A stretch of 64,000 nt of DNA. Origin: a virus. Taxonomy: Duplodnaviria > Caudoviricetes. The position numbers and the translations under genes were made by a program. Shown piece after piece: positions 1 through 64,000 of the stretch. The stretch spans positions 297 to 64,296 of IMG/VR virus record IMGVR_UViG_3300042327_000405; one strand, given 5' to 3'. Each line of letters begins with the position of its first letter. The stretch's first letter is position 1. Under the pieces are notes generated by a model that searched no databases, had not been told where the DNA came from, and saw only the letters and a program-made list of their open reading frames with translations.

Positions 1-1911
1 TAAGTTTTTAACGCCCATCTTAATAAGAAGGTTTGTGTATGGTGCTGCTTCACACTGGAACACACCTTTTGTGTGTCCGTCTGATAACATCTGATATACA
101 TTTGCATCATCCATCTTGATCTTGAGAAGGTCAATCTTCTTGCCATCTCGCTCTTTGATTATGTCGATTGTATTCTTAAGAACAGACAAAGTTTTAAGAC
201 CCAAAGCATCAATCTTAATTAAACCAATTCTTTCAGCCTCCTCCATGTCAACACCAACTACAGGAATTCTTTCATCAGATCCAGTAGATGATCTTGTTTC
301 AAGTGGTGCATATCTAAAAATTGGTTCCTTTGCAGTTACAACACCTGCTGCGTGAATGCCTGTTCCACGGATTCGACCACGAAGTTGTTCTCCATAAACC
401 TCTACCTCTGGATACTTCTCACGAAACTCTCGTGTTGATTTAGATGTGCAGAAGTCATCCCAAGTGTCTACGGTCTTTAGTACTTTATTAACATCTGAAA
501 GAGGTATGTTTAGTACTCGTGCAACATCTCTTACAATTCCTTTTCCAGTAAACTGTAAGAATGTAGCAATAGATGCAACATGTCGATACTGTCTAACAAG
601 ATAATCTTTAACTTCTTCACGACGAGTATCCTGAATATCTGTATCGATATCTGGAAAGTCGTTACGCTCTGGATTAATAAATCGGAAGAACAAAAGATTG
701 TGTTCAATAGGATCAATATCTGTAATCTTTAATGCATAACAGACAAGAGAACCAGCAGATGATCCACGACCTGGCCCAACCATAATCTCTTCCTTCTTAG
801 CCCAGTTAATCATGTTACTTACAACAAGGAAGTATGGGGCAAACTTCTTGTCCTTAATAATCTGTAATTCTTCTTCAAGTCTATCAAGGTACTCTTGGTT
901 TTCTGACAAACCTCGCTCTGCCAAACCTTCAAGCGCAACCTTGGCAAGTTCTTTATCAGGACTCTTGTACTGTACTGGAAGAAGGTTTAGTCCTTCTTGA
1001 ATGCCATAGTCTCCTACTGTCTCTGCTAATAAGAGTGTGTTTGAGTAGATGTCTGGTCGATCAATACCCTGCGATTCCATGGCTGCCTTGATCTCTTCGT
1101 ATGATAGTAGGTGGATATCAAACTTATTAAATGTTATCTGACGGTCTTCGCCATAAAGATAGTCAAGGCGTTCCATCATGTTGCCTTTTTTCTTTGACTT
1201 TTCATATGTTGCATCTTTTACGAACTTGCCGTGTGTGTTCATGAGCAACTTAAACTCTTGAACTTCTTTTTGCGACGGATCAACATGGTGGCAGTCTGGT
1301 GTTACAACAACTTTGATTCCAAACTCATCTGCTAGTTCAATTAAATATTTGTTAATGTGTGCTTCGTTGTGAGGCATGACTTCAATGTAGTAGTCATCTT
1401 CAAAGCGTTCCTTAAACCAAGATATGTATTTCTTAGCAAGAGCAAACTCTTCTTCCTCTAATGCCTTTACAAGTACACTACTTGGACAAGCAGAGGTTAC
1501 TATAATTCCTTCTTTATACTTTTCAAGAATCGTAAAGTCAAATCTTGGCTTCTTAAAGAAACCATCTGTCCACGATAGTTCACTAATCTTGTTAAGGTTT
1601 TCCAAACCAATTTGATTCTTGGCTAGAAGGATAATGTGGTTGTAGACAAGATCTTGTTGACCTTCTCTTTCAGACTTATCTCGTGTATCAGATATGTCTG
1701 CACACATGTATCCTTCTAGACCTAGAATTGGCTTAATGCCCTTTGCTTTTGCAATACGGTGCAGTTCCCTATGCCCAGACAAAGTACCGTGGTCAGTGAT
1801 GGCAATTGCTGGCATCCCTAACTCAACTGCACGGTCAACATATTCTTCTGGAGTAGCAATCCCATCAAATAAACTAAAATGGGTATGGACATGTAAGCCT
1901 ACGTAGTTCAT
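1..1911 (-). CDS. dnaE: DNA polymerase III alpha subunit (family C), partial; runs off the left edge of the window
   Basis: Not in the ORF track because no stop codon lies in the window. Hand translation from ATG 1911 gives MNYVGLHVHTHFSLFDG...AIAITDHG (PHP domain), then GPGRGSSAGSLVCYAL and RFINPER...PDIDTD (catalytic motifs). Confidence 0.95.
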   Translation of the reverse strand, partial: MNYVGLHVHTHFSLFDGIATPEEYVDRAVELGMPAIAITDHGTLSGHRELHRIAKAKGIKPILGLEGYMCADISDTRDKSEREGQQDLVYNHIILLAKNQIGLENLNKISELSWTDGFFKKPRFDFTILEKYKEGIIVTSACPSSVLVKALEEEEFALAKKYISWFKERFEDDYYIEVMPHNEAHINKYLIELADEFGIKVVVTPDCHHVDPSQKEVQEFKLLMNTHGKFVKDATYEKSKKKGNMMERLDYLYGEDRQITFNKFDIHLLSYEEIKAAMESQGIDRPDIYSNTLLLAETVGDYGIQEGLNLLPVQYKSPDKELAKVALEGLAERGLSENQEYLDRLEEELQIIKDKKFAPYFLVVSNMINWAKKEEIMVGPGRGSSAGSLVCYALKITDIDPIEHNLLFFRFINPERNDFPDIDTDIQDTRREEVKDYLVRQYRHVASIATFLQFTGKGIVRDVARVLNIPLSDVNKVLKTVDTWDDFCTSKSTREFREKYPEVEVYGEQLRGRIRGTGIHAAGVVTAKEPIFRYAPLETRSSTGSDERIPVVGVDMEEAERIGLIKIDALGLKTLSVLKNTIDIIKERDGKKIDLLKIKMDDANVYQMLSDGHTKGVFQCEAAPYTNLLIKMGVKNL

Positions 1912-1912
1912 A

Positions 1913-2569
1913 TTACCAATCAGCGTTAGTTGCTGAGGTGGCAGATGGGCCATCAAAGCCCAAATAGAACGCTTCTTGTTCTGCATAAGGAATCTTCTTG
2001 AGTGCTGACTCAAGAGGATAAGGCTCTATGGCCTTCCAATCAAATGGTTCCTTATCTGGTGCAGATGGAATAAGTGTGTAATTGGTTTCAGTTCCCTGAC
2101 CATTACGCTTTAACTTCCATAGTACGTTTGAGATGCTTCCTGTTTCAAGAGCATACTCACGAATTGTGTTGAATGATGACTGCTTGCTGATACCCATTGA
2201 CCAAATTGCAACATATGGTGCTTCGATACCATCGTCAACTAGGACATTGCAATAGAAACGAAGACGGCCACGCCATCCAGCCTTTGGATCCTTACGGTGC
2301 ATTTCTTCTGCCCAGTCACGACCTTCTGATTCCATTGTATCTACAGCCTTACGCTTGTAGTCCTTTGGGTTTACGTGTTCCTTAACAACTAGTGCTAGTC
2401 CACGATTTTCATTATAGTTTGCTGAGTCTTCATCAAGTTCTTCGATAAATCGAATCTTAACTGATTGTCCATCAGCGAGTTTTAGCCACTTTAACTTTGG
2501 CCCGTCGTTTTCATACTTTGGCTTGTCGAGCAGGGCATTAATGTTCTTGAGTCCCTTTACTACGCTCAT
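1913..2569 (-). CDS. Single-stranded DNA-binding protein (gp32-like)
   Basis: KWLKLADGQSVKIRF and WKLKRNGQGTETNYTL motifs; lies between primase and polymerase; SD AGGAG upstream. Confidence 0.75.
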   Translation of the reverse strand: MSVVKGLKNINALLDKPKYENDGPKLKWLKLADGQSVKIRFIEELDEDSANYNENRGLALVVKEHVNPKDYKRKAVDTMESEGRDWAEEMHRKDPKAGWRGRLRFYCNVLVDDGIEAPYVAIWSMGISKQSSFNTIREYALETGSISNVLWKLKRNGQGTETNYTLIPSAPDKEPFDWKAIEPYPLESALKKIPYAEQEAFYLGFDGPSATSATNADW

Positions 2570-2592
2570 ATATTTCTCCTTTGTTTGTTATA

Positions 2593-3537
2593 TTAGTTTA
2601 GCATAAGAGATATAGATTTGTCAAACTGGAACTCTAAATTCTTAAGTTCTTCATCTGGCATATCTCCAATATCCTTATACTGATTGTTTAGTTTAATAAC
2701 AGAAACACGAGTAGAAAGTTTTTCAACTATCCTATCTTTCATGTTTCCTCCTGCCTCATCATTATCAGCAATAACAATAATGTTATTGAAATACTTCTGA
2801 AGCAATTCTATTTGTGTACTTGATACGTTTGCACCAAGTGTTGCTACTGCTGGGAGTCCTACCTGGTCAAGTCTGATAGCATCAAACGAAGACTCTACTA
2901 CATACACTCTATCAGATTTCTTAACTCTATGCAGGTTAAACAGTGTTTTACTTTTTGGAAGTCCTGGAGTATTCTTAAAATCTTTTCCTTCAATAGACCT
3001 ACCAACAAATCCTAAAGGGATCCCATCTGGACTATGAACTGGAACGGTTACCATGTCTTGCTTTTCTGAATAACCCAATGAGAATTTTATGCAAGAAGGC
3101 TTTTCAATTTTTCTGTATGTAAAATAATTTCTTGCTCTTTCTGAACCGACTAACCCATTGTGTAATCTTTTAATAATAAGTTCATCAAATGTTTTATAAA
3201 CTTCTTCTTTTACAAGGACTTTGTCAATCTCTGTAGTAATATTAGTTAACTTCTCTTTACTCTTTATAAACCTTGCAGATTCAAAATATGTTCTACCAGA
3301 AGTATGCATAACTAGTTCTATTAGGTCTGCAGATTTTTGGCAAGAAAAACAAAAGAACATTCCGCTTCCTTTTTGTACTTCTCCTGCTGGGGTTCTGTGA
3401 TTATTGTGAAATGGACAAAAGATCATGAAGTCTGCATCAAGTTCAGACTCTACGGTAATACCCGATCCTGTAAGTACTCGCTTGACTTGGTCTGCTGAAT
3501 AAAGATGGGATTGGCTCCGTCTATTCCTGCTATCCAT
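2593..3537 (-). CDS. dnaG: DNA primase (CHC2 zinc finger plus TOPRIM)
   Basis: CPFH...CFSC zinc finger; VVESSFD and ADNDEAG TOPRIM motifs. Confidence 0.92.
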   Translation of the reverse strand: MDSRNRRSQSHLYSADQVKRVLTGSGITVESELDADFMIFCPFHNNHRTPAGEVQKGSGMFFCFSCQKSADLIELVMHTSGRTYFESARFIKSKEKLTNITTEIDKVLVKEEVYKTFDELIIKRLHNGLVGSERARNYFTYRKIEKPSCIKFSLGYSEKQDMVTVPVHSPDGIPLGFVGRSIEGKDFKNTPGLPKSKTLFNLHRVKKSDRVYVVESSFDAIRLDQVGLPAVATLGANVSSTQIELLQKYFNNIIVIADNDEAGGNMKDRIVEKLSTRVSVIKLNNQYKDIGDMPDEELKNLEFQFDKSISLMLN

Positions 3538-3806
3538 TCGCTTTTCCTTTTCCCTGCGTAAACTGCATGTATCGATAGTTCAAATTCAAAATAGTTCTTT
3601 ATATCATTATACCTTATTGTGAAGTCTGGGTCAAGATCAATTCTTGGCACATACCCACTTAATTTCATTTCTGATATCAATAATCTTATATACTCTTGTT
3701 TGAGTCTTCCGATCATTGAATCGTCATAGATTACTCCGTCAAGGCAAAAACGCTTAATCGACTTATGATGATAAGACTTATGAGTGGTAGCATTCTTTTC
3801 TGACAT
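3450..3806 (-). CDS. Hypothetical phage protein
   Basis: 118-aa ORF within the replication block, overlapping the primase start. Confidence 0.65.
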   Translation of the reverse strand: MSEKNATTHKSYHHKSIKRFCLDGVIYDDSMIGRLKQEYIRLLISEMKLSGYVPRIDLDPDFTIRYNDIKNYFEFELSIHAVYAGKRKSEWIAGIDGANPIFIQQTKSSEYLQDRVLP

Positions 3807-3818
3807 ACCATATTATAA

Positions 3819-5039
3819 CTACTTATCTTCAAAGTCTTTATATCTATAATATCCCTTGTCAAAGTCACACTGGACTAGGAAATCTCCCATAAATCCATTA
3901 CGGTTTTTACGGAATGCACATTCAATGATATCACTATTTGTGGCACGACCAAGGGCAAGAACCCAGTCAGCATCGTAGGCAATTTGTCTAGACCAGGATG
4001 TTTGACCAAGTGTTGGAACACTGTTTAGGTCGTTGGCATCGTCAGGTGTTGCAGATGAAATTGCAATAATTGGAACTTCTTCACCAATAGCCATTAGTTT
4101 TAATTCTCTTGAGAGGTTCTTCATTCGTACCGTTTCATTGTCTGACTTCTGGTTAGGAGCCATCAACTGAAGGTAGTCAACGATCACAAAATCTGGCTTG
4201 TACTGATCAATCTTTCCACGAAGAACAGAAGGGTTGATTTCTCCGCCACTATCATTTGATATGATGTGGAATTCTGGCTTTCCTGCAAGATTCTTTGCAT
4301 GCCATTCCTTTAGCATGTCAATTTCAATCTCACCATTGCTAATCTTCCTGTGAGACCATCTACCTTCACCCATAATAGTAAACACACGATTACGAACTTC
4401 AGTCTCAGACATTTCAAGAGAGATTACCATTGGGGACTTTCCTTGCTTCCATGCTTGAACAGCAAAGTAAAGTGCAAGCCACGACTTTCCAATTCCTGGA
4501 TAAGCAAGAAACACTCCAAGTTGTCCTGGCATAATTCCAGAAGGAAGATAGTTGTCAAACCCTGGAAGACCTGTTTTGATTCCAGAAAGTCCTAGCGCTT
4601 GTTGTTTCTTAACATTTTCAAAATATGCAATAGCAGACTCAAGATCCGTTACATCAATATCACGAATAGCAGAAGTATTCTTTTTTAATTCTGAGGTCTT
4701 TGTTATTAGTTCGTTAAGGGCACCGTTTCCATTATTGTTTTGGATCTCACTTGCAGCAGATCTAATTATATCTTTAAGGCTGTCGGTAAGGTACTCTCCC
4801 TGAAGTTCTTCAAGATGATGCTTGGTTGCTCCGATACCTGACACTGGCTCAAAGTCTCTAAACTTTTCAGTAACTAATTCTGTTGGAGGAAGAACAGAGT
4901 TATTTTCAAAATACAACCTAATAAAATTCCAGATGTCTCCGTGAGTTCTTAAAAGATTATCAACATTAGCCTGAAGAAGAACATGGATTTGCTTATCGCT
5001 TAAAACAGCCGTAAGTAGTTTTGCTTCTGCATTATTCAC
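3819..5039 (-). CDS. dnaB: DnaB-like replicative helicase
   Basis: Walker A AYPGIGKS, SLEMS, Walker B IVDYLQL, KNRNG. Confidence 0.95.
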   Translation of the reverse strand: MNNAEAKLLTAVLSDKQIHVLLQANVDNLLRTHGDIWNFIRLYFENNSVLPPTELVTEKFRDFEPVSGIGATKHHLEELQGEYLTDSLKDIIRSAASEIQNNNGNGALNELITKTSELKKNTSAIRDIDVTDLESAIAYFENVKKQQALGLSGIKTGLPGFDNYLPSGIMPGQLGVFLAYPGIGKSWLALYFAVQAWKQGKSPMVISLEMSETEVRNRVFTIMGEGRWSHRKISNGEIEIDMLKEWHAKNLAGKPEFHIISNDSGGEINPSVLRGKIDQYKPDFVIVDYLQLMAPNQKSDNETVRMKNLSRELKLMAIGEEVPIIAISSATPDDANDLNSVPTLGQTSWSRQIAYDADWVLALGRATNSDIIECAFRKNRNGFMGDFLVQCDFDKGYYRYKDFEDK

Positions 5040-5340
5040 TTAGCCACTCCTTTGCTAGTCTTCTGCGCTCTGTGCGCTCCTCTATGTCTTTAACTTTATC
5101 TCTTTGTGCCTGCAATATTTTTTCTGCATTATATGCAAAGTAATTCCAAGAAGGATTCTCTGCAACTGAAAAGTAGTACTCAAGTATATCGTAGCATCCT
5201 GGCAGTGTATATGACTCTACAAGGGCATCAGAAGCCCACTGCTCTACATTTAAATTAAGAGATGGCTTTGATTCGTACCTTGCGGTATGATACTTGCTGT
5301 ATCTTGAAAGCAAAGCCATACGGTCTTTGCGTTCGGCCAT
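5032..5340 (-). CDS. Hypothetical protein (possible helicase partner)
   Basis: 102-aa ORF translationally coupled to the helicase. Confidence 0.7.
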   Translation of the reverse strand: MAERKDRMALLSRYSKYHTARYESKPSLNLNVEQWASDALVESYTLPGCYDILEYYFSVAENPSWNYFAYNAEKILQAQRDKVKDIEERTERRRLAKEWLSE

Positions 5341-5549
5341 TATGCTTCGGCAGCCTCTTCTTGTGCTTCCTTGATCTTATCTGTAAGTTTATCTTCAACA
5401 AACTTGTAGACACGCTCAAAAGCCTGATCTATATTTTCTCCATTGCGTTTTGAATCAACAACTCCAAGATCAAGTCTTAGTGATTGAAAGTTACCGAGGT
5501 TAAGCGTGTATCCTAGTGTAACAGATACTTTTGTCTCTTCGTTTTCCAT
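5340..5549 (-). CDS. Small conserved phage protein
   Basis: Start revised to MENEETKVSVTLGYTLNLGNFQSLRLD, which has a GAAGGG SD-like element. Confidence 0.7.
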   Translation of the reverse strand: MENEETKVSVTLGYTLNLGNFQSLRLDLGVVDSKRNGENIDQAFERVYKFVEDKLTDKIKEAQEEAAEA

Positions 5550-5562
5550 TTTATACCCTTCG

Positions 5563-6105
5563 TTAAATAGATTCATTCCAAATTGGAACAAATCGACCAT
5601 CTTCTGTTTTCCTATAAGTAAGTATACCATCGCCCATTCTGCGTGTCAACTCTTGTTTGCTGGGCGTAATATCATTTGTTATTAATTTATCTTTTCTTGG
5701 TCTACCAATATGGTATGAAGCAAGTATATCACGAATCTCTTTTACTTGCGATTCCGAGTAATATGACCTTACTTGAAAACCTCTTGCCCCACCTTTTTGT
5801 GATCCAGTTGGAAATGGGATGACTCCTCGTTTCATTAGTGATGGCATATATTTTTTATGACGGTTAACTAAATCAGCAGTCTGACCCACTGTATATGCTC
5901 GCTCTCTTTTATTTTTAAAATCACTAATTAAACAACTTTCAATTTGATCTTTTGTAATATTATAAACAGACATTACTCCATTAGAGTGATTGTAGTGATG
6001 TGTTCTAACAAGGTCTCCATTAAGAAACCAAACCTTTTTGTTTCCTGGTATTACAGGTAACTCATTGTATTTTTCGCTCTCAATAGTTCCCTTTTTAGTA
6101 ACCAT
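5563..6105 (-). CDS. HTH (MerR-like) DNA-binding protein
   Basis: YTVGQTADLVNRH...RGVIP...RSYYSESQV resembles a MerR-type winged HTH. Confidence 0.6.
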   Translation of the reverse strand: MVTKKGTIESEKYNELPVIPGNKKVWFLNGDLVRTHHYNHSNGVMSVYNITKDQIESCLISDFKNKRERAYTVGQTADLVNRHKKYMPSLMKRGVIPFPTGSQKGGARGFQVRSYYSESQVKEIRDILASYHIGRPRKDKLITNDITPSKQELTRRMGDGILTYRKTEDGRFVPIWNESI

Positions 6106-6242
6106 TGTCCCTCCAAAGTGTGGCTAGGTGGATGAAAAAATACTCTCACTCCGCAAGTCATGCAATATACTTCCAGGTGATTAATTTCCGTATATTGCCT
6201 ATCTATAAACATTCTACCTTTGCATTTTTTGCACGACATCAT
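6051..6242 (-). CDS. Small zinc-ribbon protein
   Basis: CKKC...CMTC. Confidence 0.65.
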   Translation of the reverse strand: MMSCKKCKGRMFIDRQYTEINHLEVYCMTCGVRVFFHPPSHTLEGQWLLKRELLRAKNTMSYL

Positions 6243-6685
6243 TAGTTGGGTATTCCAACTACGATTAGGTTAATTCCAATGCTTGTGTCTCCACCAGTAT
6301 TAAATTTAACTGTTCCTTCTACTTTAGAAGTTGAAACACTATTAATTGTTACCGTAACATCTTTTCCAGCATCAGTGCTTCCAATATTAATTGGGGTTGC
6401 TGTAACTACTGGGGCAAACTTAAAGTCTGTTCCAAAAGCATAAGAAAATGGTTTAGATGATCCTGCAGTTTGTGTTGTACTTGTTGTTACCTGAACATAT
6501 CCACCTATTACACGGGCTTCTGAGGCTTTTACGCTTTGCTTTCCAGATGTTGGTGTATCCACGGTGACATATTTATATACTCCTGGAGATATTTGTTCAG
6601 ACAAATCATTAACAGCCTTAACAATCTGATAGATATATGTAACATCTAGCGGTTGTCCTCTTTCGGGTACAGGTAAAATAGCCAT
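6242..6685 (-). CDS. Virion structural protein or minor tail protein
   Basis: Beta-rich C-terminus (FKFAPVVTAT...INLIVVG) like tail-tip or lectin modules; leaderless promoter upstream. Confidence 0.55.
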   Translation of the reverse strand: MAILPVPERGQPLDVTYIYQIVKAVNDLSEQISPGVYKYVTVDTPTSGKQSVKASEARVIGGYVQVTTSTTQTAGSSKPFSYAFGTDFKFAPVVTATPINIGSTDAGKDVTVTINSVSTSKVEGTVKFNTGGDTSIGINLIVVGIPN

Positions 6686-6692
6686 AATACAA

Positions 6693-7124
6693 TTATACCA
6701 GAGACTTAACTATAGATTCATAAATTTTGAGAGCAGGCTTTACTGTTGGATTTATAGATGCTAATTGTACTAATACTTTTACAGAAGTAGTCCCAGTTTT
6801 TAAAAATGAATAACTTGTGCCAGTTGCAATGCCTACATTTGAGTAGTCTCCACCATCAAATGAAGCAAAAACATCGTACTTTTCTTCTGCAGAAGTTTTA
6901 GATCCTTTGGACCAGTTTACAAGGATTGTATTACCAACAACATTAATGTCTCCTGGAAGGACTTGGACTATTTCAGAATTAACTGCAAATATTTGAGACC
7001 ATGCAGACTTCCTGTTTTTGTCTTCTGATACCAATCTAAATCTTGCAATTCTTCCATTTTCTGTAGTTACTTTACCAAGTAATTCTTTTTTTACAATAAT
7101 ATTTTTTATTCCCGAATCTGCCAT
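6693..7124 (-). CDS. Minor tail protein (FN3-like)
   Basis: Position in the tail operon; VNW...YDV...GTSYSF pattern. Confidence 0.55.
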   Translation of the reverse strand: MADSGIKNIIVKKELLGKVTTENGRIARFRLVSEDKNRKSAWSQIFAVNSEIVQVLPGDINVVGNTILVNWSKGSKTSAEEKYDVFASFDGGDYSNVGIATGTSYSFLKTGTTSVKVLVQLASINPTVKPALKIYESIVKSLV

Positions 7125-8503
7125 TACACCACGTCCAAACCAAATCTAAATTCAATATAGTTTGTTGTATTTGCTGACTTAATAATTGTTTTTGCTTCTG
7201 GAGTTTTCATAACCGAGTACCCAGTCAATCCATATATAGAGTTATTGGCTGTAACATTTTCAAGCCTAAGACCGTCTAAACAAACATAAAAGTCAGAAGT
7301 TGGAATTGGAGTTAGGCCATCTTCTCTTAATACACAAGCATATATTCTTACAGTATTTATTTCTGACCAGGAAAATTCAGTACTCTTCTGTAACTGCTGA
7401 AGTTGTTTCTTTACAACAAAATATCTATTGGTTGCAAAATTAGTTTCAGTATCATTTACAACTGCTTCGAATGTTGCCCATTTTCCACTTTTAAAAGTTC
7501 CTGTAGAAGCAAATTCAACTATAATTCTTACAGACTTTGGAAGTGTCGATGCTGAACCGACTTTGTTAATAACAGAAAAAGCAAGTCTTAACTCGTCTGT
7601 TGGAGAATTTTTACTAAAGTCAACAGATGCATTTGTTAGTTGTATAAAGTTTGATCCTGCTGCTGCTGTTAAGTTGCCACCTGAATCTATTGAAATGTTT
7701 GCATTGTTTCCAGATATTGCAAAAATGTTATTTAGGAACCTGCACCTTTCATATCTGTTGGCTCGGTTTGAGTTTGTAAAAATTTTATTATCTGCATTTG
7801 TTTGAAATACTGGATATGCTTGACTAATAATATTTGTGTCAACATCATTAATTAAATATCCTGAAGAAACAAATGTTCCTGTAATACTGGTATTGGAAGA
7901 AATTGTAAAAGATGTTGAATTTGGAACCGTAACTATACTAACATCTGCAAGATTAAATACTGTTGGCGTGATCCCAGATATAGATATTTTTGTTCCCACT
8001 GTAAGTCCATGCTCTACATCTGTAGTATATGTTAAAGTAGAACCTGAAGGAGTTTTTGGAACAGTAGTAGCATTTGTTATTTTAACAACACGATCATCTA
8101 GTGGTTCATAAATTGAGGGAATTTCTTTGCCTTGAGAAGAATACTTCCAAGACTCTCCTTCAGAAAAAGAATAAATACTTTTACTATCAAATGCTCCAGC
8201 AGAAGGATTAGATGCTGCAGAAAATAGTCCTACCTCTGTAATTTCATATCTTTCTTGGGTTGGAAGTTCTGCTGTTAGAACAACCTTTGAAACCCCACCC
8301 TCATCTACAAATCCACGGGAAATTATTGGCACACGAAACATTTCAAATTCAAGAGAAGACTTATTTGAATAGTCTGGCATTGTAGTAGTGTTATCAGCCA
8401 CTAGTGGTTTAGGGCCACAGCCTACTGCTATATGTGATGCATACGATGGTGTTTGCCCTACAAGGTACTTTGCTAAAATATTTTTACCTATATTAGTTAT
8501 CAT
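7124..8503 (-). CDS. Minor tail protein
   Basis: N-terminal MITNIG...HIAVG...ITEVGLF of the tail-fibre/baseplate type. Confidence 0.7.
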   Translation of the reverse strand: MITNIGKNILAKYLVGQTPSYASHIAVGCGPKPLVADNTTTMPDYSNKSSLEFEMFRVPIISRGFVDEGGVSKVVLTAELPTQERYEITEVGLFSAASNPSAGAFDSKSIYSFSEGESWKYSSQGKEIPSIYEPLDDRVVKITNATTVPKTPSGSTLTYTTDVEHGLTVGTKISISGITPTVFNLADVSIVTVPNSTSFTISSNTSITGTFVSSGYLINDVDTNIISQAYPVFQTNADNKIFTNSNRANRYERCRFLNNIFAISGNNANISIDSGGNLTAAAGSNFIQLTNASVDFSKNSPTDELRLAFSVINKVGSASTLPKSVRIIVEFASTGTFKSGKWATFEAVVNDTETNFATNRYFVVKKQLQQLQKSTEFSWSEINTVRIYACVLREDGLTPIPTSDFYVCLDGLRLENVTANNSIYGLTGYSVMKTPEAKTIIKSANTTNYIEFRFGLDVV

Positions 8504-9072
8504 TAATTTCCTCCAGTATATATTGTATCACTAAAGGTTGCTCCACTTGTTAATACTTGAACCTCTGCCTGCTCGCCATCCTTTAAGTTAATTAAGTTAA
8601 TCACTAGATCTCCAGTTATGGGATCTACGTATATTGACTTACAGTTTGGAGTCTTTATCCACTTAGTTAGATCTTTTTCAACATACCCTGGATTATTTTC
8701 TGGTGGGGGTGGTGCTGATATGGTATAGCCTGTACCGCATTTTGGCAGGTGGTCTAAGATAGAAAGTGAAAGAGATTTAAAGTATGAATCTGATGACTGA
8801 AGACTTAGCATATTGTTTGGATTATACTGTAAATAAAGATCTGTTAGATTTTTTATTGGGCTATAGGAGATTGCTTGACCATTAACCAAATCATGCCTAG
8901 AAATTGTTGCAAGTTCTCGCCCACCAATATTTTCAAATATGAGATCTGTCATTATCTCAATAGACATAACCTCATCACCTTTAATAATTAAATCAGGTGT
9001 AGCAATTTTTATTGATTTATTGTCTGTTGTTGTTTTTGGATCTGGAAGATTTGGAGTTGCTGGTGTTGTCAT
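8503..9072 (-). CDS. Minor tail protein
   Basis: Coupled ORF in the tail operon. Confidence 0.6.
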   Translation of the reverse strand: MTTPATPNLPDPKTTTDNKSIKIATPDLIIKGDEVMSIEIMTDLIFENIGGRELATISRHDLVNGQAISYSPIKNLTDLYLQYNPNNMLSLQSSDSYFKSLSLSILDHLPKCGTGYTISAPPPPENNPGYVEKDLTKWIKTPNCKSIYVDPITGDLVINLINLKDGEQAEVQVLTSGATFSDTIYTGGN

Positions 9073-12000
9073 TAAATTACCTCACTTAAAAATACTGTCA
9101 TTTCTGGTCCATCTGAACTTTTAGAATAATCTATATTGTATATAACAAATCTACTTAGGGGAGACGAAGCCATACTTATACCATTTTCTTCATAGTCTAG
9201 TGTAACAATATCTCCTAACTGTAATGTTGGTATTGCAAATATTCTAACACCTACAGACTTTCTTGGCTTTGTTATTTTTTCAACAAGCCACTTCATTAAA
9301 CTATTTGCTTCATCATAAGACTGAATGTATGGTGCATTTAAAGAAAAATCTTTTTTACCGTAAGTCATTCTGCTTAGTTTTATGTCTTGATAGTCTTGTT
9401 TAAATTTATATGGATTAGAAATTAATTTGTCTGCAACAAACTCTGGGTTTGAGGTTAAACTGTTTTTATTAAAATAATCATCAACTGTTAGTCTATTTTC
9501 TGATTGCTGGGTAAAGGTTACTCCCTGTACTCTTAAATAGTTACCTGTTGTTTCGTCTAAACTTATTGCAGTATCTGTTGCATTAAATATCATAAACTCT
9601 GCACCGTAAGATCCTGCTCTAAACCCTGAAACAACATATCCTTTAATTTTGTTAAATGTTGGAGATATTTTTGCAGTTAATGCTGGGAAAGCCTTATCAT
9701 ATTTAAAATTAAATGTTGCTGCTTCCCTCATGATGCTTCCAAATTCTTCAAAAAATATATTATACTTTGGTGCTTCTGATGTTCCTATTCCAGAAAGATA
9801 TGTATTTTGAATTAAACCACTTAAAGCATACTTTCTAAAAGATTCATTTGCGTCAATATCAGAGTCTCCAAATACTGAGTTAACTGGAGCACCCAAAGAG
9901 AATGTAGTATTTTGTGAATAGTTATTACAAAGTGCATAAACATTTTCAAACATAATCCTTGAAGAGCCTCTTGAAAATAAAGCAATTCCAGAATAAACTG
10001 GTAGAGGGTCTAGATCATCAACTGTTTTAATAAGGCTACCATTTAAATACAAATAAAATCTTCTTGTTTTTCCTATATCTTGATACTCAACTGCAAGGTC
10101 GTATACTGTTGGATTTTCTTCAGCAACAATTCTTGCCTGCCCAGTAAACTTTCCATCATCTACTGTTATTTCTCCAAGACCTTCCCACAACTTGACTGGT
10201 ACTGCTTTTCCATTGTCTGATTTAACCTTATAAAAGAAAACATTGCTTACGCTCTCTCTTTCATCTTTAGATAAATTTCCCATTCCTAGCGCTGCAATTT
10301 CAAAATAGTATCCGACATTTGTTGTAGAATTTAACATAAATGCAAGACCACCAGATCCACCAGAAATATTTATATTCTTGTCTGGTGTACTTCCATTAAC
10401 AACATAATATGTTGCAGACCCATTAGATGTTTGACCTCTATCCGAACTGTTTTCTATTTTACCAACAATTCTCATTCTTGTACCAAAGTGTTTATATTTG
10501 TTTTCTTCTAAAGATTTATGGACATATGATATGAAATCTCTTGGATTTTCTTTAGTAGTAAAATTTGGTCCAGTGAGAGATAGTGCTGAAGACTGAATAG
10601 TCCCGCTTTCTACAGTTGTTGCTGTGCTAATTTCTTTTATAAAAGATGTTGACATAAAGTTCTTAATAATTCCACTTCTAGAAGAAGTTTTTGCAAGAGT
10701 GTCAGAAGACACTCCAGAATTAGTTAACTTTCCAGATGAAGCAACCGTTGTTGGTGGTAAGGTTAAATCTTTGCTAAACAAATACTCTGATGACATGTAG
10801 CAGCCTTTAATGTTGTTATCTGATTTCCAGTAGTCTGCTATGCCAGCAGAGTGTGCAACAATGGCAGTTCCAAACTGACCACGACCATGTTTTTGTACTT
10901 CTCCATTTTGTAGTTTAACAACCCCGTCTTTTTCAAAATATTTTGGTTCAGAATATATTCTAATAAGACCCGTTGGGTATATCTTTCCATTAAAAGGAAG
11001 TTTAGCAAAATAATTTTGATAGTCTTCTGTAGATGTTATCCAAACATTTCCAAATCCAGAAACATTGTACTGAACGGCATCATACTTTATAATCTCACCT
11101 TGCGAATAAAAATATCCATTATATCTTGTAATCCAGTATACCGCTTCTCCTAAACTAAATGTATTATTAATTAAAATATTATTAGCAACTATTGGAACAT
11201 CTGCTTTTAGATCTGAGTTAAGAGGTATTGCGCTAAGAACATAGGCAGACTGTGTTGCAACTTCATTGTTAATAGATTTTGTGTTTTGAGTTCCAGAAAC
11301 TTCCCATAGCAGTGCTGGCTTGTAGGTATAGTATCTTTCGTTATCTACAAGACTTGCCTGTCTGAGAGATCCAATAGATCTCTGTATATATCTTGTACTG
11401 TAATTAATTGCTCCATCATTATATGCCGAATTTTCCTGAGTTGACACAGAAATAACATTTGCAAGTTTTGGTTTATTTGTTTTGTTTTTTATTTCACCAT
11501 ATTGCGTAGAGTCTTTAGTTCCAGTTAAAGAAAAAGAAGTTGGTCTTTCTGTTGCGGTTGGCATTATATAGTTTTTGCTCATCATTACAAAATTGTTATA
11601 CTCATCAAAAAACATTGCTGTTTGTGTTGATACTGCCAAATCTTGAAGTACTTGGGCTACGCTATTTTCTGGAGCAACAAAAAAATATGGAATAATTATT
11701 TCTTTTTCATTTGCAACTCTTTTAAATGTATAGTTAGAAAACCCAACATGGTCTAATAGCAAAGATACTGCAGAACTAACAGAAACTTCTGTCATTAAAA
11801 TCTCTGGTGCAGTAATTGATTCAAGATACCAGTAAAGATCTCTTAGTCCTACAGACACAGTCTTTGTCATCAAATCTTGTTTTGGAAATGCATCAGAATA
11901 TAATGTTTTAATTGGTACATAGTAGTCCCACCCATCTACATCAACAATTACTTCATAAAATTTAAACTGAATGTGTCTTGAAATATATTTAGAAATAATG

Positions 12001-13460
12001 CTGTCTTTGTTATTAGAATTAAATGCCTGGTCATGATCAAAAATATTTATAGTACCATTAGAGGCTATTAATTGACCAACTGGTAGGCCCGATAACCCTA
12101 GGTCTGAAGCACTTTTATTGATAGAATAGTCTAAAGTTTTATCAGAAATATTAAGGACAAGTCTTGGAGAAATTTCAATAAGATCAAAAGTTGAATCTTT
12201 TGCGTTCATTGTGTCAACGACAATCCTAATTCCGCTTATATATTCAAACTCTCTAAATTGCAATTTTTTATCAATAGTTTTAATAAAAACATCTGGAGAA
12301 GTAACATCAGTGACAAAATTTGTTAGCCTATCAACTGTTTCATCTTGGATATACCACCCATACTTTGGTGCAAGAACTGTATACTCTGTCCCATTCCAAA
12401 TATGAAAAGTTCCTATATCAGTATCATTTTGCTTAATCAAGTAAGCATAACCAAAGACAGATTTTTCAGGAAGTAATGCTATGTTTGTATAGGTTTCCTG
12501 AAGCACAAAAGTATTTCTCCACTCATCTGGAACAACTAGCCCATAGGCAATCTCTACATAGCCATCGCTTTTTATAACTGATGAGCCATCTTTCCTTGTA
12601 ACTGATGGGTCAAAAGATATAATATTTTCCCAATTACCATTTTTTAAAAACTGAATCTTCCACTTACTTGGAGTCTTTTTATTTAATTCTCCATAAAATG
12701 GATCCGCAGTACTGCCAGTAGAAGAAGAAAATGGCCCAAGGTTCTCTGTTCCTATGTGAGTTTGCATTTTAACTACAACCCTGTTAGTAGGAATTTTTTC
12801 TTTATAAACAACAAAAGGGCAAGCGTCTTCTATTAAATATTGTGATTCACGAACCTTTGATGCAATTCCATATTCAGAAAGATTTTCTGCTACTCCATTT
12901 TTTTCTTTTTGATCTTTATCAATAAATGTTTTATTAAATCCATAAGAAATAGATGCGTCGTTATATGTATATTTATATCGACCCTCTGTTCTGTATGATG
13001 TCCAATATTTAAATTTGTCATTTTTATCTGGCATATAATATCTAGGTCTATCTGCCATAAATAAATTAGGATGATGAACTTTCCTATTTTCAAAGAATGC
13101 TGCTTTGTTAATTCCAGATCTTGGTCTAAACTGTGCAAAGCAATCTTCTAGAGAATACAGAGTTTGCAATTTTTCTTTTTTATTTAATAGAGTAGTTGGA
13201 ATATTATCATTATCAAAAATTCCATCTACGAGAACATCTGCATCTGTTGCCCCAGTATAAAAACTTCCAGTATCATTAACATCAAAACTGGTAGGCAAAG
13301 ATGAGTAGGCTGATCCTGTTTGTGTTGGTCTATACCTATAGTTTCCTATATGCTTAATATTGGTAGGAACATTCATATTCCATTCAGCAGTTATAACTGA
13401 TTTATTTTTTATGGTAGAAGAAGTTTCTAAAAAATTTTGCAGTTCTTTATTTTCAAACAT
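9072..13460 (-). CDS. Large minor tail protein (tail tip/hub)
   Basis: 1462 aa, second gene after the tape measure; C-terminal PTLQLGDIVTL hub-type motif. Confidence 0.75.
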   Translation of the reverse strand: MFENKELQNFLETSSTIKNKSVITAEWNMNVPTNIKHIGNYRYRPTQTGSAYSSLPTSFDVNDTGSFYTGATDADVLVDGIFDNDNIPTTLLNKKEKLQTLYSLEDCFAQFRPRSGINKAAFFENRKVHHPNLFMADRPRYYMPDKNDKFKYWTSYRTEGRYKYTYNDASISYGFNKTFIDKDQKEKNGVAENLSEYGIASKVRESQYLIEDACPFVVYKEKIPTNRVVVKMQTHIGTENLGPFSSSTGSTADPFYGELNKKTPSKWKIQFLKNGNWENIISFDPSVTRKDGSSVIKSDGYVEIAYGLVVPDEWRNTFVLQETYTNIALLPEKSVFGYAYLIKQNDTDIGTFHIWNGTEYTVLAPKYGWYIQDETVDRLTNFVTDVTSPDVFIKTIDKKLQFREFEYISGIRIVVDTMNAKDSTFDLIEISPRLVLNISDKTLDYSINKSASDLGLSGLPVGQLIASNGTINIFDHDQAFNSNNKDSIISKYISRHIQFKFYEVIVDVDGWDYYVPIKTLYSDAFPKQDLMTKTVSVGLRDLYWYLESITAPEILMTEVSVSSAVSLLLDHVGFSNYTFKRVANEKEIIIPYFFVAPENSVAQVLQDLAVSTQTAMFFDEYNNFVMMSKNYIMPTATERPTSFSLTGTKDSTQYGEIKNKTNKPKLANVISVSTQENSAYNDGAINYSTRYIQRSIGSLRQASLVDNERYYTYKPALLWEVSGTQNTKSINNEVATQSAYVLSAIPLNSDLKADVPIVANNILINNTFSLGEAVYWITRYNGYFYSQGEIIKYDAVQYNVSGFGNVWITSTEDYQNYFAKLPFNGKIYPTGLIRIYSEPKYFEKDGVVKLQNGEVQKHGRGQFGTAIVAHSAGIADYWKSDNNIKGCYMSSEYLFSKDLTLPPTTVASSGKLTNSGVSSDTLAKTSSRSGIIKNFMSTSFIKEISTATTVESGTIQSSALSLTGPNFTTKENPRDFISYVHKSLEENKYKHFGTRMRIVGKIENSSDRGQTSNGSATYYVVNGSTPDKNINISGGSGGLAFMLNSTTNVGYYFEIAALGMGNLSKDERESVSNVFFYKVKSDNGKAVPVKLWEGLGEITVDDGKFTGQARIVAEENPTVYDLAVEYQDIGKTRRFYLYLNGSLIKTVDDLDPLPVYSGIALFSRGSSRIMFENVYALCNNYSQNTTFSLGAPVNSVFGDSDIDANESFRKYALSGLIQNTYLSGIGTSEAPKYNIFFEEFGSIMREAATFNFKYDKAFPALTAKISPTFNKIKGYVVSGFRAGSYGAEFMIFNATDTAISLDETTGNYLRVQGVTFTQQSENRLTVDDYFNKNSLTSNPEFVADKLISNPYKFKQDYQDIKLSRMTYGKKDFSLNAPYIQSYDEANSLMKWLVEKITKPRKSVGVRIFAIPTLQLGDIVTLDYEENGISMASSPLSRFVIYNIDYSKSSDGPEMTVFLSEVI

Positions 13461-14095
13461 TATACCTCTTCCAAAGTAACTGAGACATTCCAGTAGTCAA
13501 AATTAGTTCCTCTTTTTTCTACAGAATAGGTAAAACTAGAAATAAACATCTCAACAATTTGGTTGTATTGAGAAAGGTGGTCATAAGGATCTTCTGTTCC
13601 TTTAAAAATATCTTTTCTGTCGTATGCAAGGAATACCCAAAAAGAACCTTTATGTGAGTCATACCATTCAAGCATATCTGCTCCACCAGCACCAGAGTCA
13701 GTTGTGTATGACTTTGATAAAGATTTTCCAGTGGTTGTATTAAAATTAGGATTGTGGTCATGTGATCGTGAAGGAATCATGCTCCAACTAGTGCTAAGTT
13801 TCATTTTATCTGCAGTATGATATGATCTCATACGGCCATTGATCATTCTCTCCCGTTTTTCAATACGCTCATCTGAAAAATCTAATGGAGATCTATTATC
13901 GTCTGTAAGCATTAAAAACTGATCTACAGTGTTTGGATTTGCATCTGTCAGATCTGCACCAACTTCTAATCCGTATGGGATGTACAAACCATTTATCAGG
14001 GTTCCAGAGTTTTCAGACCAAAGCATGCCACTAGGTCTATTATACTTTTTGCGACTCTGCATATAGGTAAATCTTGGGTCTGGACTATCTGGCAT
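13460..14095 (-). CDS. Distal-tail-like minor tail protein
   Basis: Immediately downstream of the tape measure; ends WNVSVTLEEV. Confidence 0.7.
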   Translation of the reverse strand: MPDSPDPRFTYMQSRKKYNRPSGMLWSENSGTLINGLYIPYGLEVGADLTDANPNTVDQFLMLTDDNRSPLDFSDERIEKRERMINGRMRSYHTADKMKLSTSWSMIPSRSHDHNPNFNTTTGKSLSKSYTTDSGAGGADMLEWYDSHKGSFWVFLAYDRKDIFKGTEDPYDHLSQYNQIVEMFISSFTYSVEKRGTNFDYWNVSVTLEEV

Positions 14096-17000
14096 TTATT
14101 CCAATCCCCCTAATTCTTCTATCTTCTACTTGCTTGATTGTTGACATTACTGCCTGTGCAATTTCATTTGGATTAGCATCTGTTCTTGCATTAACTGTTA
14201 ATGTATATGTATTATTATACACTGCTGCGCCAGTTGCATCACCATTATTAATCTTTTTGAGATTATCTACCCCGTAAGAATCCACAGCATACTTGCTCAT
14301 AATAAACTCTCCTGGGGTTAACATTGCTGGAACAATGTCTGTACCTCTAGCAAATCCTCCAGCAGCAAAATATTTTGGAACCATACCACCAGAAGACATA
14401 AGTCCGATTGCCTTAAGTTTGCTTAATACTCCTTGTGGGGTGGTCCTTGATGGCGGGACTACTGCTGGCTTAAAGGTTGGTGCATTATTTTGTCCATAGT
14501 TAAAGTTAGATGGCGTTGGTTTATTTACTGCAGGTGGTTTCGCTGCAGGTGGTTTCGCTGCAGGTGGTTTCGCTGCAGGTGGTTTCGCTGCAGGAACTTT
14601 TGCTACTGTTGCTGTTGCTACTGCTGGTTTTGTTTCTGAGGCTGGGGCACCAACAACTTCTGCAGGTGTTGGTGGAGTGTATGCAGATCCAAGGATTGGA
14701 TCATTTCCAACTGTTTGTTCAGCAGCAAAGGCTGCCTTTAAATCAGGAACAGTTGCAAGAGCAAGTTTCATTGACTCTATGAATTTGTTGCTATTTATCA
14801 TAGCAAGATCTACTTCATTCTTAATCTTTTCCCAAGCATCTCTTGTATTTCCAAGAACAGTAAGGCCTGCAATATCTTTGTCTAGTTGTATTTGTCTTAA
14901 ACGAACAAACTCTTGTGCTGGTTCAATTCTGTCTTCTTCAATTTGAAACACTTCATCTTGAAGAGTTTTAATTTCTTTTTCAAGTTCTTTTCTAGTTTTT
15001 GTTTTCCAGAGAGACTTGTCGGTACTGCCCATTTTGTCAACTCCAGTTACTCCATCTAATTCATATTGTCTGGACTGCTCTATAGCATCCTTTTGCTTTG
15101 TAACCGCATCGGCTGCCTGTTGTGCTCGCATGTCTTGCGCTGCTCGTGCTGCTGCAGCGATGTCTCCAGATGTTAATGCTTCTGCAAGTGTTAGTTGACC
15201 CCTTTGCTGATTAGAAATAGCAGCATTGGCTTTTTCTACTTCATCAAGAGCCTTAATTCTTTCGTCATATTTGTCATTAATCTTTTGCTCTTGGTCTTCA
15301 ATAGCCTTTAGTGCTGCTTCTTTGTCATCAACTTTATACTGAATTAATGCAATGTCTTCTTGTGCTTTTTTCATTACATCTTCTTGTGATTTTGTATCTA
15401 ATTTAAATTTAATATTAAGGGCTGTTTCTTGAACATCAAAAGCCTCCATTGCATTGCCAAACCCGTCATTAAACATATCTTGCATAAATTCAATAGTACC
15501 TTTTAACTGTTTAAGTCTTGTATCAAAATCAGTTATCAACTTGTTTAACTCAGCCTGTGCAGTCGCAATAACTTCTTTATCAGCACCTTTTTTAATTAAA
15601 CTATTAACTTTTGATTGCTGAGTGCCAATTTCAGTTTCCATCAGGCTTAAGTTTTCATCAGAATTAATTGCTCTTGCAGTTGAGGCACTATATTTCTTTC
15701 TAATTCTTGCCTCTTTAGTTCTATCTTTTTTGAATTGATCTATGTCTGTTCCTACTCCCTTAACCGCTGCTGATCTAAGTTGTGCCTTAGTTAAAACATT
15801 ATAATTCTTTGCTAAAGTAGCAACTGACTTTGAATTTTTTTCCATAGCAATTGCTTGAGCAAGTCCAGCGTTTTCAACCATTGCGTAAGCATCTGCAACT
15901 GGAACTCCTATAGAAGACAACTTGGCAAAGGCTATTGCTTGATCTTCAATCACGTTAGTTTCTGCTTCTGTCTTTGAATTAAAGTCTCCCATTGCTATAG
16001 AGTTTAACGCTTCTTGAATGTTTTTGGCATCCTTCTTTAAACCAATAATGTTATCCTTATTGTCAAACTCAAATAAAGACCTCTTCTTGCTTTCATACTC
16101 TTTTGGATCCATTCCAACTATAAGAGAAATGAGGTCTTCACTTCCACCTATCTTTCTTATATCATTCTCTATACCGCTGAAAGCATCAAGGGTCTTCTTG
16201 CCTCCAAACAGGCCATCTAAAGCCTTACGAGAGGCACTCCAGCCCTCTGTGACCTTAATCTGGTTCTTACGTACATCCCTTAGTTTTTTGACTAGATCAT
16301 CTAGGGGTGAGGACTGAACCTTACTTCCCCCGCCAGTTGGAGTTGTTCCTGTTGGAGCCTTTGTGTCTACAGCAACACCTTCAGTTACAGCCTTAAATCC
16401 TTGATCTTCTTTGTAGTGAGCAACTTGTGTTGCAATAGGAAGTGATGCATAATCTGCTCCACCATATGCTTTTCCTTGAATCATTGTAGTTGGAGATTTT
16501 TGCCAATCAATAAAGTCTTGAGTTGCTACTATCTCTGGATCTGGAATATTAATTATAGACGCAATAGTCTGTGTGTAAGTCTTTTGCTGATCTTCTGTTA
16601 GAGTATTAAAGTATGCTTCATCAAAAGCAGCAGTGCCCTCAATGTTTGGAATAATGTTATAGACAATTTCTGCAGTTAGGTCTTTGTTTCCTTCAATGCT
16701 GTCTAACATTGTGTTTAACTTTTCATATTGCTCTTTATTCTTTGGGTCTACATAGTAACTAACCAGAACATCAGATGGAATAACTGCGTTAAGGTTGTTT
16801 AACTTAATCATATTTTTTGTAAAATCAAGAGCATCTGAATCTTTTTCAAATGCTTCAACCTTTGTAACAAACTTGGTCTGTACTGTCTTATTAACTACGC
16901 CTTTAGAATCAAGAATGTTTTGGGCTGCAACACCAATTGACTCAGAAGTTGCACCGCTAAACTTAGTAATAATATTCATCATCTTTGGAGCAATATCTTT

Positions 17001-20000
17001 GTTGTCTGCTGCTAGACCTAAAAGACTTCTAAATACTGCTGGAGGTATATCTCCACTTGCCATCTTTGCCTGAATTAAAAATTCTTGTCCGCTGTCAATA
17101 AGGCCATCTTTTCTTAGGTTTGCTGCTTGCTGATCAACAACATCTATATATGCTAACTGATTAGGATCGTCTTTATATTTTGCAGTAACAGCCTTTTTCA
17201 TACCGCCCATCATTGCTTCTTGCATAGCGCCAGCGCCATTGTATTGTGTTACAACGTCTGCCTGTAGTTGTCCTTGTGCTGCTGTTAATTTATCTCTTTC
17301 ACCAATATACTTAGTTTGCATTTCTTCTGCTTCATTAATTTTGCCTTGAAGTTTTAGTTGATCAATTTTCTTTTGGTAGAACATATCAAATGAATCTAGC
17401 ATTTGTTTGTTTTGTTCCATGGCGATCTTGGAATCTACTGCATAGGCTGCTCCAAGTGCTCCTGCTTGTTTTGCAAATCTTTTTGTTGCAAAATATCCTC
17501 CAATTGCTCCTGCTGCTGCGCCGATGCCACCACCAATAATGGCACCAACAGCGGTACCCAGAATTGGAACTACGCTTCCTATGGCTGCCCCAAGTGCTGC
17601 TCCACCTAAAGCAGCGGCTCCAATTCCTGCTTTTTGAACAGTACTTTGTCCAGCAAGTTTTGTCATTGTTCCTGCGTTGTTTACATTTTTAGCACTTGCT
17701 TGCATTCTCTTACTATTTTCTGCAACCATATCAGTTCTTACCTTTAAAGGATTTTTTTCTAAGTCTTCTCCATTAGGTCCAAGCACTTTTTCCATTTGAG
17801 CAATTACTCTAATTCCCATAGACACATCTCCTGCTTGTCTTGCAGCATTCATTGCTAAACTTTTTGCTTGATTTATATCCATTGCGCCAGACATAACTGA
17901 AGTAGTTAACTGGCTTGACAAATCTCCAACTGCTTGCCCACCTTTTCCAGCAGCATTTTGTTCTGCAAGTCTTTTTGTTATTCCCTTGCCTTCTTCTGTT
18001 TGAACAAATGCTTCTCCATAAGTTGTTTTTCCAGTTGCTGAAGGGGTCATATTGAAAGAGTTTTTCCTCTTAAGATCCATCTGTTCTGACGCTGTTACTT
18101 TACCGCTGAACTTTGCTATAGCATTAACAGCAGAAGTAGATCCTCTAAATTTTTCATTTTCTTCTAAAACTTTATTTGCTGCTGCATCAAAGGCCATTCT
18201 TAAAGCAACAAATGATCCAACGGTTGCTGCCAAACCAACTGCAACTGCGCCCATAGGACTCTTTAACATTGGAAGAACCATAGAAAGACCCATCAAAGGC
18301 ATCATAACTTTTTGTGAAATTTCTCCAACCTTGCCTGGTGCCATAGAACCAACCATCGCTGCGCCTGCTGCAACTCCAAGTCCACCAGCCATACCCATTC
18401 CACCCTTGCCTGCTGCTCTTGCTTGCTGTCTTTTACTTATCATTGATCCAGCCTTTAGTTTGGCTTTATCAAGTCTTGTTGGAGTAAAGTTTCCACTTGG
18501 CAATAGAGGGCCTTGCATTGGTCCTGCAGGTTGGCTCTGGAAAATCTTTTTTTGATATCCTACAGAGTTGGCTAATTTAGTTCTTTTTTCTTCTTGACGA
18601 CGCAAAGACTTTGCATCTGCATCCATTGGTCCAGTGCCGTATAGTTTAGTTCTTGATGCTGTTATCTTTGCTTGTGTTCTTGCTTCTTCTCTTTGACGCT
18701 TTTCCATTTGACGGCGTACAGATTTAGCGTCAGCATCTATTGATCCCCCGCCATAAAGGGCAGTTCTAGATGCTGCTGCTGCAGATTGAGATAGCGTTGT
18801 TCCAATTGTACTTCCAACTGTCTTTGCTTCTGCTATAGAGGACTTTGCTCCAGCAACTACTGCTCCCGCTGGGTCTACAAGTCTTTTTACTCCTCTTGGA
18901 TAATTACGAGCAAGATCTTGTTCTGAAATATTAATATCTGGAGCATCTGCTTTTCCAACAATTCTTCCTTTAGGACCTTGACGAACTGCCTTGACTACGC
19001 TCTTTGGAGCAAGTCTACTATCATCTGTTTTACCAGAAGTTGATTTTAAGTTTACAGTATTTGGTTCTGTAGGTATTGGCTTTATATTGCCATTTTTATC
19101 TTGAAGTACTTCATCTGGTTTTACCAAGATTGAACGGTGGAAGTGATAAACTTTTTTCCAATCTGCTTCTAGGCCAGCCTGAAGTCTCTTATACATGTCC
19201 TCATAAACCTTTTTGGCTGGGTCTCCATCAGCAAGTTTAAAACCGTCTATAGTCTTTCTTAGTTTTGGAAGTGTTTTGTTGATCTCATCCTTTATTGTTT
19301 TTTCATATTGGTCTGCAGACTTAATTCCTTGAGGAATATCTGCTGTCGCATTTCCAAACCAGAATGGTGATGCATTTGCGTTTGCTCCTGGAACACCCTT
19401 CAAGTTGTGCATTGCAATTTCTTGCATAGATGGAAGCCCTGCGGAATAAGATCTTGTGCCAGATGCCTTATCAAATACACCAGCAGCGCCAACATCTGCT
19501 ATAACATTTCCTCCCAAGTTTCCTTTTTTAAGATCTTTGTCTGCACGAAGGCTTGACGCTACTAGTTGTCTAAAATAATCTCTTTCGGTAAATGTCTTTG
19601 GCATTGTATTTGGATCAAACCTTGGATCAAACTTAGATTCTAAAACAATAACTTTTCTCTTTTTATTAACATCTGGCTCATCAATATCTGTAGGGTCAAT
19701 CATTGTTGTGATTTTTTGTTTTGGCGCTACCAGTCCGTGAACATTTCTTGCAATCTCTGTTGCTCTTTTTTCTGCTATAGCATCTAACTCGCTTAGCATT
19801 GGTTTTACAAATACCTTTGAACCATCTGGCTTTGTGTATACTCCACCAATAGTAGACATAAAATTGCTTCTTCCAGAACTTTGTGTTTCCTGCTTACCAA
19901 AGTTTGTTGGTTTCTTTGCCCCATAGGTAGTTTGAGATGCTTCAATTGCAACTGCTCTTAATTTTTCTTTATGCTCCATTGCTTTTTCAAGATCAACTAA

Positions 20001-22967
20001 TTCTGGAGCCTTTAAAGGAACTGATATTTTTGTTTTATCTTTTGATTTTGCGCCTTGAGAAAACTTAGGAGTTGTTCCCGATCCAAGTCTATTCATGTTT
20101 ACAGTTGTTGGCTCTTTAATTTCAAACCCATCATAGATGCCTGGATTAAGTGTTACAGTTCCAGAGGATGTTACTGTTTTCCCTTGGCTTTCTGAAAACC
20201 TAGTCTTAATTTCATATCCTGCAATATAAGGTTTTCCAGTTGCTGGATTTATTGTTGATGCTGCTTTGTCAAGTATTGCCTTACTTGTTTCTGGAGTTGT
20301 TCCTAGTCCTTGCCCCATATTAAATCTAACATCTGCTGCATATAGTTGTCTAGACTTTATATATCCTGGATCATTTGGGCTTATTCTTTTTGGAAGTTCC
20401 TTTTCATATAAATGTTTCAGTAGGTCATCATTAACCATTTTTGAAGGAGATTCTCTAACTAACTTTAAAAGTTCTCTGTCTAGTGCTTCTGCTTGTACAG
20501 GAGACATTCCAGATGGATGCCATTTTGATGGACCATTTTTTAGCCATTCGTCTATAAATGCTTGTTTAGGAATTCCTTGTCCGTACATTTTTTTATTGAT
20601 CTCAAGAGGGAAATCAAACATCAATCCATGCTTTACGGTTGTTACTGCTGGCAAACCTTGTGACAAAAGAACCTGTTGCATTGTTATAAGTTTTAGTCTT
20701 TGATTCTCACTCATTTCTGGATGAGCCTTGAGTATGTCTGAAATTAATTTAGGTTCGCTTTTACCTCCTACGTGAGTTTCACTCATTGCAACAGGTTGAG
20801 CGTTTGTTGTACCTCCATTAAATCCTTGTACCGTTCCACCTGCAACCATATGAGCAATGAAAGGTCTATTCGCTGGATCTTGTGCAGCCTCTGCTGGAAT
20901 TACTGCTTCTCCAGGAGTAAGTACTGATGGAACAGTATCTTTATTTCCAGTTCCTGGAACTCTTGTTGTTCCAGTAGAATATTTAAGTTTAGGCATTCTT
21001 TTACCAGCAGGTGGGCCAGTAAATCCTGCCTGTGCTGCAATGGCTCTTCTATATGCATTTGCCAACATGTTAACTGCTGTGGTTTCAGATGTAAAGGTTT
21101 GCTTAAGTTTAGTGTGAACTTGATCAAGAGATGCTGCTACTGCTGAGGCTTCTAGTTGTTCTTTAGTTAAATAGTTTGTTTGCTCGCCTAAAACTTTACT
21201 AGCGTTTCCTGTTCTGTTGTACATAGACTTCATCCCTGCAAACATTTTAATTATGTTAGCAACAGCGTTTGCAATCAGACCAAATGTCATAAGTAGAACT
21301 GGACCTATTCCTGCAACTGCAACAGTAAAGATTGTTAAGAATTTTTTACTACCGTCTCCTAGACCATTAAATTTTTCAAGAATCTTTCCAACAAACTCAA
21401 CAATAGGTGTTAGTGCTTTTAAGAACTGTTCTCCAACTGGAGCAATAGCCAACTTAAGATCTTCCATTGACTTTTTAAATTTATAAGTTGTTGTATTTTG
21501 AATCTTATCTAATTCTCGCTGTGACAAGATTGCAAGTTCTTCTGTGGTTGCTTGTGTTAGTTGAAGAACTCTGTTTGCTTGCGTACCCTGGGCTACTACG
21601 TTTTGAAATAATGTAGAAAGTCTTGAGAACTGAAACTTACCAAACAGTTGCTCAATAGCACGAGCACGGTTAAGGGGATCAAGAGTGTCTAGTGCCTGTG
21701 CAAATCCAACAACAGTTGCTTTGATGTCACCCTTATTGGACTCAACAATTCCTCGAATGTTTACACCAAGGTCTCCAAGAAATGCACTGGCTTTTGCAGA
21801 AGGATTAATTAATGAAGCAAGACCAGACTTAAGTGCGTTAGCGCCTTCTGATGCATTGATTCCACCTTCTTTCATTGCTGTAAGGAAGAATGCTAAATCT
21901 TCTACATCTCCACCAAGTTGTTGAATAACTGGTCCAGCCTTTGGAATTGCTATGGTCAAGTCTTCAATTGATACAACGGTCTGGTTTTCAACTGCGTTAA
22001 GGAAGTCAATCTTTTTAGCAAGATCTTCTGTTGCTACTCCAAATGCATTAGTTACTGATATTGTTGTTTCTAATGCTTGTTCTTGTTCTACTCCACCAAG
22101 AACAGCAAGTCTTGTTGCTTGTGCAACTTGAGCCATAAGGGCTGCGCCCTGTTTACCCATTGCTGCTGCATCTGCAGCCATTTTCATTGTATCTTCTATT
22201 GCAACGCCGTACTTAGTATATTCTTTTGCAAGACTTTGAATCTGCTTAATCATTGCATCGGTTTCTTCTGTAGATGTAAACATTTCTCCGTATACACGCT
22301 TAAATCTAATTGCCTGCTCTTCAAGTTTCATGAATGTCTTAGAAGCAGTTACTCCAAGCATTGTCAGTGGAACTGTAAAACCAACCATCAACTGGCGACC
22401 TGCCCACTGAGTATTCTTACCAAAATTTAGAAGGTTGGTTGATCCTTGTTTTAATAATTGATTGAGTAGTTGCTGTCTTTGTGCAGCAATGGCAGTTTGT
22501 GTGCCAAGATTTTTCATGTCAAGAGTTAGAGGTCTTACTGCAATTGACTGTAGGGCTCCGTTGGCCCCTCGACCCATCTTAATATATTGGGTCTGTAGAT
22601 CCTTTACACGCTCTCGTGCAACTTTATTTAATGTGTCAAACTCAGATCTAAATAGTCTACCAAAAGTTTTTGTTGCAGCGCCAGTGTATCTAAAGTATTC
22701 TCTTGAGGTTAACTTATTTCTTTCTAAGGCATCAGTAAAAGACTCTGTACTCGATGTTACTGTTCGCATTGATGCTTGGAATTGTCCAGTAGCATTTATG
22801 CTGTTCATCAAGTTTTGTGCTTGATTTGCTGCCACTGCTGATGCTGCAGTGCCAGACTTTGCCATCTGTGTATGGAAGGCTGATATTTGACGTTGTAGAA
22901 GTTTTAGACTTGCTAAAGCATCGGACGTATCAATATTTACATGAATATTGGATTCTACATCAGCCAT
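14085..22967 (-). CDS. Tape measure protein (2960 aa) with inserted domains
   Basis: Very long, Ala-rich helical protein with a TP901-type N-terminal region, hydrophobic segments and coiled coils; follows the tail chaperones. Confidence 0.95.
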   Translation of the reverse strand: MADVESNIHVNIDTSDALASLKLLQRQISAFHTQMAKSGTAASAVAANQAQNLMNSINATGQFQASMRTVTSSTESFTDALERNKLTSREYFRYTGAATKTFGRLFRSEFDTLNKVARERVKDLQTQYIKMGRGANGALQSIAVRPLTLDMKNLGTQTAIAAQRQQLLNQLLKQGSTNLLNFGKNTQWAGRQLMVGFTVPLTMLGVTASKTFMKLEEQAIRFKRVYGEMFTSTEETDAMIKQIQSLAKEYTKYGVAIEDTMKMAADAAAMGKQGAALMAQVAQATRLAVLGGVEQEQALETTISVTNAFGVATEDLAKKIDFLNAVENQTVVSIEDLTIAIPKAGPVIQQLGGDVEDLAFFLTAMKEGGINASEGANALKSGLASLINPSAKASAFLGDLGVNIRGIVESNKGDIKATVVGFAQALDTLDPLNRARAIEQLFGKFQFSRLSTLFQNVVAQGTQANRVLQLTQATTEELAILSQRELDKIQNTTTYKFKKSMEDLKLAIAPVGEQFLKALTPIVEFVGKILEKFNGLGDGSKKFLTIFTVAVAGIGPVLLMTFGLIANAVANIIKMFAGMKSMYNRTGNASKVLGEQTNYLTKEQLEASAVAASLDQVHTKLKQTFTSETTAVNMLANAYRRAIAAQAGFTGPPAGKRMPKLKYSTGTTRVPGTGNKDTVPSVLTPGEAVIPAEAAQDPANRPFIAHMVAGGTVQGFNGGTTNAQPVAMSETHVGGKSEPKLISDILKAHPEMSENQRLKLITMQQVLLSQGLPAVTTVKHGLMFDFPLEINKKMYGQGIPKQAFIDEWLKNGPSKWHPSGMSPVQAEALDRELLKLVRESPSKMVNDDLLKHLYEKELPKRISPNDPGYIKSRQLYAADVRFNMGQGLGTTPETSKAILDKAASTINPATGKPYIAGYEIKTRFSESQGKTVTSSGTVTLNPGIYDGFEIKEPTTVNMNRLGSGTTPKFSQGAKSKDKTKISVPLKAPELVDLEKAMEHKEKLRAVAIEASQTTYGAKKPTNFGKQETQSSGRSNFMSTIGGVYTKPDGSKVFVKPMLSELDAIAEKRATEIARNVHGLVAPKQKITTMIDPTDIDEPDVNKKRKVIVLESKFDPRFDPNTMPKTFTERDYFRQLVASSLRADKDLKKGNLGGNVIADVGAAGVFDKASGTRSYSAGLPSMQEIAMHNLKGVPGANANASPFWFGNATADIPQGIKSADQYEKTIKDEINKTLPKLRKTIDGFKLADGDPAKKVYEDMYKRLQAGLEADWKKVYHFHRSILVKPDEVLQDKNGNIKPIPTEPNTVNLKSTSGKTDDSRLAPKSVVKAVRQGPKGRIVGKADAPDINISEQDLARNYPRGVKRLVDPAGAVVAGAKSSIAEAKTVGSTIGTTLSQSAAAASRTALYGGGSIDADAKSVRRQMEKRQREEARTQAKITASRTKLYGTGPMDADAKSLRRQEEKRTKLANSVGYQKKIFQSQPAGPMQGPLLPSGNFTPTRLDKAKLKAGSMISKRQQARAAGKGGMGMAGGLGVAAGAAMVGSMAPGKVGEISQKVMMPLMGLSMVLPMLKSPMGAVAVGLAATVGSFVALRMAFDAAANKVLEENEKFRGSTSAVNAIAKFSGKVTASEQMDLKRKNSFNMTPSATGKTTYGEAFVQTEEGKGITKRLAEQNAAGKGGQAVGDLSSQLTTSVMSGAMDINQAKSLAMNAARQAGDVSMGIRVIAQMEKVLGPNGEDLEKNPLKVRTDMVAENSKRMQASAKNVNNAGTMTKLAGQSTVQKAGIGAAALGGAALGAAIGSVVPILGTAVGAIIGGGIGAAAGAIGGYFATKRFAKQAGALGAAYAVDSKIAMEQNKQMLDSFDMFYQKKIDQLKLQGKINEAEEMQTKYIGERDKLTAAQGQLQADVVTQYNGAGAMQEAMMGGMKKAVTAKYKDDPNQLAYIDVVDQQAANLRKDGLIDSGQEFLIQAKMASGDIPPAVFRSLLGLAADNKDIAPKMMNIITKFSGATSESIGVAAQNILDSKGVVNKTVQTKFVTKVEAFEKDSDALDFTKNMIKLNNLNAVIPSDVLVSYYVDPKNKEQYEKLNTMLDSIEGNKDLTAEIVYNIIPNIEGTAAFDEAYFNTLTEDQQKTYTQTIASIINIPDPEIVATQDFIDWQKSPTTMIQGKAYGGADYASLPIATQVAHYKEDQGFKAVTEGVAVDTKAPTGTTPTGGGSKVQSSPLDDLVKKLRDVRKNQIKVTEGWSASRKALDGLFGGKKTLDAFSGIENDIRKIGGSEDLISLIVGMDPKEYESKKRSLFEFDNKDNIIGLKKDAKNIQEALNSIAMGDFNSKTEAETNVIEDQAIAFAKLSSIGVPVADAYAMVENAGLAQAIAMEKNSKSVATLAKNYNVLTKAQLRSAAVKGVGTDIDQFKKDRTKEARIRKKYSASTARAINSDENLSLMETEIGTQQSKVNSLIKKGADKEVIATAQAELNKLITDFDTRLKQLKGTIEFMQDMFNDGFGNAMEAFDVQETALNIKFKLDTKSQEDVMKKAQEDIALIQYKVDDKEAALKAIEDQEQKINDKYDERIKALDEVEKANAAISNQQRGQLTLAEALTSGDIAAAARAAQDMRAQQAADAVTKQKDAIEQSRQYELDGVTGVDKMGSTDKSLWKTKTRKELEKEIKTLQDEVFQIEEDRIEPAQEFVRLRQIQLDKDIAGLTVLGNTRDAWEKIKNEVDLAMINSNKFIESMKLALATVPDLKAAFAAEQTVGNDPILGSAYTPPTPAEVVGAPASETKPAVATATVAKVPAAKPPAAKPPAAKPPAAKPPAVNKPTPSNFNYGQNNAPTFKPAVVPPSRTTPQGVLSKLKAIGLMSSGGMVPKYFAAGGFARGTDIVPAMLTPGEFIMSKYAVDSYGVDNLKKINNGDATGAAVYNNTYTLTVNARTDANPNEIAQAVMSTIKQVEDRRIRGIGINAR
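14528..14594. repeat. Perfect 15-nt tandem repeat (about 4.5 copies) encoding KPPAA in the tape measure C-terminus
   Basis: ctgcaggtggtttcg x4 plus a partial copy. Confidence 0.9.
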
Positions 22968-22985
22968 CCATTAACACCTCTTTAT

Positions 22986-23312
22986 TTAGTTATTTGCAAG
23001 GTTGCCAAGTAGTGATGCGTCAGAAAGTTTAATTCCTGATGCCTCTTCGACAATCTTGTATACTGTTGGAAGGTCTAGGTTTTCTTCTAGGGCTTCCTTG
23101 TCTTCTGCCAATTCTGGCTTGTATTGTTTCATTGCGATTTGAACACAGTCCATAAGTAAGTCCATAGACTTTTCGTTATCATCTGCAACTTTTGCAATGT
23201 CTTCAAACTTCTTCATAAACGGACGAAGTAGTGAAATTTTAAGTGGTCTGACCTTGATCTTAGTACCATCAATTAGTGTTACGGTCTTCTCTTCTGTTGT
23301 GGCAGTTGCCAT
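22986..23312 (-). CDS. Tail assembly chaperone, short (G-like)
   Basis: Directly upstream of the tape measure; SD AAGGAGG; paralogous to the N-terminus of 23368-24048. Confidence 0.8.
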   Translation of the reverse strand: MATATTEEKTVTLIDGTKIKVRPLKISLLRPFMKKFEDIAKVADDNEKSMDLLMDCVQIAMKQYKPELAEDKEALEENLDLPTVYKIVEEASGIKLSDASLLGNLANN

Positions 23313-23367
23313 TTAGTCCTCCTTATAAGGTTTAGTCAATTATACCATAGCGGAGCGTTATTTTTGA

Positions 23368-24048
23368 TTAATCGTAAACCTCATAGTCTAGCCCCATTCC
23401 AATTCCAAACCCCGCTCTTTCGGCGTTGGCGCCCTGCAATGCAAGAATATCTCTTCCATCTTGCGTTTTCCCTCCACTAAAGACTCTAGCCTTCATGTCT
23501 TCCCATTCATTTCCACTTCCAGAGTTCTTATCTAAATCTACCCCTTGCATCGCAGCAACAAATTTTTTATCACTATAGTCTAATTCTCTTTTTATTTTTA
23601 ATGTGGCTGTCAGTTCTTGCATTGACATTGATGATTCTAGTTGATCATAGTCTTTCCATATACCGATTAAAAAAACCTCTGCTTCTAATTTTGCTAAATC
23701 TAATGTGTCCCATGTGGATCCGCTTTCAACTGCCTGATCCTTAACAGTATCTTCTGACTTTTGGTTAATTTTAATTCCCGCTGCTACATCAATTACTTCA
23801 TATATGGTTGGCAAGTCAAGGTTATCTTCTAGATCTTCTATTGTTTTAATTGATGGGCAATACTGTTGCATTGCTATTAAAGCGCATTTGGCCAAGACTG
23901 ATATTGATTCATCATCTGTTTTTGCTTCTTTTATTGTTTCAAAAGTTTCTAGGAATTCTCTTAGATATTTTATTTTTAGTGGAGCAGCAACAACTACTCT
24001 ATCGTCTACTAATGATATTTTTTTTGTGTCATATATTTTAGTTGCCAT
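23368..24048 (-). CDS. Tail assembly chaperone, long (GT-like)
   Basis: Start revised to MATKIYD, 6 nt after TGGTATACT; N-terminal half matches the short chaperone. Confidence 0.75.
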   Translation of the reverse strand: MATKIYDTKKISLVDDRVVVAAPLKIKYLREFLETFETIKEAKTDDESISVLAKCALIAMQQYCPSIKTIEDLEDNLDLPTIYEVIDVAAGIKINQKSEDTVKDQAVESGSTWDTLDLAKLEAEVFLIGIWKDYDQLESSMSMQELTATLKIKRELDYSDKKFVAAMQGVDLDKNSGSGNEWEDMKARVFSGGKTQDGRDILALQGANAERAGFGIGMGLDYEVYD

Positions 24049-24063
24049 TATATAAGTATACCA

Positions 24064-24096
24064 AACAGAAAGGCCCAACCCCGAAGGATTGAGCCT
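24064..24096 (-). terminator. Intrinsic terminator after the major tail protein
   Basis: AGGCTCAATCC-TTCG-GGGTTGGGCCT followed by TTCTGTT. Confidence 0.85.
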
Positions 24097-24112
24097 CTCA
24101 TATTAAGTTGTA

Positions 24113-24787
24113 TTATGCTAGGGAACGGTCTACGATCTTACCATATGACGCATTGTCATTTGGAAGAAGACGGAATGAAACCTCAAACATTGTTGCTTCA
24201 TCGCGCTTTGCAGATACTGTTACATTCTCAATTGAGAGTGCACGGTATGCTACATAGATTCTTTCCTTTGGATCTAGAGAAGAACCAGAACCTGGTCCTA
24301 CTGCTACAATACCACGCTCTAGTGGAACGTCACCAATGTCGCCTGCAGACATCTTGAGAGTCTGTAGACCTGATGCCTCTGGAGATAAGTCTCCACCAAC
24401 TCCACCTTTTCCTGCAATCGCAACTAGAAGATTTTCTAGTGTTGATTCAGCAAAAGATGTATTTAGATTAACTGTCATACCTTGCTTGAATAAACGAGCA
24501 ACGTCGAGAAGTTGATCTACTGCTACGTCACCAAAATCTGGTTGGAATGCGAGTTCCAAACCATTTGATGTGTAACCGATGTTTGTATAGCCAGCGCCTG
24601 TTACGGAGTCTGACAAAGTATCCTTGTAGGATGTTGAGGATGCTGTAAGTGCTGGAAGGTCTGTTGCTGCTTGAGCATCAGTGATCTTGCCATCTACTTC
24701 ATTGTATCCGATTGGACCTGCATTATGTGTAAAAAGTGCTGCTGCACCCACGATAATGTTACTACTTGAACCACGGCTGTATGCCAT
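24113..24787 (-). CDS. Major tail (tube) protein
   Basis: NIIVGAA...GYTSNG...VDQLLD; start MAYSRG with SD GAGGTG; followed by a terminator. Confidence 0.85.
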   Translation of the reverse strand: MAYSRGSSSNIIVGAAALFTHNAGPIGYNEVDGKITDAQAATDLPALTASSTSYKDTLSDSVTGAGYTNIGYTSNGLELAFQPDFGDVAVDQLLDVARLFKQGMTVNLNTSFAESTLENLLVAIAGKGGVGGDLSPEASGLQTLKMSAGDIGDVPLERGIVAVGPGSGSSLDPKERIYVAYRALSIENVTVSAKRDEATMFEVSFRLLPNDNASYGKIVDRSLA

Positions 24788-24853
24788 ATATCTCACCTCT
24801 TTCATTTTATTAAAAGGGGGTTGTTTCCTCAAATCAATTATACAGCCTTTTTA

Positions 24854-25390
24854 TTATGCTGGTAATTCTAGTGGGTGCCAGTCGTAGTCTATAATTATCT
24901 TATTCCCCGCATAGGTACGGGCTGTGCCAAAGTCTACAATATCTCTGGTTTCTTCTAGTTGATAGATCTTGAAGTTATGAAAGAATACAGGCTTAGAGTC
25001 TATGGTCTGATAATCTAGGTTTGCTTGGGCCCATTCATTAAGGTCTTTTGCTGAGTCGTCACCATTGTCAAGCAAGTCACTTACCTGTTGTTGGGTTATA
25101 ACCATATTTCTCTGTGCGTTGTCTCCTACTGAATAAAAATAGTAAAGAAGTTGCTCACACTTAATATATGGAAATGGAGTTCTTCTCATTTTAAACATTC
25201 TGTCATATACCCCAAAGACCCCATTGCTTTGTGGAAATGTTTCAGTCAAAGCATCAATTTCTGTTGGAAGTGTTGGGAAAAAATATGTTGTTCCAATGCT
25301 TGTGTTTGTATCTGGGTTAAAGTTTGGACTTATCTTTGCTGCCAGATAAGCATTAATAATTGTAGGTGGATGATGAATTACTGCAGCCAT
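24854..25390 (-). CDS. Tail terminator / head-tail completion protein
   Basis: Synteny: immediately upstream of the major tail gene. Confidence 0.55.
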   Translation of the reverse strand: MAAVIHHPPTIINAYLAAKISPNFNPDTNTSIGTTYFFPTLPTEIDALTETFPQSNGVFGVYDRMFKMRRTPFPYIKCEQLLYYFYSVGDNAQRNMVITQQQVSDLLDNGDDSAKDLNEWAQANLDYQTIDSKPVFFHNFKIYQLEETRDIVDFGTARTYAGNKIIIDYDWHPLELPA

Positions 25391-26064
25391 TATGCACCCA
25401 TCCCTGCGTTAGCAATCCATCGGTATCCAGTTGATAGGCCTTTTGCCTTACCCATTCTTTTACCTGCTGGCATATTCTTTTTATATACCTGTGGATTTTC
25501 AAGATATTTTGCTATACCACTTGTTCTTAAAAATGCTTGTGAAAAATACTTATTGAAAAACATATCAAAGGCTTTTTCAAAACCACCTTCTACTTCTGTT
25601 CCTCCAGGATTCATTACCTGCACTGGACCTCTAGTAAATATAGTTTCTCCACCATCCTCAAATGCTAAAACCTGTGCAACCTTTGGTCTAATTGTAACTG
25701 GAATTCCATACTCCATAATTCTTGCTTTGTCATAGAATGGTGTACGAGATCCATCCTTAATAGATGTTGACTGTCTAAATGATGACCGAAAAGATAACCC
25801 TAGATTGCTAGTTGTGTAAGATATATCATACAGTCTTGCATCTGGGCTTCCAGTCATAGTCCACTCATAAACATGGTGAAGCATTTCAGGATTAACTCTT
25901 GCGTTAGAGTCTATAAATTCTTTCATTACCTCTACTGTTTCCATGCCTAATGTTTTTAGAAATACAGTCTTTCCTCTTTGAACTCCTTCTAGAAATCCTA
26001 TAGAGTAGTCAATAATATTGCTCATATCTTTCTTAAATTGTTTTGAGTTAAATGTTGTTATCAT
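25390..26064 (-). CDS. Neck / tail completion protein
   Basis: Synteny in the head-tail module; LHHVYEW motif. Confidence 0.55.
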   Translation of the reverse strand: MITTFNSKQFKKDMSNIIDYSIGFLEGVQRGKTVFLKTLGMETVEVMKEFIDSNARVNPEMLHHVYEWTMTGSPDARLYDISYTTSNLGLSFRSSFRQSTSIKDGSRTPFYDKARIMEYGIPVTIRPKVAQVLAFEDGGETIFTRGPVQVMNPGGTEVEGGFEKAFDMFFNKYFSQAFLRTSGIAKYLENPQVYKKNMPAGKRMGKAKGLSTGYRWIANAGMGA

Positions 26065-26510
26065 ACATCACCTGACTGATTCTCTGATCTTCTTATTACC
26101 AACTTGTAAGATTCAACTACGCCAAATGGGCCAGTAAAAGGTTCGTAGGTCGCTACTTCAAACAAGGTGCCTTTGCCAGATCTAGGACCTGAAGTCTCCA
26201 TATAAATAAGGTTTCCTTCTTGATCTTTAATGTCAGATATTAATATGTTAGTTAAAGCATTTTTGCTATCTAGCAAAGAAATTCTAATGTCTGATTTTGC
26301 TCTTCCAATAAGGATTGAGTTTTGAGTTATGTTTACATTTGGTTTTACTTCTTCTTTAAATGCTGATCCTCCTGAAGAAAAACTACAAGCAAAAACTCTG
26401 TCAAGCACCCAATGTTTTTTTATTGCACCAAATTCACCTTGATCAACTATTGGATGATACACAGATGCTTGCATTGGAAACATAAAGTCTGGTGTTTCAC
26501 AAACTGTCAT
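26061..26510 (-). CDS. Head-to-tail stopper
   Basis: Synteny and size (149 aa). Confidence 0.55.
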   Translation of the reverse strand: MTVCETPDFMFPMQASVYHPIVDQGEFGAIKKHWVLDRVFACSFSSGGSAFKEEVKPNVNITQNSILIGRAKSDIRISLLDSKNALTNILISDIKDQEGNLIYMETSGPRSGKGTLFEVATYEPFTGPFGVVESYKLVIRRSENQSGDV

Positions 26511-27406
26511 TATAACACCCCAAGTTTTGTAATAGACTTAGTATACTTTGAAAGTATCTTGTCTACAATTATGTTTCCTGTTCCTTCGAAAAGACCCTTA
26601 TCAAACTGAATTCTATATTGATCTGTGTTATAAGAAGAAATAAATCTCTTGTAGTAATCTAATTTTCCGCACTCTAGGTCATGGATTAACATCTCTGTTG
26701 CTCTAATAATGTCTGACGGCACTGCTGTATATCCATATTCAACAGTTATTAGGTAATCCCATGTTTTACCAAACCCTCTGTATATAAACTGTGGGTCTAG
26801 AGAATCTGATGCTGCAGCAGGTAAAACTAATGGGGAAGACTCTGCACGATTAATGTTGTCTGATGACTTCTCAATGATTGCTGTTTTGTCTGATGATACT
26901 TCGTATTCTCTATCTTCTACTAATTTGTTGTTTTCGTATACCGCTAAAACCTTTTTTACGTCATCCCAGATTGGCAGATAGTCTGCTCCAGTTCCCGTAA
27001 AATGTAAAACTTTTTTCTTATAATAAAATCCTTCTATAACTATTGAGTCAATAATTGCTCTTGCAATTTCTTCATTTGCTGTATAGGTAGCAATGTCTGA
27101 TGCTGTAGATGCTTTTCTTGATGGATCTACGTATGGTCTTACGATTTCATAAGTTTCATCTTGAAGAATTACTTCTCCAACTGCCCCAAGATTTTTAACA
27201 ATTTCAACCCTATATGAAGAGTCGTATTTTCCTGACAAAGATATATCAATAGTATTCCCTGCTGATTTGTTTAAAAATGTTAATGTCGATATTGAAAGAT
27301 CCGCCATATCTGTTATGTTAACAGTTATTGTCGATGATGTTATTCCCGCAGGAACCACAAAATCAACAGATATGTCTGCATATGGCGAAACTCTCAATAT
27401 CTCCAT
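26510..27406 (-). CDS. Head-to-tail adaptor
   Basis: EYGYTAVPSDIIRAT and TGNIIVDKILSKY motifs typical of adaptors. Confidence 0.7.
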   Translation of the reverse strand: MEILRVSPYADISVDFVVPAGITSSTITVNITDMADLSISTLTFLNKSAGNTIDISLSGKYDSSYRVEIVKNLGAVGEVILQDETYEIVRPYVDPSRKASTASDIATYTANEEIARAIIDSIVIEGFYYKKKVLHFTGTGADYLPIWDDVKKVLAVYENNKLVEDREYEVSSDKTAIIEKSSDNINRAESSPLVLPAAASDSLDPQFIYRGFGKTWDYLITVEYGYTAVPSDIIRATEMLIHDLECGKLDYYKRFISSYNTDQYRIQFDKGLFEGTGNIIVDKILSKYTKSITKLGVL

Positions 27407-27412
27407 CTTTAA

Positions 27413-27856
27413 TTACCCTAAACTCTTTTGGACTTCTTCGGGTGTTGCTAAGCGAACATGTGAGCGAGTAAGCCACTTGTCTGCTTGATCTTTTGTTACA
27501 ATATTAACACCTTTGTAAATGGCTCCACTTGCTTCTTCCCAACGAACATTGCTTGTTGAGTAAATAGCAACTTTGTCTCCATTTTGATTTTCTGGTTTAA
27601 TATTTTTTTGTTTACCATCTGCTGCCATGGAGCCAATAGCGCCTGTCTTTGTAAAGCCTAGCGACTGAACTGGTTCTTCTACTGCAGGTGCTTCAACAAC
27701 TGCTTCGGCAACTGGTGCCTCAACAACTGGTGCTTCTGCTTCTACTGCTGGCTCAACAACTGATTCTGCTGCCTGAGCAACTTGCTCTGGAGTTGACCAA
27801 TAGCCTGTAGAAATTTTTTGTTCTTTATCTTCTGAAAATGAATTATTATTTTCCAT
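27413..27856 (-). CDS. Acidic low-complexity virion-associated protein
   Basis: VEAP-rich region; SD AAGGAGG; downstream of the capsid gene. Confidence 0.65.
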   Translation of the reverse strand: MENNNSFSEDKEQKISTGYWSTPEQVAQAAESVVEPAVEAEAPVVEAPVAEAVVEAPAVEEPVQSLGFTKTGAIGSMAADGKQKNIKPENQNGDKVAIYSTSNVRWEEASGAIYKGVNIVTKDQADKWLTRSHVRLATPEEVQKSLG

Positions 27857-27889
27857 TTGTATCCTCCTTGTTTGTATTATATCATTAAA

Positions 27890-27930
27890 GTATTAAGGGG
27901 GACAGGAGAGTGAACTCCCGCCCCCCATTA
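27890..27930 (-). terminator. Hairpin terminator after the major capsid gene
   Basis: GGGGGGCGGGAG-TTCA-CTCTCCTGTCCCCC. Confidence 0.75.
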
Positions 27931-27947
27931 AAGGTACTGTTTACAGA

Positions 27948-29081
27948 CTATGCGTCTGCTGCAGCGTCAGCGAATGCGATTGCATCCTCTTCTTCCCAGT
28001 TGATACCGAAGCGAACGAATACAGTGTATTCAATTGTATCCTTCTTCGCTACGTACTCACGGTTTACAGTGATGTCTCTTTGGAATCCCCATACACGGTT
28101 TGCAGGGAATGTCAAATCGATATAGCCTGCTGGGTAGTAAGGAACTTCCTGAACTTCGATTCCGAGAACACGAGTTGTACGTGCTCCACCGAATGTCTGT
28201 CCGATACCATCAAGGTATGACTGGCGGTTTGCTTGGGTTGATCCTGGGACCTGTCCAGCAAATGCTTCTGCTACTGCATCAGCAAGTGTACCGTTGTTCT
28301 TAACGATTCCACCGAATGCATCTGTACCTGCGTAGAACTTAAGATTGTTCTTAAGTGCACGGTACTTACGTGGCATTGCATTGATGATGCCCTGCATTAC
28401 ATCAGGTGTCCAAGCATTATCTGCTACGGTTACTACTGACTCATGTGCATCTCCGTTTGTCTTTACCTTATTGATAAAGCCTGGCATGATTGACAAGAAT
28501 GCTCCTGTTGCACCATCACCATTGATAGCGAGATCTTCGATATCGTTTGCGAATGCGTTGGTCATCAAGCGTACCAAGTGATCTTCTAGAGCGTCACCTT
28601 CTACACCATCTTCCAATGATTCTGCTGTTACTTCCCAATCAAGACGAATCTTCTTGGTAGTAAGTTCGACCTTAGAGAATGTTGCGCCTGTGTTTGTGTA
28701 GTTACCAACTGCTTGCGCTGCTGCACGAATTACACGCTCTCCGACGTTTACCTTCTCAAGTTCCATAGAATTAGCCTTCATTGTTACACGACGGCCATCC
28801 TTTGCTAATACTGTTGCATCCCAAACATAGTCGATAAAACGACGTGCCTGCTCAGGGCGCAAAATTCCAGAAGCCGCTGAACCACTAGGGTTAACAGCGT
28901 TTGCTCCGCTTGTAGATCCAAGAGTTGCTGTTGGAATGTTGCCCAGTGTGTCTGCTCCTGGGTTTGATACTCCACCAATTCCACCTGATGCGAAAGCACC
29001 TTGACCCTGGTAAAGTCCTGGTGTTGTTCCACCTAGATCTCCCGCAGCGCCTGGCTGGTTTTTGATTATTTCTTCTGACAT
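27948..29081 (-). CDS. Major capsid protein (HK97 fold)
   Basis: GILRPEQARRFID and ANDIEDLAINGD; start MSEEII with SD AGGAGG; follows the protease/scaffold. Confidence 0.92.
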   Translation of the reverse strand: MSEEIIKNQPGAAGDLGGTTPGLYQGQGAFASGGIGGVSNPGADTLGNIPTATLGSTSGANAVNPSGSAASGILRPEQARRFIDYVWDATVLAKDGRRVTMKANSMELEKVNVGERVIRAAAQAVGNYTNTGATFSKVELTTKKIRLDWEVTAESLEDGVEGDALEDHLVRLMTNAFANDIEDLAINGDGATGAFLSIMPGFINKVKTNGDAHESVVTVADNAWTPDVMQGIINAMPRKYRALKNNLKFYAGTDAFGGIVKNNGTLADAVAEAFAGQVPGSTQANRQSYLDGIGQTFGGARTTRVLGIEVQEVPYYPAGYIDLTFPANRVWGFQRDITVNREYVAKKDTIEYTVFVRFGINWEEEDAIAFADAAADA

Positions 29082-29104
29082 ATTGTCACCTCCTAGTGAT
29101 TTGT

Positions 29105-29683
29105 TCATTTGAATAGATCGGCTGTTTTGAGGAAACTACCGCCCCATAGGGATTTTTCAACCATTTCAGGTTGAGACTGGAAGATATCGCCGATATCTCC
29201 AGACTTTCGGAATGCGGTGTCTGCTTCCACAGCGTCTACTCGTTTTCCAAATTCATTAAACTCATTTGATACTGCTGCAATATCTTTTGCAACTGCCTCA
29301 AATGAATCCTTTACTGTGTCAACATCTACCTTTGAAGACTTAAGAAGTTCTACTTCTGCTTGCAAAGATTTTACTGTTGATAATAGATCGCTAAAGGCTG
29401 ATTCTAGAGTATTCTTCATTTCAGTAACTGCAATTGCAATTACTTCTTCTGACTTAGATACTTCTACAACTGCTTCTGTTACTGTTTCAACTGCTTCAGC
29501 ATCTTCTGCTTTAGCAATCTCTTCTACTACGACTTCGTCTGCCTTGACAACATCTGTTGCCTCAACCTCTTCTGCCTTAGCAACTTCTTCAATAACTTCT
29601 GCAACTGATGCATCTGCCTCTGGAGCGACCATAACATCTTCAACTACGTCTGTCTTTTCGACTTGTGTTTTTGATTTTGTCAT
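29105..29683 (-). CDS. Nested in-frame scaffolding protein
   Basis: AAGGAGGT at 29691-29698, 7 nt before an in-frame ATG (MTKSKTQVEK). Confidence 0.6.
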   Translation of the reverse strand: MTKSKTQVEKTDVVEDVMVAPEADASVAEVIEEVAKAEEVEATDVVKADEVVVEEIAKAEDAEAVETVTEAVVEVSKSEEVIAIAVTEMKNTLESAFSDLLSTVKSLQAEVELLKSSKVDVDTVKDSFEAVAKDIAAVSNEFNEFGKRVDAVEADTAFRKSGDIGDIFQSQPEMVEKSLWGGSFLKTADLFK

Positions 29684-30442
29684 AGGTTGTACCTCCTTGT
29701 TAATCTTAGAAGTATTAATGCCTTTAGCACTATCAACTAAGAATTTTATCATGTCTATCTTTTCATTATCCGTTTTTTCAACGAAACCTATATTTGCCAT
29801 TTGTTCACCAGTAGTTGGACTTAACTCTGACTCATTTTCTGAAACCATTACAATTCCCGATTCTTTATCATAAAAAACATTTTCTAAAACTGTTTCATCA
29901 GCCTTGATAACATCTACGCCATCAACCTTTTCAACAGAAACAATATTGGCAAATTGATTTGCTGGGGAATCTACAAGACTCAACTCAATCAAATCGTATT
30001 GCTTAATAATTCTAATTGCTTTGTCTGACTTTTCATCAAACCCATCGTCCCACTTATTCATTTTTCCGCCAATAGAAAAACCAGCAAGAGTTCCGTCTAG
30101 AACCTTTTCCCAAGTATCTTGTGCACCCTTTGAAACATAAGCAGATACAAATACTCCATTATAAAATTTCTTTGATTCTGGATCAAAATATTTTTCTGCT
30201 TTGAAGTTTACCATCTTGCCTACTGCTAGTGGCTGGTGCATTTCTCTAATGTTCCCTCGGAATTTTGCAAATGCTTCCATTGATGCTTCTGCTGTTACAA
30301 TGTCGTCTTGCTTGTCAATATTATCAAGTGATGCAAACCCAGATACGATTCGTCGCTCTTTGTCTACCTTACTAAAAGGCATTGAAAGACGCAGATTATC
30401 CCCATCTGAATTCCAATGGGCCTTAGATATATTGCTCACCAT
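29105..30442 (-). CDS. Prohead protease with C-terminal scaffold region
   Basis: IVSGFAS...REMH...GFSIGG...ELSLVDSPAN (HK97-type protease), then an acidic coiled-coil tail. Confidence 0.9.
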   Translation of the reverse strand: MVSNISKAHWNSDGDNLRLSMPFSKVDKERRIVSGFASLDNIDKQDDIVTAEASMEAFAKFRGNIREMHQPLAVGKMVNFKAEKYFDPESKKFYNGVFVSAYVSKGAQDTWEKVLDGTLAGFSIGGKMNKWDDGFDEKSDKAIRIIKQYDLIELSLVDSPANQFANIVSVEKVDGVDVIKADETVLENVFYDKESGIVMVSENESELSPTTGEQMANIGFVEKTDNEKIDMIKFLVDSAKGINTSKINKEVQPMTKSKTQVEKTDVVEDVMVAPEADASVAEVIEEVAKAEEVEATDVVKADEVVVEEIAKAEDAEAVETVTEAVVEVSKSEEVIAIAVTEMKNTLESAFSDLLSTVKSLQAEVELLKSSKVDVDTVKDSFEAVAKDIAAVSNEFNEFGKRVDAVEADTAFRKSGDIGDIFQSQPEMVEKSLWGGSFLKTADLFK

Positions 30443-30495
30443 TATATTATATACCCCTTTTTTCCATATCTTAAATATTGAGATGCCAAAAGCAA

Positions 30496-31089
30496 CTATC
30501 TTCTGTCATACTTAACCCAATAGGGTTTTGTTGATTTTAAAAATAACTCAAGGCTTTCTTCTCCTAGGCTAAATACCTGCTCTGCTACTCGATAATACTG
30601 AGTGTCTTTTTTTGCCAAATGAACAAAAAGAAGCAATAAATAGTCTTTTTCATCTGTAGATGGCCAGGCTGGTCTTAAATGAAAGTCATGGTCTCCCGCA
30701 AGGAAAAATACAGAGTTTATAGGATTTGAAAAACTTTGATCTTCAATAATCAGAGGCCAGTCAAGTGTAGAATCAATTGCAACATCCATAACCCATTCTC
30801 CAGTAACTAAGTCTTTGTGACCTCCTAGTTGTGGAATATTTTTACCTTTAATTTGATACAAAACTATCTGAGAATAGATCACCTCTAAAGATTCTTCATT
30901 GGTTTCTTTTCTTGCTTTATCTAGTAATAGGCTCTTAATTTCTTCTGGTAAAAGTAATATCTTATAATATCTTGTAAACTCTTCGCTATAGTCCATGTTG
31001 GCTGGATCTTTAACTTGTGAAAAAACAAAATCTTGTACCTGTTTAAATGTTTCTTTATCAAAAAAATCATATTTAACTATAGATTTCAT
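30496..31089 (-). CDS. Putative 2OG-Fe(II) oxygenase-like protein
   Basis: HKD...DWPLIIE...HLRP, an HxD...H..R pattern. Confidence 0.55.
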   Translation of the reverse strand: MKSIVKYDFFDKETFKQVQDFVFSQVKDPANMDYSEEFTRYYKILLLPEEIKSLLLDKARKETNEESLEVIYSQIVLYQIKGKNIPQLGGHKDLVTGEWVMDVAIDSTLDWPLIIEDQSFSNPINSVFFLAGDHDFHLRPAWPSTDEKDYLLLLFVHLAKKDTQYYRVAEQVFSLGEESLELFLKSTKPYWVKYDRR

Positions 31090-32681
31090 TATGTGGTGGA
31101 CCGCCCCTCTCCTTTTGGATTTCTGCCAGCAACTGTTGAAGTGCTGTCAGAATTGTTATTTGTTCTTTCTGCATCTCGTGACCTTGTTGTAGTTGCCTCT
31201 GCTGCAGTTGTTGGCTTAAGGTCTAAGACCTCGTCACCACCATCTCTTTGTGGCATATCTAAAACAACTCTTGCCTCATTAGGAGTTATAATTTGATTCT
31301 TAACATAACGCTCAAGAATTTGAGACTGAGCAATTTCATCTGTAAGTGTTAGTTCATTAAACATAAACTCAATGATGTCTGTCTTTTCACGAATAATCTT
31401 ATTGATCATTTTTTCAAGTTGTCTTTGTGCTGGTCGTGCAACTTGCTCCTTAAAGGTGCGATCCTGTGCAAGTGCTGCTGCAATAGATCCAGAATCGCCA
31501 CCTCCAAGTTTAGACAGTGGCACTTGGTGTGCTACTAGGATGTCATCACGGTTTTGTTTACGATACTCTTTAAATGAGCCGTCTTGTATACCGTCTTCGA
31601 TGGGTTCCATTTTAAATTCAACTTTGTTATTTTCGCTATCACCTGGAAGTGGAATATATAGCGTTCTGTGTGACTGCCCTCTGAGATTTGTTTGCAAGAA
31701 TCGAAACATCTTATCTTCTGCATCTCCAGAAAGTTTTGCACCCTTTAATGTTACAACATAACGTGGTACTGCCTTGTTTGCAAAGTAATCAATATTGTAT
31801 TGTGAAGCAAGCGAGTCTCCGTGTAATGAGTTTATTGCCGACATAATGTCTGGAACTCCGTAAAATGTATTCAGAGGTGAGTACTGTTTGAAATGAATAA
31901 TTTCGTTTGGTCTGGCATCTGTTGTTAGTGGGTTTTGATTCTTTGCTCCAAAGTTACGGAAGTAAACAATCTTGTTTCCAATGATCTGAACGTACCCGTC
32001 TTTGATTCTTCGTACTCTCATTGTTGTTGCTGGTATATGTCCAACGTAACCAATTTCTCCACGAGTGGTTCTACCAATTTCTAAATAACCGTTTCCAGTT
32101 GACTGAAGATCTGTGTAAACCTTTTCCATTGTTGCAGTAAATGAGTCATCATCATTTAATGACTCTAGCCAGTCTCTTACTTCAATCTTTGCTCTTTCAA
32201 TTCTCTTACGTGCTTTTTGTGTAGCACTGTTATCTTCTGAAGATTCAAGCCTTAACATTGTTCTTGGAGAAACCTTAAACTCATAGCCAAGGCCTACAAT
32301 GTTTTCTACCTTTGCATCAATTGCTGCGTGGTTTGCAAATGAGGTATCGTAGTAGTTTGCTAATTCATAAAGATTCCATGGTGGTGTAATAACATCAAAC
32401 ATTCCGTAGCCGTTTACATACACAAGACCTGGGTTTATTTCTTTTGACTGTGCTCCATCAATACCGCTTTTTCCAGCAAGGGCTGCAGTTGTATACTGAG
32501 TTGTTGGCTCAACCATCTTTGTTGCAGATCTGCTAATGCGTCTTTTAAAGTTTGCTTCTAGTCCATCAAGAGATTTTAATGAATCCCAATTTCCATTAAA
32601 GGGGTCGGACTTTGAAAATGTTTCATCTTTCTTTATTGCATCATCAATTCGTGCTTGGATCTCGTAATCGTTATCTTCCAT
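31089..32681 (-). CDS. Portal protein
   Basis: TGNGYLE, EIIHFK...YGVPD and ITPNEAR motifs. Confidence 0.92.
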   Translation of the reverse strand: MEDNDYEIQARIDDAIKKDETFSKSDPFNGNWDSLKSLDGLEANFKRRISRSATKMVEPTTQYTTAALAGKSGIDGAQSKEINPGLVYVNGYGMFDVITPPWNLYELANYYDTSFANHAAIDAKVENIVGLGYEFKVSPRTMLRLESSEDNSATQKARKRIERAKIEVRDWLESLNDDDSFTATMEKVYTDLQSTGNGYLEIGRTTRGEIGYVGHIPATTMRVRRIKDGYVQIIGNKIVYFRNFGAKNQNPLTTDARPNEIIHFKQYSPLNTFYGVPDIMSAINSLHGDSLASQYNIDYFANKAVPRYVVTLKGAKLSGDAEDKMFRFLQTNLRGQSHRTLYIPLPGDSENNKVEFKMEPIEDGIQDGSFKEYRKQNRDDILVAHQVPLSKLGGGDSGSIAAALAQDRTFKEQVARPAQRQLEKMINKIIREKTDIIEFMFNELTLTDEIAQSQILERYVKNQIITPNEARVVLDMPQRDGGDEVLDLKPTTAAEATTTRSRDAERTNNNSDSTSTVAGRNPKGEGRSTT

Positions 32682-32683
32682 GA

Positions 32684-33070
32684 TTAGTCCTCATCTCCAT
32701 ATTTAGCAATCGTATCTTTTGCTGCTTGTACTGCTCCAAGATCGTTAAGTGATGGAATTAGGCCAGCATTTAGTCTGTCTACCTGCTCAGAATATTCTTC
32801 TTCTGAAACTCTTGTTAGTCCTGGAACAAATACGCATGTCCCGTCTCCTGGATCACCGTAGTGCATTGCAGTCTTTTTTAATTCTGCCATTCTAGAAATA
32901 TCGTTTTTATCTGAAGGAATATTAAGTACGGAACCATTTCCGTCTGTGAACCATTTGCCATTTGCCTTTTTATACACATAAAGGCCCCAGTCATAGTTCT
33001 TTTCAATGACTTGTCGTCTCACATTTTTTACAATTGGTTCACCAGTTTTTGGGTTTATTAAGGAATCCAT
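32684..33070 (-). CDS. Hypothetical protein upstream of the portal
   Basis: Leaderless start 7 nt after TGGTATACT. Confidence 0.7.
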   Translation of the reverse strand: MDSLINPKTGEPIVKNVRRQVIEKNYDWGLYVYKKANGKWFTDGNGSVLNIPSDKNDISRMAELKKTAMHYGDPGDGTCVFVPGLTRVSEEEYSEQVDRLNAGLIPSLNDLGAVQAAKDTIAKYGDED

Positions 33071-33088
33071 AACCATAAGTATACCATA

Positions 33089-36000
33089 TTAAACTGGATC
33101 TACTACGACTTGGCTCCAATTTACGTCTGAGTACTGGGTATACTTGTAATTGCCAAACCTCAAAACCTTGTCATCATCTACTATTATTTTATTTGTTCCC
33201 GTATAACTCTTATAAACTTCAGACGGGTCAACACCATAATAACTGGTTTCTGATAAAACAAGAACCTTGTTCCAGTTAAATGAACCAGGATTCCAAAATT
33301 TCCAATCTAAATCAGTAGAATTAAGAACCTTAACTCTAAGCCAAGGCCTTTCAGAAATATTCTGAACCTCCTGAAGATTTGTTGCCTGGTAGAAAGATAT
33401 GTTATTAAATAGTAGTGGTCCAGTTAGCCTAATTGCTCCCTCAAAATATGAGAAGTCTAGGCTATCTGCAAAACTAATACCAAGGAATCCCCAGTCTTGT
33501 AAAGTGACAACTGGCTCTTTGACAATCTTTCCGTTCCAATAAAATCCTATTCCATTTTGAACTAAACCAGTTTTTGCGTCAATTGCATAAATTTTTGCTC
33601 GCCTTCCACTTGGATCGCAAGCAACAAGGTAAAACTTAATGTATGAGCCTTTACTTTCTATTTCAAAAATTTGTGTTGGAGCGTATGGGAAATAGTCTCC
33701 ATCAAATCTAATAGCAAGTTGCATAGCAATAACTTTAAATCCTTCTGCTCTACTCTGATTGACTGGAATCATAAGCCCTCGATTAATAAGGGGATCATAA
33801 ATTCCTTTTAATTGAATTCCACTTGTCTTAGTTAAATAAAGATAAGGCGATGATGCATTATAAATTGAAAAAGGATTATTCTTTTTAAAATTATAGTAAA
33901 TACCATTTTTTGTGTAAGGGTATATAGGTGTCCCAAATCTAGTACCAATAGGACTTGCGTCCGACTCATTAAGCGCTTGAGATGCATAAGACATATTTTT
34001 AATACTTACATTATTTGTTTCAGAATTCTTTACATTAATATCTATGTGTGTTACTATTGATAAATCATTAAAATCAACTCCTATAGGAGGATATATAATC
34101 ATGTTATCTACAACTTCATACTTTGTTGTCATCCAGTCTGATCCTGGAATTAAGACTCCGTTTCTTGCAGGCTTTTCTATTTTAGAAAAATAAGACGAAG
34201 TTGCATTTGCGCCGAGTTCTGTGTACTGGAATGTTATATATGTTTTTACAAGTGCACCCTCAGTATCATACCTGTAGTCTTTTGCAACCTTATTTTTTAA
34301 ATCTTCATAATCGTTATAACCAGTAAATAGATAGTTATCTAATGATTCATAAGTTCTTTGAACTGGAGAACCGTATTGATTTTCAAGATCTAAATATGTC
34401 CAGTCTACTGGATCAGTTTCTATGGCAATTGTTTTTGTTGGAATTGGATAATTAACATTAAACTGTATAAAATCAAGATCAAAATATTGATCTCCTCTTT
34501 TATCAAAAACTGATTCTGCAAAATAAGTTAGTGGTAGATTATCTTCCCAATAAGCGTTTGAAGCAACAGCAAGCGTGTATCTATTAAATAAAATACTTGG
34601 GACCAAAGTGTAACTTGCTATATGCTCAATCAAAAAGTCTTCTTCTAAAAGAATTACTCCTCCTCCAGAAATTGCTCCTGTAACAGTATCAGTTGTCCCG
34701 CCAGAGGGTGGTAAAGAGGTTGTGTCAATGCCTGCATCAATATCTATTTGTTGGTTATTTTGATAAGCAAGGAATAAGTCTTCGTTTAGTTTTGTAACTC
34801 CTATTTCATTAAACAAGTTTTTTATTTTTTGAAAATTATAATCTGTTGCAAACCCTACATTGTAAATTTTACCATTAAATGTTGCCGTATTAGTCTTATC
34901 TCCTCCAACATACATTCTCAAATCTGAAAAAGAGCCAAAAAAATCTGACACAGGATTTCCAAAGATTTCCACAAATCTAGGAATGTTAATACCTACTTCA
35001 AAAAATTCATTTTGATTTAAGACTTCAGAAGAATATAAAGTTTCTGAATTTCCATTAATGCTTATTATATATTTTAAAATGTTGTTTTCTACTTGTATTT
35101 TAAAATAATTAGAAGTATTTTCTTTTTCAATTTTAAAAAGTATTTGTGGCGTAGTTGCGTTATTTTTTAATTGAAAGCAGCCATAGAATGCTGATACAGG
35201 AGTTTTTAAAACATCAAAGTTTTCAAAGAACAAATATCCAAAGACATTGTCCCAAGAAGAGTTTGGCCTAAAAGAAAAATATTCTCTATCGTCATAAAAA
35301 AAATCTGCAGGGTTTAATATATTATTAGAAATTTTATTATCTTGAAATAGTTCTAATTTTGTTTTAGAAGAAAGGATTACCTCTGGAAGTGGGTGAGAAA
35401 TTACAGACAAAGATCTATTTGATGTTGAAATATTATCACCAAACCCTTGACTCCAAGATCCTGTTTTTGGATAAGAATAATTTGCCGTATAGTCTGCAAA
35501 TGAATAGTCAATTGCAATTGATGTACCACTATATGATGTATTAATGTTTTCTGGAATCTCAACTCCTTGACCAAAAACATATCTTCTTTTTGCAACCTGA
35601 TTAGCAACTAAATATGGATAGATTCCAACACAGTCTATATCTATTGAAGAGATATCCTCATAAGCATAAAATCCAATCCAGTCTTGATCTTTGCCATTTA
35701 CAATCTTTGATGGAAGATCTGCCGTTTCTTGAATATAGGGAATAGATATTACTTCTTCTCCATTAATTAAAAGAGAGGCATTGTCTTTTCCAACTTTTAA
35801 ATGAATAAGCATTGGCCTTGTCCATTCACCAACATAATTAGTTTTATACTCATTACCAATTTTTAAACCTACTGATGGACCGTCTACATATATTCCATCT
35901 AAAGAGTTTATTGGGCCTATAATTCTTTTGGTTTCATTAGTATAAGAATCTATTCTTATCCATGCTTCTAAAGTATATTGTTTATACTGTCCAGACTTAT

Positions 36001-36835
36001 TTAGCATTCCAACACCAGGGAATATGATAGACGGCATGCCATTGTTTTCATATAAGGTTGTATGTCCATCAGTGCCATATACTAAAGGTATTCCAGAATT
36101 TTTTGCTTTTAACATATTGTTAGAAGAAAGATAATAGGCATCTAGTTCTTGCAAGCCATAGCATTTTGCAACTAAACCCTTTTGTGGTGAAAGAGATATG
36201 GTTGAAGGAATATTTATAAGTTCCGTCCCCAAAGATGTTGAAGAAAATTCTTCTGACCACTGTCCCAAAGTTATTCCGTTAATTCTAAAGGCATTTTCTG
36301 TTTTTGAATTTCCTACAAAGTTAATTTTAATAATCAATTTAAATTCTGATTCAGTTTTAGGAATATCAAATGTTTCTGATATAAAAATCCAACTTCTATT
36401 TATTACTGAATTAAAACTTTTTAAATTAATAATATTTTGACCGCTTGTTGTATCTGTATATTGGTATCCAATTTCAAATCCAGAGACATAAGAGCCTTCT
36501 GAATACAAGTAGGATCCTATTGAGAAGGTTCCTAAATATTTGTTTAGGTCAGATGTCTTAATTGTATATTTACTTTTTAAAACTACTGATGCATTTTTAT
36601 CAGATGTGGGGTTTGCGACAACTCTTCCAACAAAACTGTCTGTGAATGGCTCACTTAGCGACTGGGGAAAACTGGAGGCCACGCCACCAACTATTTCCCA
36701 TTTTGTGGGATCAGAGATAAATCTTTTATCTTCAGAAATTAAAGAAATATAGTCAGCATTATCATCAAGTGCCCATAGCCCAATAGGGTGTTCTGCAAAC
36801 ACTTTTTCTGCGTAGAGGTTTGATGGAATAGACAT
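33089..36835 (-). CDS. Large virion structural protein (LamG/concanavalin-like)
   Basis: 1248 aa; HPIGLWALDD and YTLEAWI...LLINGEEV LamG-like patterns. Confidence 0.6.
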   Translation of the reverse strand: MSIPSNLYAEKVFAEHPIGLWALDDNADYISLISEDKRFISDPTKWEIVGGVASSFPQSLSEPFTDSFVGRVVANPTSDKNASVVLKSKYTIKTSDLNKYLGTFSIGSYLYSEGSYVSGFEIGYQYTDTTSGQNIINLKSFNSVINRSWIFISETFDIPKTESEFKLIIKINFVGNSKTENAFRINGITLGQWSEEFSSTSLGTELINIPSTISLSPQKGLVAKCYGLQELDAYYLSSNNMLKAKNSGIPLVYGTDGHTTLYENNGMPSIIFPGVGMLNKSGQYKQYTLEAWIRIDSYTNETKRIIGPINSLDGIYVDGPSVGLKIGNEYKTNYVGEWTRPMLIHLKVGKDNASLLINGEEVISIPYIQETADLPSKIVNGKDQDWIGFYAYEDISSIDIDCVGIYPYLVANQVAKRRYVFGQGVEIPENINTSYSGTSIAIDYSFADYTANYSYPKTGSWSQGFGDNISTSNRSLSVISHPLPEVILSSKTKLELFQDNKISNNILNPADFFYDDREYFSFRPNSSWDNVFGYLFFENFDVLKTPVSAFYGCFQLKNNATTPQILFKIEKENTSNYFKIQVENNILKYIISINGNSETLYSSEVLNQNEFFEVGINIPRFVEIFGNPVSDFFGSFSDLRMYVGGDKTNTATFNGKIYNVGFATDYNFQKIKNLFNEIGVTKLNEDLFLAYQNNQQIDIDAGIDTTSLPPSGGTTDTVTGAISGGGVILLEEDFLIEHIASYTLVPSILFNRYTLAVASNAYWEDNLPLTYFAESVFDKRGDQYFDLDFIQFNVNYPIPTKTIAIETDPVDWTYLDLENQYGSPVQRTYESLDNYLFTGYNDYEDLKNKVAKDYRYDTEGALVKTYITFQYTELGANATSSYFSKIEKPARNGVLIPGSDWMTTKYEVVDNMIIYPPIGVDFNDLSIVTHIDINVKNSETNNVSIKNMSYASQALNESDASPIGTRFGTPIYPYTKNGIYYNFKKNNPFSIYNASSPYLYLTKTSGIQLKGIYDPLINRGLMIPVNQSRAEGFKVIAMQLAIRFDGDYFPYAPTQIFEIESKGSYIKFYLVACDPSGRRAKIYAIDAKTGLVQNGIGFYWNGKIVKEPVVTLQDWGFLGISFADSLDFSYFEGAIRLTGPLLFNNISFYQATNLQEVQNISERPWLRVKVLNSTDLDWKFWNPGSFNWNKVLVLSETSYYGVDPSEVYKSYTGTNKIIVDDDKVLRFGNYKYTQYSDVNWSQVVVDPV

Positions 36836-36860
36836 TATAGGTCTATTTTACCACAGAAGG

Positions 36861-38894
36861 CTACTTGTTTATTTTAATCTCACAGTAGTCAGTAGTGCAG
36901 TACATCTCTCCTTGAGCCTCAAGATTTTCTGCTCCATCATAAATAGCAGCAAAATCAATGTGCTTTAACTTGCCAATATACGACTCGTATTGCTCTTCAT
37001 TAATTTGAGTGTATGGCTGTTGTGGATATGTATGATTTCCCATTGGTAGGAATGATACTGCTTTTAACTGTCCTTCGTACATGTGGAGTGCTGGAACAAC
37101 ATGCTTTGACTCTGTTTCTTTGTCAAATGAAAGTGTTACAGAAACACCATTGTCAGACCAGTACTTTTGAGCAGTTGCTGCAAGTGCGATCTTCTCAAAC
37201 AACGTAACATCTTTTTCAGATCTTGGATGACCTGACTTAATTGGGAAGTATACAACTGATGTGTTTGCTGACACTACGTCATCTTCAATTGTGTACCCCG
37301 CTGCTTTGAACAAGTGCATCATTGGGTCTGTATTTCCAAATCGAACTGCACGAAGGAAGAAGTTTCCTCCAGGTCCCCAGTGAACTCCAGGAGTTGCGCC
37401 AGAAAGGATTGAAACTGATCCTGATGGCTTAACTGTTGTTACACGAATTGATTCACGAACACATAGCCATTCTGAATACTGATGATCATAGTGACGAATC
37501 TTGTTGTAACCTTCGTCCATCCACTCACGAACAATTGGCAAACCCTTTTGATCTGCAAATGATGCAATACCAGTAAGTGATGTACCAATACGACGATTGC
37601 GTTGCATGATACCGTTTGTTTGTGGCCAGTGTGTTGGAACAAGTGTTACAGTCTTTCCATAAAGGTATGCAAACTTCAGGGTACGCAAGAAGTCTTCCTT
37701 AGATTCATGACGATTTAAGTGCACTTCTACAAGTGTGCATAGTTCGTATGATTCCAACGGCTGCTCCGCACATGGGTTGAATCCCATTACACGATAATCC
37801 TTACCGTCTGGCGCATCCTTTAGTCGTCCATAATTACGGGCAACATCAAGCCAAATAAAACCTGGTTCTCCATTTTCCGTAATTAAATCTACATAGTCTT
37901 CGTAATCTGTTCCTACTTCTGCTGAAATAGAATTATTAGACATCCAAGCCCAGCCTGGATTTTCTGGATCAAAAGAATTTCGTTCTGGGAACATCTCTGA
38001 GTTCTTTAGATTCATGAATGTTTCATCCCCTTCATTACCTAAAGCAAGAGTTGCTGATCTGCGGACATTGCCTGATACCACACAAGTACCAATGAGGTTT
38101 ACAAGGTCTACAATGGCACGAGAATCTAGTGTTTCTCCGCCTCTGGAGCCGATTACACGGTCTATCTGGTCGTGCAACTTGATAAGAGGTGCAGGCCCTG
38201 ATGCAACGCCTCCAAAGCCCTTAATAGGTGCTCCAAGTGGTCTGATCAAATCGTAGTTAAATTTCTGAATACTCTGGTTTGCTCTCAAATAAGAGTTGAT
38301 AAGGAGTCGTACTGACTCTACCCAGCCTTCACGAGTGTCTGGAATTTCGAACACCTGTTCTGGTTCTGTTGGGGTATAGATTGAGAAATTCTTATCCTGT
38401 CCCACTGTATCAAACCCTACACCAATGCCAAGCATCAAGGCGTCCATTACCCAAGCAAAAAGTGCTCCTGGATCGTTCTTATCAAGGTCCTTTGTAGATA
38501 CCATTGCACAGTTCTGTAGTGCTGCTGAGTTCTTCTTCTCCATAGTCATAGGAGTTCCAAATGCCCACATGCCACGGCCTGGTGGTGTCCATTTTAATTC
38601 AAACATTCTTTGGAATGCTTCTTGTGCTGACTTCTGAGCCTTATAGTCATTCCATGGCAAACGGTTTTCTTTAGCATGATTCTTCTGAACTGAATACATA
38701 CCCTCGATTACACGGCGACAAACCTCGTGCCATCTTTCCTTAGTTCCGTCTTCCTTCATTCGAGAATATGTACGAATAAAAGTAATCTCTCCAAGTGAAT
38801 TTTCTGCTGCATCTTTAAACCCAAATGGGCTTTCTTGGTTCTTGTACTTTTCTACAAAGTCTTCTGGAAGTTTAAAACTAAAAAAATCTGACAT
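36861..38894 (-). CDS. nrdJ: Class II (adenosylcobalamin-dependent) ribonucleotide reductase, RTPR type
   Basis: PPGRG, LQNC, GNVRRSA, NPCAEQ, TTVKPSG; C-terminal CTTDYC. Confidence 0.93.
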   Translation of the reverse strand: MSDFFSFKLPEDFVEKYKNQESPFGFKDAAENSLGEITFIRTYSRMKEDGTKERWHEVCRRVIEGMYSVQKNHAKENRLPWNDYKAQKSAQEAFQRMFELKWTPPGRGMWAFGTPMTMEKKNSAALQNCAMVSTKDLDKNDPGALFAWVMDALMLGIGVGFDTVGQDKNFSIYTPTEPEQVFEIPDTREGWVESVRLLINSYLRANQSIQKFNYDLIRPLGAPIKGFGGVASGPAPLIKLHDQIDRVIGSRGGETLDSRAIVDLVNLIGTCVVSGNVRRSATLALGNEGDETFMNLKNSEMFPERNSFDPENPGWAWMSNNSISAEVGTDYEDYVDLITENGEPGFIWLDVARNYGRLKDAPDGKDYRVMGFNPCAEQPLESYELCTLVEVHLNRHESKEDFLRTLKFAYLYGKTVTLVPTHWPQTNGIMQRNRRIGTSLTGIASFADQKGLPIVREWMDEGYNKIRHYDHQYSEWLCVRESIRVTTVKPSGSVSILSGATPGVHWGPGGNFFLRAVRFGNTDPMMHLFKAAGYTIEDDVVSANTSVVYFPIKSGHPRSEKDVTLFEKIALAATAQKYWSDNGVSVTLSFDKETESKHVVPALHMYEGQLKAVSFLPMGNHTYPQQPYTQINEEQYESYIGKLKHIDFAAIYDGAENLEAQGEMYCTTDYCEIKINK

Positions 38895-38987
38895 AATATT
38901 TATCGTCCTTTCAAAAACGGATTAAGACCTAAGTATAGCAGAGTTTTATAAAAAGCAAAACTCTACCTAAAGTTTGAGTTGACAGTT

Positions 38988-39701
38988 TTACTTAAAGGTT
39001 TTCTTTTGCCAAAACTTAAGTCTATAGCCATTTTGAAAAACAGATCTAACTTTATCTCTTTGTTCCTCTACTTTTTTTGCTGAAAAGTTTTTGTCTAATT
39101 CCATCGTCCAGTCTTCTCTTTTAAATGGAAAAACCTGAAACATCGGAGTTCCTTGTTTGATAGTTCCTTTAAAATTCTTTTTTACTAAAAAGGATAGGTG
39201 ACCATCAGTAAAATAGTTATCAGTATCCACCACGGCATCAATAGCCTTTAGGGGTGATGGAGGTTGGTGCATGGGGCTAGTAAAGAGTGTGCTATAACCA
39301 GGATCAGTATTAACCATCCAGGTAGGGTGAATTCTTAAAATTTTATTACAGTAAATATCTTTATCTATAGGCAAACTAGACACCTGCTCTTCTGAATGTT
39401 CGCTTATTAATAATGAATAGTATTTATTCATAGCAGCAGGAAGTTGAAGATTTATGTTTCCATCAGTTGTGTCTAGGTATATGTCACATGGAACTTTTAA
39501 GACATACCCCATTGCCATTGCATCAAAAAATGCTTGACATTTTTTTACAGTAAGTCTCATTATTCCTCTATCGGGAATATCACTTCCTGATATTGCTGGC
39601 TGATCTTTATACCACAACGGGACATTTTTTGTTGCTTGTTCTGGCTCTGGAACAATATTTGTCAGCGCTGGATACATCTGTAAAAATCTAATTGTGTTCA
39701 T
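38988..39701 (-). CDS. Conserved phage protein (DUF6065-like)
   Basis: KKCQAFFDAM..GY, W...T.PGYS.LF..P, GTP..Q..PFKRE. Confidence 0.55.
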   Translation of the reverse strand: MNTIRFLQMYPALTNIVPEPEQATKNVPLWYKDQPAISGSDIPDRGIMRLTVKKCQAFFDAMAMGYVLKVPCDIYLDTTDGNINLQLPAAMNKYYSLLISEHSEEQVSSLPIDKDIYCNKILRIHPTWMVNTDPGYSTLFTSPMHQPPSPLKAIDAVVDTDNYFTDGHLSFLVKKNFKGTIKQGTPMFQVFPFKREDWTMELDKNFSAKKVEEQRDKVRSVFQNGYRLKFWQKKTFK

Positions 39702-39732
39702 AAAAGCCCTTCTCTATATTAATTATAGCATA

Positions 39733-40149
39733 TTAAAGGGTTTGCCACATGTTTGGCTGTTGTGATTTAAGTAGAGAACTTGGAGCAACATAGAAATATA
39801 GCAACTCTTGATCAATTTCTACAACTGTTGAGTTGTCTATTCCTCCACGTATGACTATTAGATCGCTTTCTTGTGGCTCTAATTTTGCAGTTTCATTATC
39901 TAAGAAAATATTTTCAATAATTTTACCCTTTTTATTTAAATAAATTTTTCCATAAAAAGATAAGATATTTTTTGATCCAGAGGTAAACTTAAGATCGTTA
40001 TTTTCCAAAAGCATACTTTCATTAGAAAACAAAACATGATATTCTTGCTTTTCATAATTTATTTTATTTTCTTTACAGATACTTTGTACAAGTGTTTTTA
40101 TTGTGCTATTAGTCTCATTTCCTAAATCAGAAACAATGTAGTTTATCAT
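39733..40149 (-). CDS. Hypothetical protein
   Basis: AT-rich ORF coupled to the GNAT gene. Confidence 0.6.
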   Translation of the reverse strand: MINYIVSDLGNETNSTIKTLVQSICKENKINYEKQEYHVLFSNESMLLENNDLKFTSGSKNILSFYGKIYLNKKGKIIENIFLDNETAKLEPQESDLIVIRGGIDNSTVVEIDQELLYFYVAPSSLLKSQQPNMWQTL

Positions 40150-40652
40150 GTTGAAACTCTCCTACCAAAAAAAACATATGGGTATACTGGTTGCTCAAAA
40201 AATTCTTTTCTCATGTTAAAATTATTTTCTGTTTGTGCTGTTCCAAAATCAAAATTTATAACTTTAGAAGCATTGGCAACTGCTTTATTTGCTACATCTG
40301 TACCAGATTCATGAACAATCTTTTTATTGAACCCATTTTTCATAAGATAAAAACAGTATACTGTTAATGCTGAAGCAATTCCCCTTTTTCTTAAATGTGG
40401 TGATATAAAGATTCTTCCAGATGCATATGTTTCATCATCTACTTTTCTCATTGTTATGTATCCATCTGGATAATCGTTTAGAATATAGTCTCCAACAAAT
40501 AAAGAACCACTTGGGTGTTTATCATTAAAATATATATAACCTATGCCATCTACATTAGGATTTGGATGATCCTTTAAAAAAACAAGATGCGACCAAGAAC
40601 CCTTTAATTCTTTTGGATGATCAAAGGATGAAGTGTCAACAACATCAAACAT
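40146..40652 (-). CDS. GNAT-like acetyltransferase
   Basis: Acetyl-CoA binding motif IFISPHLRKRGIAS. Confidence 0.6.
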   Translation of the reverse strand: MFDVVDTSSFDHPKELKGSWSHLVFLKDHPNPNVDGIGYIYFNDKHPSGSLFVGDYILNDYPDGYITMRKVDDETYASGRIFISPHLRKRGIASALTVYCFYLMKNGFNKKIVHESGTDVANKAVANASKVINFDFGTAQTENNFNMRKEFFEQPVYPYVFFGRRVST

Positions 40653-40654
40653 TA

Positions 40655-41875
40655 TTATGCAGGTTCTGTTGGATAATCTATTTGATAACCGTCATAAACT
40701 AAGAAATGATCTGTATAGAACATGTCATAAGGCTCGCAGTTAATAGAGATAACTTCATGTGGAATGCTTGAAATTATTAATTCAGTTATGGGTGTCCAAG
40801 TGTTTGTATCTGTAGACCAAAGTTCATCTGTATCTAAAAGATCTGCACTTTCAACCATGCTGGCAACATTATTTCTTTTTACAAGCATTGTGTGAGATCC
40901 TGAATAAAATTCTCCATTTACAGATACAGACTGTGATGCTTGTGAACCTCCCAAATGTGTAATTGTTGTTACTTTGTCTGGAAGAATTTCAAGACCTTCT
41001 GGGCTTGCTGTCCAATTGTGAACATCTTCTCTTGTGAAGTTAATACCCAAACCAGGAATTTCTGTAGAAACAAGTTCATCTCCTACTTTAAGATTTGATG
41101 CTTGAACGTATCCACTTGGAGTTAAAACCAGTGTGTGAAGACTTATAGACTTAAATGCTCCGAATGCACTGAATGCACCAAAGGCACCGAATGCTCCGAA
41201 AGCACCAAAGGCTGCAAAGGCACCGAAGGCTCCGAAAGCACTGAATGCACCGAAGGCACCGAAGGCTCCGAAGGCAGAAAACACTGTAGTTACAGATCCT
41301 GATTCACCAGATGTTGCCGAGTTACCGTTAGCATTTGTAGCATATACGTTATATGTCTGTGCAGTTCCCTGTTCTTGACCAACGCTTACTGAAAGTCCAG
41401 ATGTGTCCCCAGACTTTCCATCTGATGATGTCCAACGATAGTTAGTAATTGCTTTACCACCATTTGCTGGTGCTGACCATGAAACGGAATCTGTTCCTGC
41501 TGATGGAGAAGATGCACTTGGTGCAGATGGAGTTGCTGGCACTGTTGTTATAGTTATTGCACCAGTTGCAGCAGACGCAGCAGAAGTTCCTGCAGCATTA
41601 GTAGCCTGTACTGTAAATGTTGGTGTCGCTCCAGTGGCAATTCCAGTTACTGTAATTGGAGAAGATGCTCCTGTTCCTGTTTGACCTGTACTTGCTGTTA
41701 CTGTAAATGATGTTGCTGCATTTGGACCTGTAGGAGTAAAAGTAACTGTTGCTGCTCCATTGTCATATGCCCGTGCAGTTCCAACATCTGTTGCTGTTCC
41801 AATAGTTGGTGCACTTGGTGCCAAAAAGTCATTTGATGCTTGAGACTTTTTACCTATTTTTTTACCTGATGCCAT
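40655..41875 (-). CDS. FN3-domain protein with a (G/S/A)AF x14 repeat and a C-terminal Hint domain
   Basis: Two FN3-like modules; repeat at 41153-41278; SISLHTLVLTPSG..ASNLKVGD, SGSH and VISINCEPYDMFYTDHFLVYD. Confidence 0.75.
   Translation of the reverse strand: MASGKKIGKKSQASNDFLAPSAPTIGTATDVGTARAYDNGAATVTFTPTGPNAATSFTVTASTGQTGTGASSPITVTGIATGATPTFTVQATNAAGTSAASAATGAITITTVPATPSAPSASSPSAGTDSVSWSAPANGGKAITNYRWTSSDGKSGDTSGLSVSVGQEQGTAQTYNVYATNANGNSATSGESGSVTTVFSAFGAFGAFGAFSAFGAFGAFAAFGAFGAFGAFGAFSAFGAFKSISLHTLVLTPSGYVQASNLKVGDELVSTEIPGLGINFTREDVHNWTASPEGLEILPDKVTTITHLGGSQASQSVSVNGEFYSGSHTMLVKRNNVASMVESADLLDTDELWSTDTNTWTPITELIISSIPHEVISINCEPYDMFYTDHFLVYDGYQIDYPTEPA
41153..41278 (-). repeat. Tripeptide repeat (G/S/A)AF, 14 copies, synonymously diverged
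   Basis: 9-nt period gaaggcacc/gaatgcacc/gaaagcacc variants. Confidence 0.9.
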
Positions 41876-41906
41876 TTTTATCTCCTAATTTCTTTTTTAT
41901 TTTTTA

Positions 41907-43166
41907 TTACGCTGACAAGTCTCCGAAGACAACCCATGTATTTGCTGCTCTCTTAAAGAGAGTTGCAGATGACCAAGTTGTACGAAGTTTTAAGCCAGGT
42001 GTTGCATTTACTGTTGTAGTTCCAGGTGTTACTGCTGCGATTGTTACCTGTCCTGCTCCAGTTTGAAGAATATCAATAGATGTTCCAATTGGATAATTTA
42101 ATACAGCATCTGTTGGAATTGAAAGAGTTATCGCTGATGCTGAATTCATTTCAATTAGATCATCTCTTTCAGTAAGTGATGAAAGTGTGTATGATGCTGT
42201 CTTTTGTGAAATTGGTGTTAAAGAATCTACCTTTAATCCAAGATTAGTTGTGACTGTTGCTGCAAAGTTTGCGTCATCACCAAGTGCTGCAGCAAGTTCA
42301 TCAAGTGTGTTGAGGGCTGCTGGTGCACCAGTTAGAAGAGCATTTACTTGTGATGTTGCATCGGCGATTGCTTCTGCCTTTGCTGTAGCAATTGCTGTAG
42401 ATTGTGCAGTAGATACTGGCTTTGACGCATCTGCTGTATTATCAACATTGCCTAGGCCTAAAGAAGTCTTTGTAACTGCTGCAACCTCTGACTTAAGTGC
42501 TAGAAGTGATGTATCTGCAATTCCATGTACGTTTGATGTATCAAGATCGTGTGCTGAAACCTTAGCATCTGCTGCTGTTCCTGCTGCTGTGATTGCTTCA
42601 GTTTTTGCTGTAGCAATTGCTGCTGCCTGTGCTGTTGAAACTGGCTTCGATACATCTTGTGTATTGTCTACGTTTGAAAGACCTACTGAAGACTTTGTAA
42701 GTGCTGCTACTGCAGTAGTTACAGCATCGGTGGCAAAAGTTTTTGTTGCAAGAAGGTCAGTATCTGCAATTCCGTGAACATTTAATGTGTCCGCTATATG
42801 GTCAGTAATATCACCTCTAAGTTCGGCTTCCATTTCAGTAAATGTTGCGTTAGCAAGAAGAGTAAGATTATCGACGTAAGTTTTTGTTGTATATAATGAC
42901 AAGAAGTCAGGATTATCTCCCAATGCATCTGAAATTTCTGATAGTGTATTTAAAGTTTCTGGAGCCATGCCAATTACTGAGTCAATTGCATTTGTAAGTT
43001 CTGTTGCATTAGCAAAATATACTAATTGAGACCATGTAGATGTTCCATTACCCATCTTAAATTTGCTTGTGTCAGTCTCAAAACCGATTTCACCTGCTGC
43101 TAAAACTGGGTTTGCAGCCGTCCATTGGGCTGCAGATCCTCTGCGCTGTTGCATTCTTGTTGCCAT
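41907..43166 (-). CDS. Tail fibre protein (Mtd/hyaluronidase-like N-terminus)
   Basis: RRGSAAQWTAANPVLAAGEIGFETDT; LNTLDELAAALGDD; GLGNVDNT repeats. Confidence 0.8.
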   Translation of the reverse strand: MATRMQQRRGSAAQWTAANPVLAAGEIGFETDTSKFKMGNGTSTWSQLVYFANATELTNAIDSVIGMAPETLNTLSEISDALGDNPDFLSLYTTKTYVDNLTLLANATFTEMEAELRGDITDHIADTLNVHGIADTDLLATKTFATDAVTTAVAALTKSSVGLSNVDNTQDVSKPVSTAQAAAIATAKTEAITAAGTAADAKVSAHDLDTSNVHGIADTSLLALKSEVAAVTKTSLGLGNVDNTADASKPVSTAQSTAIATAKAEAIADATSQVNALLTGAPAALNTLDELAAALGDDANFAATVTTNLGLKVDSLTPISQKTASYTLSSLTERDDLIEMNSASAITLSIPTDAVLNYPIGTSIDILQTGAGQVTIAAVTPGTTTVNATPGLKLRTTWSSATLFKRAANTWVVFGDLSA

Positions 43167-43181
43167 ATTTAGTTCTCCTTA

Positions 43182-43196
43182 GTACGGGCTGCGTAC
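43182..43196 (-). promoter_or_regulatory. CAGCC-loop hairpin abutting the SD of a fibre gene
   Basis: GTACG-CAGCC-CGTAC then T-AAGGAG. Confidence 0.5.
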
Positions 43197-43235
43197 GTAT
43201 TCTTTGTAATTATACCACTGAGTTCTTTCATTATT

Positions 43236-44168
43236 TTAAACTCCCCCGCCATCAAGGACAAGGTTTAAACTTGAAATATCTTGTATTGCTGCTTTAACAA
43301 ATGCTGTTGTAGCAACCTGTGTTGTATCAGTTCCCACTGATGCAGTTGGGGCGGAAGGTGTTCCAGTTAATGTTGGTGAAGCAAGTGGTGCGTATGTAGA
43401 TGCTGCGGTTGTAGAAGCAAGTTTGGCATCTAGTGCTGTTTGTGTAGGACCCGAAACTGGCTTATCCTGATCTCTTGTATTATCTACATCGGCAAGACCT
43501 ACTGAAGATTTTGTTAGTGCTGCTACTGCAGTTGAAATCTTTGTATCTGCTGCAGTACCTGCTGCTGCGATTGCATCGGCTTCTGCTGTATCAACATATG
43601 TCTTAGTTGCAACTGTTGTATCAATAGTAAATTTATCGTTGACACCATCCCACAAAAGTCCTGTTCCTGCTAGTGCTGACTGATCTACTTCTGCACCTGA
43701 AACAGCATTTGCAACATCTGTTAGTGTTGCAAGAAGTGCAGTGTTTGCAATTCCATGAACATTTGTACTTGAATTGTGTGTTGAAAGTGCTGATGCTGCT
43801 GTTGCTTCTGCACCTGACTTAGCATTATTAGCCTTTGTAGTGGCATCTCCTGATGCTGTAGAAATAGCCTCTGACTTAGCAGTTGCAATATTTGATGTTA
43901 CTGTAGAGAAAAAGTTTGCATCGTCACCTACGGCTGCTGCAAGTTCATTAAGAGTATCTAGAAGACCTGGGGCGCCGTCAATTAAATCTTCAAGTGCTCC
44001 TGCTGCATCTGCAGTAAAGTAGACCAAAGAAACCCAACGAGTTGTTCCATTACCAATCTTGAACTTATTTGTATCAGTCTCAAAGCCTATTTCTCCTGGG
44101 GATAAAATTGGATTTGCAGATGTCCACTGCGCTGCAGTGCCTCTTCTTTGCTGTTGTCTAACTGCCAT
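43236..44168 (-). CDS. Tail fibre protein (Mtd/hyaluronidase-like N-terminus), paralog
   Basis: RRGTAAQWTSANPILSPGEIGFETDT; APLASPTLTGTPSAPT. Confidence 0.8.
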   Translation of the reverse strand: MAVRQQQRRGTAAQWTSANPILSPGEIGFETDTNKFKIGNGTTRWVSLVYFTADAAGALEDLIDGAPGLLDTLNELAAAVGDDANFFSTVTSNIATAKSEAISTASGDATTKANNAKSGAEATAASALSTHNSSTNVHGIANTALLATLTDVANAVSGAEVDQSALAGTGLLWDGVNDKFTIDTTVATKTYVDTAEADAIAAAGTAADTKISTAVAALTKSSVGLADVDNTRDQDKPVSGPTQTALDAKLASTTAASTYAPLASPTLTGTPSAPTASVGTDTTQVATTAFVKAAIQDISSLNLVLDGGGV

Positions 44169-44182
44169 GTATTTTTCTCCTT

Positions 44183-44197
44183 ATGGGGGCTGCCCAT
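44183..44197 (-). promoter_or_regulatory. CAGCC-loop hairpin abutting the SD of a fibre gene
   Basis: ATGGG-CAGCC-CCCAT then AAGGAG. Confidence 0.5.
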
Positions 44198-44224
44198 TAC
44201 TTATCTTATTATAACACCCAATTT

Positions 44225-44674
44225 TTAATTGAAGTTATCTATTGCTGTTCCACCATCTACGGTAGAGTTAAAAACTGTATCTGATGCAAGACCAGAGTCT
44301 GTTTCAGATGTCATTGGACTATCAAAAAATCCAGAATCAACGAACATGCTTACAATAAGGCCTGTGCCATCAATTGCTGTATCATGAATGTGATCTGGAA
44401 TACTAGTTGTATCATCAATAGTTGCCTGGGTATACCAAGAACCATCATAATAGAAATTAATTCTATTTGTTCCAGTGTCTAACCACTGTGTTCCGTTAGT
44501 TGGTGAAGAAGGAGCAGTAGAGCCTACGGCCATTGAACGACTATCGACATACTCCTTAGTTGCTGCATGGGCATTAAGAGTTGGAGCCCCTACTGTTACT
44601 GCATCTCCGAATGTACCGCCGTTTGCTACGACTAATCCATTCTTGACCTTGAAGTCTTTGTCGACTGTTGTCAT
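44225..44674 (-). CDS. Short fibre / virion protein
   Basis: DKDFKVKNGL N-terminus shared with the neighbouring gene; HAATKEYVD; APSSPTNGTQWLD. Confidence 0.7.
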   Translation of the reverse strand: MTTVDKDFKVKNGLVVANGGTFGDAVTVGAPTLNAHAATKEYVDSRSMAVGSTAPSSPTNGTQWLDTGTNRINFYYDGSWYTQATIDDTTSIPDHIHDTAIDGTGLIVSMFVDSGFFDSPMTSETDSGLASDTVFNSTVDGGTAIDNFN

Positions 44675-44709
44675 TTACTACTCCCTCTTCCAACTATTTT
44701 TATTTTTTA

Positions 44710-46578
44710 TTACTTAAGCAATGTTCCCATAACAGTAACTGTTGAGTCATTGTTAGCAGTTGTTACTGTAAGTTTTACAAAGAGACCCTGTACGGCTGCA
44801 GAGATTGTAGATGCTGAACCGTTGGTTCCAACAACTCCATACTCTGTGATTGCAACGTTATCGTTGGCATCAAGTGTTAGAAGTACCTTTGAGATTTCTG
44901 TGTGATTTCCATAAGCAACCTTTACAAGATATTCTGCTGAGCGGTACTCGTCCTTAAGAAATTGATAGGCAACCTGAATTCCTGCAGTTGGTGCTGAAAG
45001 AGTTGCTGCAACCTGCTTAGCAACTGAGTTTAACTCAACTGCTGTAAAGTTTGGAACAACTGCTTCAAGAGCATCTACTGCACGAACATCTGTAAAGTAT
45101 CTATTAAGTGTACCTTCATCAAGATCATCGGTTGTAGAATCTGCTACACCGTTTTCTGCTGTGATAATAAGTCCATCATTAGCATTATTGTATTCAATTA
45201 CAATGTTATTTTGATTTGAATTAACAAGAAGATTCATTGCTGAATCCTTAGCACGAGCATCTGTGAAGTACTGGTTTGTTGTTTGTTGATTTTCAGAGAT
45301 ATCGTCTGTATTGAGTGTAATTCCATTACCAAGAGAGATGTTGCTTCCTTGAATTGTAATGTAGTCATGATCAAGAGCAGAATTTGGAATATTTTGAAGT
45401 GTATTATCTCCACCATCAATTGTCTTGTTTGTAAGAGTCTGCTGATCAGAAGTTCCAACTACTGAACCATTTACTCCGTGTACTCCTGAAGTAAGCAGTT
45501 CGTGTGCTGCAAGGTCATCTGCTACATCAGAAGCATATCCTGCTGCTGTTGATTCTGCATTAGCCTGTGCTGCGCCTGCTGCTGCAGATGCTGCTTGATC
45601 AGCATACGCTGTTGTAGCAATCTGAGTTGAATTAGTATTTGTTGGTGCAGTAGGTGCTGTTGGTACACCAGTTAATGCTGGTGAAGCCAGAGGAGCCTTT
45701 GTTCCTACTGATGTAGCAAGATCTGTTGCGTAGTTTGGATTATCTCCAATTGCTGCTGCCAACTCGTTGAGTGTATCAAGAAGTTCTGGTGCTGAATCTA
45801 CAAGTGCTGCAATTTCAGTATCTGTGTAAGCGTTTGCAGTTGTTACTGCATTGCTCTGTGCAGTTGCTGCTGATCCATATAGGTCAAATGTAGGGTTGTT
45901 AATTATTCCATTTGGATAAAGTGAATTATCTGTGTAAGAATTTGCTGATGTGACTGCATCTGCTTCTGCTTGATCTGCATAAGCCTGGGTTGCAAGAACA
46001 TCTGCGCCCCATTTAACAGAAGATCCTGCTGCTGGAGTAAGAACGATATGAGAATCAGAATTGATTGTCATTGCTCCTGCGCCAGTGAAGTTAAGTGTAT
46101 CTCCAATAGTCTTGTTTGTTAATGTCTGTGTGTTGGTTGTTCCAACTACCGCACCTGTTGCACCGTGTGCTGCTGTAGCATTTTCGTGATCTGTAAGATC
46201 TCCTGCTACTGTTGCTGCTGATCCTGCTGCATCGTATGCTGCTGAAGTTGCATCAAGTGCTCTTTGGTTTGTGAAGTACTGGTTTTGATTTCCTTCAAAA
46301 AGTGCGTCTGTATTATGGTTTGAAAGGCTTGAGACTGTGCCTGTTACGTTACCAATCAAGTCTGCTGTAATATCACCAGCAGCAAAATCTCCATTAGCAT
46401 CACGCTTTACAACTGTGTTTGCTGTGTTAGCAGATGTTGCTGTACCACCAATAAGACCAACAATATAATCTTGATCTCCTTGCTTCTTTGTAAGAACGTC
46501 AAAACCGTTAACTGTCGCTGTTGTACCTTCAACGATTAAACCACTCTTAATTTTAAAATCTTTATTTACTGTTGCCAT
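44710..46578 (-). CDS. Tail fibre-like protein
   Basis: QTLTNKT, YFT..RA and LDTLNELAAAIGD repeats. Confidence 0.75.
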   Translation of the reverse strand: MATVNKDFKIKSGLIVEGTTATVNGFDVLTKKQGDQDYIVGLIGGTATSANTANTVVKRDANGDFAAGDITADLIGNVTGTVSSLSNHNTDALFEGNQNQYFTNQRALDATSAAYDAAGSAATVAGDLTDHENATAAHGATGAVVGTTNTQTLTNKTIGDTLNFTGAGAMTINSDSHIVLTPAAGSSVKWGADVLATQAYADQAEADAVTSANSYTDNSLYPNGIINNPTFDLYGSAATAQSNAVTTANAYTDTEIAALVDSAPELLDTLNELAAAIGDNPNYATDLATSVGTKAPLASPALTGVPTAPTAPTNTNSTQIATTAYADQAASAAAGAAQANAESTAAGYASDVADDLAAHELLTSGVHGVNGSVVGTSDQQTLTNKTIDGGDNTLQNIPNSALDHDYITIQGSNISLGNGITLNTDDISENQQTTNQYFTDARAKDSAMNLLVNSNQNNIVIEYNNANDGLIITAENGVADSTTDDLDEGTLNRYFTDVRAVDALEAVVPNFTAVELNSVAKQVAATLSAPTAGIQVAYQFLKDEYRSAEYLVKVAYGNHTEISKVLLTLDANDNVAITEYGVVGTNGSASTISAAVQGLFVKLTVTTANNDSTVTVMGTLLK

Positions 46579-46594
46579 TTTTATATCTCCTTAG

Positions 46595-47041
46595 TTATGC
46601 CTTAAGTCCAATTCGTGCGTAACGAACTGTGACTGGCTTGATCGCAGGATCTGGAGTGACTGTAATAGCCACGGTATTTCCAGTGCGAGAGACATCAATG
46701 GTGCCAATATTCCCATCATTGTCGATAGTGCCGTACTCGCTGACTGATACATTTGTACCGTCAACAAGAATTGTTAATTCAGTTGCATAGAACTTATTGT
46801 CCCCTGCAGAGGTCTTTGATATTGAAATAATATACTTGACCATGCGCCAAACTGTAGCATCAAAGTTATCAATGACAGTTACATTTTCAATGCCGTTGAC
46901 TTCATTTTCGTTGTTACCCTTTGATCCCAAATCTGTTGCTTGGGCTGAAGCGGTATCAATTAAGTCTACGTAATTTTCTTGAGTTGGTCTATCTCCTGTT
47001 TGGAATAAACCTTTTACATCTGAAATTGATATTTTAGCCAT
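46595..47041 (-). CDS. Virion structural protein
   Basis: FQTGDRPTQENYVDLID N-terminus; C-terminal domain similar to that of 44710-46578 (SEYGT/TEYGV). Confidence 0.65.
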   Translation of the reverse strand: MAKISISDVKGLFQTGDRPTQENYVDLIDTASAQATDLGSKGNNENEVNGIENVTVIDNFDATVWRMVKYIISISKTSAGDNKFYATELTILVDGTNVSVSEYGTIDNDGNIGTIDVSRTGNTVAITVTPDPAIKPVTVRYARIGLKA

Positions 47042-47073
47042 GTCGCAATTATATCACCCTTTTAATTAGATAA

Positions 47074-47298
47074 TTATAGAATATAGTTGCTATAGCCAAT
47101 AACTTGTAGTGGAATTGCTGGGGTATTTCCTAAACCAATAGCCACAATTTGAATGGCTGAAAACTTAACTCTAAAAGGAAGTATGTCTGTTACTAAGGTG
47201 TTTCTTGTAAAGTCTTCTACCTGAATTAAGGGGTAGTCAATAGGAAAAATTTGTTTTGTTTTACCATTAAGTTCATCAAGTATTAATGCTGTGGCCAT
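47074..47298 (-). CDS. Small hypothetical protein
   Basis: Coupled to the upstream ORF. Confidence 0.6.
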   Translation of the reverse strand: MATALILDELNGKTKQIFPIDYPLIQVEDFTRNTLVTDILPFRVKFSAIQIVAIGLGNTPAIPLQVIGYSNYIL

Positions 47299-47714
47299 TA
47301 ATCTGTTACATCTTCAAGAATCTTCATGCTACCCTGGCAAACTGTCCAAACTCTTGTTGGATCGCTAACCTGGATATCAAAGATGTCTCCTGTCTGCAAT
47401 ACATTGGATTCTTCTGCTGTAAGCCAAACTGTAAATTCTCCAACAAGGTCATCTTCATCTGCAACTGGATGCAAAGCCATTATTGTAGTTGCATTATCAG
47501 TGATGACTCCTTTGTCTGATGCAAGGGTTGGTCTCTTAATCTTCATAGCAATATCCCATTCAGATCCAGCACCTTTTAAAATTAACGGGACTTTTGCATC
47601 GTCTGTTACATAAACTTTAAAACCAGAAGTATCTCCACGAACGACAGTCCAAATAACAGTTGGAGGTGGATTACCTATATTATATAATGATTGAGATCCT
47701 CTTAAAGTTGCCAT
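47298..47714 (-). CDS. BppU-like virion protein
   Basis: VRGDT...DIQV pattern shared with 53856-54614 and 55458-55859. Confidence 0.55.
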   Translation of the reverse strand: MATLRGSQSLYNIGNPPPTVIWTVVRGDTSGFKVYVTDDAKVPLILKGAGSEWDIAMKIKRPTLASDKGVITDNATTIMALHPVADEDDLVGEFTVWLTAEESNVLQTGDIFDIQVSDPTRVWTVCQGSMKILEDVTD

Positions 47715-47726
47715 ATTGTTATTATA

Positions 47727-48302
47727 TCACGACAAACCGTCTTTGAGTGCGCCCCAAGTACCGTTTCCTTTTGTTTGAACAATTAACATTCCGCCAAAGG
47801 ATTTGGTCTCATTAATTGCAACAACTCCTACATATCTTGCTGGCCCTGTTGATGGACGATTTCCTACAAGCGTTCCAGTTGAATCTATATAAACTTTTGT
47901 TCCAGCAGCGCCAAGATACACAGTATTCATTTGTATAATTCCAGAAACTACAACAACACCATCTCCACCATTTTCGCTTGCAGGAAGTATATCTGTCTGA
48001 GTCAAGCCAAGAATTGCAACATCTGGATTATGTGTAGGGCTTGATGGATTATATTTTTGTACCGTTGTTTTATATTTCCCTCCATGAGAAACTTTTCCAG
48101 AAATAAAAACGGGAGTTCCAGCAGGCAATGTTAGAGAAGAACTGTCATTTCTTACAGGAGAAGCAACACTAGTCATTCCTAGTGGTGGCAAAATATTATT
48201 TAAAGCATCTACTAAAACTTTAAAATCTCCGTGTACATTGACTGGATCTGAGGCAATAGGATATGAAAGTGAGGTAGGATAATTAGATGCGTATTGTGGC
48301 AT
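47727..48302 (-). CDS. Virion protein (capsid decoration-like)
   Basis: GTPVFISG...GVVVVSG pattern; leaderless promoter. Confidence 0.5.
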   Translation of the reverse strand: MPQYASNYPTSLSYPIASDPVNVHGDFKVLVDALNNILPPLGMTSVASPVRNDSSSLTLPAGTPVFISGKVSHGGKYKTTVQKYNPSSPTHNPDVAILGLTQTDILPASENGGDGVVVVSGIIQMNTVYLGAAGTKVYIDSTGTLVGNRPSTGPARYVGVVAINETKSFGGMLIVQTKGNGTWGALKDGLS

Positions 48303-48404
48303 AATCTTTATTATACCACCCTCTAAAGTTGATTTATCAAAAATCTCATGCTATACTTAGTAGTAACACCTACCAGGGTGTTATTGTTTTCTAAGGAGGA
48401 AACT

Positions 48405-48965
48405 ATGATTAAATTTATCGAAAGAAACAAAGAGATCATTAGCACACTCAGTATCGTTGCATTAGTGTCGGTTATGTCCAATGCTAGTGCTTCTTCAGAT
48501 CTTGATACAAAAAACAATCTTAGCCTTGAACAGGCTCAGACATCGGAACCCGCCTCGAAAGAGGTTTTTTTGGTTTCTAAGACAAAAAAACTAGAGAGTT
48601 TTGAGAACAAGGTTTCTCTGACTGATTTAGAACTAAAGGAACTGCTTTCTCTAGTAGGCTTCAAGGGTAAAGACCTTGTTGTTGCTTGGGCAGTGGCCAA
48701 GAAAGAATCTAATGGGAGACCATTGGCTTTTAATGGCAACCACAAGACTGGCGACTCGTCTTATGGAATGTTTCAAATCAATATGATTGACGGCCTTGGT
48801 CCTGATCGTAGAGATAAGTTTGACATTAATTCTAATGCCGAACTATTCAATCCCGTCAAGAATGCAGAAATTGCCTACTATATGACAAATGGTGGAGATG
48901 ACTGGTCTTCTTGGAAGGGTATTACCCCAAGAACCAAATTCTGGATGGCTAAATTTCCTAAATAA
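48405..48965 (+). CDS. Secreted lysozyme-like/lytic transglycosylase
   Basis: N-terminal signal-like hydrophobic segment; AVAKKES, YGMFQIN and W.SW motifs; SD AAGGAGG; promoter TGCTATACT at 48349. Confidence 0.8.
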   Translation: MIKFIERNKEIISTLSIVALVSVMSNASASSDLDTKNNLSLEQAQTSEPASKEVFLVSKTKKLESFENKVSLTDLELKELLSLVGFKGKDLVVAWAVAKKESNGRPLAFNGNHKTGDSSYGMFQINMIDGLGPDRRDKFDINSNAELFNPVKNAEIAYYMTNGGDDWSSWKGITPRTKFWMAKFPK

Positions 48966-49491
48966 GCGGACTTAAAAACACCTGTAAGGTTATTCTATTA
49001 CTAGATGACTTTACAGGTGTTATTCCATGTGAATACCCTGAATCATTTACAACGGCTTTATTAAATGTTGGCTCAATGTTTTTCCATTCATTATTCTCTG
49101 GATTAAGCCAATTAAACATTCCTCCATCATTATATTGCCAAGTTTCATTTAAATACACAGTAACGGCTCTACTATATATGCCGTCTGAGTGAACTGGAAT
49201 GTAGGAATCTTTTGACCAAACATAAACCATTGCAGATCTTGAACTGATTAACGGAATATCTCTATTTTTATCGAATATTAACTTATCTTCAAGAATTGAT
49301 TGTAGTTGAGGTAAAAACTCATCTGGAAGTCTAATACACACGACTACAGAACTATCCTCTACTATTCCTTTATCCCAAGCCTGGTTTGTCCAAACAGAGT
49401 TTAGTCCAGATCTCCCAGACACAACATCTAGCCCAAAGTTGTAATATTTTTTTGCTAGGTCAATTGGTAAAAAATCTTTAAATTCTTTCAT
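48958..49491 (-). CDS. 2OG-Fe(II) oxygenase (prolyl-hydroxylase-like)
   Basis: HSD...VYLNE.W...GG...HGITPV...RITLQ; start revised to MKEFKD. Confidence 0.85.
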   Translation of the reverse strand: MKEFKDFLPIDLAKKYYNFGLDVVSGRSGLNSVWTNQAWDKGIVEDSSVVVCIRLPDEFLPQLQSILEDKLIFDKNRDIPLISSRSAMVYVWSKDSYIPVHSDGIYSRAVTVYLNETWQYNDGGMFNWLNPENNEWKNIEPTFNKAVVNDSGYSHGITPVKSSSNRITLQVFLSPLI

Positions 49492-49492
49492 T

Positions 49493-50302
49493 TTATAAAA
49501 ACCTTTCTGATATATCGTCATTTGCAAACTCTGCTGGAACTGCAACTTTGTAGTTTTCATTCAAATAATGATGTAAAACTAGTTCAGATGTTGGGTTTAT
49601 CCAGGGCTCTAAGTGTAGCATAACATGTTTCTTATTATAGAACCTCGTTTGAATCCCGATGCTTTTATAATATTCATATAGGGCATATTGGTCAATGACC
49701 CATAGGGTTTGGCTATACATTTCTTCGGATATCTGATTTTTTGCATCTATTAGTTTAAGGTTTATGTATTCTTTCATAAACTTAAACATATTTTTTTCTG
49801 TGTGTATTAAATTTTTACTAAATAAAACCTGCCCAGCATTAAGTCCATTATTCTCAACATTAAGACTTTCCATAATATCGTAGCAGTTGTCTTCTCTTGT
49901 ATAGATAGATTCCGTATTCCCATATATAGAAAATAATATTTCTGGGTCATTATAAAAAATAGTATCAGTATCGACATAAAGAACATTATCATATCCTAAA
50001 CTTCTTAACGTTTCAAATGTGTTTGTCCACCTATGCCAAAGTCTTTCTGCATTTTTTGAGTTATCATAATCAATGTTTGGTACGTTATAACTAGGTATTT
50101 TAAAATATTTAAAAATAATATTTAAACTTTTATATTTTTCTATACTAGAAAAAAAATTTTTATCTGAAATGTATGCATAAACATCTATATTTTTATTAAA
50201 CCTTCTAAGTCTTGACACTGAATAAATCAACTGTCTAAACCTAGAAGAGTCTTCAAATTTTTCTTCACCTGAATTAATAGAATAAACTATTGCATTTTTC
50301 AT
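49493..50302 (-). CDS. Glycosyltransferase (GT-A fold, DxD)
   Basis: VLYVDTDTIF, NAGQVL, DQYAL and HHY motifs, GT8-like. Confidence 0.75.
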   Translation of the reverse strand: MKNAIVYSINSGEEKFEDSSRFRQLIYSVSRLRRFNKNIDVYAYISDKNFFSSIEKYKSLNIIFKYFKIPSYNVPNIDYDNSKNAERLWHRWTNTFETLRSLGYDNVLYVDTDTIFYNDPEILFSIYGNTESIYTREDNCYDIMESLNVENNGLNAGQVLFSKNLIHTEKNMFKFMKEYINLKLIDAKNQISEEMYSQTLWVIDQYALYEYYKSIGIQTRFYNKKHVMLHLEPWINPTSELVLHHYLNENYKVAVPAEFANDDISERFL

Positions 50303-50898
50303 TATCTCATCCAAGAGACTACGGCATATCTTTCGCCTTCAATAACTGGTAATACTGAATGATTATAAACATATGTTGATGGGAAGACTATCATCTGGTT
50401 TGCTTTTGGTTTAAAAGCAATATCAAACCTAGGAAACAATATTTCTCCACCTAAATAATTATCATTTATATAATATGTTGTAGAAATTCTTCTATGATAA
50501 TCTTGGTGATCGTCAATGTGGTTTGTAAACTTTTGACCAACTCCATACTTTAATATTGCGTAAGAATCATGCCATGGTGCTGCAGTACCAAAATAACTTT
50601 TATAATCTCTTTCTATTGGATCAAAATTTTCAAAGAATAGATTGTTTAGTGTTGAATTAAAAGAAGATTGAAGACTAGTAAAGTCTTCAGAAATTGCTCC
50701 ATAATATGGAACCCCAAAGGTACTGGTATCTCTTGAATCTGTGTTTACTCCAGGATCACTGTCAGCCTTTACTGATGCTGGAACCCATAAAATATTTGCA
50801 GAAACAAGTCCTTCTTCAATATCTTTATATAGATTCTCACTGTTAGGAATTACATTACTATAAACCATTATTCCTGGTGCTATTTCTTCTTTTATCAT
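50302..50898 (-). CDS. Prolyl 4-hydroxylase-like 2OG-Fe(II) oxygenase
   Basis: LKYGVGQKFTNHID...YINDNYLGGEI.FP...FPSTYVYNHSVLPV..GERY. Confidence 0.9.
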   Translation of the reverse strand: MIKEEIAPGIMVYSNVIPNSENLYKDIEEGLVSANILWVPASVKADSDPGVNTDSRDTSTFGVPYYGAISEDFTSLQSSFNSTLNNLFFENFDPIERDYKSYFGTAAPWHDSYAILKYGVGQKFTNHIDDHQDYHRRISTTYYINDNYLGGEILFPRFDIAFKPKANQMIVFPSTYVYNHSVLPVIEGERYAVVSWMR

Positions 50899-50899
50899 T

Positions 50900-51139
50900 T
50901 TACCATTTTCCTAAAGGGCAGGTCGCTAGTTCTAATTTTGTTTTTGCTGACATAAAGCATCCACACTTTCTACACTGTGTAGTTAATTTTATTAGTTCTG
51001 GACAGGCTTTGCATATTTCAAGCCTTGCGTCAGATACTGCAGAGTCTTCAACATATTTTACTGGATTAAGCATATCCCAAGGTCTTGTTTGTCCAAGATT
51101 TTGTTTATACTTTTGCCAAGGACTTAAATTCTCAGGCAT
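50900..51139 (-). CDS. Small Cys-rich protein
   Basis: RLEICKACP...CRKCGC...CPLGKW. Confidence 0.75.
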   Translation of the reverse strand: MPENLSPWQKYKQNLGQTRPWDMLNPVKYVEDSAVSDARLEICKACPELIKLTTQCRKCGCFMSAKTKLELATCPLGKW

Positions 51140-51521
51140 TTATATCTTCAAAAGTTATTGTAGGGTTGCTTTGTAAAGCAGCAATAATCATGTTCGAGTT
51201 TAAATCTCCAAAATAAATGGAATAAAAAGAATGAACTCCATCAATACAAAAAGAAAATGAACAATTAGGCTCTTCTGGCCTTGGTTGTGTTTTGTGGACT
51301 ACACCTTCTTCTCCAACAAAATCATTTCCATTCCAAACATCACCAACTCTAGGCATATAATCTAAGTTTGAAACATCTACGACTGTTGGGTTTAAAGATA
51401 AAGCATTAAACATCGTTGACAAAAGTGGATCCTCTGTTGTCATAGCAACTTCATCAAAGTTAATTGAAGAAAAAAATATTTTATCTTCTTCTATATTTAA
51501 ATAAAAATCTCTTTTTTTCAT
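51132..51521 (-). CDS. Hypothetical protein
   Basis: SD AAGGAG; internal duplication AL.LNPT/ALQSNPT. Confidence 0.65.
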   Translation of the reverse strand: MKKRDFYLNIEEDKIFFSSINFDEVAMTTEDPLLSTMFNALSLNPTVVDVSNLDYMPRVGDVWNGNDFVGEEGVVHKTQPRPEEPNCSFSFCIDGVHSFYSIYFGDLNSNMIIAALQSNPTITFEDINA

Positions 51522-51557
51522 GTTATATCTCCTTTCTTATAAGTATACACTAAGATA

Positions 51558-53234
51558 TTATCCGCAGGCACCAGCAGTAACAACCCAGGTTTGGGTAGTT
51601 CCACAATTACTTACTTGTCCAGTACATAGGTCAACTCCACAACAGAATGGGCCAAGTCCTTCCCAGAACTGATCTGTACATCCTGTAGGGGTAGGTGCTA
51701 CAGGGGTAGGTGCTACAGGGGTAGGTGCTACAGGGGTAGGTGCTACAGGGGTAGGTGCTACAGGGGTAGGTGCTGGGGCAGGTGCTGGGGCAGGTGCTGG
51801 AGCAGGTGTAGGGCTAGTACATCCTGAGCAACTGTTATGATCAAAGTATGTTGTAACACAGTCGCTATTCCAAATCTCGTCGTAAGTTACGCATGCTCCA
51901 AAGAAAGAATTATACTGACAAGGCCCAGCAGTTTTTACTGAATAAGGAATACATGTTGGTGTAGGTGCTACTGGTGTAGGTGCTACTGGTGTAGGTGCTA
52001 CAGGTGTAGGTGCTACAGGTGTAGGTGAAACTGGAGTTGGGGATGTAGCACAATTTGTTGGAGCAGCAGGTTGTGAAACTGTAGAACAAGAAATACTTGT
52101 TGCACCAGAATTTGTAAATAGTGTAGTGTAGTCTGAACAGGCAGTGTTAATATTGTTAGAAATAAAATTACTTCCATCAATTGTTATTGCTCCTGATGTT
52201 ACTGGAGCACCGCTTTGACAATATGAAAGATAAATTGTTCCAGGAACTGGTACTGATGGGCAAGAAGCACCATACCCAAGTTGTGCTACTATCTGTTCGC
52301 TACTTAAAGACGGATTAGTTGTTGTTCCAACATTTACAGTTCCACCTGCTGTTGCAGTTCCGTAGTATCCACCTCTAGAGGCAGGGATTATTGGATCACA
52401 GGCAGTATAAATATTATAAGTTGTTGGTGCTACAGGAGTTGGAGCAACTGGAGTTGGTGCTACAGGAGTTGGAGCAACTGGAGTTGGTGCTACAGGAGTT
52501 GGTGCAACTGGAGTTGGTGCAACTGGAGTAGGTGCTACAGGTGTTGGAGATACGGGTGTAGGGGTTGGACTTACGCTGTTAAGTAAGTTTCCAAAAAAAA
52601 ACCATGTGTTGTCGGCTATTTTAACTAAAGTTCCTTTTGAATACTGACCATCTAAAGATTTTATACTAGACTTGCTATTAATTGATACTGCTCCACTGCC
52701 TTCAGATACTGTTACTGATCCAGTTCCTGTTTGAATTATGTCAATTGAATATCCTACTGGAATTGGTACTGAAGCGTTTTCTGGAAGTGTTACAGTCATT
52801 GGGCTAGAAGAATATAAAATAGCAGTCTTTCCGACATCGCTTGCTGATAAAGTAAAACTTGCTGTTTTTGTTACAACTGTTCCAGTATTTGCAATTTTAG
52901 GCTCAAGGTCAAATCTATCATCAACGGAGTTCCAGTCAATTCCATTTCCTGCAAGATCTGGATAGGCCCCTGTTGCTCCATTTATTGCATTTGTAATTGC
53001 AGCAGTTCTATTTACTATTTCTGCTGCATCTGCGTCGGCAAGATCTTGTAAGTGTTTAGCAATAGATGGATTTACAAGATTTGCTTTGTTTGTATTAGAT
53101 CCATCATAACTATATGATCCATAGTGATAAAGTCTTAGCGCTGCCTGAATATCTGCTGCATCTGAAAGACCAGGAACTTTGGTAGGGAAAAATCCAGTAC
53201 CACTAACGGTATTATCAATATTTTCTGCTGCCAT
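51558..53234 (-). CDS. Fibre/adhesin-like protein with PTPVA repeats and Cys-rich modules
   Basis: N-terminal fibre domain (IDIIQTGTGSVT, shared with 41907-43166), three (PTPVA)n blocks, (PA)n. Confidence 0.8.
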   Translation of the reverse strand: MAAENIDNTVSGTGFFPTKVPGLSDAADIQAALRLYHYGSYSYDGSNTNKANLVNPSIAKHLQDLADADAAEIVNRTAAITNAINGATGAYPDLAGNGIDWNSVDDRFDLEPKIANTGTVVTKTASFTLSASDVGKTAILYSSSPMTVTLPENASVPIPVGYSIDIIQTGTGSVTVSEGSGAVSINSKSSIKSLDGQYSKGTLVKIADNTWFFFGNLLNSVSPTPTPVSPTPVAPTPVAPTPVAPTPVAPTPVAPTPVAPTPVAPTPVAPTTYNIYTACDPIIPASRGGYYGTATAGGTVNVGTTTNPSLSSEQIVAQLGYGASCPSVPVPGTIYLSYCQSGAPVTSGAITIDGSNFISNNINTACSDYTTLFTNSGATSISCSTVSQPAAPTNCATSPTPVSPTPVAPTPVAPTPVAPTPVAPTPTCIPYSVKTAGPCQYNSFFGACVTYDEIWNSDCVTTYFDHNSCSGCTSPTPAPAPAPAPAPAPTPVAPTPVAPTPVAPTPVAPTPVAPTPTGCTDQFWEGLGPFCCGVDLCTGQVSNCGTTQTWVVTAGACG

Positions 53235-53253
53235 TATAGATCACCCTGTTTCA

Positions 53254-53853
53254 TTATACCACCGTAATAAAAAGATGAACATATTTTGGACCAGTCATTG
53301 GTACCCATGCTCCTTCTAAATATTCTATTCCTTCTATTTCTAGTGGTAATGCAATAAAGCCCTGAGTAGTGTTTAAATCTTTTATAATTAGGTTTGTTGC
53401 CAAAGGACCAGCATTTTCTGATGAAGAAATTGAGTATTGTACGCTAAATCTTGAAGATGTAACCGTTCCTTCTGATAGATCATAAATTTCTGCAAGGTTT
53501 ATAGGTGCAATAGTTATTTTGCCACCGACTGGAGTTAAAGGGCCTTTGGTTTCTGAATAAAAATTAGACTTTAAACTAAGAAGTTCTACCCATTGTGGAT
53601 TTCCAGATGGCTGAACTACATTTTGAAAAACTGTTTTGTATGTTTCCGAACTTGGGCTATAATCTATGGCAATATCTAGTGCCTGAATATCTTGGTCAAT
53701 TGCATTTGCAACACTTGATTGCCTTGGATCTCCTTGAACACCTAAAATAATACTTCCACGATCACCTGTTGGTCCAAAATCTAAATCTAAACTAATTGTT
53801 TCTGGACCACCAAAGACAGTCAAATCATCATTTGATAAAAGTATGTCTGCCAT
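53254..53853 (-). CDS. Virion protein
   Basis: ORF in the structural cluster; DFGPTGDRGS motif. Confidence 0.6.
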   Translation of the reverse strand: MADILLSNDDLTVFGGPETISLDLDFGPTGDRGSIILGVQGDPRQSSVANAIDQDIQALDIAIDYSPSSETYKTVFQNVVQPSGNPQWVELLSLKSNFYSETKGPLTPVGGKITIAPINLAEIYDLSEGTVTSSRFSVQYSISSSENAGPLATNLIIKDLNTTQGFIALPLEIEGIEYLEGAWVPMTGPKYVHLFITVV

Positions 53854-53855
53854 AA

Positions 53856-54614
53856 TTAAGCACCTGTTGCAGGAAACACTGCAGTAATTATTCCTGAATT
53901 AATTGGGTTTGTAACAACTGTTGCATGCTCTACTGTAAACTTGTTTGCTGGTGTTCCAGAAATGTAATAAGGAGGTTTTACAGTTAGCGTTATTGTTGCA
54001 ACATAGACTGTAGAGGCAACAAAATCACCAACTAATGGGGTTGTCCCGTTTGACTGGAACCAAGAAACGGTTCCGCTATATTCTGCTGTTTCAAAAACAT
54101 TAGTAACTGGAGTCGCCCCCTTTACTGGCCTAGTCACTCCCTGAATATTGTAATTTGATAAAGTTCCATAAGTATTTTGTTTTGCTCCTGTAACCTGATC
54201 TGTAACAGTTATTGTTCCTGTCATAAGAGTATATACTTTTTCATAAAAAAGATTATCAGGTTTTCCTGCTGGCGATCTAACTTCAACATCATAAACATAT
54301 TCTGTTCCTGCTTGAAGTTCGTAAGAATCGGATGGTCTTATGGCACATTGAATAAATGTTTGGTCATCTGATATTGTTGCAAAGCATCTAATTGATTTTG
54401 TAGCAGAACTGCCACGAATTTCTGCAATAGTGAATTGAGCGCTATCATATGGAGCAGAGGTGTCTAAAACATAGTCGGGGTTGTTAGCAAAATTTGTTGG
54501 CATCTGAAAGTTTCCTAAAAGATATGCTGTTCCATCGTTCTTTTTCGGGTAGATACGAAATTCAAAAGTATCACCCTTATAGTAATTAAAGTCATAGGTC
54601 GCTGGAAATGCCAT
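53856..54614 (-). CDS. BppU-like protein with a C-terminal Ig-like repeat
   Basis: YKGDTFEF...YVYDVEV; C-terminal GVTRPVKGATP...YSGTVSW...VYVATITL. Confidence 0.6.
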   Translation of the reverse strand: MAFPATYDFNYYKGDTFEFRIYPKKNDGTAYLLGNFQMPTNFANNPDYVLDTSAPYDSAQFTIAEIRGSSATKSIRCFATISDDQTFIQCAIRPSDSYELQAGTEYVYDVEVRSPAGKPDNLFYEKVYTLMTGTITVTDQVTGAKQNTYGTLSNYNIQGVTRPVKGATPVTNVFETAEYSGTVSWFQSNGTTPLVGDFVASTVYVATITLTVKPPYYISGTPANKFTVEHATVVTNPINSGIITAVFPATGA

Positions 54615-54621
54615 GGTTTTA

Positions 54622-55353
54622 TTATACCACGCTGACATATACAGAATTGAGAATTACCGATGCATCAAAGTCTGTTCGTATTTGAGGAACTGCTCCATTA
54701 CCCCACATAGACCGATCTTCAATAAATATATTCTGAGTAACTGAAAGGTTGTATGTATTTTGATATTTAAGAGAACCGACAAACTGAACAAACTCCTGAT
54801 CTTTACTTGGAAAATATGTTCTTAGCCAAACCTCTGTATTTGATGTATATGTGGTTAGTTCAAAGTTGTATGTTACAAATACTTGAGAACCTTGTTTGAT
54901 ACCGTGAAAGTTTAAGGCTCTCTGGTGGCTGTTCCAAAGACTAGTGCAATCTTTAGGAAGATAAGTTTCATTTTGGGTTTTCTCTTTTGTATCTAGCAAT
55001 AATGTGACCCATCCATCATCACCCTGAGATATTCCAAGTTTTGTTGGTTTTTCAATAGTATTTGTATATGAAGCCCAGCCTGCCTGTTGTCCAGAAGAAG
55101 ACAAAGAACTTAGTCCATTTTGTCCAGATGGTCCTTTTTCTCCTCTTTGACCCTTTTGTCCTTCTGGTCCTGCTGGTCCTGGAGATCCATCCTTTCCATC
55201 TCTTCCTGCTGGTCCTTGTGGACCTTGTGGTCCAGGAACTGGAAGAAAGGAAAGAGTATTTTCTTGGTATGGGGCTGATTGGCTTTGTTCTACTTGTGCA
55301 GCATAACTAGTTTTTTTTGCACCTGGAAAGTCCATAGATTTAGAAGCAGCCAT
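54622..55353 (-). CDS. Collagen-like repeat protein
   Basis: GPQGPQGPAGRDGKDGSPGPAGPEGQKGQRGEKGPSGQNG. Confidence 0.8.
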   Translation of the reverse strand: MAASKSMDFPGAKKTSYAAQVEQSQSAPYQENTLSFLPVPGPQGPQGPAGRDGKDGSPGPAGPEGQKGQRGEKGPSGQNGLSSLSSSGQQAGWASYTNTIEKPTKLGISQGDDGWVTLLLDTKEKTQNETYLPKDCTSLWNSHQRALNFHGIKQGSQVFVTYNFELTTYTSNTEVWLRTYFPSKDQEFVQFVGSLKYQNTYNLSVTQNIFIEDRSMWGNGAVPQIRTDFDASVILNSVYVSVV

Positions 55354-55457
55354 AGATATATTATCTCATGACTATTTGTTTACTTTAAATGTTTTATTCT
55401 TAATTCTAATTATTGAAGGTAACTCTGATCGTGGAGTTGATACTTTAACTACTGCCA

Positions 55458-55859
55458 TTATAAACTACCTGTAATATCACCAATGACTGAGATAGTTCCA
55501 ATCAGAGGTGTCCAAATTGTTGGCCCAGTCATATTGATATTAGGACCATCAATAGTTACCTGAAGATCAAAAGTTAATTCTGTTACTACTGACTTATATC
55601 CAAGACCCCAAAGTTCAGTAATGGATGCTGGAGCCGTAATATCAACATATCCTGTTCCACGTGAAACTTCCAGGGAATCTAAAGCATCCGACTGAGGATC
55701 ATAGGTAGTAGCCTCAAAGGTCCAATCAGAAATATCAAAATATGTTACTTCATCATCTTGTAAAAACTCCACACGAAGCGGAGAGGTATCTCCTCTAACT
55801 ATTTGCCACTTAATGCGAGCAGGGTCTGCTCCAAATACTTCAGGTCCATGTGTAGCCAT
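55458..55859 (-). CDS. BppU-like virion protein
   Basis: Start revised to MATHG (leaderless); IVRGDT...FDLQV. Confidence 0.6.
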   Translation of the reverse strand: MATHGPEVFGADPARIKWQIVRGDTSPLRVEFLQDDEVTYFDISDWTFEATTYDPQSDALDSLEVSRGTGYVDITAPASITELWGLGYKSVVTELTFDLQVTIDGPNINMTGPTIWTPLIGTISVIGDITGSL

Positions 55860-55876
55860 AATACCGATTATACCAC

Positions 55877-55932
55877 AAAAAAGACTAATACCTTGATTGG
55901 TGGGTATAGGACAAACCAAGGTATTAGCCAGT
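55877..55932 (-). ncRNA. Candidate small RNA of about 55 nt (promoter, long hairpin, U-tract)
   Basis: TGGTATAAT at 55939-55947, a 16-bp stem at 55883-55929, then TTTTTT. Confidence 0.5.
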
Positions 55933-55949
55933 AATAAAATTATACCATG

Positions 55950-56133
55950 TTAGACAAAATGGACATTATAGTAAAGATTTTATAATTGTTATACAATTGT
56001 TATAATAGACAATGTCCAATTTGTTCCTATAGGTCTATTTTGACCAAGTTGGGGATAGTGTATACTTTAAATATATAAGAAATAAGAACTATCTTTATAG
56101 TTTTAAAAACTATCTTTATATATAGTATATAGG
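55950..56133. other. AT-rich non-coding region with direct repeats (candidate origin or control region)
   Basis: AATTGTTATA x2 (55984, 55995); AACTATCTTTATA x2 (56087, 56108). Confidence 0.4.
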
Positions 56134-56385
56134 TTATTTGGATTTTGAAATATACTCAATAAGAATATCATACATGTGATCTAATTTGCGATCCATATCT
56201 TTACGTGTTTTGTCTGCTTCGTTTAGACGACTTTCTAATCTTGAAACTTGATCTTTGATACTTGATCCTGAATTTGGTTTAAGTTCGCTTAAGTAATGTC
56301 TCACCAGCCACTTGATTGCAAAGGCTATAGATGATACAATTGTAAGTATCGCTACGATTAGGGAAGCCCAGTCTTGCACAGTCAT
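56134..56385 (-). CDS. Small membrane protein (holin-like)
   Basis: One N-terminal TM helix, PNSGSS motif, coiled coil. Confidence 0.6.
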   Translation of the reverse strand: MTVQDWASLIVAILTIVSSIAFAIKWLVRHYLSELKPNSGSSIKDQVSRLESRLNEADKTRKDMDRKLDHMYDILIEYISKSK

Positions 56386-56414
56386 AACATTATTATAAGG
56401 GACGTTTATACTAA

Positions 56415-57185
56415 ATGAAAACAGAGATACTTAGTACACTGGAGCATTCTAAAAATTTAATTATATCCCCTGACATGGATGGTTTTATGACCGCAAAATT
56501 ATTAGAGCGTTTCAACGGTTCGAAAATAGTGGGTTCCTACGACAAAAATATTTTATGTCTCGCCGATGGTATAGATCCGTCAGAATGTTTGTTCGTCGAT
56601 TGCGATATGAATCGAGAAGAGTTTGTATCTCTCGGCAATCATATGCGTTTGATTCGAGACGGTATGTCAAGTAAGTCGTTTAATCCAAATGTTCACTTTG
56701 GCGTTACGACATATAGCGACAAGTTTCCCTTCGCAACCGCTTTTTTGATTTCGTTCGCAATAGAGGCTGACCTATCCGAACAAGACCTTATACGCATGGC
56801 TTTCGCTGATTCAACTCTCAAGAACATGGAGAAATACAGCGATAACATGCGAAACTGGTCAACACGGATGGAACATCTTGCAACAAAGTATATAATAGAC
56901 AATTCGGACATTGCAAAAAGAAATGATGCACAAGCAAGGTTTGATTATGTTGATCAATCATTTACATCTAAAAGATACGGTAAGACAAGATACCTGGATA
57001 CCCTCAATAACGCCCTACAAGGGCAGGAGATGGCTTTTGAGCCACTTGTCCAGGGTATAAAGTACGTATCCGACAAAGTAGGCATAGAGACCCTTATAAG
57101 GTATAATAGAGATATCATTTCATATGCAGAGATATTCACAGGAGAGTATTCTGTTACATATGATCAAGAAAAGGAATGGGTATGA
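56415..57185 (+). CDS. DHH/RecJ-like phosphoesterase (divergent)
   Basis: ISPDMDG (DxDG), LFVDCD, LGNH, NPN motifs. Confidence 0.5.
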   Translation: MKTEILSTLEHSKNLIISPDMDGFMTAKLLERFNGSKIVGSYDKNILCLADGIDPSECLFVDCDMNREEFVSLGNHMRLIRDGMSSKSFNPNVHFGVTTYSDKFPFATAFLISFAIEADLSEQDLIRMAFADSTLKNMEKYSDNMRNWSTRMEHLATKYIIDNSDIAKRNDAQARFDYVDQSFTSKRYGKTRYLDTLNNALQGQEMAFEPLVQGIKYVSDKVGIETLIRYNRDIISYAEIFTGEYSVTYDQEKEWV

Positions 57186-57367
57186 CAAGACAAGAAGTTA
57201 TTGAAACAATGATTGAAACAGTAAATGCTTATAATGTTAACTTAATGAAGCAGGCTAAGATGACCGATGACGATATTACAAAAAACATTGACGGACAGTA
57301 TCCAGCATTGCAACATATGTTTAGTTTGATCTATGATGATCTAGAAGTTAAAAACGCTTTTAAGTAG
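57182..57367 (+). CDS. Small hypothetical protein
   Basis: Coupled to the upstream stop; SD AAGGA. Confidence 0.6.
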   Translation: MTRQEVIETMIETVNAYNVNLMKQAKMTDDDITKNIDGQYPALQHMFSLIYDDLEVKNAFK

Positions 57368-57602
57368 TCTTACAGTTACAGTTAGTACAGCAAGTTTCTG
57401 AAAATAATTTTACAGCCAAGTTTGGTTCTTCTGGTTGTAAGGCCAAACCTTCAATTGAGTAAATTCCAATAGAGTCAAAGTCTGGTCTGCCAATATCTTC
57501 CCAAAACTTCTCTCTTCCCATAGCATCAGTTTCTGGCATAGGTTTTGACTCAAACTCAAAGTTATCGTTTAAAGAATTTTCAAAATTGTCTAATATTCCC
57601 AT
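57360..57602 (-). CDS. Small acidic protein with Cys-rich C-terminus
   Basis: MGILDNFEN...CCTNCNC; leaderless promoter GGGTATAAT. Confidence 0.65.
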   Translation of the reverse strand: MGILDNFENSLNDNFEFESKPMPETDAMGREKFWEDIGRPDFDSIGIYSIEGLALQPEEPNLAVKLFSETCCTNCNCKTT

Positions 57603-57617
57603 AATATATATTATACC

Positions 57618-57788
57618 CTAATCTGGAAACATTACTTCAAGCATTGAGCGATATGTATAGCGGTTGTTTGGGTTTGCTATATATATATTTTCGGCTTCTT
57701 CTTTAGACTCGTATTTAGGCTTAAGGGTTAAATTGCCATAGTCGAATTCATCAAGATATTCTGTGTCTAAAAGGTTTAATATTCCCAT
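57618..57788 (-). CDS. Small acidic protein
   Basis: Start revised to MGILNLLD, 7 nt after TGATATAAT. Confidence 0.55.
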   Translation of the reverse strand: MGILNLLDTEYLDEFDYGNLTLKPKYESKEEAENIYIANPNNRYTYRSMLEVMFPD

Positions 57789-57816
57789 ACCGTCCATTAT
57801 ATCAGAATCTGAAAAA

Positions 57817-58977
57817 TTATTTATTTTTAACATATATTATTATGTCATCTTTAGGCCTATAGGTTAAAGCGCCTATATAAGACACTTCATCATTCAGCAA
57901 ATCTGTGTCAAACTTCTTAGCAATTTTAGTCAAGATTAACTCTATTTCCATTAAAACAAATTCTTTTGCGATGCACTGTCTTTTACCAAACAAAAATGGA
58001 AAGTATTCTCCTTTTTCTAACTCTTTGTTTTTAAGCCATCTTTCAGGATTGAATATATCTGGATCTTCAAAAATATTTTTATCTTTATGCATAGCCAAAG
58101 AACTTACTATTACTTTAGTTCCAGCAGTCAAATCTGTTCCATCTACACTTACATCTTCGGTGGCCATTCTTTCAGTATTCCAAACAGGCGGACACATTCT
58201 TAGAACTTCATTAATAAAAGCATCAACACCTTCCTCTCTGGATATTTTATTTTGCCATTTTTTATTTATAGATAGATAATATATTGCCCACTCTAATAAG
58301 TATGCAGTTGATTCATAACCAGAAAATATTATTGTAACCGAGTGATCATATAAATCATTAATGTCCATTTTGTTATTGCTATATGAGTTAATTAGAATAT
58401 CTAAAAGATCATTTTTATTTTCTTTAGACTCTAGCCTTTCATCTACTATTCTTTTTACAAATTCTTTTAATTCTTTTGTTAGTATGACTAGTTCTTGATC
58501 ACTTATATTGGAAAGAACTTTGTCTGACGCTATAGACATATTATCTCTTATTTTTATAAAATCATTATCTACATTTGTTGAAAAAAATACTTCCATGTTA
58601 ATTTTAAAAACTAAGAACTGCATTTCTTTTCTGACATTAACTTCGTCAGACCAAGACTGCAAAGAAAAATCTATAATGTCAGACACTTTATCTTTATATT
58701 CTTTTATTTTATCGCTACTAAATGCTGAAAAAATTTCTTTTTTGTCATTCATGTGTTTAGGTTCTTCTGTAGTAAATAGGCCTTCTCCTAAAACACACTT
58801 TAGCCTTTTCCAGACCCCGCCTTTTACAAAACTTTTATATTTATTTAGAAGAACATCTTCTACCGCTTTACTAGTAAACGCAAAAAACACATTTTCTAAT
58901 TTTGTACTTGACAAATAGTTAGATTTTGTTTTATTTTTTAAAATAGTGATAGCGGAGACTTGGTCTTTGTTTAGCAT
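57817..58977 (-). CDS. Cytochrome P450
   Basis: SGYEST (I helix), EVLR, PERW, FLFGKRQCIA heme-Cys motif; 386 aa from the leaderless ATG. Confidence 0.93.
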   Translation of the reverse strand: MLNKDQVSAITILKNKTKSNYLSSTKLENVFFAFTSKAVEDVLLNKYKSFVKGGVWKRLKCVLGEGLFTTEEPKHMNDKKEIFSAFSSDKIKEYKDKVSDIIDFSLQSWSDEVNVRKEMQFLVFKINMEVFFSTNVDNDFIKIRDNMSIASDKVLSNISDQELVILTKELKEFVKRIVDERLESKENKNDLLDILINSYSNNKMDINDLYDHSVTIIFSGYESTAYLLEWAIYYLSINKKWQNKISREEGVDAFINEVLRMCPPVWNTERMATEDVSVDGTDLTAGTKVIVSSLAMHKDKNIFEDPDIFNPERWLKNKELEKGEYFPFLFGKRQCIAKEFVLMEIELILTKIAKKFDTDLLNDEVSYIGALTYRPKDDIIIYVKNK

Positions 58978-58999
58978 AATTTTATTATACACTAAGGAG

Positions 59000-60160
59000 T
59001 TATTTATTTTTTACGTATATAGATATTGGGTCTTTGGGTCTGTAGGACATTCCACCAACATATGACACTTGGTCATTTATCAGTTCCAGGTCAAATTTCT
59101 TAGCAATTTTTGTTAAGACTATACGCATCTCCATAAGAGCAAATTCTTTTCCTATGCATTGCCTTTTCCCAAACAAGAATGGAAAATACTCTCCCTTTGA
59201 TAGTTGTTTATTGTCAAACCATCTTTCTGGTTTAAATGTATCTGGATCTTCAAATACATTTTTGTCTCTTTGTACGGCCAAAGAACTTAATACTACCTGT
59301 GTGCCAGCAGGAATTTCTTTTCCATCTATAATTACGTCTTCTGTTGCTATTCTCTCGCTATTCCAGATAGGAGGACACATTCTCAATACCTCGTTAATAA
59401 AAGCATCTGTATTTTCTCCTTTAGATATTGTTTCTTGCCAGTCTTTGTTGATCGATAAATAATATACCGCCCATTCTAGCGCATACGCAGTTGTCTCATA
59501 ACTACCTAGCAAAATAGTAAGTGATTCGTCATATAGGTCATCAATTTCCATTTTATTATTGTTGTAAGAGTTAACCAAAATACCTAAAAAGTCATTCTTA
59601 ATTTCTTTAGATGCTAGTCTTTTATCTACTACCTTTTTAATTATATCTTTTAATTCTTTTGTTAACCTATCTAATTCTTCATCTTGTACATCTTGAGCAA
59701 TTTTGTCTGATACTATGTATACGTTTTTTTGTATTCTCGAAAACTCATCATCTATGTTTTCTGAAAAAAATATTTCCATTACGCTCTTAAAAATAATAAG
59801 TCGCATTTCATTTCTAACGTCAACCTTGTCAAACCAGTTAGATAGGACATCATCTACTACCAATACAATCTTATTTTCGTATTCGTTTATATGATCATTG
59901 TTGAATGCTGTATAAATTTCTTTCTTTTTCTCCATATGACGTGGTTCTTCTCCAGTAAACAGTCCATCGCCAAGGACAGATCTTAGTCTTTTAAATCCCC
60001 CGCTTTTTGTAAAACTACTATATTTATTTAGGGCAACATCTTCTACTGCCTTATCAGTAAATGCAAAGAATATGTTTTCAGAGTTAAACTTAATTAGGGG
60101 ATTTCCTGTTGTTACTTTTTTAAAAAACATATATAGAGAAGGCAAGTCTGGAGGTAGCAT
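59000..60160 (-). CDS. Cytochrome P450, tandem paralog
   Basis: GSYETT, EVLR, PERW, FLFGKRQCIG; 386 aa from an ATG 6 nt after TATACT. Confidence 0.93.
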   Translation of the reverse strand: MLPPDLPSLYMFFKKVTTGNPLIKFNSENIFFAFTDKAVEDVALNKYSSFTKSGGFKRLRSVLGDGLFTGEEPRHMEKKKEIYTAFNNDHINEYENKIVLVVDDVLSNWFDKVDVRNEMRLIIFKSVMEIFFSENIDDEFSRIQKNVYIVSDKIAQDVQDEELDRLTKELKDIIKKVVDKRLASKEIKNDFLGILVNSYNNNKMEIDDLYDESLTILLGSYETTAYALEWAVYYLSINKDWQETISKGENTDAFINEVLRMCPPIWNSERIATEDVIIDGKEIPAGTQVVLSSLAVQRDKNVFEDPDTFKPERWFDNKQLSKGEYFPFLFGKRQCIGKEFALMEMRIVLTKIAKKFDLELINDQVSYVGGMSYRPKDPISIYVKNK

Positions 60161-60308
60161 AGGTTTAGTATACAGCATAGGCAAAAACCCAAATAGCCTA
60201 AAATCTGAATATTTTGTCTACATGTATGATACACAATATACAGAAAATAAACACAAAAAAATAGTGCGCCCATAATAGACACACTATCGATCTTGAATAT
60301 AATACGCA

Positions 60309-60494
60309 CTACATTTTGGGTGCGCTACCTTGTATCCACCCACTGTGTATGCCTATCAGTGGGGCATCTATACACACTGCCTGCCCTACATGTAGTGTGG
60401 ACTTGTATAATTCGATGAACTCTAGGACTCTCTCCTTAGTATCGAAATTCATTTGTTTAGTAGCACCTGATGTGCTTGTTAGTGTAACTATCAT
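60309..60494 (-). CDS. 61-aa early protein, paralog of 63258-63443
   Basis: Shared TL..G.TK, V..F...Y...L.VG..V and G..SG...G pattern. Confidence 0.7.
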   Translation of the reverse strand: MIVTLTSTSGATKQMNFDTKERVLEFIELYKSTLHVGQAVCIDAPLIGIHSGWIQGSAPKM

Positions 60495-60707
60495 TTATTT
60501 TACCCCCATAACTAGCGACATATATCGCTTAGCAATTACAACCGCTTTAGGGTTGAGAGTGCTATTGAAGCGACCCTGTGAGAAATCACTAGGGTATTTG
60601 TTAGCAATACGCTGTGCTATGCGTATAGGCATAACTGGCGCTGTATTGTTGATAGATAATGCTGAAGAACCAAACTCTTCTGCTATTTCGTTATATATAG
60701 TGTTCAT
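60495..60707 (-). CDS. Small early protein
   Basis: SD AAAGAAAGG; first gene of the leftward unit. Confidence 0.7.
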   Translation of the reverse strand: MNTIYNEIAEEFGSSALSINNTAPVMPIRIAQRIANKYPSDFSQGRFNSTLNPKAVVIAKRYMSLVMGVK

Positions 60708-60758
60708 ATTGATGAACCTTTCTTTTATTCGATAACCTTGTGTTATCTTTTTCCTTGA

Positions 60759-60791
60759 CCTAGGTTATTTGCTCTTTCGAGGCTCACTAGG
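60759..60791 (-). ncRNA. Structured leader motif (UGAGC/CAAAUAA internal loop, GAAA tetraloop)
   Basis: CCTAG-TGAGC-CTC-GAAA-GAG-CAAATAAC-CTAGG. Confidence 0.6.
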
Positions 60792-60825
60792 ATTTTTCTT
60801 ACTATTCAATTTTTCTTATACTAGA

Positions 60826-60854
60826 AGTATAGCATAGAAATGTCAAAAAGTCAA
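60826..60854 (-). promoter_or_regulatory. Sigma-A type promoter
   Basis: TTGACT-N17-TATACT with extended TG; near-identical to 63074-63102. Confidence 0.8.
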
Positions 60855-60972
60855 GTCTAAACACGGCGTGTCGCATGTGATTTAGACCACACTGATCGAA
60901 CGTCGCGTTTGTCAAGTCGACACACCGATAATAATAGAATTGTTACGCTATTGTTATAATTCCCCTGGAAAA

Positions 60973-60988
60973 TGTGACCCTTATCACA
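60973..60988. promoter_or_regulatory. CRP/GlxR-type site
   Basis: TGTGA-ccctta-TCACA; related sites at 60876, 62119, 62161, 63027 and 63160. Confidence 0.55.
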
Positions 60989-61023
60989 AAAATAGTTTTC
61001 TCTACTGGTCAGTAACCCCCCCT

Positions 61024-61048
61024 AAATGTCAGACCCCCCTGCTATAAT
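61024..61048 (+). promoter_or_regulatory. Early promoter, TGTCAG-N10-TATAAT
   Basis: 25-nt repeat AAATGTCAGACCCC(C/T)CTGCTA(T/G)A(A/C)T, three copies. Confidence 0.8.
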
Positions 61049-61094
61049 TATCATATAAAGAAAAACAAGCGGTAAAGAAATCCGCTAAAGAAAG

Positions 61095-61277
61095 GTGGTC
61101 AAAATGACTACACTAAATGAAACCCTATTCTCTACTATCGTTCATGAATACCATAACGGCGGAGTAAAATCCTCTTATGGTCTTGACGCATACACTAGAA
61201 AAGAATTGCTAAAGTTTTTATTCTCTAGCAAGGCTTGCTACTGTATAAACTGTATAGATAAGGAGAATACTAAATGA
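61095..61277 (+). CDS. Small early protein (CxCxxC)
   Basis: SD AAAGAAAGG; the start is probably ATG 61104. Confidence 0.7.
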   Translation: MVKMTTLNETLFSTIVHEYHNGGVKSSYGLDAYTRKELLKFLFSSKACYCINCIDKENTK

Positions 61278-61441
61278 GTATTTGGACTAAGTTCGCTACT
61301 GTAAGCGACTACCCTAGAGGCATGATGAACTTATGCCCTTGCGGTCAAGTGGTATTAGCACCCGCTATGTATCACGAAGGTTTCCCTTGGTGGGAAAACC
61401 CTAACAAATGTAAAGAATTATTCGAAGGAGTAAATAAATGA
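61274..61441 (+). CDS. Micro-ORF, 55 aa (MSIWTKF...CPCG)
   Basis: SD AAGGAG; ATGA coupling. Confidence 0.65.
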   Translation: MSIWTKFATVSDYPRGMMNLCPCGQVVLAPAMYHEGFPWWENPNKCKELFEGVNK

Positions 61442-61560
61442 AATTAGATGAATATAAGCAAATGGTAGAGGCTCAACGCCTTGCCTCATTGGGTCTTGCC
61501 CTAGAAGCCCTAATGAAATCAAAAGCAATACAAGAACAAATGAAAGAAGGAAATAAATGA
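61438..61560 (+). CDS. Micro-ORF, 40 aa (MKLDEYKQ...)
   Basis: SD AAGGAG; ATGA overlap. Confidence 0.6.
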   Translation: MKLDEYKQMVEAQRLASLGLALEALMKSKAIQEQMKEGNK

Positions 61561-61721
61561 GCACTATGCTACGCCTTGACTCTGTATGTGGAAAGACACA
61601 TACCTTCGCTGATGTCTATGACATAAACCTAAACCCTCACGGCTCTATCTGTTGCGATAACTGTGAGTCAATTCTAATCTGCCGTAAGGCTTGGGATTTT
61701 CTATATAAAGGAGTAAAATAA
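61557..61721 (+). CDS. Micro-ORF, 54 aa, Cys-rich (CCDNC)
   Basis: SD GAAGGA; ATGA overlap. Confidence 0.6.
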   Translation: MSTMLRLDSVCGKTHTFADVYDINLNPHGSICCDNCESILICRKAWDFLYKGVK

Positions 61722-61871
61722 ATGACTAAATACAATGTGCTAATTTCGTATGTATGCGAATCAGATAGCGAAATGGAAGCGGTATTCGCTCTAAACAAAT
61801 CGCTATACCCACTTAGCGAAAACGAATTAGAAAAGTTCAATGCTTTTCATGTAGAGGTGGTGCCACAATGA
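61722..61871 (+). CDS. Micro-ORF, 49 aa (MTKYNVL...)
   Basis: SD AAGGAG. Confidence 0.6.
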   Translation: MTKYNVLISYVCESDSEMEAVFALNKSLYPLSENELEKFNAFHVEVVPQ

Positions 61872-61957
61872 AAACACTTCAAGAAAAGTTAGATGAAAGC
61901 GCAAAAGCGTTAGAGCCAATACTTTGGGAACTACTAGATGAAATTGAGGAAAACTAA
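61868..61957 (+). CDS. Micro-ORF, 29 aa, acidic
   Basis: SD GAGGTG; ATGA overlap. Confidence 0.5.
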   Translation: MKTLQEKLDESAKALEPILWELLDEIEEN

Positions 61958-61958
61958 A

Positions 61959-62060
61959 ATGGAAAAAGATTTATTTGGATTTGCTAACGCAATTAATTTG
62001 GATCATCTAAACTTAAAACAACTAAAAGAGTTAGAAAAGATTTTAGAAAAAATAAAATAA
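61959..62060 (+). CDS. Micro-ORF, 33 aa
   Basis: SD GAGGA; last gene before a hairpin. Confidence 0.5.
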   Translation: MEKDLFGFANAINLDHLNLKQLKELEKILEKIK

Positions 62061-62070
62061 ATAAAAACAA

Positions 62071-62099
62071 AATTGCAGAAATAAAACTCTGCAAATTTT
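62071..62099 (+). terminator. Probable terminator of the first early operon
   Basis: TTGCAGA...TCTGCAA followed by ATTTT. Confidence 0.5.
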
Positions 62100-62111
62100 G
62101 CACGTGCAAAG

Positions 62112-62162
62112 TTATCCACATGATGCACATCACACCTACGATTTACGCTCAAGTTATCCACA
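62112..62162 (+). promoter_or_regulatory. Two DnaA boxes inside a 17-bp direct repeat
   Basis: TTATCCACA at 62112 and 62154 (AAGTTATCCACATGATG x2). Confidence 0.65.
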
Positions 62163-62212
62163 TGATGTAAGTCACATTTCAAAATGTCCGATTTGACCGA
62201 TTACTGGTCAGT

Positions 62213-62237
62213 AAATGTCAGACCCCCCTGCTATACT
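62213..62237 (+). promoter_or_regulatory. Early promoter, TGTCAG-N10-TATACT
   Basis: Second copy of the 25-nt repeat. Confidence 0.8.
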
Positions 62238-62290
62238 TACTAGTATAAAGATTGAACAATAAGTAAATCTCTTAAAGAAAGGAAGTCCCA

Positions 62291-62476
62291 ATGACTTCAC
62301 TAAACACAATAGTATGCGATACGCATACACCTCAAATGTCCGCTATCTCAACAGTCTGTAATATGGCTTTTGATGAGCAATTCACATTCTGCACAGAGTG
62401 TGAACAGAATATAGAAAGATGGGCTGATATTGATAACCCATTTTCACCTTGGTCTAAGTGGAAGGTGTCTAACTAA
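62291..62476 (+). CDS. Small early protein (CxxC)
   Basis: SD AAAGGAAG. Confidence 0.7.
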   Translation: MTSLNTIVCDTHTPQMSAISTVCNMAFDEQFTFCTECEQNIERWADIDNPFSPWSKWKVSN

Positions 62477-62661
62477 TGAGTACCCCTACACTTATTCTTT
62501 CACATATGCCTTTAACAAATGTTTTCTTGCGTGGCACAAAACAATTCTTGTGTTGCGAAGAAATGCAAACTGCAATTTATTGCGATGCACACTTTGAATT
62601 TCAAGGTTGCCAGTATTGCGATTTTGACCTATCTGCCTCAGAATGTGAGTGTGAGAACTAA
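62476..62661 (+). CDS. Small Cys-rich early protein
   Basis: TAATG coupling. Confidence 0.65.
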   Translation: MSTPTLILSHMPLTNVFLRGTKQFLCCEEMQTAIYCDAHFEFQGCQYCDFDLSASECECEN

Positions 62662-62774
62662 TGCAAAAAGAAATGATAACTTTATCTTGTCAGATTTGCG
62701 AAGAGCCTACTGTTGAAGTAGATATTGCAGATGCAAAATTACTAACGGCTACATGCCAAGAATGTTGGGGGTAA
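62661..62774 (+). CDS. Micro-ORF, 37 aa (CQIC...CQEC)
   Basis: TAATG coupling; zinc-ribbon pattern. Confidence 0.6.
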   Translation: MQKEMITLSCQICEEPTVEVDIADAKLLTATCQECWG

Positions 62775-62777
62775 CTC

Positions 62778-62882
62778 ATGAATTACTATGACGATTACTA
62801 TGAAAATCCAGAGCCAGTATATGCTGGGTGTTATTGCAAATTAAATTACCTATGTTCAGAATGCAAAAGGAGTTATAACTAG
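62778..62882 (+). CDS. Micro-ORF, 34 aa (CYC...CSEC)
   Basis: GGGGG SD-like element; continues the operon. Confidence 0.5.
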   Translation: MNYYDDYYENPEPVYAGCYCKLNYLCSECKRSYN

Positions 62883-62986
62883 TGAATAATTTTTATCAAA
62901 CTTTTTTCGTAAGTGGTAATGCACTATTTTGGTTTTCTTTTATTTCTTTTTTTCTTGGATCTTATTTATTCGTGAAAGGCGAATAA
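62882..62986 (+). CDS. Micro-ORF, 34 aa, single-TM membrane peptide
   Basis: GTG start, SD AAGGAG; ALFWFSFISFFLGSYLFV. Confidence 0.55.
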   Translation: MNNFYQTFFVSGNALFWFSFISFFLGSYLFVKGE

Positions 62987-63001
62987 TTTTCGACGTCCCG
63001 T

Positions 63002-63022
63002 TTATCCACAGGCTGTGTATAA
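63002..63022. promoter_or_regulatory. Inverted DnaA box pair
   Basis: TTATCCACA-ggc-TGTGTATAA. Confidence 0.65.
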
Positions 63023-63073
63023 CTAATGTGATAATAAACACACTATTATTCCCCCGATTTACGGCGTGTCGAT

Positions 63074-63102
63074 TTGACTTTTTGACATTTTTATGTTACA
63101 CT
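63074..63102 (+). promoter_or_regulatory. Sigma-A type promoter
   Basis: TTGACT-N17-TACACT. Confidence 0.75.
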
Positions 63103-63127
63103 TACAGAGTAAGAAAAACTAAATAAG

Positions 63128-63207
63128 GACAAATTGGCTAATGAGCCTAAGCAAATAAATGTGACCAGTATCACAGTGAGCCTTAGCAAATAAGTAGCCA
63201 AAATGTC
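63128..63207 (+). ncRNA. Structured RNA hairpin with two opposed UGAGC/CAAAUAA internal loops
   Basis: TTGGCTA/TAGCCAA, CTAAG/CTTAG and TGTGA/TCACA stems separated by the repeated loops. Confidence 0.65.
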
Positions 63208-63225
63208 AGACCCCTCTGCTAGAAT
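63201..63225 (+). promoter_or_regulatory. Early promoter, TGTCAG-N10-TAGAAT
   Basis: Third copy of the 25-nt repeat. Confidence 0.75.
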
Positions 63226-63257
63226 AGTAATATAAACAAACGAAAGGAAGTCAAAAT

Positions 63258-63443
63258 ATGACTTACACTATAACACTAGAAACCTTCAATGGTTCAACAA
63301 AAAAAATTGCTCTGCCTTCTCGTGGCGCAGTTGCTCAATTCCTCTCAACTTACCCAAATCAACTACCTGTTGGCGTATCGGTAAAGGTTGCTTGCGACGC
63401 TTTAGGCGTTAGCGGAACACTAAGAGGAAAGGCGGTTCTGTAA
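63258..63443 (+). CDS. 61-aa early protein, paralog of 60309-60494
   Basis: SD AAAGGAAG; manual alignment. Confidence 0.75.
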   Translation: MTYTITLETFNGSTKKIALPSRGAVAQFLSTYPNQLPVGVSVKVACDALGVSGTLRGKAVL

Positions 63444-63574
63444 TGGGAGAAATTGCGGGAATGTGGTTATGCGATAACTGCGAAACAATTGCCTATGTGT
63501 CAGTGGAAACCGATACAATATTAGTAACACAATGCGCTTGCGTAATGCTATCTAGAACAACACAAAACAACTAA
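63443..63574 (+). CDS. Micro-ORF, 43 aa (CDNC...CAC)
   Basis: TAATG coupling; contains an internal TGTCAG-N10-TACAAT promoter (63498-63519). Confidence 0.55.
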   Translation: MGEIAGMWLCDNCETIAYVSVETDTILVTQCACVMLSRTTQNN

Positions 63575-63594
63575 AGAATAGGAAATAAATAAAA

Positions 63595-63801
63595 ATGGTA
63601 AAAGTAGAACACGCACTAAAGTTCGTAACTGAGTTTGATGAAACTCACCCTATCTCAAAAGAATTTCTGCGCCTTGATGAGGTTGCTCAAATTGCTATGC
63701 TAGAGTCAATGCTAAAAGATTTGCTAGTATCAGCAATTCAGCCTGCCATAGATGAAATAAATAAAAATGGCTCATACGCAATTCTAAAGGTGGCCGAATA
63801 A
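63595..63801 (+). CDS. Small early protein
   Basis: 68-aa ORF, SD AGGA. Confidence 0.7.
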   Translation: MVKVEHALKFVTEFDETHPISKEFLRLDEVAQIAMLESMLKDLLVSAIQPAIDEINKNGSYAILKVAE

Positions 63802-63971
63802 TGATGACTCGTAAAGACTATGTGGCCACTGCCGAAATTCTTTCATCATTCAAAGAATTGATAGGTGATGAATTTACTTTTCACGATTTGGTAAATGATT
63901 TTGGAGCAATGTTTGAGGCAGATAATCCAAGATTCAATTTTGAAACTTTTAGAGAGGCTTGTGAAAAATGA
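63801..63971 (+). CDS. Small phage protein (MTRKDY...DNPRF family)
   Basis: 56 aa, TAATG coupling; motif pattern recurrent in phage early genes. Confidence 0.65.
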   Translation: MMTRKDYVATAEILSSFKELIGDEFTFHDLVNDFGAMFEADNPRFNFETFREACEK

Positions 63972-64000
63972 TTTTAGATAATGGAACACTAATCGCAATT

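Follow-up and report, generated by a model that had tools for sequence, protein, structure and literature searches.

The analyzed window, a 64,000-nucleotide stretch of viral DNA, comes from a phage known solely as a metagenomic contig, with an estimated completeness of 59%. A tape measure protein (TMP) gene of 2960 aa was encoded on its minus strand (14085..22967), as judged by the open reading frame, its translation, profile matches, and position in the tail module. PhageMin_Tail (PF10145) matched aa 247–443 of the product with an E-value of 4.7e-23 (Pfam), tape_meas_TP901 (TIGR01760) matched aa 199–555 with an E-value of 4.5e-30 (NCBIfam), and TMP families of PHROGs matched over aa 8–667 (phrog_10030, E 7.8e-100). 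Both the core profile and the tail-module position assign the protein to TP901-type TMPs. The order of the tail module—an Ig-domain major-tail-like gene, two genes at the chaperone position, the TMP gene, and minor tail genes—was that of Streptomyces phage Faust; the two ORFs upstream of the TMP gene (22986..24078, minus strand) both matched phrog_10504, and tail assembly chaperones occupy the equivalent position in Faust. Of host markers, neither a WhiB gene nor a tRNA was found on this fragment. We take the phage to be a large siphophage with Streptomyces phages among its relatives.

The N-terminal part of the TMP, aa 1–720 (20808..22967, minus strand), was a conserved core covered by 80–88% of 258 relatives and including a hydrophobic segment at aa 541–577. 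Directly before the variable slot that follows it, at aa ~660–700 (20868..20990, minus strand), the core carried a peptide, VPGTGNKDTVPSVLTPGEAVIP, which we call the fence. A second copy of this peptide, GTDIVPAMLTPGEFIMS, was found as a C-terminal TMP motif (14283..14375, minus strand), so that LTPGE occurred twice in the protein, at aa 684 and 2884. Among 255 kinase-bearing TMPs, a regular expression for the fence located it upstream of the kinase by 50–100 aa in 56 proteins and by 300–400 aa in 87, and downstream by not more than 50 aa in 36. A folded domain, module X (aa ~728–1000; 19968..20786, minus strand), lay directly upstream of the kinase-like domain. C-terminal to the latter, a Kyte–Doolittle scan revealed hydrophobic glycine-zipper segments at aa 1570–1593 and 1781–1824 (17496..18260, minus strand), which are candidate membrane-inserting parts; Gly-zipper Pfam matches at aa 1774–1829 were weak and under the cut-off.

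The protein-kinase-like domain itself comprised aa ~1001–1285 (~19113–19967, minus strand). The initial annotation had proposed five motifs in kinase order inside the TMP and had given the domain as 19140..19880; all five motifs were found in their places in the 2960-aa protein and the domain did lie there, but its folded part proved somewhat wider. On the minus strand, these motifs were IGGVY (aa 1040–1044, 19836–19850), VFVK (aa 1052–1055, 19803–19814), AEKRA (aa 1065–1069, 19761–19775), KDLKKGN (aa 1144–1150, 19518–19538), and IADVG (aa 1156–1160, 19488–19502). Conservation was counted over 292 distinct homologous sequences. The proposed ATP-binding lysine of strand beta-3, Lys1055 (19803..19805), the two ends of the D-x4-N catalytic loop, Asp1145 and Asn1150 (D1145-L-K-K-G-N1150, 19518..19535), and the DFG-like, putatively metal-binding aspartate of IADVG, Asp1158 (19494..19496), were each invariant (292/292). 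The proposed helix-C glutamate, Glu1066 (19770..19772), was kept in 291 sequences, the single exception being homologue L046 with Ser at this position; G1042 (291/292), G1160 (289/292), and D1143 (286/292) were also nearly invariant. The expectation that the catalytic residues would be conserved in homologs was thus borne out, and since they are kept across 292 sequences, the five-motif arrangement is more than a chance one. The glycine-rich loop probably spans all of G1032-x-S1034...G1042 and is not limited to IGGVY, as the initial annotation had it.

The AlphaFold and Foldseek check suggested with the initial annotation supported its assignment of the domain to the kinase-like superfamily. 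The AF2 model of the domain (pLDDT 88.7, pTM 0.87) was bilobal, with a beta-rich N-lobe containing helix C and a helical C-lobe. VFVK lay on a beta strand (model residues 52–58) and AEKRA in the next helix (61–76), as expected for the beta-3 lysine and the helix-C glutamate, while KDLKKGN and IADVG fell in the strand/loop region following a long helix (129–141); the order and spacing of the D-x4-N loop and the DFG-like aspartate were those of the protein-kinase-like superfamily. These roles were assigned by secondary-structure position and spacing, not by residue-by-residue superposition on a solved kinase. All Foldseek rows were kinase-fold proteins, with CtkA at the top (E 1.3e-3), and a second structural look was concordant (5jd9, 11.2; CtkA, 10.3; PI4KIIb, 9.8; LepB, 9.0). 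The previously suggested affinity to HipA and PI3/4-kinases was recovered insofar as both were among the structural neighbours, but CotH ranked above them in the structure searches. Neighbours named by ESM-Atlas (LepB_N, HipA_2, PI3_PI4_kinase, and actin-fragmin kinase; 0.91–0.93) serve as a lead only. In BFVD, the best Foldseek matches (E-values from 7.7e-5 to 4.3e-4) were large phage proteins of virion type whose annotations name ADP-ribosyltransferase, portal, or head-morphogenesis fusions; a protein of Mycobacterium phage Onyinye came first (E 7.7e-5), and the matches also included entries from GodonK and Sixama. As modelled, the domain has an atypical-kinase fold and retains its catalytic residues, and it is predicted to be catalytically competent.

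The kinase-like domain went undetected by the sequence models of Pfam, PHROGs, NCBIfam, and the PDB; its fold is known, but its sequence family is therefore new. For the domain, Pfam gave only Band_7 (E 0.11, under the cut-off), PHROGs and NCBIfam gave no match to the domain, and no kinase family was found when 39 family members were scanned with Pfam at E-values up to 10. The CotH family (PF08757) matched neither the window's genome (E up to 10), nor the TMP or excised domain (E up to 1), nor the 39 family members (E up to 10). HipA families (PF07804, PF20613) were likewise not matched by the domain or the 39 members, and no family-profile match was obtained with PF00069 of the eukaryotic-type Ser/Thr/Tyr kinases. 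An hhalign comparison of the A2 alignment with one E. coli HipA sequence gave a probability of 0.56%, a score made uninformative by the single-sequence target. Searching solved structures with phmmer produced one irrelevant match (E 2.2); with the A2 profile, no kinase was found, and a match to 3jqh (E 0.0024) fell on the helical tail and was rejected as spurious. Among 50,697 GenBank phage records, tblastn with the domain gave no matches at E-values up to 1e-5 and, at E-values up to 10, Pseudomonas phage OBP alone (E 1); the whole TMP gene had no megablast match among GenBank phages. The A2 profile did not match Streptomyces phage Faust at E-values up to 1 in a run made without a positive control. 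A literature search, with subscription journals outside its scope, found no paper describing a kinase domain within a TMP. The 95-aa "kinase domain protein" listed for cyanophage MinS1 (PMC8876498) is a separate and unrelated protein. Kinase-bearing TMPs are at present annotated merely as "tape measure protein".

The kinase-like family was found almost only in giant TMPs. Its homologues formed 266 clusters at 90% identity, with lengths of 1628–5180 aa and nearly all with PF10145; the in-frame arrangement of kinase within TMP recurred in these 266 clusters and is represented here by one unbroken frame of 2960 aa. Almost all of 156 representatives were long proteins or contig-end fragments. A profile search for stand-alone copies among proteins of 130–844 aa, in which scoring was confined to the 7999 candidates with the most shared words, returned five matches, three of them on contigs of 1.4–2.1 kb. 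One short match (P0225) looks like a piece of a TMP because of the fence-like peptide at its start.

Within TMPs, the kinase domain is an optional cassette undergoing mosaic exchange between phages. Of 66 TMPs that could be judged, all with a core 73–93% identical to that of the window's TMP, 31 had the cassette and 35 lacked it; a tail can hence function without it. In the relatives without the kinase, homology ended at aa ~690–820, mostly near aa 720, and resumed further on, often near aa 1340–1550. The variable slot after aa ~720 thus holds unrelated modules in other phages: between the homology breaks, these relatives contained several mutually unrelated segments. The slot contents of 17 kinase-less TMPs gave no Pfam family over the cut-off and a single sub-threshold DUF3626 match. 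Other domains present in related kinase-bearing TMPs were M23 peptidase, OmpA, HAD phosphatase, cytidylyltransferase-like, and LysM. Measured against the window, kinases were either at least 81% or at most 57% identical, independently of core identity; for instance, TMP L016 was 95% identical to the window in the core, 53% in the kinase, and 79% in the ruler.

Several known systems resemble parts of this arrangement. CotH, an atypical protein kinase of Bacillus (PDB 5jda/5jd9), is a protein in its own right that works in the assembly of the spore coat. It is structurally similar to the phage domain at 10–11% identity; the phage domain differs in being embedded in a TMP and in not matching the PF08757 profile. 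Ser/Thr kinases of the CtkA/HipA type (PDB 3akk, 3akl, 3dnv, and 3tpb; HipA_C, HipA_2) are structural neighbours without a corresponding HipA Pfam match, and unlike them the phage domain has no antitoxin partner and is not a free toxin gene. The TMP of mycobacteriophage TM4 reportedly has peptidoglycan-hydrolase motifs. Cell-wall-enzyme TMPs of this type likewise carry an accessory enzyme module dispensable for tail assembly; however, the wall that those enzymes act on lies outside the membrane and their reaction is ATP-independent, whereas a kinase's need for ATP implies that it reaches the cytoplasm. Capsid-packaged polyvalent phage effector proteins, associated with MuF or portal proteins, are said to have been described by Iyer et al. 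in 2017. As multi-domain virion proteins that bring swappable enzyme domains into the host they can be likened to the kinase-bearing TMP, but they ride in the head and the TMP in the tail. Such capsid-packaged effectors are mentioned in PMC7824862. In gp96 of Thermus phage P23-45, a 5002-aa TMP, a cytoplasm-acting enzyme is also fused in frame (PMC10770324), which makes it the published precedent for a TMP bringing a functional enzyme into an infected cell. That enzyme is N-terminal, an RNA polymerase, and biochemically proven, whereas the kinase is internal, placed after the core, of another enzyme class, and known here from sequence and model.

There is, in our estimation, about an even chance that the domain is an atypical kinase of a new family within the TMP, an exchangeable cargo cassette behind the fence that is delivered by the virion and acts at entry. 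The kinase would then be one of several exchangeable cargo cassettes occupying the slot after the TMP core, behind an LTPGE-type fence peptide, and the TMP with its cassette would be built into the tail. During infection, the TMP would exit the tail before the DNA, the glycine-zipper hydrophobic segments would insert into the host membrane, and the kinase domain would refold on reaching the cytoplasmic face or the space beyond it, with access to ATP, and phosphorylate a host protein or a membrane lipid near the entry site before any phage gene expression. Against this, three folded copies of ~30 kDa would fit the tail-tube lumen poorly, and the domain could presumably pass only in an unfolded or metastable state and would need to refold afterwards. 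The effector reading of the initial annotation, partly supported in this analysis, is helped by two published precedents, the TMP-RNA polymerase of P23-45 and the labelling of lambda TMP. The virion RNA polymerase carried by the P23-45 TMP is active, and TMPs are considered to enter the envelope by injection and to form the DNA channel (PMC10770324); during injection, the TMP of lambda can be labelled from the cytoplasm (PMC13190303). For the cassette, retention in the virion, delivery, and timing are what general TMP biology would suggest.

The lack of ATP beyond the cytoplasmic membrane also counts against this reading, as do the Ser of L046 at the helix-C Glu position and the 35 of 66 close relatives that manage without the cassette. 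Moreover, TMP synthesis takes place in the cytoplasm of the producer cell, which is rich in ATP, and the enzyme could act there instead. Late in infection it would phosphorylate the TMP, chaperones, tail proteins, or host proteins, its presence in the virion being incidental, much as CotH phosphorylates spore-coat proteins while the coat assembles. We consider this improbable. A core role in assembly does not fit a cassette that is optional among near-identical cores and tail modules, with 31 TMPs carrying it and 35 not. The slot is shared with enzyme-like cargo that is hard to tie to assembly (M23 peptidase, HAD phosphatase, and cytidylyltransferase-like domains), and a late cytoplasmic role could be served by a free-standing gene, yet stand-alone copies are almost absent.

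Phosphatidylinositol is abundant in actinobacteria, and the domain might be a lipid or envelope small-molecule kinase in the manner of PI4KII, MavQ, and LepB, phosphorylating a membrane lipid at entry and so remodelling the membrane for the channel or DNA passage. This too appears quite improbable. The PI3_PI4_kinase family (PF00454) matched none of the 39 family members at E-values up to 10, PF18640 matched none of those scanned, and no lipid-binding element was identified in the domain. In this the phage family differs from type II PI 4-kinases and the Legionella enzymes MavQ and LepB; besides, the Legionella lipid kinases use a secretion system, whereas the vehicle proposed for the phage domain is the tail. 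The protein kinases CotH, CtkA, and Fam20C score as high as the lipid-kinase-type matches or higher.

The protein-kinase-like superfamily has well-known pseudokinases and members with alternative chemistries, and the structural matches included SidJ and the CylM kinase-like domain, so that AMPylation (as by SelO), glutamylation (as by SidJ), or a nucleotide-binding pseudokinase serving as a structural or length element, which would add ~285 aa to a length-determining protein, may be envisaged, but we regard all of these as very improbable.

TMPs are usually viewed as rulers and channel formers. The enzymes known to be embedded in them have the cell wall as their target; to our knowledge, the virion RNA polymerase of P23-45 is the single published exception. 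A conserved and apparently active kinase, as predicted here, needs ATP and would imply that part of the TMP enters the host cytoplasm as a working enzyme; if so, the tail would be a route of effector delivery at the earliest moment of infection. By sequence comparison, the family adds a new branch to the kinase superfamily, one that Pfam, PHROGs, and NCBIfam do not pick up. By analogy with other TMPs, the tail may carry a ready-made, presumably active enzyme to the host at infection. Since the cassette is abundant, optional, and exchanged with other modules, the slot is a natural library of candidate early effectors, and phage cargo might be engineered into it. More tentatively, and in our opinion rather doubtfully, the TMP of a widespread clade of uncultured siphophages with kinship to Streptomyces phages could be a modular effector-delivery device, whose exchangeable cargo behind the fence would comprise, besides module X and the kinase, modules that are phosphatase-like, nucleotidyltransferase-like, or peptidases; the kinase would pass through the membrane channel formed by the TMP and phosphorylate its target at the entry site within seconds of adsorption. 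This target might be a membrane lipid or a defence or exclusion protein that recognizes the TMP at the injection site (cf. SNIPE, PMC13190303). If true, this would mean a protein-level takeover or counter-defence preceding phage transcription and brought about via the tail rather than the head.

The minus-strand gene 14085..22967, an ORF of 2960 aa, encodes the tape measure protein (TMP) of a large siphophage with kinship to Streptomyces phages, as follows from its profile matches and position and from the gene order and portal identity of the contig. The first ~700 residues matched PhageMin_Tail in Pfam (PF10145, aa 247–443, E 4.7e-23), tape_meas_TP901 in NCBIfam (TIGR01760, aa 199–555, E 4.5e-30), and PHROGs spanning aa 8–667 (best phrog_10030, E 7.8e-100). 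The contig order—RNR, portal, protease, major capsid protein, an Ig-domain major-tail-like protein, two chaperone-position ORFs, TMP, minor tail proteins, DnaB, primase, DnaE—was the same as in Streptomyces phage Faust (Stanwilliamsviridae), with portals 45.5% identical. The window comes from a viral contig of the IMG/VR type, 64,296 bases long, with an estimated completeness of 59%. The host is probably an actinobacterium, judged solely by the kinship to Streptomyces phages. The G+C content of the contig was only about 37%, and neither WhiB nor tRNA genes, both looked for on the contig, were found.

Two adjacent cytochrome P450 genes (PF00067; 57817–58992 (-), E 1.6e-47, and 59000–60184 (-), E 1.8e-52) were present, an unusual cargo for a phage contig. 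A 1248-aa ORF (33089–36835 (-)) between the ribonucleotide reductase and portal genes had neither a Pfam match (E up to 1e-3) nor a PHROG match (E up to 1e-5), and comparison revealed no likeness to the kinase domain or to module X, a folded TMP segment; in Faust this place is taken by an endolysin and by a hypothetical protein of 572 aa. The contig also has genes for two 2OG-Fe(II) oxygenases (48958–49560 (-) and 50302–50898 (-)), a GNAT-like ORF (40146–40652), and, on the opposite strand, an SLT lysozyme-like gene (48348–48965). Several tail-fibre-like genes (41907–46578 (-) and 54622–55353 (-)) carried collagen-type repeats and had N-termini in common, with many PHROG tail-fibre matches and a Pfam Collagen match at 54622–55353.

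The five kinase motifs claimed for the TMP in the initial annotation were all found in place in the translation: IGGVY (aa 1040–1044), VFVK (aa 1052–1055), AEKRA (aa 1065–1069), KDLKKGN (aa 1144–1150), and IADVG (aa 1156–1160); their catalytic roles were assigned from position and spacing. Conservation was analyzed first in an alignment of 238 homologous segments plus that of the window and then in one of 292 distinct sequences including locus translations. The catalytic residues, whose loss in homologues would have spoken against a kinase, were retained: K1055, D1145, N1150, and D1158 in 292 of 292 sequences, and E1066 in 291 (Ser in the related viral locus L046). Of the remaining motif and neighboring positions, G1042 was kept in 291 sequences, G1160 in 289, G1032 in 288 (four gaps), S1034 in 287 (four gaps, and Gly in the related protein P0234), and D1143 in 286 (Asn in six). 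About 40 more positions were at least 90% conserved in the 238-segment alignment, with overall identity down to around 45%. This pattern points to an enzyme under selection, not a spacer.

An AF2 model of the kinase domain (TMP aa ~1001–1285), built from a 39-row alignment, was confident (mean pLDDT 88.7, pTM 0.87). Its secondary structure elements followed the kinase order: N-lobe strands at model residues 26–30, 43–46, and 52–58, the third carrying VFVK; helix 61–76 holding AEKRA; two strands; a long helix 129–141; the D-x4-N loop; short strands; the IADVG Asp; and a helical C-lobe. Foldseek E-values against PDB were marginal: the best, for CtkA (3akk_C), was 1.3e-3, and no chain reached 1e-3. 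Even so, each row listed was a kinase-fold protein. A second look at Foldseek's top 1000 chains gave 11.2 for the CotH structure 5jd9, 10.3 for CtkA, 9.8 for PI4KIIb, and 9.0 for LepB, CotH being the nearest in shape to the model. An ESM-Atlas feature search, providing leads only, returned LepB_N, HipA_2, PI3_PI4_kinase, and actin-fragmin-kinase clusters with scores of 0.91–0.93. Thus, the domain is predicted to belong to the atypical branch of the protein-kinase-like superfamily.

The superfamily assignment of the initial annotation is upheld by the predicted fold and motifs. In Pfam, no kinase family, including HipA and PI3/4K, which it named as examples of the superfamily, was matched by 39 scanned family members, even at E up to 10. 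On the kinase segment itself, Pfam gave nothing above the cut-off (Band_7 alone, E 0.11), PHROGs and NCBIfam gave no match, and no kinase was found among PDB sequences by phmmer or by the family profile. The CotH Pfam model had no match on the contig. By sequence, therefore, the domain appears to be no member of any described family.

A word-indexed search limited to proteins of 1628–5180 aa yielded 266 clusters (90% identity, E <=1e-3), nearly all with PF10145 and several also with LysM. Exhaustive phmmer against 1.84 billion representatives found 156 at E <=1e-3, 119 of them at E <=1e-30, almost all being proteins of 1200–4500 aa or short contig-end fragments. Among proteins of 130–844 aa, the profile search gave just five matches, mostly from 1–2 kb contigs. 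Based on these searches, the family seems essentially confined to giant TMPs. The domain was found in none of 50,697 GenBank phage records at E up to 1e-5, and its profile had no match in Faust at E up to 1.

When 258 kinase-bearing relatives were mapped onto the window's TMP, module edges were sharp: the conserved core (aa 1–720) was covered by 80–88% of them, aa 720–1000 by 32–48%, aa 1040–1280 by 96–97%, and the part beyond aa 1280 by 45–74%. Module X (aa ~728–1000), directly upstream of the kinase, was present in 79 of the 258, and all rows inspected had it immediately before the kinase; its model was confident over aa ~728–965 (pLDDT 83.1), and His732, Asn791, Trp808, Lys815, Asp830, Asp847, and Gly887 were invariant. 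We also compared 80 viral contigs, the top-ranked among at least 581 matches, whose TMP cores (aa 230–479) were 73–93% identical to that of the window. Among the 66 long enough to judge, the kinase was encoded in 31 and absent from 35, and module X occurred in 11, once without the kinase (L158). In 18 kinase-less TMPs, homology to the window's TMP ended at aa ~690–820, most often near 720 (in L158, which kept module X, at aa 969), and it resumed further on, often near aa 1340–1550.

The initial annotation also raised the question of whether related TMPs swap other enzyme domains at this position. Unrelated segments were indeed found in the slot, the variable region after the core, and the kinase-bearing relative P0097 has a cytidylyltransferase-like domain right at the slot (aa 731–856), but no Pfam match above the cut-off was obtained for the slot segments of 17 kinase-less TMPs. 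These formed several mutually unrelated sequence groups and may represent a reservoir of other, uncharacterised cargo modules. One group comprised L110, L115, L128, L131, L151, and L177, and another L155 and L161; the other loci were L122/L124, L134, L162, L166, L169/L158, L183, and L185. Kinase-less TMPs with 57–81% identical cores had unrelated slot segments of ~240–1800 aa. Elsewhere in kinase-bearing relatives, LysM, M23 peptidase (P0256), OmpA-like (P0152), and HAD acid phosphatase (P0209, P0114) modules were encoded, the last two proteins uniting a kinase and a phosphatase-family domain within one TMP.

The kinase started at aa 700–850 in 69 of 255 long relatives and at aa 950–1100 in 126. 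Across 115 loci that encode core plus kinase, the kinase was either at least 81% or at most 57% identical to that of the window, regardless of core identity: L016 had 95% in the core, 48% in module X, 53% in the kinase, and 79% in the ruler, and L005 had 88% in the core, 93% in the kinase, and 42% in the hydrophobic part. This pattern shows that related phages exchange the cassette by recombination.

Ahead of the slot, at aa ~660–692, stands a short fence peptide (…VPGxGxxDxVPxxLTPGE…), with a second copy at the TMP C-terminus (aa ~2865–2891). A simple regex run on 255 relatives placed it upstream of the kinase by 50–100 aa in 56 and by 300–400 aa in 87, and downstream by no more than 50 aa in 36; a fence-like peptide also begins P0225, one of the five short profile-search matches. 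The linker after the kinase contains two tandem copies (aa ~1395–1475; window ~18543–18785 (-)) of a unit seen by eye in the translation, …T(A/K)LYG(G/T)G…DADAKS(V/L)RRQ.EKR…. Four AKPPA repeats lie in a stretch rich in Pro and Ala (aa ~2779–2837; window ~14457–14633 (-)) just before the C-terminal LTPGE domain; this stretch had a weak Extensin-like Pfam match, far below the cut-off, and was covered by 22–28% of the 258 relatives.

The fold, the intact catalytic set, the TMP context, and the optional and exchangeable cassette form the observed core of our explanation. The TMP would fill the tail and be the first to exit at infection; hydrophobic glycine-zipper segments of the protein (aa 541–577, 1570–1593, and 1781–1824) would insert into the membrane, and the kinase, located between hydrophobic segments, would refold where ATP is available and phosphorylate a target near the entry site. 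A weak point of a tail-borne kinase is that folded ~30-kDa domains are sterically hard to fit in the tail tube. There are two published precedents. The P23-45 TMP has an active virion RNA polymerase as its N-terminal part, and the authors of that work state that TMPs are believed to be metastable while inside the tube and, once injected into the envelope, to form the DNA channel (PMC10770324). When TurboID was fused to ManZ, an inner-membrane protein of E. coli, the lambda TMP alone among phage proteins was robustly labelled during injection, and SNIPE, a defence nuclease, seems to recognise the TMPs of siphophages at this membrane (PMC13190303). TMPs thus lie exposed at the inner membrane during entry, and host defence is directed at them.

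The kinase model's best viral Foldseek matches in BFVD, which serve as leads, were to parts of large phage proteins whose annotations name ADP-ribosyltransferase, portal, or head-morphogenesis fusions (E 7.7e-5 to 3.6e-2), from Mycobacterium phage Onyinye (A0A6B9L6W7, best, E 7.7e-5), Gordonia phages GodonK (A0A4D6E245) and Sixama (A0A5Q2F0H9), and A0A6J5PWC9 and A0A6J5S481; matches included uncultured Caudovirales and proteins named as PI3K/PI4K-domain. Polyvalent virion proteins of this kind are thought to be injected with DNA, according to PMC7824862. Polyvalent proteins that actinophages package in the head may therefore carry a similar fold too.

The domain may instead be a lipid kinase like PI4KII, MavQ, or LepB with the host membrane as its target; this reading fits every observation and departs from the main one, phosphorylation of a target near the entry site, solely in substrate. 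Action in the producer cell during assembly, like that of CotH in spore coats, is argued against by the optional and swappable cassette and by the near absence of stand-alone genes. Other ATP-dependent chemistry, a pseudokinase, or a spacer is argued against by the invariant phosphotransfer residues.

Enzyme-carrying TMPs and the kinase fold were already known. A full-text search of the literature outside subscription journals found no paper on a kinase domain in a TMP, and both the kinase sequence family and its TMP location appear to be new. By implication, tail delivery of an ATP-dependent enzyme would be new as well.

Follow-up and report, generated by a model that had tools for sequence, protein, structure and literature searches.

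The DNA examined here derives from an uncultured siphovirus, i.e., a long-tailed phage, and the stretch that was analyzed, referred to below as the window, comprises 64,000 nt (positions 297-64,296 of IMGVR_UViG_3300042327_000405); all coordinates are window positions. Four consecutive minus-strand ORFs are present in the ORF list as an earlier note on this DNA had described them (Table 1). The first encodes a protein of 406 amino acids and carries an AGGAG site 8 nt ahead of its ATG start codon. Two nucleotides separate it from a GNAT-like gene, whose stop codon overlaps the start codon of a 138-aa ORF (p138) in the sequence ATGA, and a DUF6065-like gene follows after a further 31 nt. On the upstream side lies a fiber gene, and in the 80 loci that were compared the family gene is always positioned directly after such Mtd_N-type fiber genes; judged by this gene order, the 406-aa protein is probably a component of a virion appendage. 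On the right, the variable island is bounded by a conserved gene for a class II (B12-type) ribonucleotide reductase (RNR).

Table 1. Features of the Hint gene and its neighborhood in the window
Feature	Position	Strand	Basis
Upstream fiber gene, 419 aa, Mtd_N N-terminus	41907..43166	-	Pfam Mtd_N 1.5e-13; tail-fiber PHROGs
Whole family gene, 406 aa: N-terminal peptide, FN3 modules, (xAF)14, Hint, 11-aa tail	40655..41875	-	ORF, RBS, relatives
Conserved N-terminal peptide, residues 1-25, MASGKKIGKKSQASNDFLAPSAPT...	41801..41875	-	Alignment of 20 diverse relatives
Two FN3-like modules, residues ~26-110 and 111-198	41282..41800	-	Pfam fn3, relatives' matches
14 (G/S/A)AF triplets, residues 200-241	41153..41278	-	ORF translation, TRF
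Predicted scissile junction Lys242/Ser243; Ser243 = Hint position 1	41147..41152	-	Alignment
Hint (Hedgehog/intein-like) domain, residues 243-395	40691..41149	-	PDB profile, AF2, Foldseek, class invariants
11-aa tail after Hint, GYQIDYPTEPA; +1 = Gly396, no nucleophile	40658..40690	-	ORF, alignment
GNAT-like gene, 168 aa	40146..40652	-	Pfam Acetyltransf_1
138-aa ORF (p138)	39733..40149	-	ORF
DUF6065-like gene, 237 aa, last before RNR	38988..39701	-	phrog_7084 1.3e-40
Class II (B12-type) RNR	36861..38894	-	RNR_Alpha 5e-32, RNR-II_ins_dom 7e-15 (Pfam); phrog_367 4e-143

The N-terminal peptide of the protein, presumably a docking peptide, possesses five invariant residues (K5, G8, S11, P20, P23) and two nearly invariant ones (F17, L18) among 20 diverse relatives. 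The Pfam fn3 match of the window protein (residues 41-103; E 2.2e-4, 21.8 bits) lies under the 25-bit cut-off; since the fn3 matches of relatives span residues 40-105 as well as 120-200, two modules are likely. Matches to the FN3 part alone in cellular genomes are mostly actinobacterial. The 14 consecutive xAF triplets that follow (10 GAF, 3 SAF and 1 AAF) contain no charged residues, and Phe accounts for one third of them. Both the repeat and the diversification of its codons had been noticed before and were found again: there are 11 distinct 9-mers among the 14 triplets, TRF reports periods of 9/18/36 at 41154-41276 with 76-83% matches, and the codons are also diversified in 10 relatives with 4-20 units. 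Relatives carry either 4-20 GAF units or aromatic repeats of other types (FSPFxVFG, GFTPF, PFFPPFF, YSFTP).

A Hint Domain at the C-Terminus

The Hint fold proposed for the C-terminal domain is upheld by two types of search. When a profile of 44 C-terminal domains was compared with the PDB, BIL and intein chains made up the best 14 matches (E values from 4.3e-7 to 0.0075), with the BIL domain 2lwy at the top (4.3e-7). The AF2 model of the domain (pLDDT 85.3, pTM 0.78) retrieved 50 PDB chains with Foldseek at E ≤ 1e-3, and every chain listed is a BIL, an intein or a Hedgehog domain; 2lwy again ranks first (2.6e-7), 6y75 second, and the top TM score (target) is 0.79. The Hint-type Pfam models gave no match to the window protein at E ≤ 0.1; for this reason, we file the domain as a new Hint subfamily that would work like BIL domains, and not as a curated BIL member. 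Hint and BIL domains as such are already known, and what is new here is a viral Hint/BIL-like subfamily.

Alignment with inteins places Ser243, directly behind Lys242, at position 1 of block A, the His of S325-G-S-H328 in block B, and the end of the LVYD motif at the position of the terminal Asn, which bears out the residue assignments made in the earlier note. The further key residues are Thr248, Glu381-Pro382-x-Asp384, Thr388 and the terminal pair Tyr394-Asp395. On profile and model evidence, this is a genuine Hint/BIL-type domain with Ser1 and the block-B His and without the His-Asn pair. A canonical (class 1) splicing intein could be ruled out, as the domain ends with Tyr394-Asp395, has Gly at +1 and is followed by only 11 residues, and as Hint-less relatives just end behind the repeat. 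The lack of a nucleophile at +1 excludes canonical splicing and leaves cleavage or transfer on the N-terminal side as the expected chemistry, in line with what the earlier note had deduced from the missing terminal Asn and with the review PMC7765530. Among the 108 relatives with Ser at position 1 (the Ser class), the +1 residue is Gly in 48, Ser in 29 and Arg in 18, and between 2 and approximately 50 residues follow the Hint domain across the relatives. Two other candidate identities were rejected: a Hedgehog-type Hog-Hint protein, because the tail measures 11 aa and the only class invariants between blocks A and B are Trp288 and Thr303/304, and a Peptidase_S74 domain, whose cleavage motif is Ser-Asp-x-Arg-x-Lys, because PF13884 is absent from the window protein in the Pfam search.

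BIL domains, which share the Hint fold and provide the best match in both profile and structure, are the closest known relatives in other respects as well. The types of BIL domains were reportedly described by Amitai in 2003 and Dassa in 2004, and 2lwy is a BIL domain of C. thermocellum. Like the B-type, the window domain keeps the N-terminal intein motifs, has lost His-Asn and is located where a non-conserved protein varies; relatives of the Cys class, which keep His-Asn, resemble the A-type. Unlike BIL domains, the window domain is viral, occupies the extreme C-terminus behind an aromatic repeat, has Ser1 in place of Cys1 and ends in a near-invariant Asp; in the Cys class, the His of block B is gone. 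According to the review PMC7765530, BIL domains reside in hypervariable regions of non-conserved surface proteins, lack a +1 nucleophile and cleave themselves without splicing, and by analogy the same would hold for the window domain.

Catalytic Classes and Interchangeable C-Termini

Among 8000 scored candidates, 903 relatives were found at E ≤ 1e-3, with 431 loci on viral contigs. The N-terminal part recovered at least 962 clusters at E ≤ 1e-20 among 8000 scored candidates, and the Hint profile 4039 representatives at E ≤ 1e-3. No homologue was detected in cultured phages (tblastn against 50,697 records), PHROGs holds no family for the 406-aa protein, and our literature search found no paper on the family.

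The catalytic residues show strict covariation. Sequences of the Ser class (n = 108, including the window's) pair Ser1 with a His in block B and an Asp at the end; those of the Cys class (n = 38) pair Cys1 with Gln or Glu in block B (34/38) and mostly end with His-Asn. Ser1, the block-B His, Glu381, Pro382, Asp384 and Thr388 are kept in 100% of the 108 Ser-class sequences, Thr248 in 99% and the terminal Asp in 98%, and the distant Ser-class sequences that were displayed still keep this catalytic set at 28-40% identity to the window's domain; the residues of the first step are thus strongly constrained. The residue at -1 is Lys in 60 of the 108. Pfam Intein_splicing matches occur in Cys-class relatives (13/101), all under the gathering score.

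The C-terminal module is interchangeable. Of 173 listed cluster representatives, 101 end in a Ser-type Hint domain (plus 1 truncated) and 27 in a Cys-type one, 35 stop within the repeat or shortly behind it (4 of them seem to be truncated or junk), 6 possess a Cys-rich tail, and a single one, P0283, ends in Peptidase_S74. P0283 shows 71% identity across the first 198 aa, and its S74 domain (E 7e-12) stands immediately behind the repeat. The next gene begins within ~110 nt of the Hint-less genes, and these are therefore not broken Hint genes. The C-terminal class switches at least 16 times on an N-terminal tree of 56 sequences, and the modular repeat-plus-Hint cassette also terminates PASTA-type proteins and proteins of 914-951 aa.

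Self-Removal, Conjugation or a Permanent Tip

We lean towards the explanation that the Hint domain is a self-removing cap that would cut at K242/S243 and leave FN3-(xAF)14 on the virion appendage. The appendage protein would be made as a precursor in which a docking peptide and two FN3 modules precede a (G/S/A)AF stalk or tail devoid of charge, with the Hint domain as a C-terminal cap. Ser243 would attack the carbonyl of Lys242 in an N-to-O acyl shift assisted by His328, and the ester would then be resolved, most simply by water, so that the Hint domain and its tail (~18 kDa together) would be released and FN3-(xAF)14-Lys would be left with a free C-terminus. The cap may hold or fold the sticky aromatic repeat through synthesis and assembly and subsequently remove itself, in the manner of the Peptidase_S74 chaperone. 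To our knowledge, no Hint domain acts as a folding or trimerization chaperone, and this counts against the cap role. A precedent for the cap is offered by B-type BIL domains, which have no C-terminal motif and cleave their own N-terminal flank (PMC7765530). Peptidase_S74 (PF13884; MyRF ICA, PMC8326128) occupies the same slot in P0283 and removes itself in the way proposed here, but its fold and chemistry are unrelated to those of the window's Hint domain, and the trimerization role is established for S74 alone. Relatives that end after the repeat, together with P0283, strengthen the earlier suggestion that processing would expose a Phe-periodic tail.

Nup98 carries GLFG repeats followed by a self-cleaving domain that cuts a Phe/Lys-Ser bond via an N-O acyl shift at Ser. 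The likeness, a dense Phe repeat before a self-cleaving domain, is one of analogy only: Nup98, a eukaryotic protein, uses an autoproteolytic fold other than Hint and contains hydrophilic spacers in its repeats.

Simple hydrolysis would require neither a near-invariant Asp at the end of the domain nor a GNAT-like gene so tightly linked to it, and both suggest that there is extra chemistry. A search with the GNAT-like gene as query yielded 47 viral loci, and in every one of them a gene with a Ser-class Hint domain at its end lies directly upstream; these comprise 37 distinct genes, without exception Ser-class, on FN3, PASTA, 951-aa and other scaffolds. The assignment of the gene itself is marginal: the window copy scores 22.0 bits with Acetyltransf_1, where the cut-off is 20.7, matches at E ≤ 0.1 are seen in 10 of 28 relatives, Arg88 is invariant while the motif Gly of acetyl-CoA motif A is missing in distant members, and a profile search of the PDB returned nothing significant. 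The strict pairing makes the GNAT-like protein a candidate accessory factor for Hint chemistry; we know of no precedent for such a factor.

It is conceivable, though in our view unlikely, that the Ser243 ester is resolved by a specific nucleophile of another virion protein or of the host wall, such as the amine of a Lys or a stem peptide, or a hydroxyl, to which the aromatic tail would become covalently attached, with the GNAT-like helper serving as the acyl-transferase or acetylating the freed Ser243 amine and so trapping the ester. In Hedgehog proteins, the ester is resolved by cholesterol. Hedgehog (1at0, 6tyy) and Tetrahymena BUBL BIL2 (6y75), with Foldseek values of 3e-5 to 3e-7, both have a C-terminal Hint domain that converts the end of the functional N-terminal part into a (thio)ester, and both resolve it with a nucleophile other than water; BIL2, our second-best structural match, uses a Lys amine, forms an isopeptide bond between the Lys eNH2 and the C-terminus, and conjugates ubl4 to substrates (PMC8616854). 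This precedent, the invariable position of the GNAT-like gene behind Ser-class Hint genes, the conservation of the terminal Asp and the presence of PASTA (peptidoglycan-binding) domains in 26 of 101 sister proteins all argue for conjugation. However, the Hint-less variants and those with a Cys-rich tail or S74 can yield a free C-terminus only, and conjugation is hence not essential to the protein. Unlike Hedgehog, the window protein lacks a sterol-recognition region, and no Asp or His that might serve as a general base is conserved between its blocks A and B. Moreover, the acceptor has no known candidate, the GNAT identity is weak, and in 21 of 48 close loci the GNAT-like gene is missing and the DUF6065-like gene directly follows the Hint gene; among GAF-type loci, only about half have the GNAT-like gene.

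A more specific version, in which the GNAT-like protein joins the Ser/His/Asp Hint domain in a two-part device for protein processing or ligation, strikes us as quite doubtful. Here, the Hint domain would make the otherwise unfavorable oxy-ester at Lys242-Ser243, and the GNAT-fold partner would either acetylate the freed Ser243 alpha-amine, trapping the ester, or pass the FN3-(xAF)14 acyl group to an amine of a virion protein or of host peptidoglycan. If true, this would amount to a sortase-free covalent fixing of a sticky aromatic fiber, and the PASTA-bearing sister proteins would direct the same chemistry to the cell wall.

We are just as skeptical that the Hint domain stays uncleaved as a distal variable tip, a binding or structural knob with intein-like residues as relics. 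Outside the close GAF clade, C-terminal identity to the window's domain is 16-40% versus 50-76% in the N-terminal part, the C-terminal part swaps among lineages as receptor-binding tips do, and 11 of 38 Cys-class members have degenerate ends (YH, YN, YS, HI or HP). Yet a relic would not retain exactly the catalytic positions Ser1, His and Asp, as the Ser class does in 98-100% of its members, and the same slot is filled by the known self-cleaving S74 or is empty.

Downstream Genes and Significance of the Family

The earlier note had also proposed that the downstream genes tailor the repeat. For p138, no Pfam, PHROG or NCBIfam family was found, and the Atlas contains viral hypothetical clusters only; the presence of p138 behind the GNAT-like gene is confined to the close clade. 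The DUF6065-like protein can be assigned to DUF6065 (PF19541) through its relatives: the window copy scores 17.3 bits, under the 26.6 cut-off, but matches are obtained for 17 of 31 aligned relatives (best 4e-31), and PF19541 is carried by 23% and 11% of the members of its Atlas neighbors. Its AF2 model (pLDDT 83.2) predicts a dUTPase-like fold: VIA gives Z 10.2 to the dUTPase 3h6x (120 residues, rmsd 3.4), and the best 22 matches are all dUTPase/dCTP-deaminase kin, while Foldseek similarity to the dUTPase superfamily is weak and Pfam dUTPase matches 1 of 31 members (0.075). Together with its position beside RNR in every locus that continues, this fold suggests nucleotide metabolism rather than tailoring. 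The locus shows an apparent parallel in layout with the PTPVA cassette.

That the GNAT-like, p138 and DUF6065-like proteins are enzymes that modify the Phe-periodic repeat appears improbable to us. The genes are translationally coupled, the slot after the family gene is always enzyme-like in the 80 loci (among others, 2OG-Fe(II) oxygenases, an Asp/Asn hydroxylase, a sulfotransferase, SDRs, and the His-rich F0 family), and GAF-type genes are accompanied by the DUF6065-like gene in 9 of 9 cases and by F0 in none. Nevertheless, no side chain of the GAF repeat is an obvious acceptor, sister phages carry second repeat-Hint genes that are not flanked by enzymes, and adjacent DNA would be co-transferred anyway; a test of independent pairs was underpowered, with 5 pairs (GAF and the DUF6065-like gene changing the same way 2.9, in the opposite way 0, median p 0.25). 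When repeat type and enzyme type were compared across loci, the GNAT-like gene tracked the Hint class instead of the repeat. What remains of the tailoring proposal is the tight linkage of the GNAT-like gene to the Ser-class Hint domain, while the DUF6065-like gene is tied to RNR.

Hint domains are known as inteins, as the processors of Hedgehog proteins, as BIL domains of bacterial surface proteins, and as releasers of toxins. The proteins described here constitute a very large unpublished viral family in which a Hint domain forms the C-terminal end of proteins encoded in fiber gene clusters, behind extreme aromatic/proline repeats. The Ser/Asp domains could serve as cysteine-free self-cleaving tags. 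One and the same slot is occupied by a Ser/His/Asp Hint domain, a Cys/(Gln,Glu)/His-Asn Hint domain, a Peptidase_S74 chaperone, a Cys-rich knot, or nothing, and this natural comparison makes it possible to test how a Ser-initiated Hint domain without His-Asn resolves its ester and how a sticky fiber would benefit from a cap that removes itself.

The repeat-Hint protein and its phage

The 406-aa protein is encoded by one of four tightly packed minus-strand open reading frames and combines an N-terminal peptide, fibronectin type III (FN3) modules, an aromatic repeat and a C-terminal Hint domain. Five residues of the N-terminal peptide (K5, G8, S11, P20, P23) are invariant in an alignment of 20 diverse relatives, and the Pfam fn3 model, weak in the window protein, matches relatives clearly across both ranges. 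Residues 200-241 form fourteen xAF triplets, 11 of whose 14 9-mers are distinct at the DNA level; since the codons are diversified here and are likewise mixed in relatives with 4-20 GAF units, the repeat is maintained at the protein level and does not stem from fresh slippage. There follow, in this order, K242/S243-ISLHTLV, SGSH328, LVY-D395 and 11 further residues. The FN3 modules, the 14 (G/S/A)AF units with diversified codons, the Ser start, the SGSH motif and the LVYD end that an earlier note had read from the sequence alone thus all hold. A collagen-like (GAF)n was rejected, as Ser or Ala stands in for Gly in 4/14 units and the position conserved across repeat types is Phe, not Gly. A three-copy complex prediction for residues 186-406 scored 0.00, a value that says nothing for or against oligomerisation.

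The window spans nearly all of a 64,296-nt contig. Its source is an uncultured siphovirus whose minus strand encodes a portal, a prohead protease, a major capsid protein and a tape measure, the length of which implies a very long tail. A class II ribonucleotide reductase (RNR) gene sits amid these structural genes, and several Mtd_N-type fibre genes stand in a run on the same strand. Because the portal shares 45-47% identity with those of Streptomyces phages of roughly 130 kb, and because of PASTA domains and actinobacterial FN3 matches, our guess is that the host may belong to the Actinobacteria. Metagenomic bins were rejected as a host clue: the four contigs with full-length family matches lie in bins of unrelated taxa, and are probably mis-binned phage contigs. 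P450 genes are rare in phages; the adjacent pair found here, together with oxygenase-rich gene islands, hints at oxidative chemistry. In sister phages, a PASTA-repeat-Cys-Hint gene adjoins a homologue of the SLT_3 lysozyme-like gene, and one representative of the Hint family (P0243) carries a PTPVT repeat immediately N-terminal to its Hint domain.

Features of the window discussed in the text
Feature	Position	Strand	Length	Remarks
FN3-(xAF)14-Hint protein	40655-41875	-	406 aa	
GNAT-like gene	40146-40652	-	168 aa	starts 2 nt past the stop of the Hint-protein gene
p138	39733-40149	-	138 aa	ATGA overlap with GNAT-like gene
DUF6065-like gene	38988-39701	-	237 aa	RNR gene 93 nt further on
1248-aa protein	33089-36835	-	1248 aa	between RNR and portal, position conserved in relatives; no family in Pfam or PHROG
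Tape measure	14085-22967	-	2960 aa	
SLT_3 lysozyme-like protein	48348-48965	+		signal-peptide-like N-terminus; sole plus-strand gene of its block
558-aa fibre-like protein	51558-53234	-	558 aa	three PTPVA/PTPVS repeat arrays and Cys-rich segments
DUF6171 gene	50900-51139	-		after the 558-aa protein
2OG-FeII_Oxy_3 gene	50302-50898	-		prolyl-hydroxylase-type; after the DUF6171 gene
269-aa ORF	49493-50302	-	269 aa	after the 2OG-FeII_Oxy_3 gene
243-aa protein	54622-55353	-	243 aa	collagen triple-helix repeat (Pfam Collagen, E 6e-8); tail-fibre PHROG matches
Cytochrome P450 gene	57817-58977	-		Pfam p450, E 1.6e-47
Cytochrome P450 gene	59000-60178	-		Pfam p450, E 1.9e-52; adjacent to the former

Family size, gene order and C-terminal ends

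No relative of the 406-aa protein turned up in a tblastn search of 50,697 cultured and deposited phage records, and blastn with 8 kb returned only RNR and short fibre-repeat matches. In metagenomes the family is very large: of 8000 candidates scored, 903 match at E<=1e-3, and the N-terminal 198 residues alone gave at least 962 matches at E<=1e-20; identity in the N-terminal half is 50-76% among the matches listed, which were ranked by that region. On viral contigs, 431 family places were confirmed, and the best 80 of these share an identical gene order (80/80): p191, p138b, p148, fibre622, p149, (fibre310), fibre419, the family gene, a variable island, RNR (missing in some loci), the 1248-aa protein, p130 and the portal.

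The repeats of the relatives (GAF, FSPFxVFG, GFTPF, PFFPPFF of up to 194 aa, YSFTP) are always aromatic and nearly charge-free, and five kinds of C-terminal end follow them. Among 173 listed cluster representatives, 101 end in a Hint domain with Ser at its first position (plus one truncated), 27 in one with Cys (two more are unclassed), and 35 in or just past the repeat with no Hint domain, four of which look truncated or junk; a Cys-rich tail of 17-25 aa closes six, and a Peptidase_S74 (PF13884) domain one. This last protein (P0283) shares 71% identity across its N-terminal part, and its S74 domain (residues 229-281, E 7e-12), which contains the usual YSDERVK motif, stands immediately after an FSPFGAFG repeat. 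A tree of the N-terminal parts (56 rows) requires no fewer than 16 changes of C-terminal class, and likewise no fewer than 16 of repeat type.

The Cys-rich tail (e.g., ...GGCRGFKPYPYCFCQGTIWAC) takes the place of the Hint domain in P0280, P0290, P0310, P0312, P0269 and P0291, and at the loci L038, L046 and L050; it recurs across independent clusters.

The repeat-Hint cassette also terminates PASTA proteins of roughly 300 aa and 914-951-aa proteins of sister phages. A profile of the Hint domain matched 4039 representatives at E<=1e-3; among the best 150 of these, almost every row that is not a fragment has the domain at or close to its C-terminus, as a rule behind a low-complexity stretch that is aromatic or proline-rich. 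A hand count over 101 scanned representatives gave fn3 in 31, PASTA in 26 and sub-threshold Intein_splicing in 13.

The Hint domain: fold, catalytic classes and proposed role

Pfam, PHROGs and NCBIfam provided no Hint family for the 406-aa protein, and the latter two no useful match of any sort; the domain lies outside every curated Hint model at Pfam thresholds. A profile built from 44 homologous C-terminal domains, when compared with the PDB, retrieved only bacterial intein-like (BIL) and intein chains in its top 14 rows (2lwy at 4.3e-7). An AF2 model of the domain (pLDDT 85.3, pTM 0.78) matched 50 PDB chains at E<=1e-3, and those listed are all BIL domains, inteins or Hedgehog autoprocessing domains; the best is the C. 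thermocellum BIL (2.6e-7, TM 0.79 on target), followed by Tetrahymena BIL2. The closest BFVD models, at E 6e-13 to 6e-11 and TMq about 0.8, come from uncultured Caudovirales. Hence, the Hint fold presumed in the earlier note is indeed predicted; the curated Pfam models miss the domain, which is identified by the custom profile and the modelled fold.

Across 172 distinct sequences, the residues of the active site covary with no exception. The 108 sequences of the Ser class combine Ser1 with the block-B His and end in x-Asp (HD, YD, FD, LD, KD, MD) save for one LE; Ser1, His, Trp288, Thr303, Glu381, Pro382, Asp384 and Thr388 are conserved in 100% and the terminal Asp in 98%. In the Cys class (n=38), the block-B His is replaced by Gln (16) or Glu (18) and kept in 4, and 27 members end in His-Asn, mostly followed by one Lys. 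Judged by these residues, the window protein is a typical Ser/His/Asp member. According to the passages of PMC7765530 that define BIL domains, the B-type retains the N-terminal motifs, has lost the C-terminal motif and is cleaved at its N-terminal flank, while the A-type retains His-Asn and lacks a +1 nucleophile. By these definitions, the Ser class (N-terminal motifs present, C-terminal motif absent) resembles the B-type and the Cys class (His-Asn present, no +1 nucleophile) the A-type.

The domain is neither a splicing intein nor of the Hedgehog type. Since the +1 residue is Gly and merely 11 residues lie downstream, canonical splicing is excluded, as the earlier note had expected. A class 3 intein was rejected because Cys380 is out of register with block F position 4 in the profile-PDB alignment, and a polymorphic-toxin style of release because nothing toxin-like follows the domain (tails of 2 to about 50 aa).

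We suggest, with moderate confidence, that the Hint domain is a self-removing cap. The fold, the conserved residues, the protein's anatomy and the gene order are established by the data given here. In the course of events that we infer (cleavage, its site and timing, and the capping role), Ser243 would attack the carbonyl of Lys242 with the assistance of His328, the resulting Lys242-Ser243 ester would be hydrolysed, and the Hint domain would depart, leaving FN3-(xAF)14-Lys as the mature product on a virion appendage. The domain would thus work like a BIL domain and resemble an S74 cap in its proposed role; S74 has no known role other than folding a fibre and afterwards cleaving itself off. We favour this reading chiefly because close relatives arrive at that mature architecture either cap-less or with an S74 domain, which is our strongest argument. 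The ICA / trimerisation role of S74 is described in PMC8326128.

Conjugation in place of ester hydrolysis is, in our view, improbable. It would fit BIL2, the second-best structural match, which, according to section 2.4 of PMC8616854, makes Lys isopeptides and passes a ubiquitin-like domain to substrates; PASTA-bearing sister proteins point towards peptidoglycan, and hydrolysis leaves the terminal Asp and the GNAT-like partner unexplained. However, the cap-less and S74 variants show that a free end suffices. That the Hint domain stays in place as an uncleaved distal tip is quite improbable, as it is precisely the catalytic positions that are conserved in 98-100%.

Neighbouring genes and possible consequences of processing

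The island 3' of the family gene always contains small enzyme-like genes whose identity varies among the 80 loci: a His-rich family (F0), 2OG-Fe(II) oxygenases, an Asp/Asn hydroxylase, a sulfotransferase, SDRs and the DUF6065-like family. Behind PFF-type genes, the 2OG and DUF6065-like families together can number as many as nine or ten genes. The F0 proteins (roughly 220 aa) have an invariant HxH...H...HPH pattern (His126-x-His128, His138, His176-Pro-His178) that is likely a metal site; absent from the window, they follow the family gene as one to four copies in 48/80 loci (e.g., L004:5128-5790, L005:9257-9919). F0 has no Pfam match, and its profile, like those of the DUF6065-like and GNAT-like families, found nothing significant among PDB sequences; hhalign found no relationship between the DUF6065-like and F0 profiles.

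In a tally of 55 distinct genes from the 80 loci, GAF repeats occur with a Ser-type Hint domain in 10/10 and with a DUF6065-like gene in 9/9 with data (GNAT-like gene and p138 in 5/9), while FSPF/FTPF genes with a Cys-type Hint domain are accompanied by F0 in 20/20 and by a DUF6065-like gene in 0/20. For the comparison of repeat type with neighbouring enzymes advocated in the earlier note, independent-pairs tests point in the expected direction but are underpowered (5 pairs, p about 0.13-0.25). A viral-contig search with the GNAT-like family kept 47 loci, and in all 47 the next gene upstream has a C-terminal Hint domain (Ser-class in 37/37 distinct genes). Because the scaffolds of these genes differ (FN3-GAF; FN3 with Pro/Cys insert; PFF; PASTA; the 951-aa protein; GNYGNY/Pro repeats; GFTPF with a 45-aa tail), the GNAT-like gene, whose product drops to 27% identity across the loci, tracks the Ser-type Hint domain and not the repeat. 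The converse fails, as a DUF6065-like gene directly follows the Hint gene in 21/48 close loci. Given a Ser-class background of 77% and some eight scaffold groups, the association with the Ser class alone is not statistically compelling; that the GNAT-like gene never stands apart from a Hint gene is the notable fact. The GNAT assignment itself is weak (a score of 22.0 bits, the cut-off being 20.7; 10/28 relatives match).

DUF6065 is matched by 17/31 relatives of the DUF6065-like protein (best 4e-31), whose model (pLDDT 83.2) resembles dUTPases in fold (Z 10.2 over 120 aligned residues, rmsd 3.4); in the structure search, dUTPase/dCTP-deaminase kin fill all of the top 22 rows, after which Z falls to <=4.9. 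The gene adjoins RNR wherever the sequence continues. A role in nucleotide metabolism is more likely, although a common fold does not establish function. In sister phages, the second repeat-Hint genes lack enzyme neighbours. The three-enzyme cassette tailoring the repeat, as the earlier note envisaged it, is hence very improbable; what stands of it is the linkage of the GNAT-like gene to the Ser-type Hint domain.

The repeat-Hint feature is real; its kind (Hint/BIL) is already known, and the variant is new. Our literature searches, which also covered DUF6065, found no description of an FN3/aromatic-repeat/Hint architecture, and the matches in the phage literature on Hint domains concern true inteins in TerL or a helicase. 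UniProt contains relatives under automatic names, as given in the labels of the BFVD matches ('PASTA_pknB domain containing', 'Hint domain containing', 'Fibronectin type III'). A Ser-class subgroup of 454-464 aa (L013, L020, L076, L190-L202) possesses a conserved tail of roughly 45 aa past the terminal His-Asp (...LYQQWKLSQQENPVDPNNPPA); if the terminal Asp also cleaves, this tail would be freed as a peptide.

Follow-up and report, generated by a model that had tools for sequence, protein, structure and literature searches.

A structured internal-loop module in the early leaders of uncultured lake phages, most likely an uncatalogued RNA element

The window analysed in this study is a stretch of 64,000 nt covering nearly all of a 64,296-nt IMG/VR record (IMGVR_UViG_3300042327_000405), with a completeness of 59% (CheckV). 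The large genes lie nearly all on the minus strand up to about position 60700, and many small plus-strand ORFs are found from 61095 on. This switch of gene orientation places the two loci described here in a divergent early control region. The portal protein was 45–47% identical to those of large Streptomyces siphophages, and nucleotide searches of the phage collection gave no cultured phage matching at the DNA level.

Two near-identical early promoters were found by a consensus scan, each with a TG extension of the −10 box: TTGACT-17-TACACT at 63074–63102 (+) and TTGACT-17-TATACT at 60826–60854 (−). About 35 nt downstream of each lies a locus of the module under study, a twofold hairpin at 63128–63207 on the plus strand and a single copy at 60759–60791 on the minus strand. 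Directly after the twofold hairpin, and overlapped by its base, is a second promoter-like box, TGTCAG-CCCC...TGCTAGAAT, at 63204–63225 (+). This 22-nt box occurs in three exact copies, at 61027, 62216, and 63204. The first gene behind the hairpin encodes P0003, a 61-aa protein (63258–63443, +). The minus-strand promoter serves a leftward operon, in whose 5′ UTR a second small hairpin, GAUAAC-ACAAG-GUUAUC (60731–60747, −), stands between the single module and the ribosome-binding site. The stem of this second hairpin differs in relatives yet still pairs (GUUAGC/GCUAAC, GAUUAG/CUAAUC, GGUUAG/CUAACC). The operon encodes P0001, a 70-aa protein with no Pfam or PHROG match (60495–60707, −), and P0002, a 61-aa paralogue of P0003 (60309–60494, −; 30% identity, E 1e-08). 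A profile search with the 70-aa family gave 31 representatives, some of them fused to an N-terminal part that has no Pfam family. The two-gene operon is closed by an intrinsic terminator-like hairpin of 13 pairs with a U-tract (60260–60288, −), kept with compensatory changes in the relatives L026 and L122. Short operons would in any case be expected to end in terminators, whose presence alone is no sign of antitermination.

The sequence was read directly, and copies of UGAGC / CAAAUAA were located at 63142–63158 (+), 63177–63193 (+), and 60765–60786 (−). The pattern TGAGC-N3-30-CAAATAA matched three times in the window against 0.54 expected, and three matches were reached by 1 of 100 shuffles. 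An earlier note on this DNA had claimed three copies at these positions, an 80-nt hairpin with two opposed internal loops, and near-identical promoters before both loci. Reading of both strands, the predicted fold, and the promoter scan agreed with it on each point.

The twofold hairpin, defined by its fold and by an alignment of 21 homologous hairpins, consists of a base helix GACA/UGUC, an outer helix P1, two opposed modules, and an apical stem-loop. The 5′ strand of P1, UUGGCUA (63134–63140), pairs with UAGCCAA (63195–63201). In the outer module, the short strand (63141–63146) is formed by a spacer A at 63141 and UGAGC at 63142–63146, and the long strand (63187–63194) by CAAAUAA at 63187–63193 and a spacer G at 63194. 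The central helix, which is P2 of both modules, pairs CUAAG (63147–63151) with CUUAG (63182–63186). The inner module has its long strand at 63152–63159 (CAAAUAA 63152–63158, spacer A 63159) and its short strand at 63176–63181 (spacer G 63176, UGAGC 63177–63181). The apical stem-loop (63160–63175) is made of TGTGA (63160–63164), a loop (63165–63170), and TCACA (63171–63175), and in RNA it forms P1 of the inner module. The hairpin has about 21 bp in total, broken by two large loops. The single module at 60759–60791 (−), located by pattern and covariance model, has 5 + 3 bp: a CCUAG/CUAGG P1, UGAGC, a P2 of CUC-GAAA-GAG, CAAAUAA, and a spacer C.

The minimum free energy of 63128–63207 (80 nt) was −19.1 kcal/mol (z −3.09), equalled by none of 200 shuffles. 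The single copy gave z −0.58, with 55 of 200 shuffles equally stable; its minimum free energy structure was another fold, and the module was visible in the centroid only. In four of seven related hairpins, the fold was no better than that of shuffles (z +0.37 to −0.43). This often marginal stability suggests that the fold probably depends on non-canonical contacts within the loop or on binding of a factor. Scoring of the entire window with the covariance model, without filters, found only the two loci, the single module at 53.2 bits (E 4e-11) and the twofold hairpin at 21 bits; the next-best match was at 15.1 bits (E 0.27).

The window was searched against Rfam 15. There was no match in the whole window at gathering thresholds. 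With E up to 10, the region 60600–63400 gave five weak matches, none over a module, and eight related loci gave only two tRNAs. The motif had been put forward as neither a known riboswitch nor a known ribozyme, and the Rfam search, without a family match, was consistent with this. No description of the loop motif was found in the article texts searched.

The distribution of the module was investigated in IMG/VR. The pattern TGAGCCT-N1-25-AGCAAATAA gave at least 119 loci. Sixty were classed as family, having promoter and leader in front and a hairpin context, and 59 were scattered single matches, mostly in coding sequence. A looser scan based on the leader returned mostly unrelated contigs and was left out of the counts. 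A less biased scan fixed the inner core only (CAAATAA-N-TGTGA-N6-TCACA-N-TGAGC) and left the outer strands and other helices free. It gave at least 120 contigs, with 118 loci reduced to 94 distinct 90-nt contexts. Over 120 related IMG/VR contigs, from a large group of lake phages that are uncultured, carry the module, with 1–3 module loci per genome. The 24 public runs listed with the region were all lake-water or freshwater DNA metagenomes, and none was an RNA run. In the genome collection, 120 scattered single matches across many phyla were found. A lax helix test was passed by 6 of these 120 and by 4 of 60 unrelated viral matches, so the genome-collection matches were treated as chance and no cellular counterpart was found there.

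Sequence conservation was concentrated in the loop. All forms of the module keep UGAGC and C(A/G)AAUAA as loop strands, and P1 and P2 vary in sequence, length, and even topology yet remain paired. In the inner-core scan, the outer short strand was UGAGC in 94/94 contexts, and the outer long strand read CAAAUAA in 50 contexts and CGAAUAA in the other 44. The central helix was fully paired in all 94, with five different sequences, and the outer P1 had at least 3 bp in 92, with 19 different sequences. Among 118 parsed modules, corresponding to 61 distinct contexts, a hand count gave about 40 P1 helices and 15 P2 helices. A structure-aware scan of 61 family sources yielded exact matches in 110 distinct contexts, and reversed-sequence controls yielded none. 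Variants with one mismatch and good helices were few (CGAAUAA 6, CGAGC 1, CAAGUAA 1–2, CAAUUAA 1), and the one-mismatch control gave 15 matches. The consensus of the loop is UGAGC / C(A/G)AAUAA. P2 had to begin with CU...AG in the first pattern, and the closing pair was then freed in a covariance-model search. Among the members added by this search were the P2 helices CCUAC/GUAGG and CCUAUA/UAUAGG; CUAC/GUAG and CUAU/AUAG were added as central helices. The first pair of P2 can be C-G, G-C, or A-U, and this variability of the closing pair indicates that the conservation resides in the loop strands themselves.

Covariation was examined in three alignments. In 17 aligned single modules, 90.3% of cells were paired compared with 69.9% in shuffles, and 8 of 10 pairs had changed on both sides; slid controls were 20–47% paired. 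The covariation score was 0.467 against 0.177, matched by 0/500 shuffles, although shuffle tests of this kind overstate significance since related sequences are not independent. In 21 hairpins of the window type, the middle pair of the central helix was AU in 10, UA in 8, and GC in 3, and the three P1 pairs adjacent to the loop covaried (for example, GC 12 / CG 9; UA 8 / CG 6 / GC 2 / UG 2). In a third hairpin class (n = 11), the fourth central-helix pair was CG 5 / GC 4 / UA 2. Two apical-helix pairs of this class were CG 5 / UA 3 / AU 2 / GC 1 and CG 8 / UA 2 / GC 1, all paired. These alignments, together with the 94/94 contexts, upheld the earlier claim of invariant loops between stems that differ in sequence and still pair. 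A covariance model and a search of related phages had also been proposed; the pattern scans of IMG/VR recovered the family in more than 120 contigs, and the covariance model added members with other P2 helices.

In the twofold hairpins, one nucleotide stands between each loop strand and P1, and the two were (A,G) or (G,A) in 89/94 contexts. In 78 contexts from the stricter pattern, there were 47 (A,G), 26 (G,A), 2 (A,A), and 1 (G,G), with a Fisher probability of 6e-17 that ignores relatedness and hence overstates significance. Both spacer states occurred on several central-helix backgrounds, and the third class followed the rule in 11/11. In single modules of the CCUAG type, a lone C or U on the long strand takes the place of the spacer purine pair. 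A plausible model of the loop would have contacts R-R′, U1-A7, G2-A6, A3-U5, and G4-A4, with C1A2A3 bulged against C5; in some centroid folds, G4 is paired with C1 instead.

The loop was compared with known internal-loop motifs. A kink-turn has a three-nucleotide bulge, tandem sheared G-A / A-G pairs, and a GA step on both strands by the helices. Like kink-turn, UAA/GAN, and loop E motifs, the module has an asymmetric purine-rich loop, UAA and GAG strands facing each other, possible G-A pairs, and a 3-nt bulge. The short strand has GA, but C(A/G)AAUAA is without a GA step before P1 in most copies and has U where G is needed in a kink-turn.

The module was found as single capped copies, as twofold hairpins, and as nested stacks of two or three copies. 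Single modules were capped by P2 stem-loops such as CUC-GAAA-GAG, CUUA-GAAA-UAAG, CUCUA-GCAA-UAGAG, CUUAUC-AAAUAA-GAUAAG, and CCUAC-UAA-GUAGG. In twofold hairpins, two opposed modules share a central helix of 4 or 5 bp, and the apical stem varies, UGUGA...UCACA and CC-GAAA-GG being two of many. In nested stacks, copies of the same orientation are separated by 3 to 8 bp. The apical loops were variable (GAAA, GCAA, AAAUAA, CCAGUA, and others), with GNRA tetraloops frequent at the apex. The word TACTGGTCA, present in the apical loop and at two further sites of the window, was considered and rejected, as relatives do not conserve it. The number of modules also varied at orthologous positions: a triple stack precedes the homologue of the 70-aa gene in L004, L082, and L120, and a single copy precedes it in the window. 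In type III toxin-antitoxin systems, ToxI consists of tandem direct repeats of a fixed unit beside an endoribonuclease toxin gene. Unlike ToxI repeats, the module copies are nested or inverted within one hairpin, and their helices are variable.

The position of the module relative to promoters and genes was also investigated in relatives. Of 78 distinct upstream regions, a set that includes chance regex matches, 61 had an extended −10 element, TGnTAnnnT, whose end lay 23–45 nt ahead of the first UGAGC. A conserved A-rich linear leader box, AAUUAAAUAA, preceded the hairpin in 57 of the 78. Gene order was conserved in closer relatives, where the twofold hairpin was followed by homologues of P0003 and the CCUAG-type module by homologues of P0001. 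In distant relatives, the small proteins behind the module were not kept. In a complete relative of 108 kb, five small ORFs follow a triple stack, and a strong terminator closes the series. At L015:1860-1915, one module lies between genes, distant from any recognisable promoter. The distance from the module to the next ribosome-binding site ranged from 10 to more than 60 nt, which speaks against simple occlusion of translation. Sequestration of the ribosome-binding site by the module was not conserved among the relatives checked. Pairing of UGAGCCU with the ribosome-binding region of the 70-aa gene was considered as a switch and rejected, as it was not kept in relatives.

The apex of the window hairpin has a second feature. 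With one mismatch allowed, the window has four copies of the palindrome TGTGA-N6-TCACA, which all fall within 60876–63175 in the early control region. By arithmetic, their centres lie upstream of the start sites expected from the −10 boxes, at a distance of about 64.5 or 74.5 bp. As an apical stem, TGTGA-N6-TCACA was invariant in 21/21 window-type hairpins, with a variable loop. On sequence grounds, the apex (63160–63175) is probably also a DNA operator. The invariant, in-register palindrome suggests that the twofold symmetry may derive partly from an operator for the next promoter at 63204–63225. The earlier note had held that the twofold form would suit a dimeric ligand. The two opposed loops stand as described, and the dimer reading is weakened since copies also occur singly or nested the same way, 3–8 bp apart, and the apex palindrome looks like a DNA operator.

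The anatomy, conservation, covariation, promoter-proximal position, and absence from Rfam were established by the analysis; the action as RNA, the binding of a protein, and the effect of that binding are inferred. The element is real, uncatalogued, and structured, and is most likely RNA on the promoter strand. As for function, the preferred reading, to which we give about even odds, is that this RNA element is recognised by a trans-acting factor through which the short early operons are controlled. The candidate partner is probably a protein. The asymmetric internal loop of UGAGC against C(A/G)AAUAA, closed by P1 and P2 of nearly any sequence and often with a purine-purine pair by P1, would be made within the 5′ leader of early transcripts, beginning roughly 25–35 nt past the presumed start site. 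It would be used as a brick, in one capped copy, as two opposed copies on a central helix, or as two to three copies nested the same way. Each loop would bind one copy of the factor on the nascent leader, most likely a small phage-encoded or host RNA-binding protein, and copy number would tune occupancy. As the outcome, polymerase could read through the conserved terminators at operon ends, as with lambda nut and N, or the fate of the early mRNA could be controlled.

Several known systems are close to this proposal, the nearest functional analogies being lambda nut with N and HK022 put. Like lambda nut (boxA + boxB) with N, the module would be a cis-acting RNA signal behind early promoters, in an order of linear box, hairpin, small genes, and terminator. 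In nut, the apical loop of boxB is conserved, whereas here the apical loops vary, the internal loop is conserved, and copies are stackable. An N-like family was not recognised among the neighbouring proteins with Pfam and PHROGs. In the RAT hairpin with the CAT dimer (BglG/LicT) and in the U1A element, two similar asymmetric loops in quasi-twofold arrangement bind two copies of a small protein that regulates the downstream gene. The twofold hairpin has its two asymmetric internal loops arranged in the same manner; a likeness in sequence was not established, and here the module is also single and nested. No CAT or RRM domain was found in eight small neighbouring proteins (Pfam, E up to 0.1). 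These small proteins gave no other Pfam match at this threshold, no PHROG match, and no informative ESM Atlas neighbour. No U-tract terminator overlapping the module hairpins was found, in which respect they differ from RAT.

A reading that does without a dedicated phage protein was also considered. The module would be a self-sufficient RNA brick of a new class with a non-canonical fold, docking on host RNA polymerase or titrating a host defence or RNA-decay factor, with the dose tuned by stacking one, two, or three copies. We regard this as rather unlikely.

The module could instead be recognised or cut by an endoribonuclease, host-encoded and RNase III-like or from the phage, that processes or stabilises early mRNA as in T7 and SP82. 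This is distinctly unlikely. According to PMC1540722, RNase III substrates have about two helical turns, and internal loops restrict cutting to one strand and leave protective hairpins. Host RNase III sites in the early mRNA of phage SP82 are cited in PMC4838370. T7 and SP82 sites resemble the module in being conserved internal-loop hairpins in leaders and between early genes of lytic phages, and the 21 or so base pairs of the twofold hairpin, broken by two large loops, may also speak for such a site. The single module, however, with 5 + 3 bp, is far under the two or so helical turns given in PMC1540722 and is too short by that measure. Positions 1–14000 of SPO1, its early region, were searched with covariance model R1 with filters off; this terminal redundancy held no match to the model, the best score being 8.5 bits (E 3.2).

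An RNA acting without any factor on the polymerase that transcribes it, and suppressing pausing or termination in cis like HK022 put, is improbable. As described in PMC9378689, put is about 70 nt long, with two stem-loops arranged as a V with a triplex, and acts free of protein on the β′ zinc-binding domain. By that description, put and the module are both promoter-proximal structured RNAs of early phage transcripts with bulges and non-canonical pairs, and the module stands just behind early promoters as putL does (PMC9378689). Conserved terminators lie downstream, and the invariant loop nucleotides would be expected if the partner were a conserved host enzyme. The architecture as described there sets put apart: it has one fixed form of two stem-loops in about 70 nt, but the module is built on a 12-nt loop, stands alone in 33 nt, and occurs in 1–3 copies and either orientation. 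The intergenic module at L015:1860-1915, distant from a recognisable promoter, also argues against a put-like action.

Whether the element acts as sense RNA was examined from several sides. It appears very doubtful that it works instead as RNA of the opposite strand or as single-stranded DNA folded into a hairpin or cruciform, such as one at a replication origin. DnaA-box consensus sequences lie nearby, and the apex is a DNA-type palindrome without covariation. It is known that d(GAAA) loops stabilise DNA mini-hairpins too. In the first four pairs of the window-type outer P1, there were 25 A-C mismatches against 8 G-U pairs, with mismatches common at pairs 4 and 5; on the opposite strand these would be G-U wobbles. 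The antisense strand folded more stably in 77/84, 35/49, and 29/40 hairpins, by means of 3.8, 1.0, and 1.6 kcal/mol. Shuffles of the A-rich composition (A = 0.40), however, gave a bias in the same direction of 2.1 and 1.6 kcal/mol for the first two sets. The energy bias is thus mostly compositional, and the sense and antisense energies do not decide the strand. U-G wobbles replaced Watson-Crick pairs such as C-G at sense-strand positions (UG 6 / CG 4 in the third class; GU 4 and UG 4 in the window type). The distance behind sense-strand promoters was constant, and the 1–3 loci per genome were always in leaders. The GNRA tetraloops seen often at the apex also speak for RNA. TGAGC and CAAATAA stood between 4 and over 40 nt apart, a range that suits an RNA fold and does not suit a site in double-stranded DNA.

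The transcript might also act, early in infection, as an abundant decoy that absorbs a host factor such as a CRISPR effector or a defence nuclease. Strong early promoters, several copies per hairpin, and invariant loops would suit this role, and the loop has what we take to be a loose likeness to the repeat:anti-repeat bulge of Cas9 guide RNAs (GAGC...GCAA...AAUAA). The would-be mimicked stem, P1, is not conserved, and the genome-collection matches at chance level (6/120 vs 4/60) gave no cellular counterpart. A decoy is very improbable. An aptamer for a small ligand or ion, as a tandem riboswitch-like sensor, is scarcely credible: about 12 invariant loop nucleotides amid variable helices in tandem copies would fit one, but there was no conserved expression platform (no terminator overlap and no conserved sequestration of the ribosome-binding site), nested or inverted copies are unusual for riboswitches, and Rfam gave no match.

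The preferred reading, a recognition site for a trans-acting factor in early leaders, bears on a part of phage biology where few conserved RNA signals are known, namely the early host-takeover regions of phages outside the coliphage models. The motif family is absent from Rfam 15; its general kind, the cis-acting phage leader RNA, is known, and its modular architecture is unusual. The module is widespread in lake-water phage contigs: a single hairpin type already accounts for more than 120 of them. The core of the module measures only about 12 nt and hardly varies, and use of the module as a single copy, an inverted pair, or a nested stack is unusual. The small, nearly invariant core and modular use make it a handy experimental target, open to mutation of one and the same loop in several scaffolds. 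Should a small phage protein prove to be the partner, it and the module would form a compact RNA-protein pair and a possible tool. With RNA polymerase or a host defence factor as the partner, the module would represent a new mechanism of phage early gene control.

Both divergent early operons encode one of two paralogous 61-aa proteins, at 60309-60494 on the minus strand and 63258-63443 on the plus strand (30% identity, E 1e-08). Their neighbours in the Atlas were clusters of viral hypothetical proteins, with 66, 65 and 708 members. The family of the 70-aa early protein also made up the C-terminal portion of longer proteins of 150-208 aa (P0012, P0013, P0015, P0023, P0026, and P0032), whose N-terminal portion matched no Pfam family. 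A GUUCAU / AUGAAC hairpin (60700-60725, minus strand) enclosed the translation start of the 70-aa gene, both its ribosome-binding site and its start codon, and in relatives the hairpin stem varied in step with the first codons of the gene.

A conserved intrinsic terminator was located 3' of the 61-aa gene of the leftward early operon (60260-60288, minus strand) and in two loci of related phage contigs (2212-2238 in L026 and 5770-5800 in L122), with compensatory stem changes across these relatives. Directly 3' of this terminator, the phage genome carried two tandem cytochrome P450 genes on the minus strand, at 57817-58992 and 59000-60184 (Pfam PF00067, E 1.6e-47 and 1.8e-52, respectively). The minus strand also held a 2960-aa ORF (14085-22967) and ORFs of 1462 and 1248 aa; the 1248-aa ORF had no match in PHROG.

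Immediately 5' of the TTGACT promoters, the word ACGGCGTGTCG or its reverse complement was conserved in the window and many relatives, lying upstream of the -35 boxes at, for example, 63060-63072 and 60857-60875. The promoter-like box TGTCAG-N-CCCC-N2-TG-N-TA-N3-T was present in three exact copies on the plus strand (61027-61048, 62216-62237, and 63204-63225), which stand ahead of small-ORF clusters. In some relatives this box, rather than TTGACT, stood upstream of the module, the conserved internal loop of the predicted leader RNA. Such boxes could represent a second class of promoter, dependent on a phage factor.

Four TGTGA-N6-TCACA palindromes were found (60876-60891, 60973-60988, 63027-63042, and 63160-63175), all within the early control region. 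For every copy, the distance to an inferred start site downstream was about 64.5 or 74.5 bp. The palindrome corresponds to the CRP-type consensus, and the four copies are candidate operators for a host or phage regulator. The word TTATCCACA, the DnaA-box consensus, occurred in three perfect copies on the plus strand at 62112-62120, 62154-62162, and 63002-63010, compared with 0.76 expected. The region containing these three words could serve as an origin or be under DnaA control.
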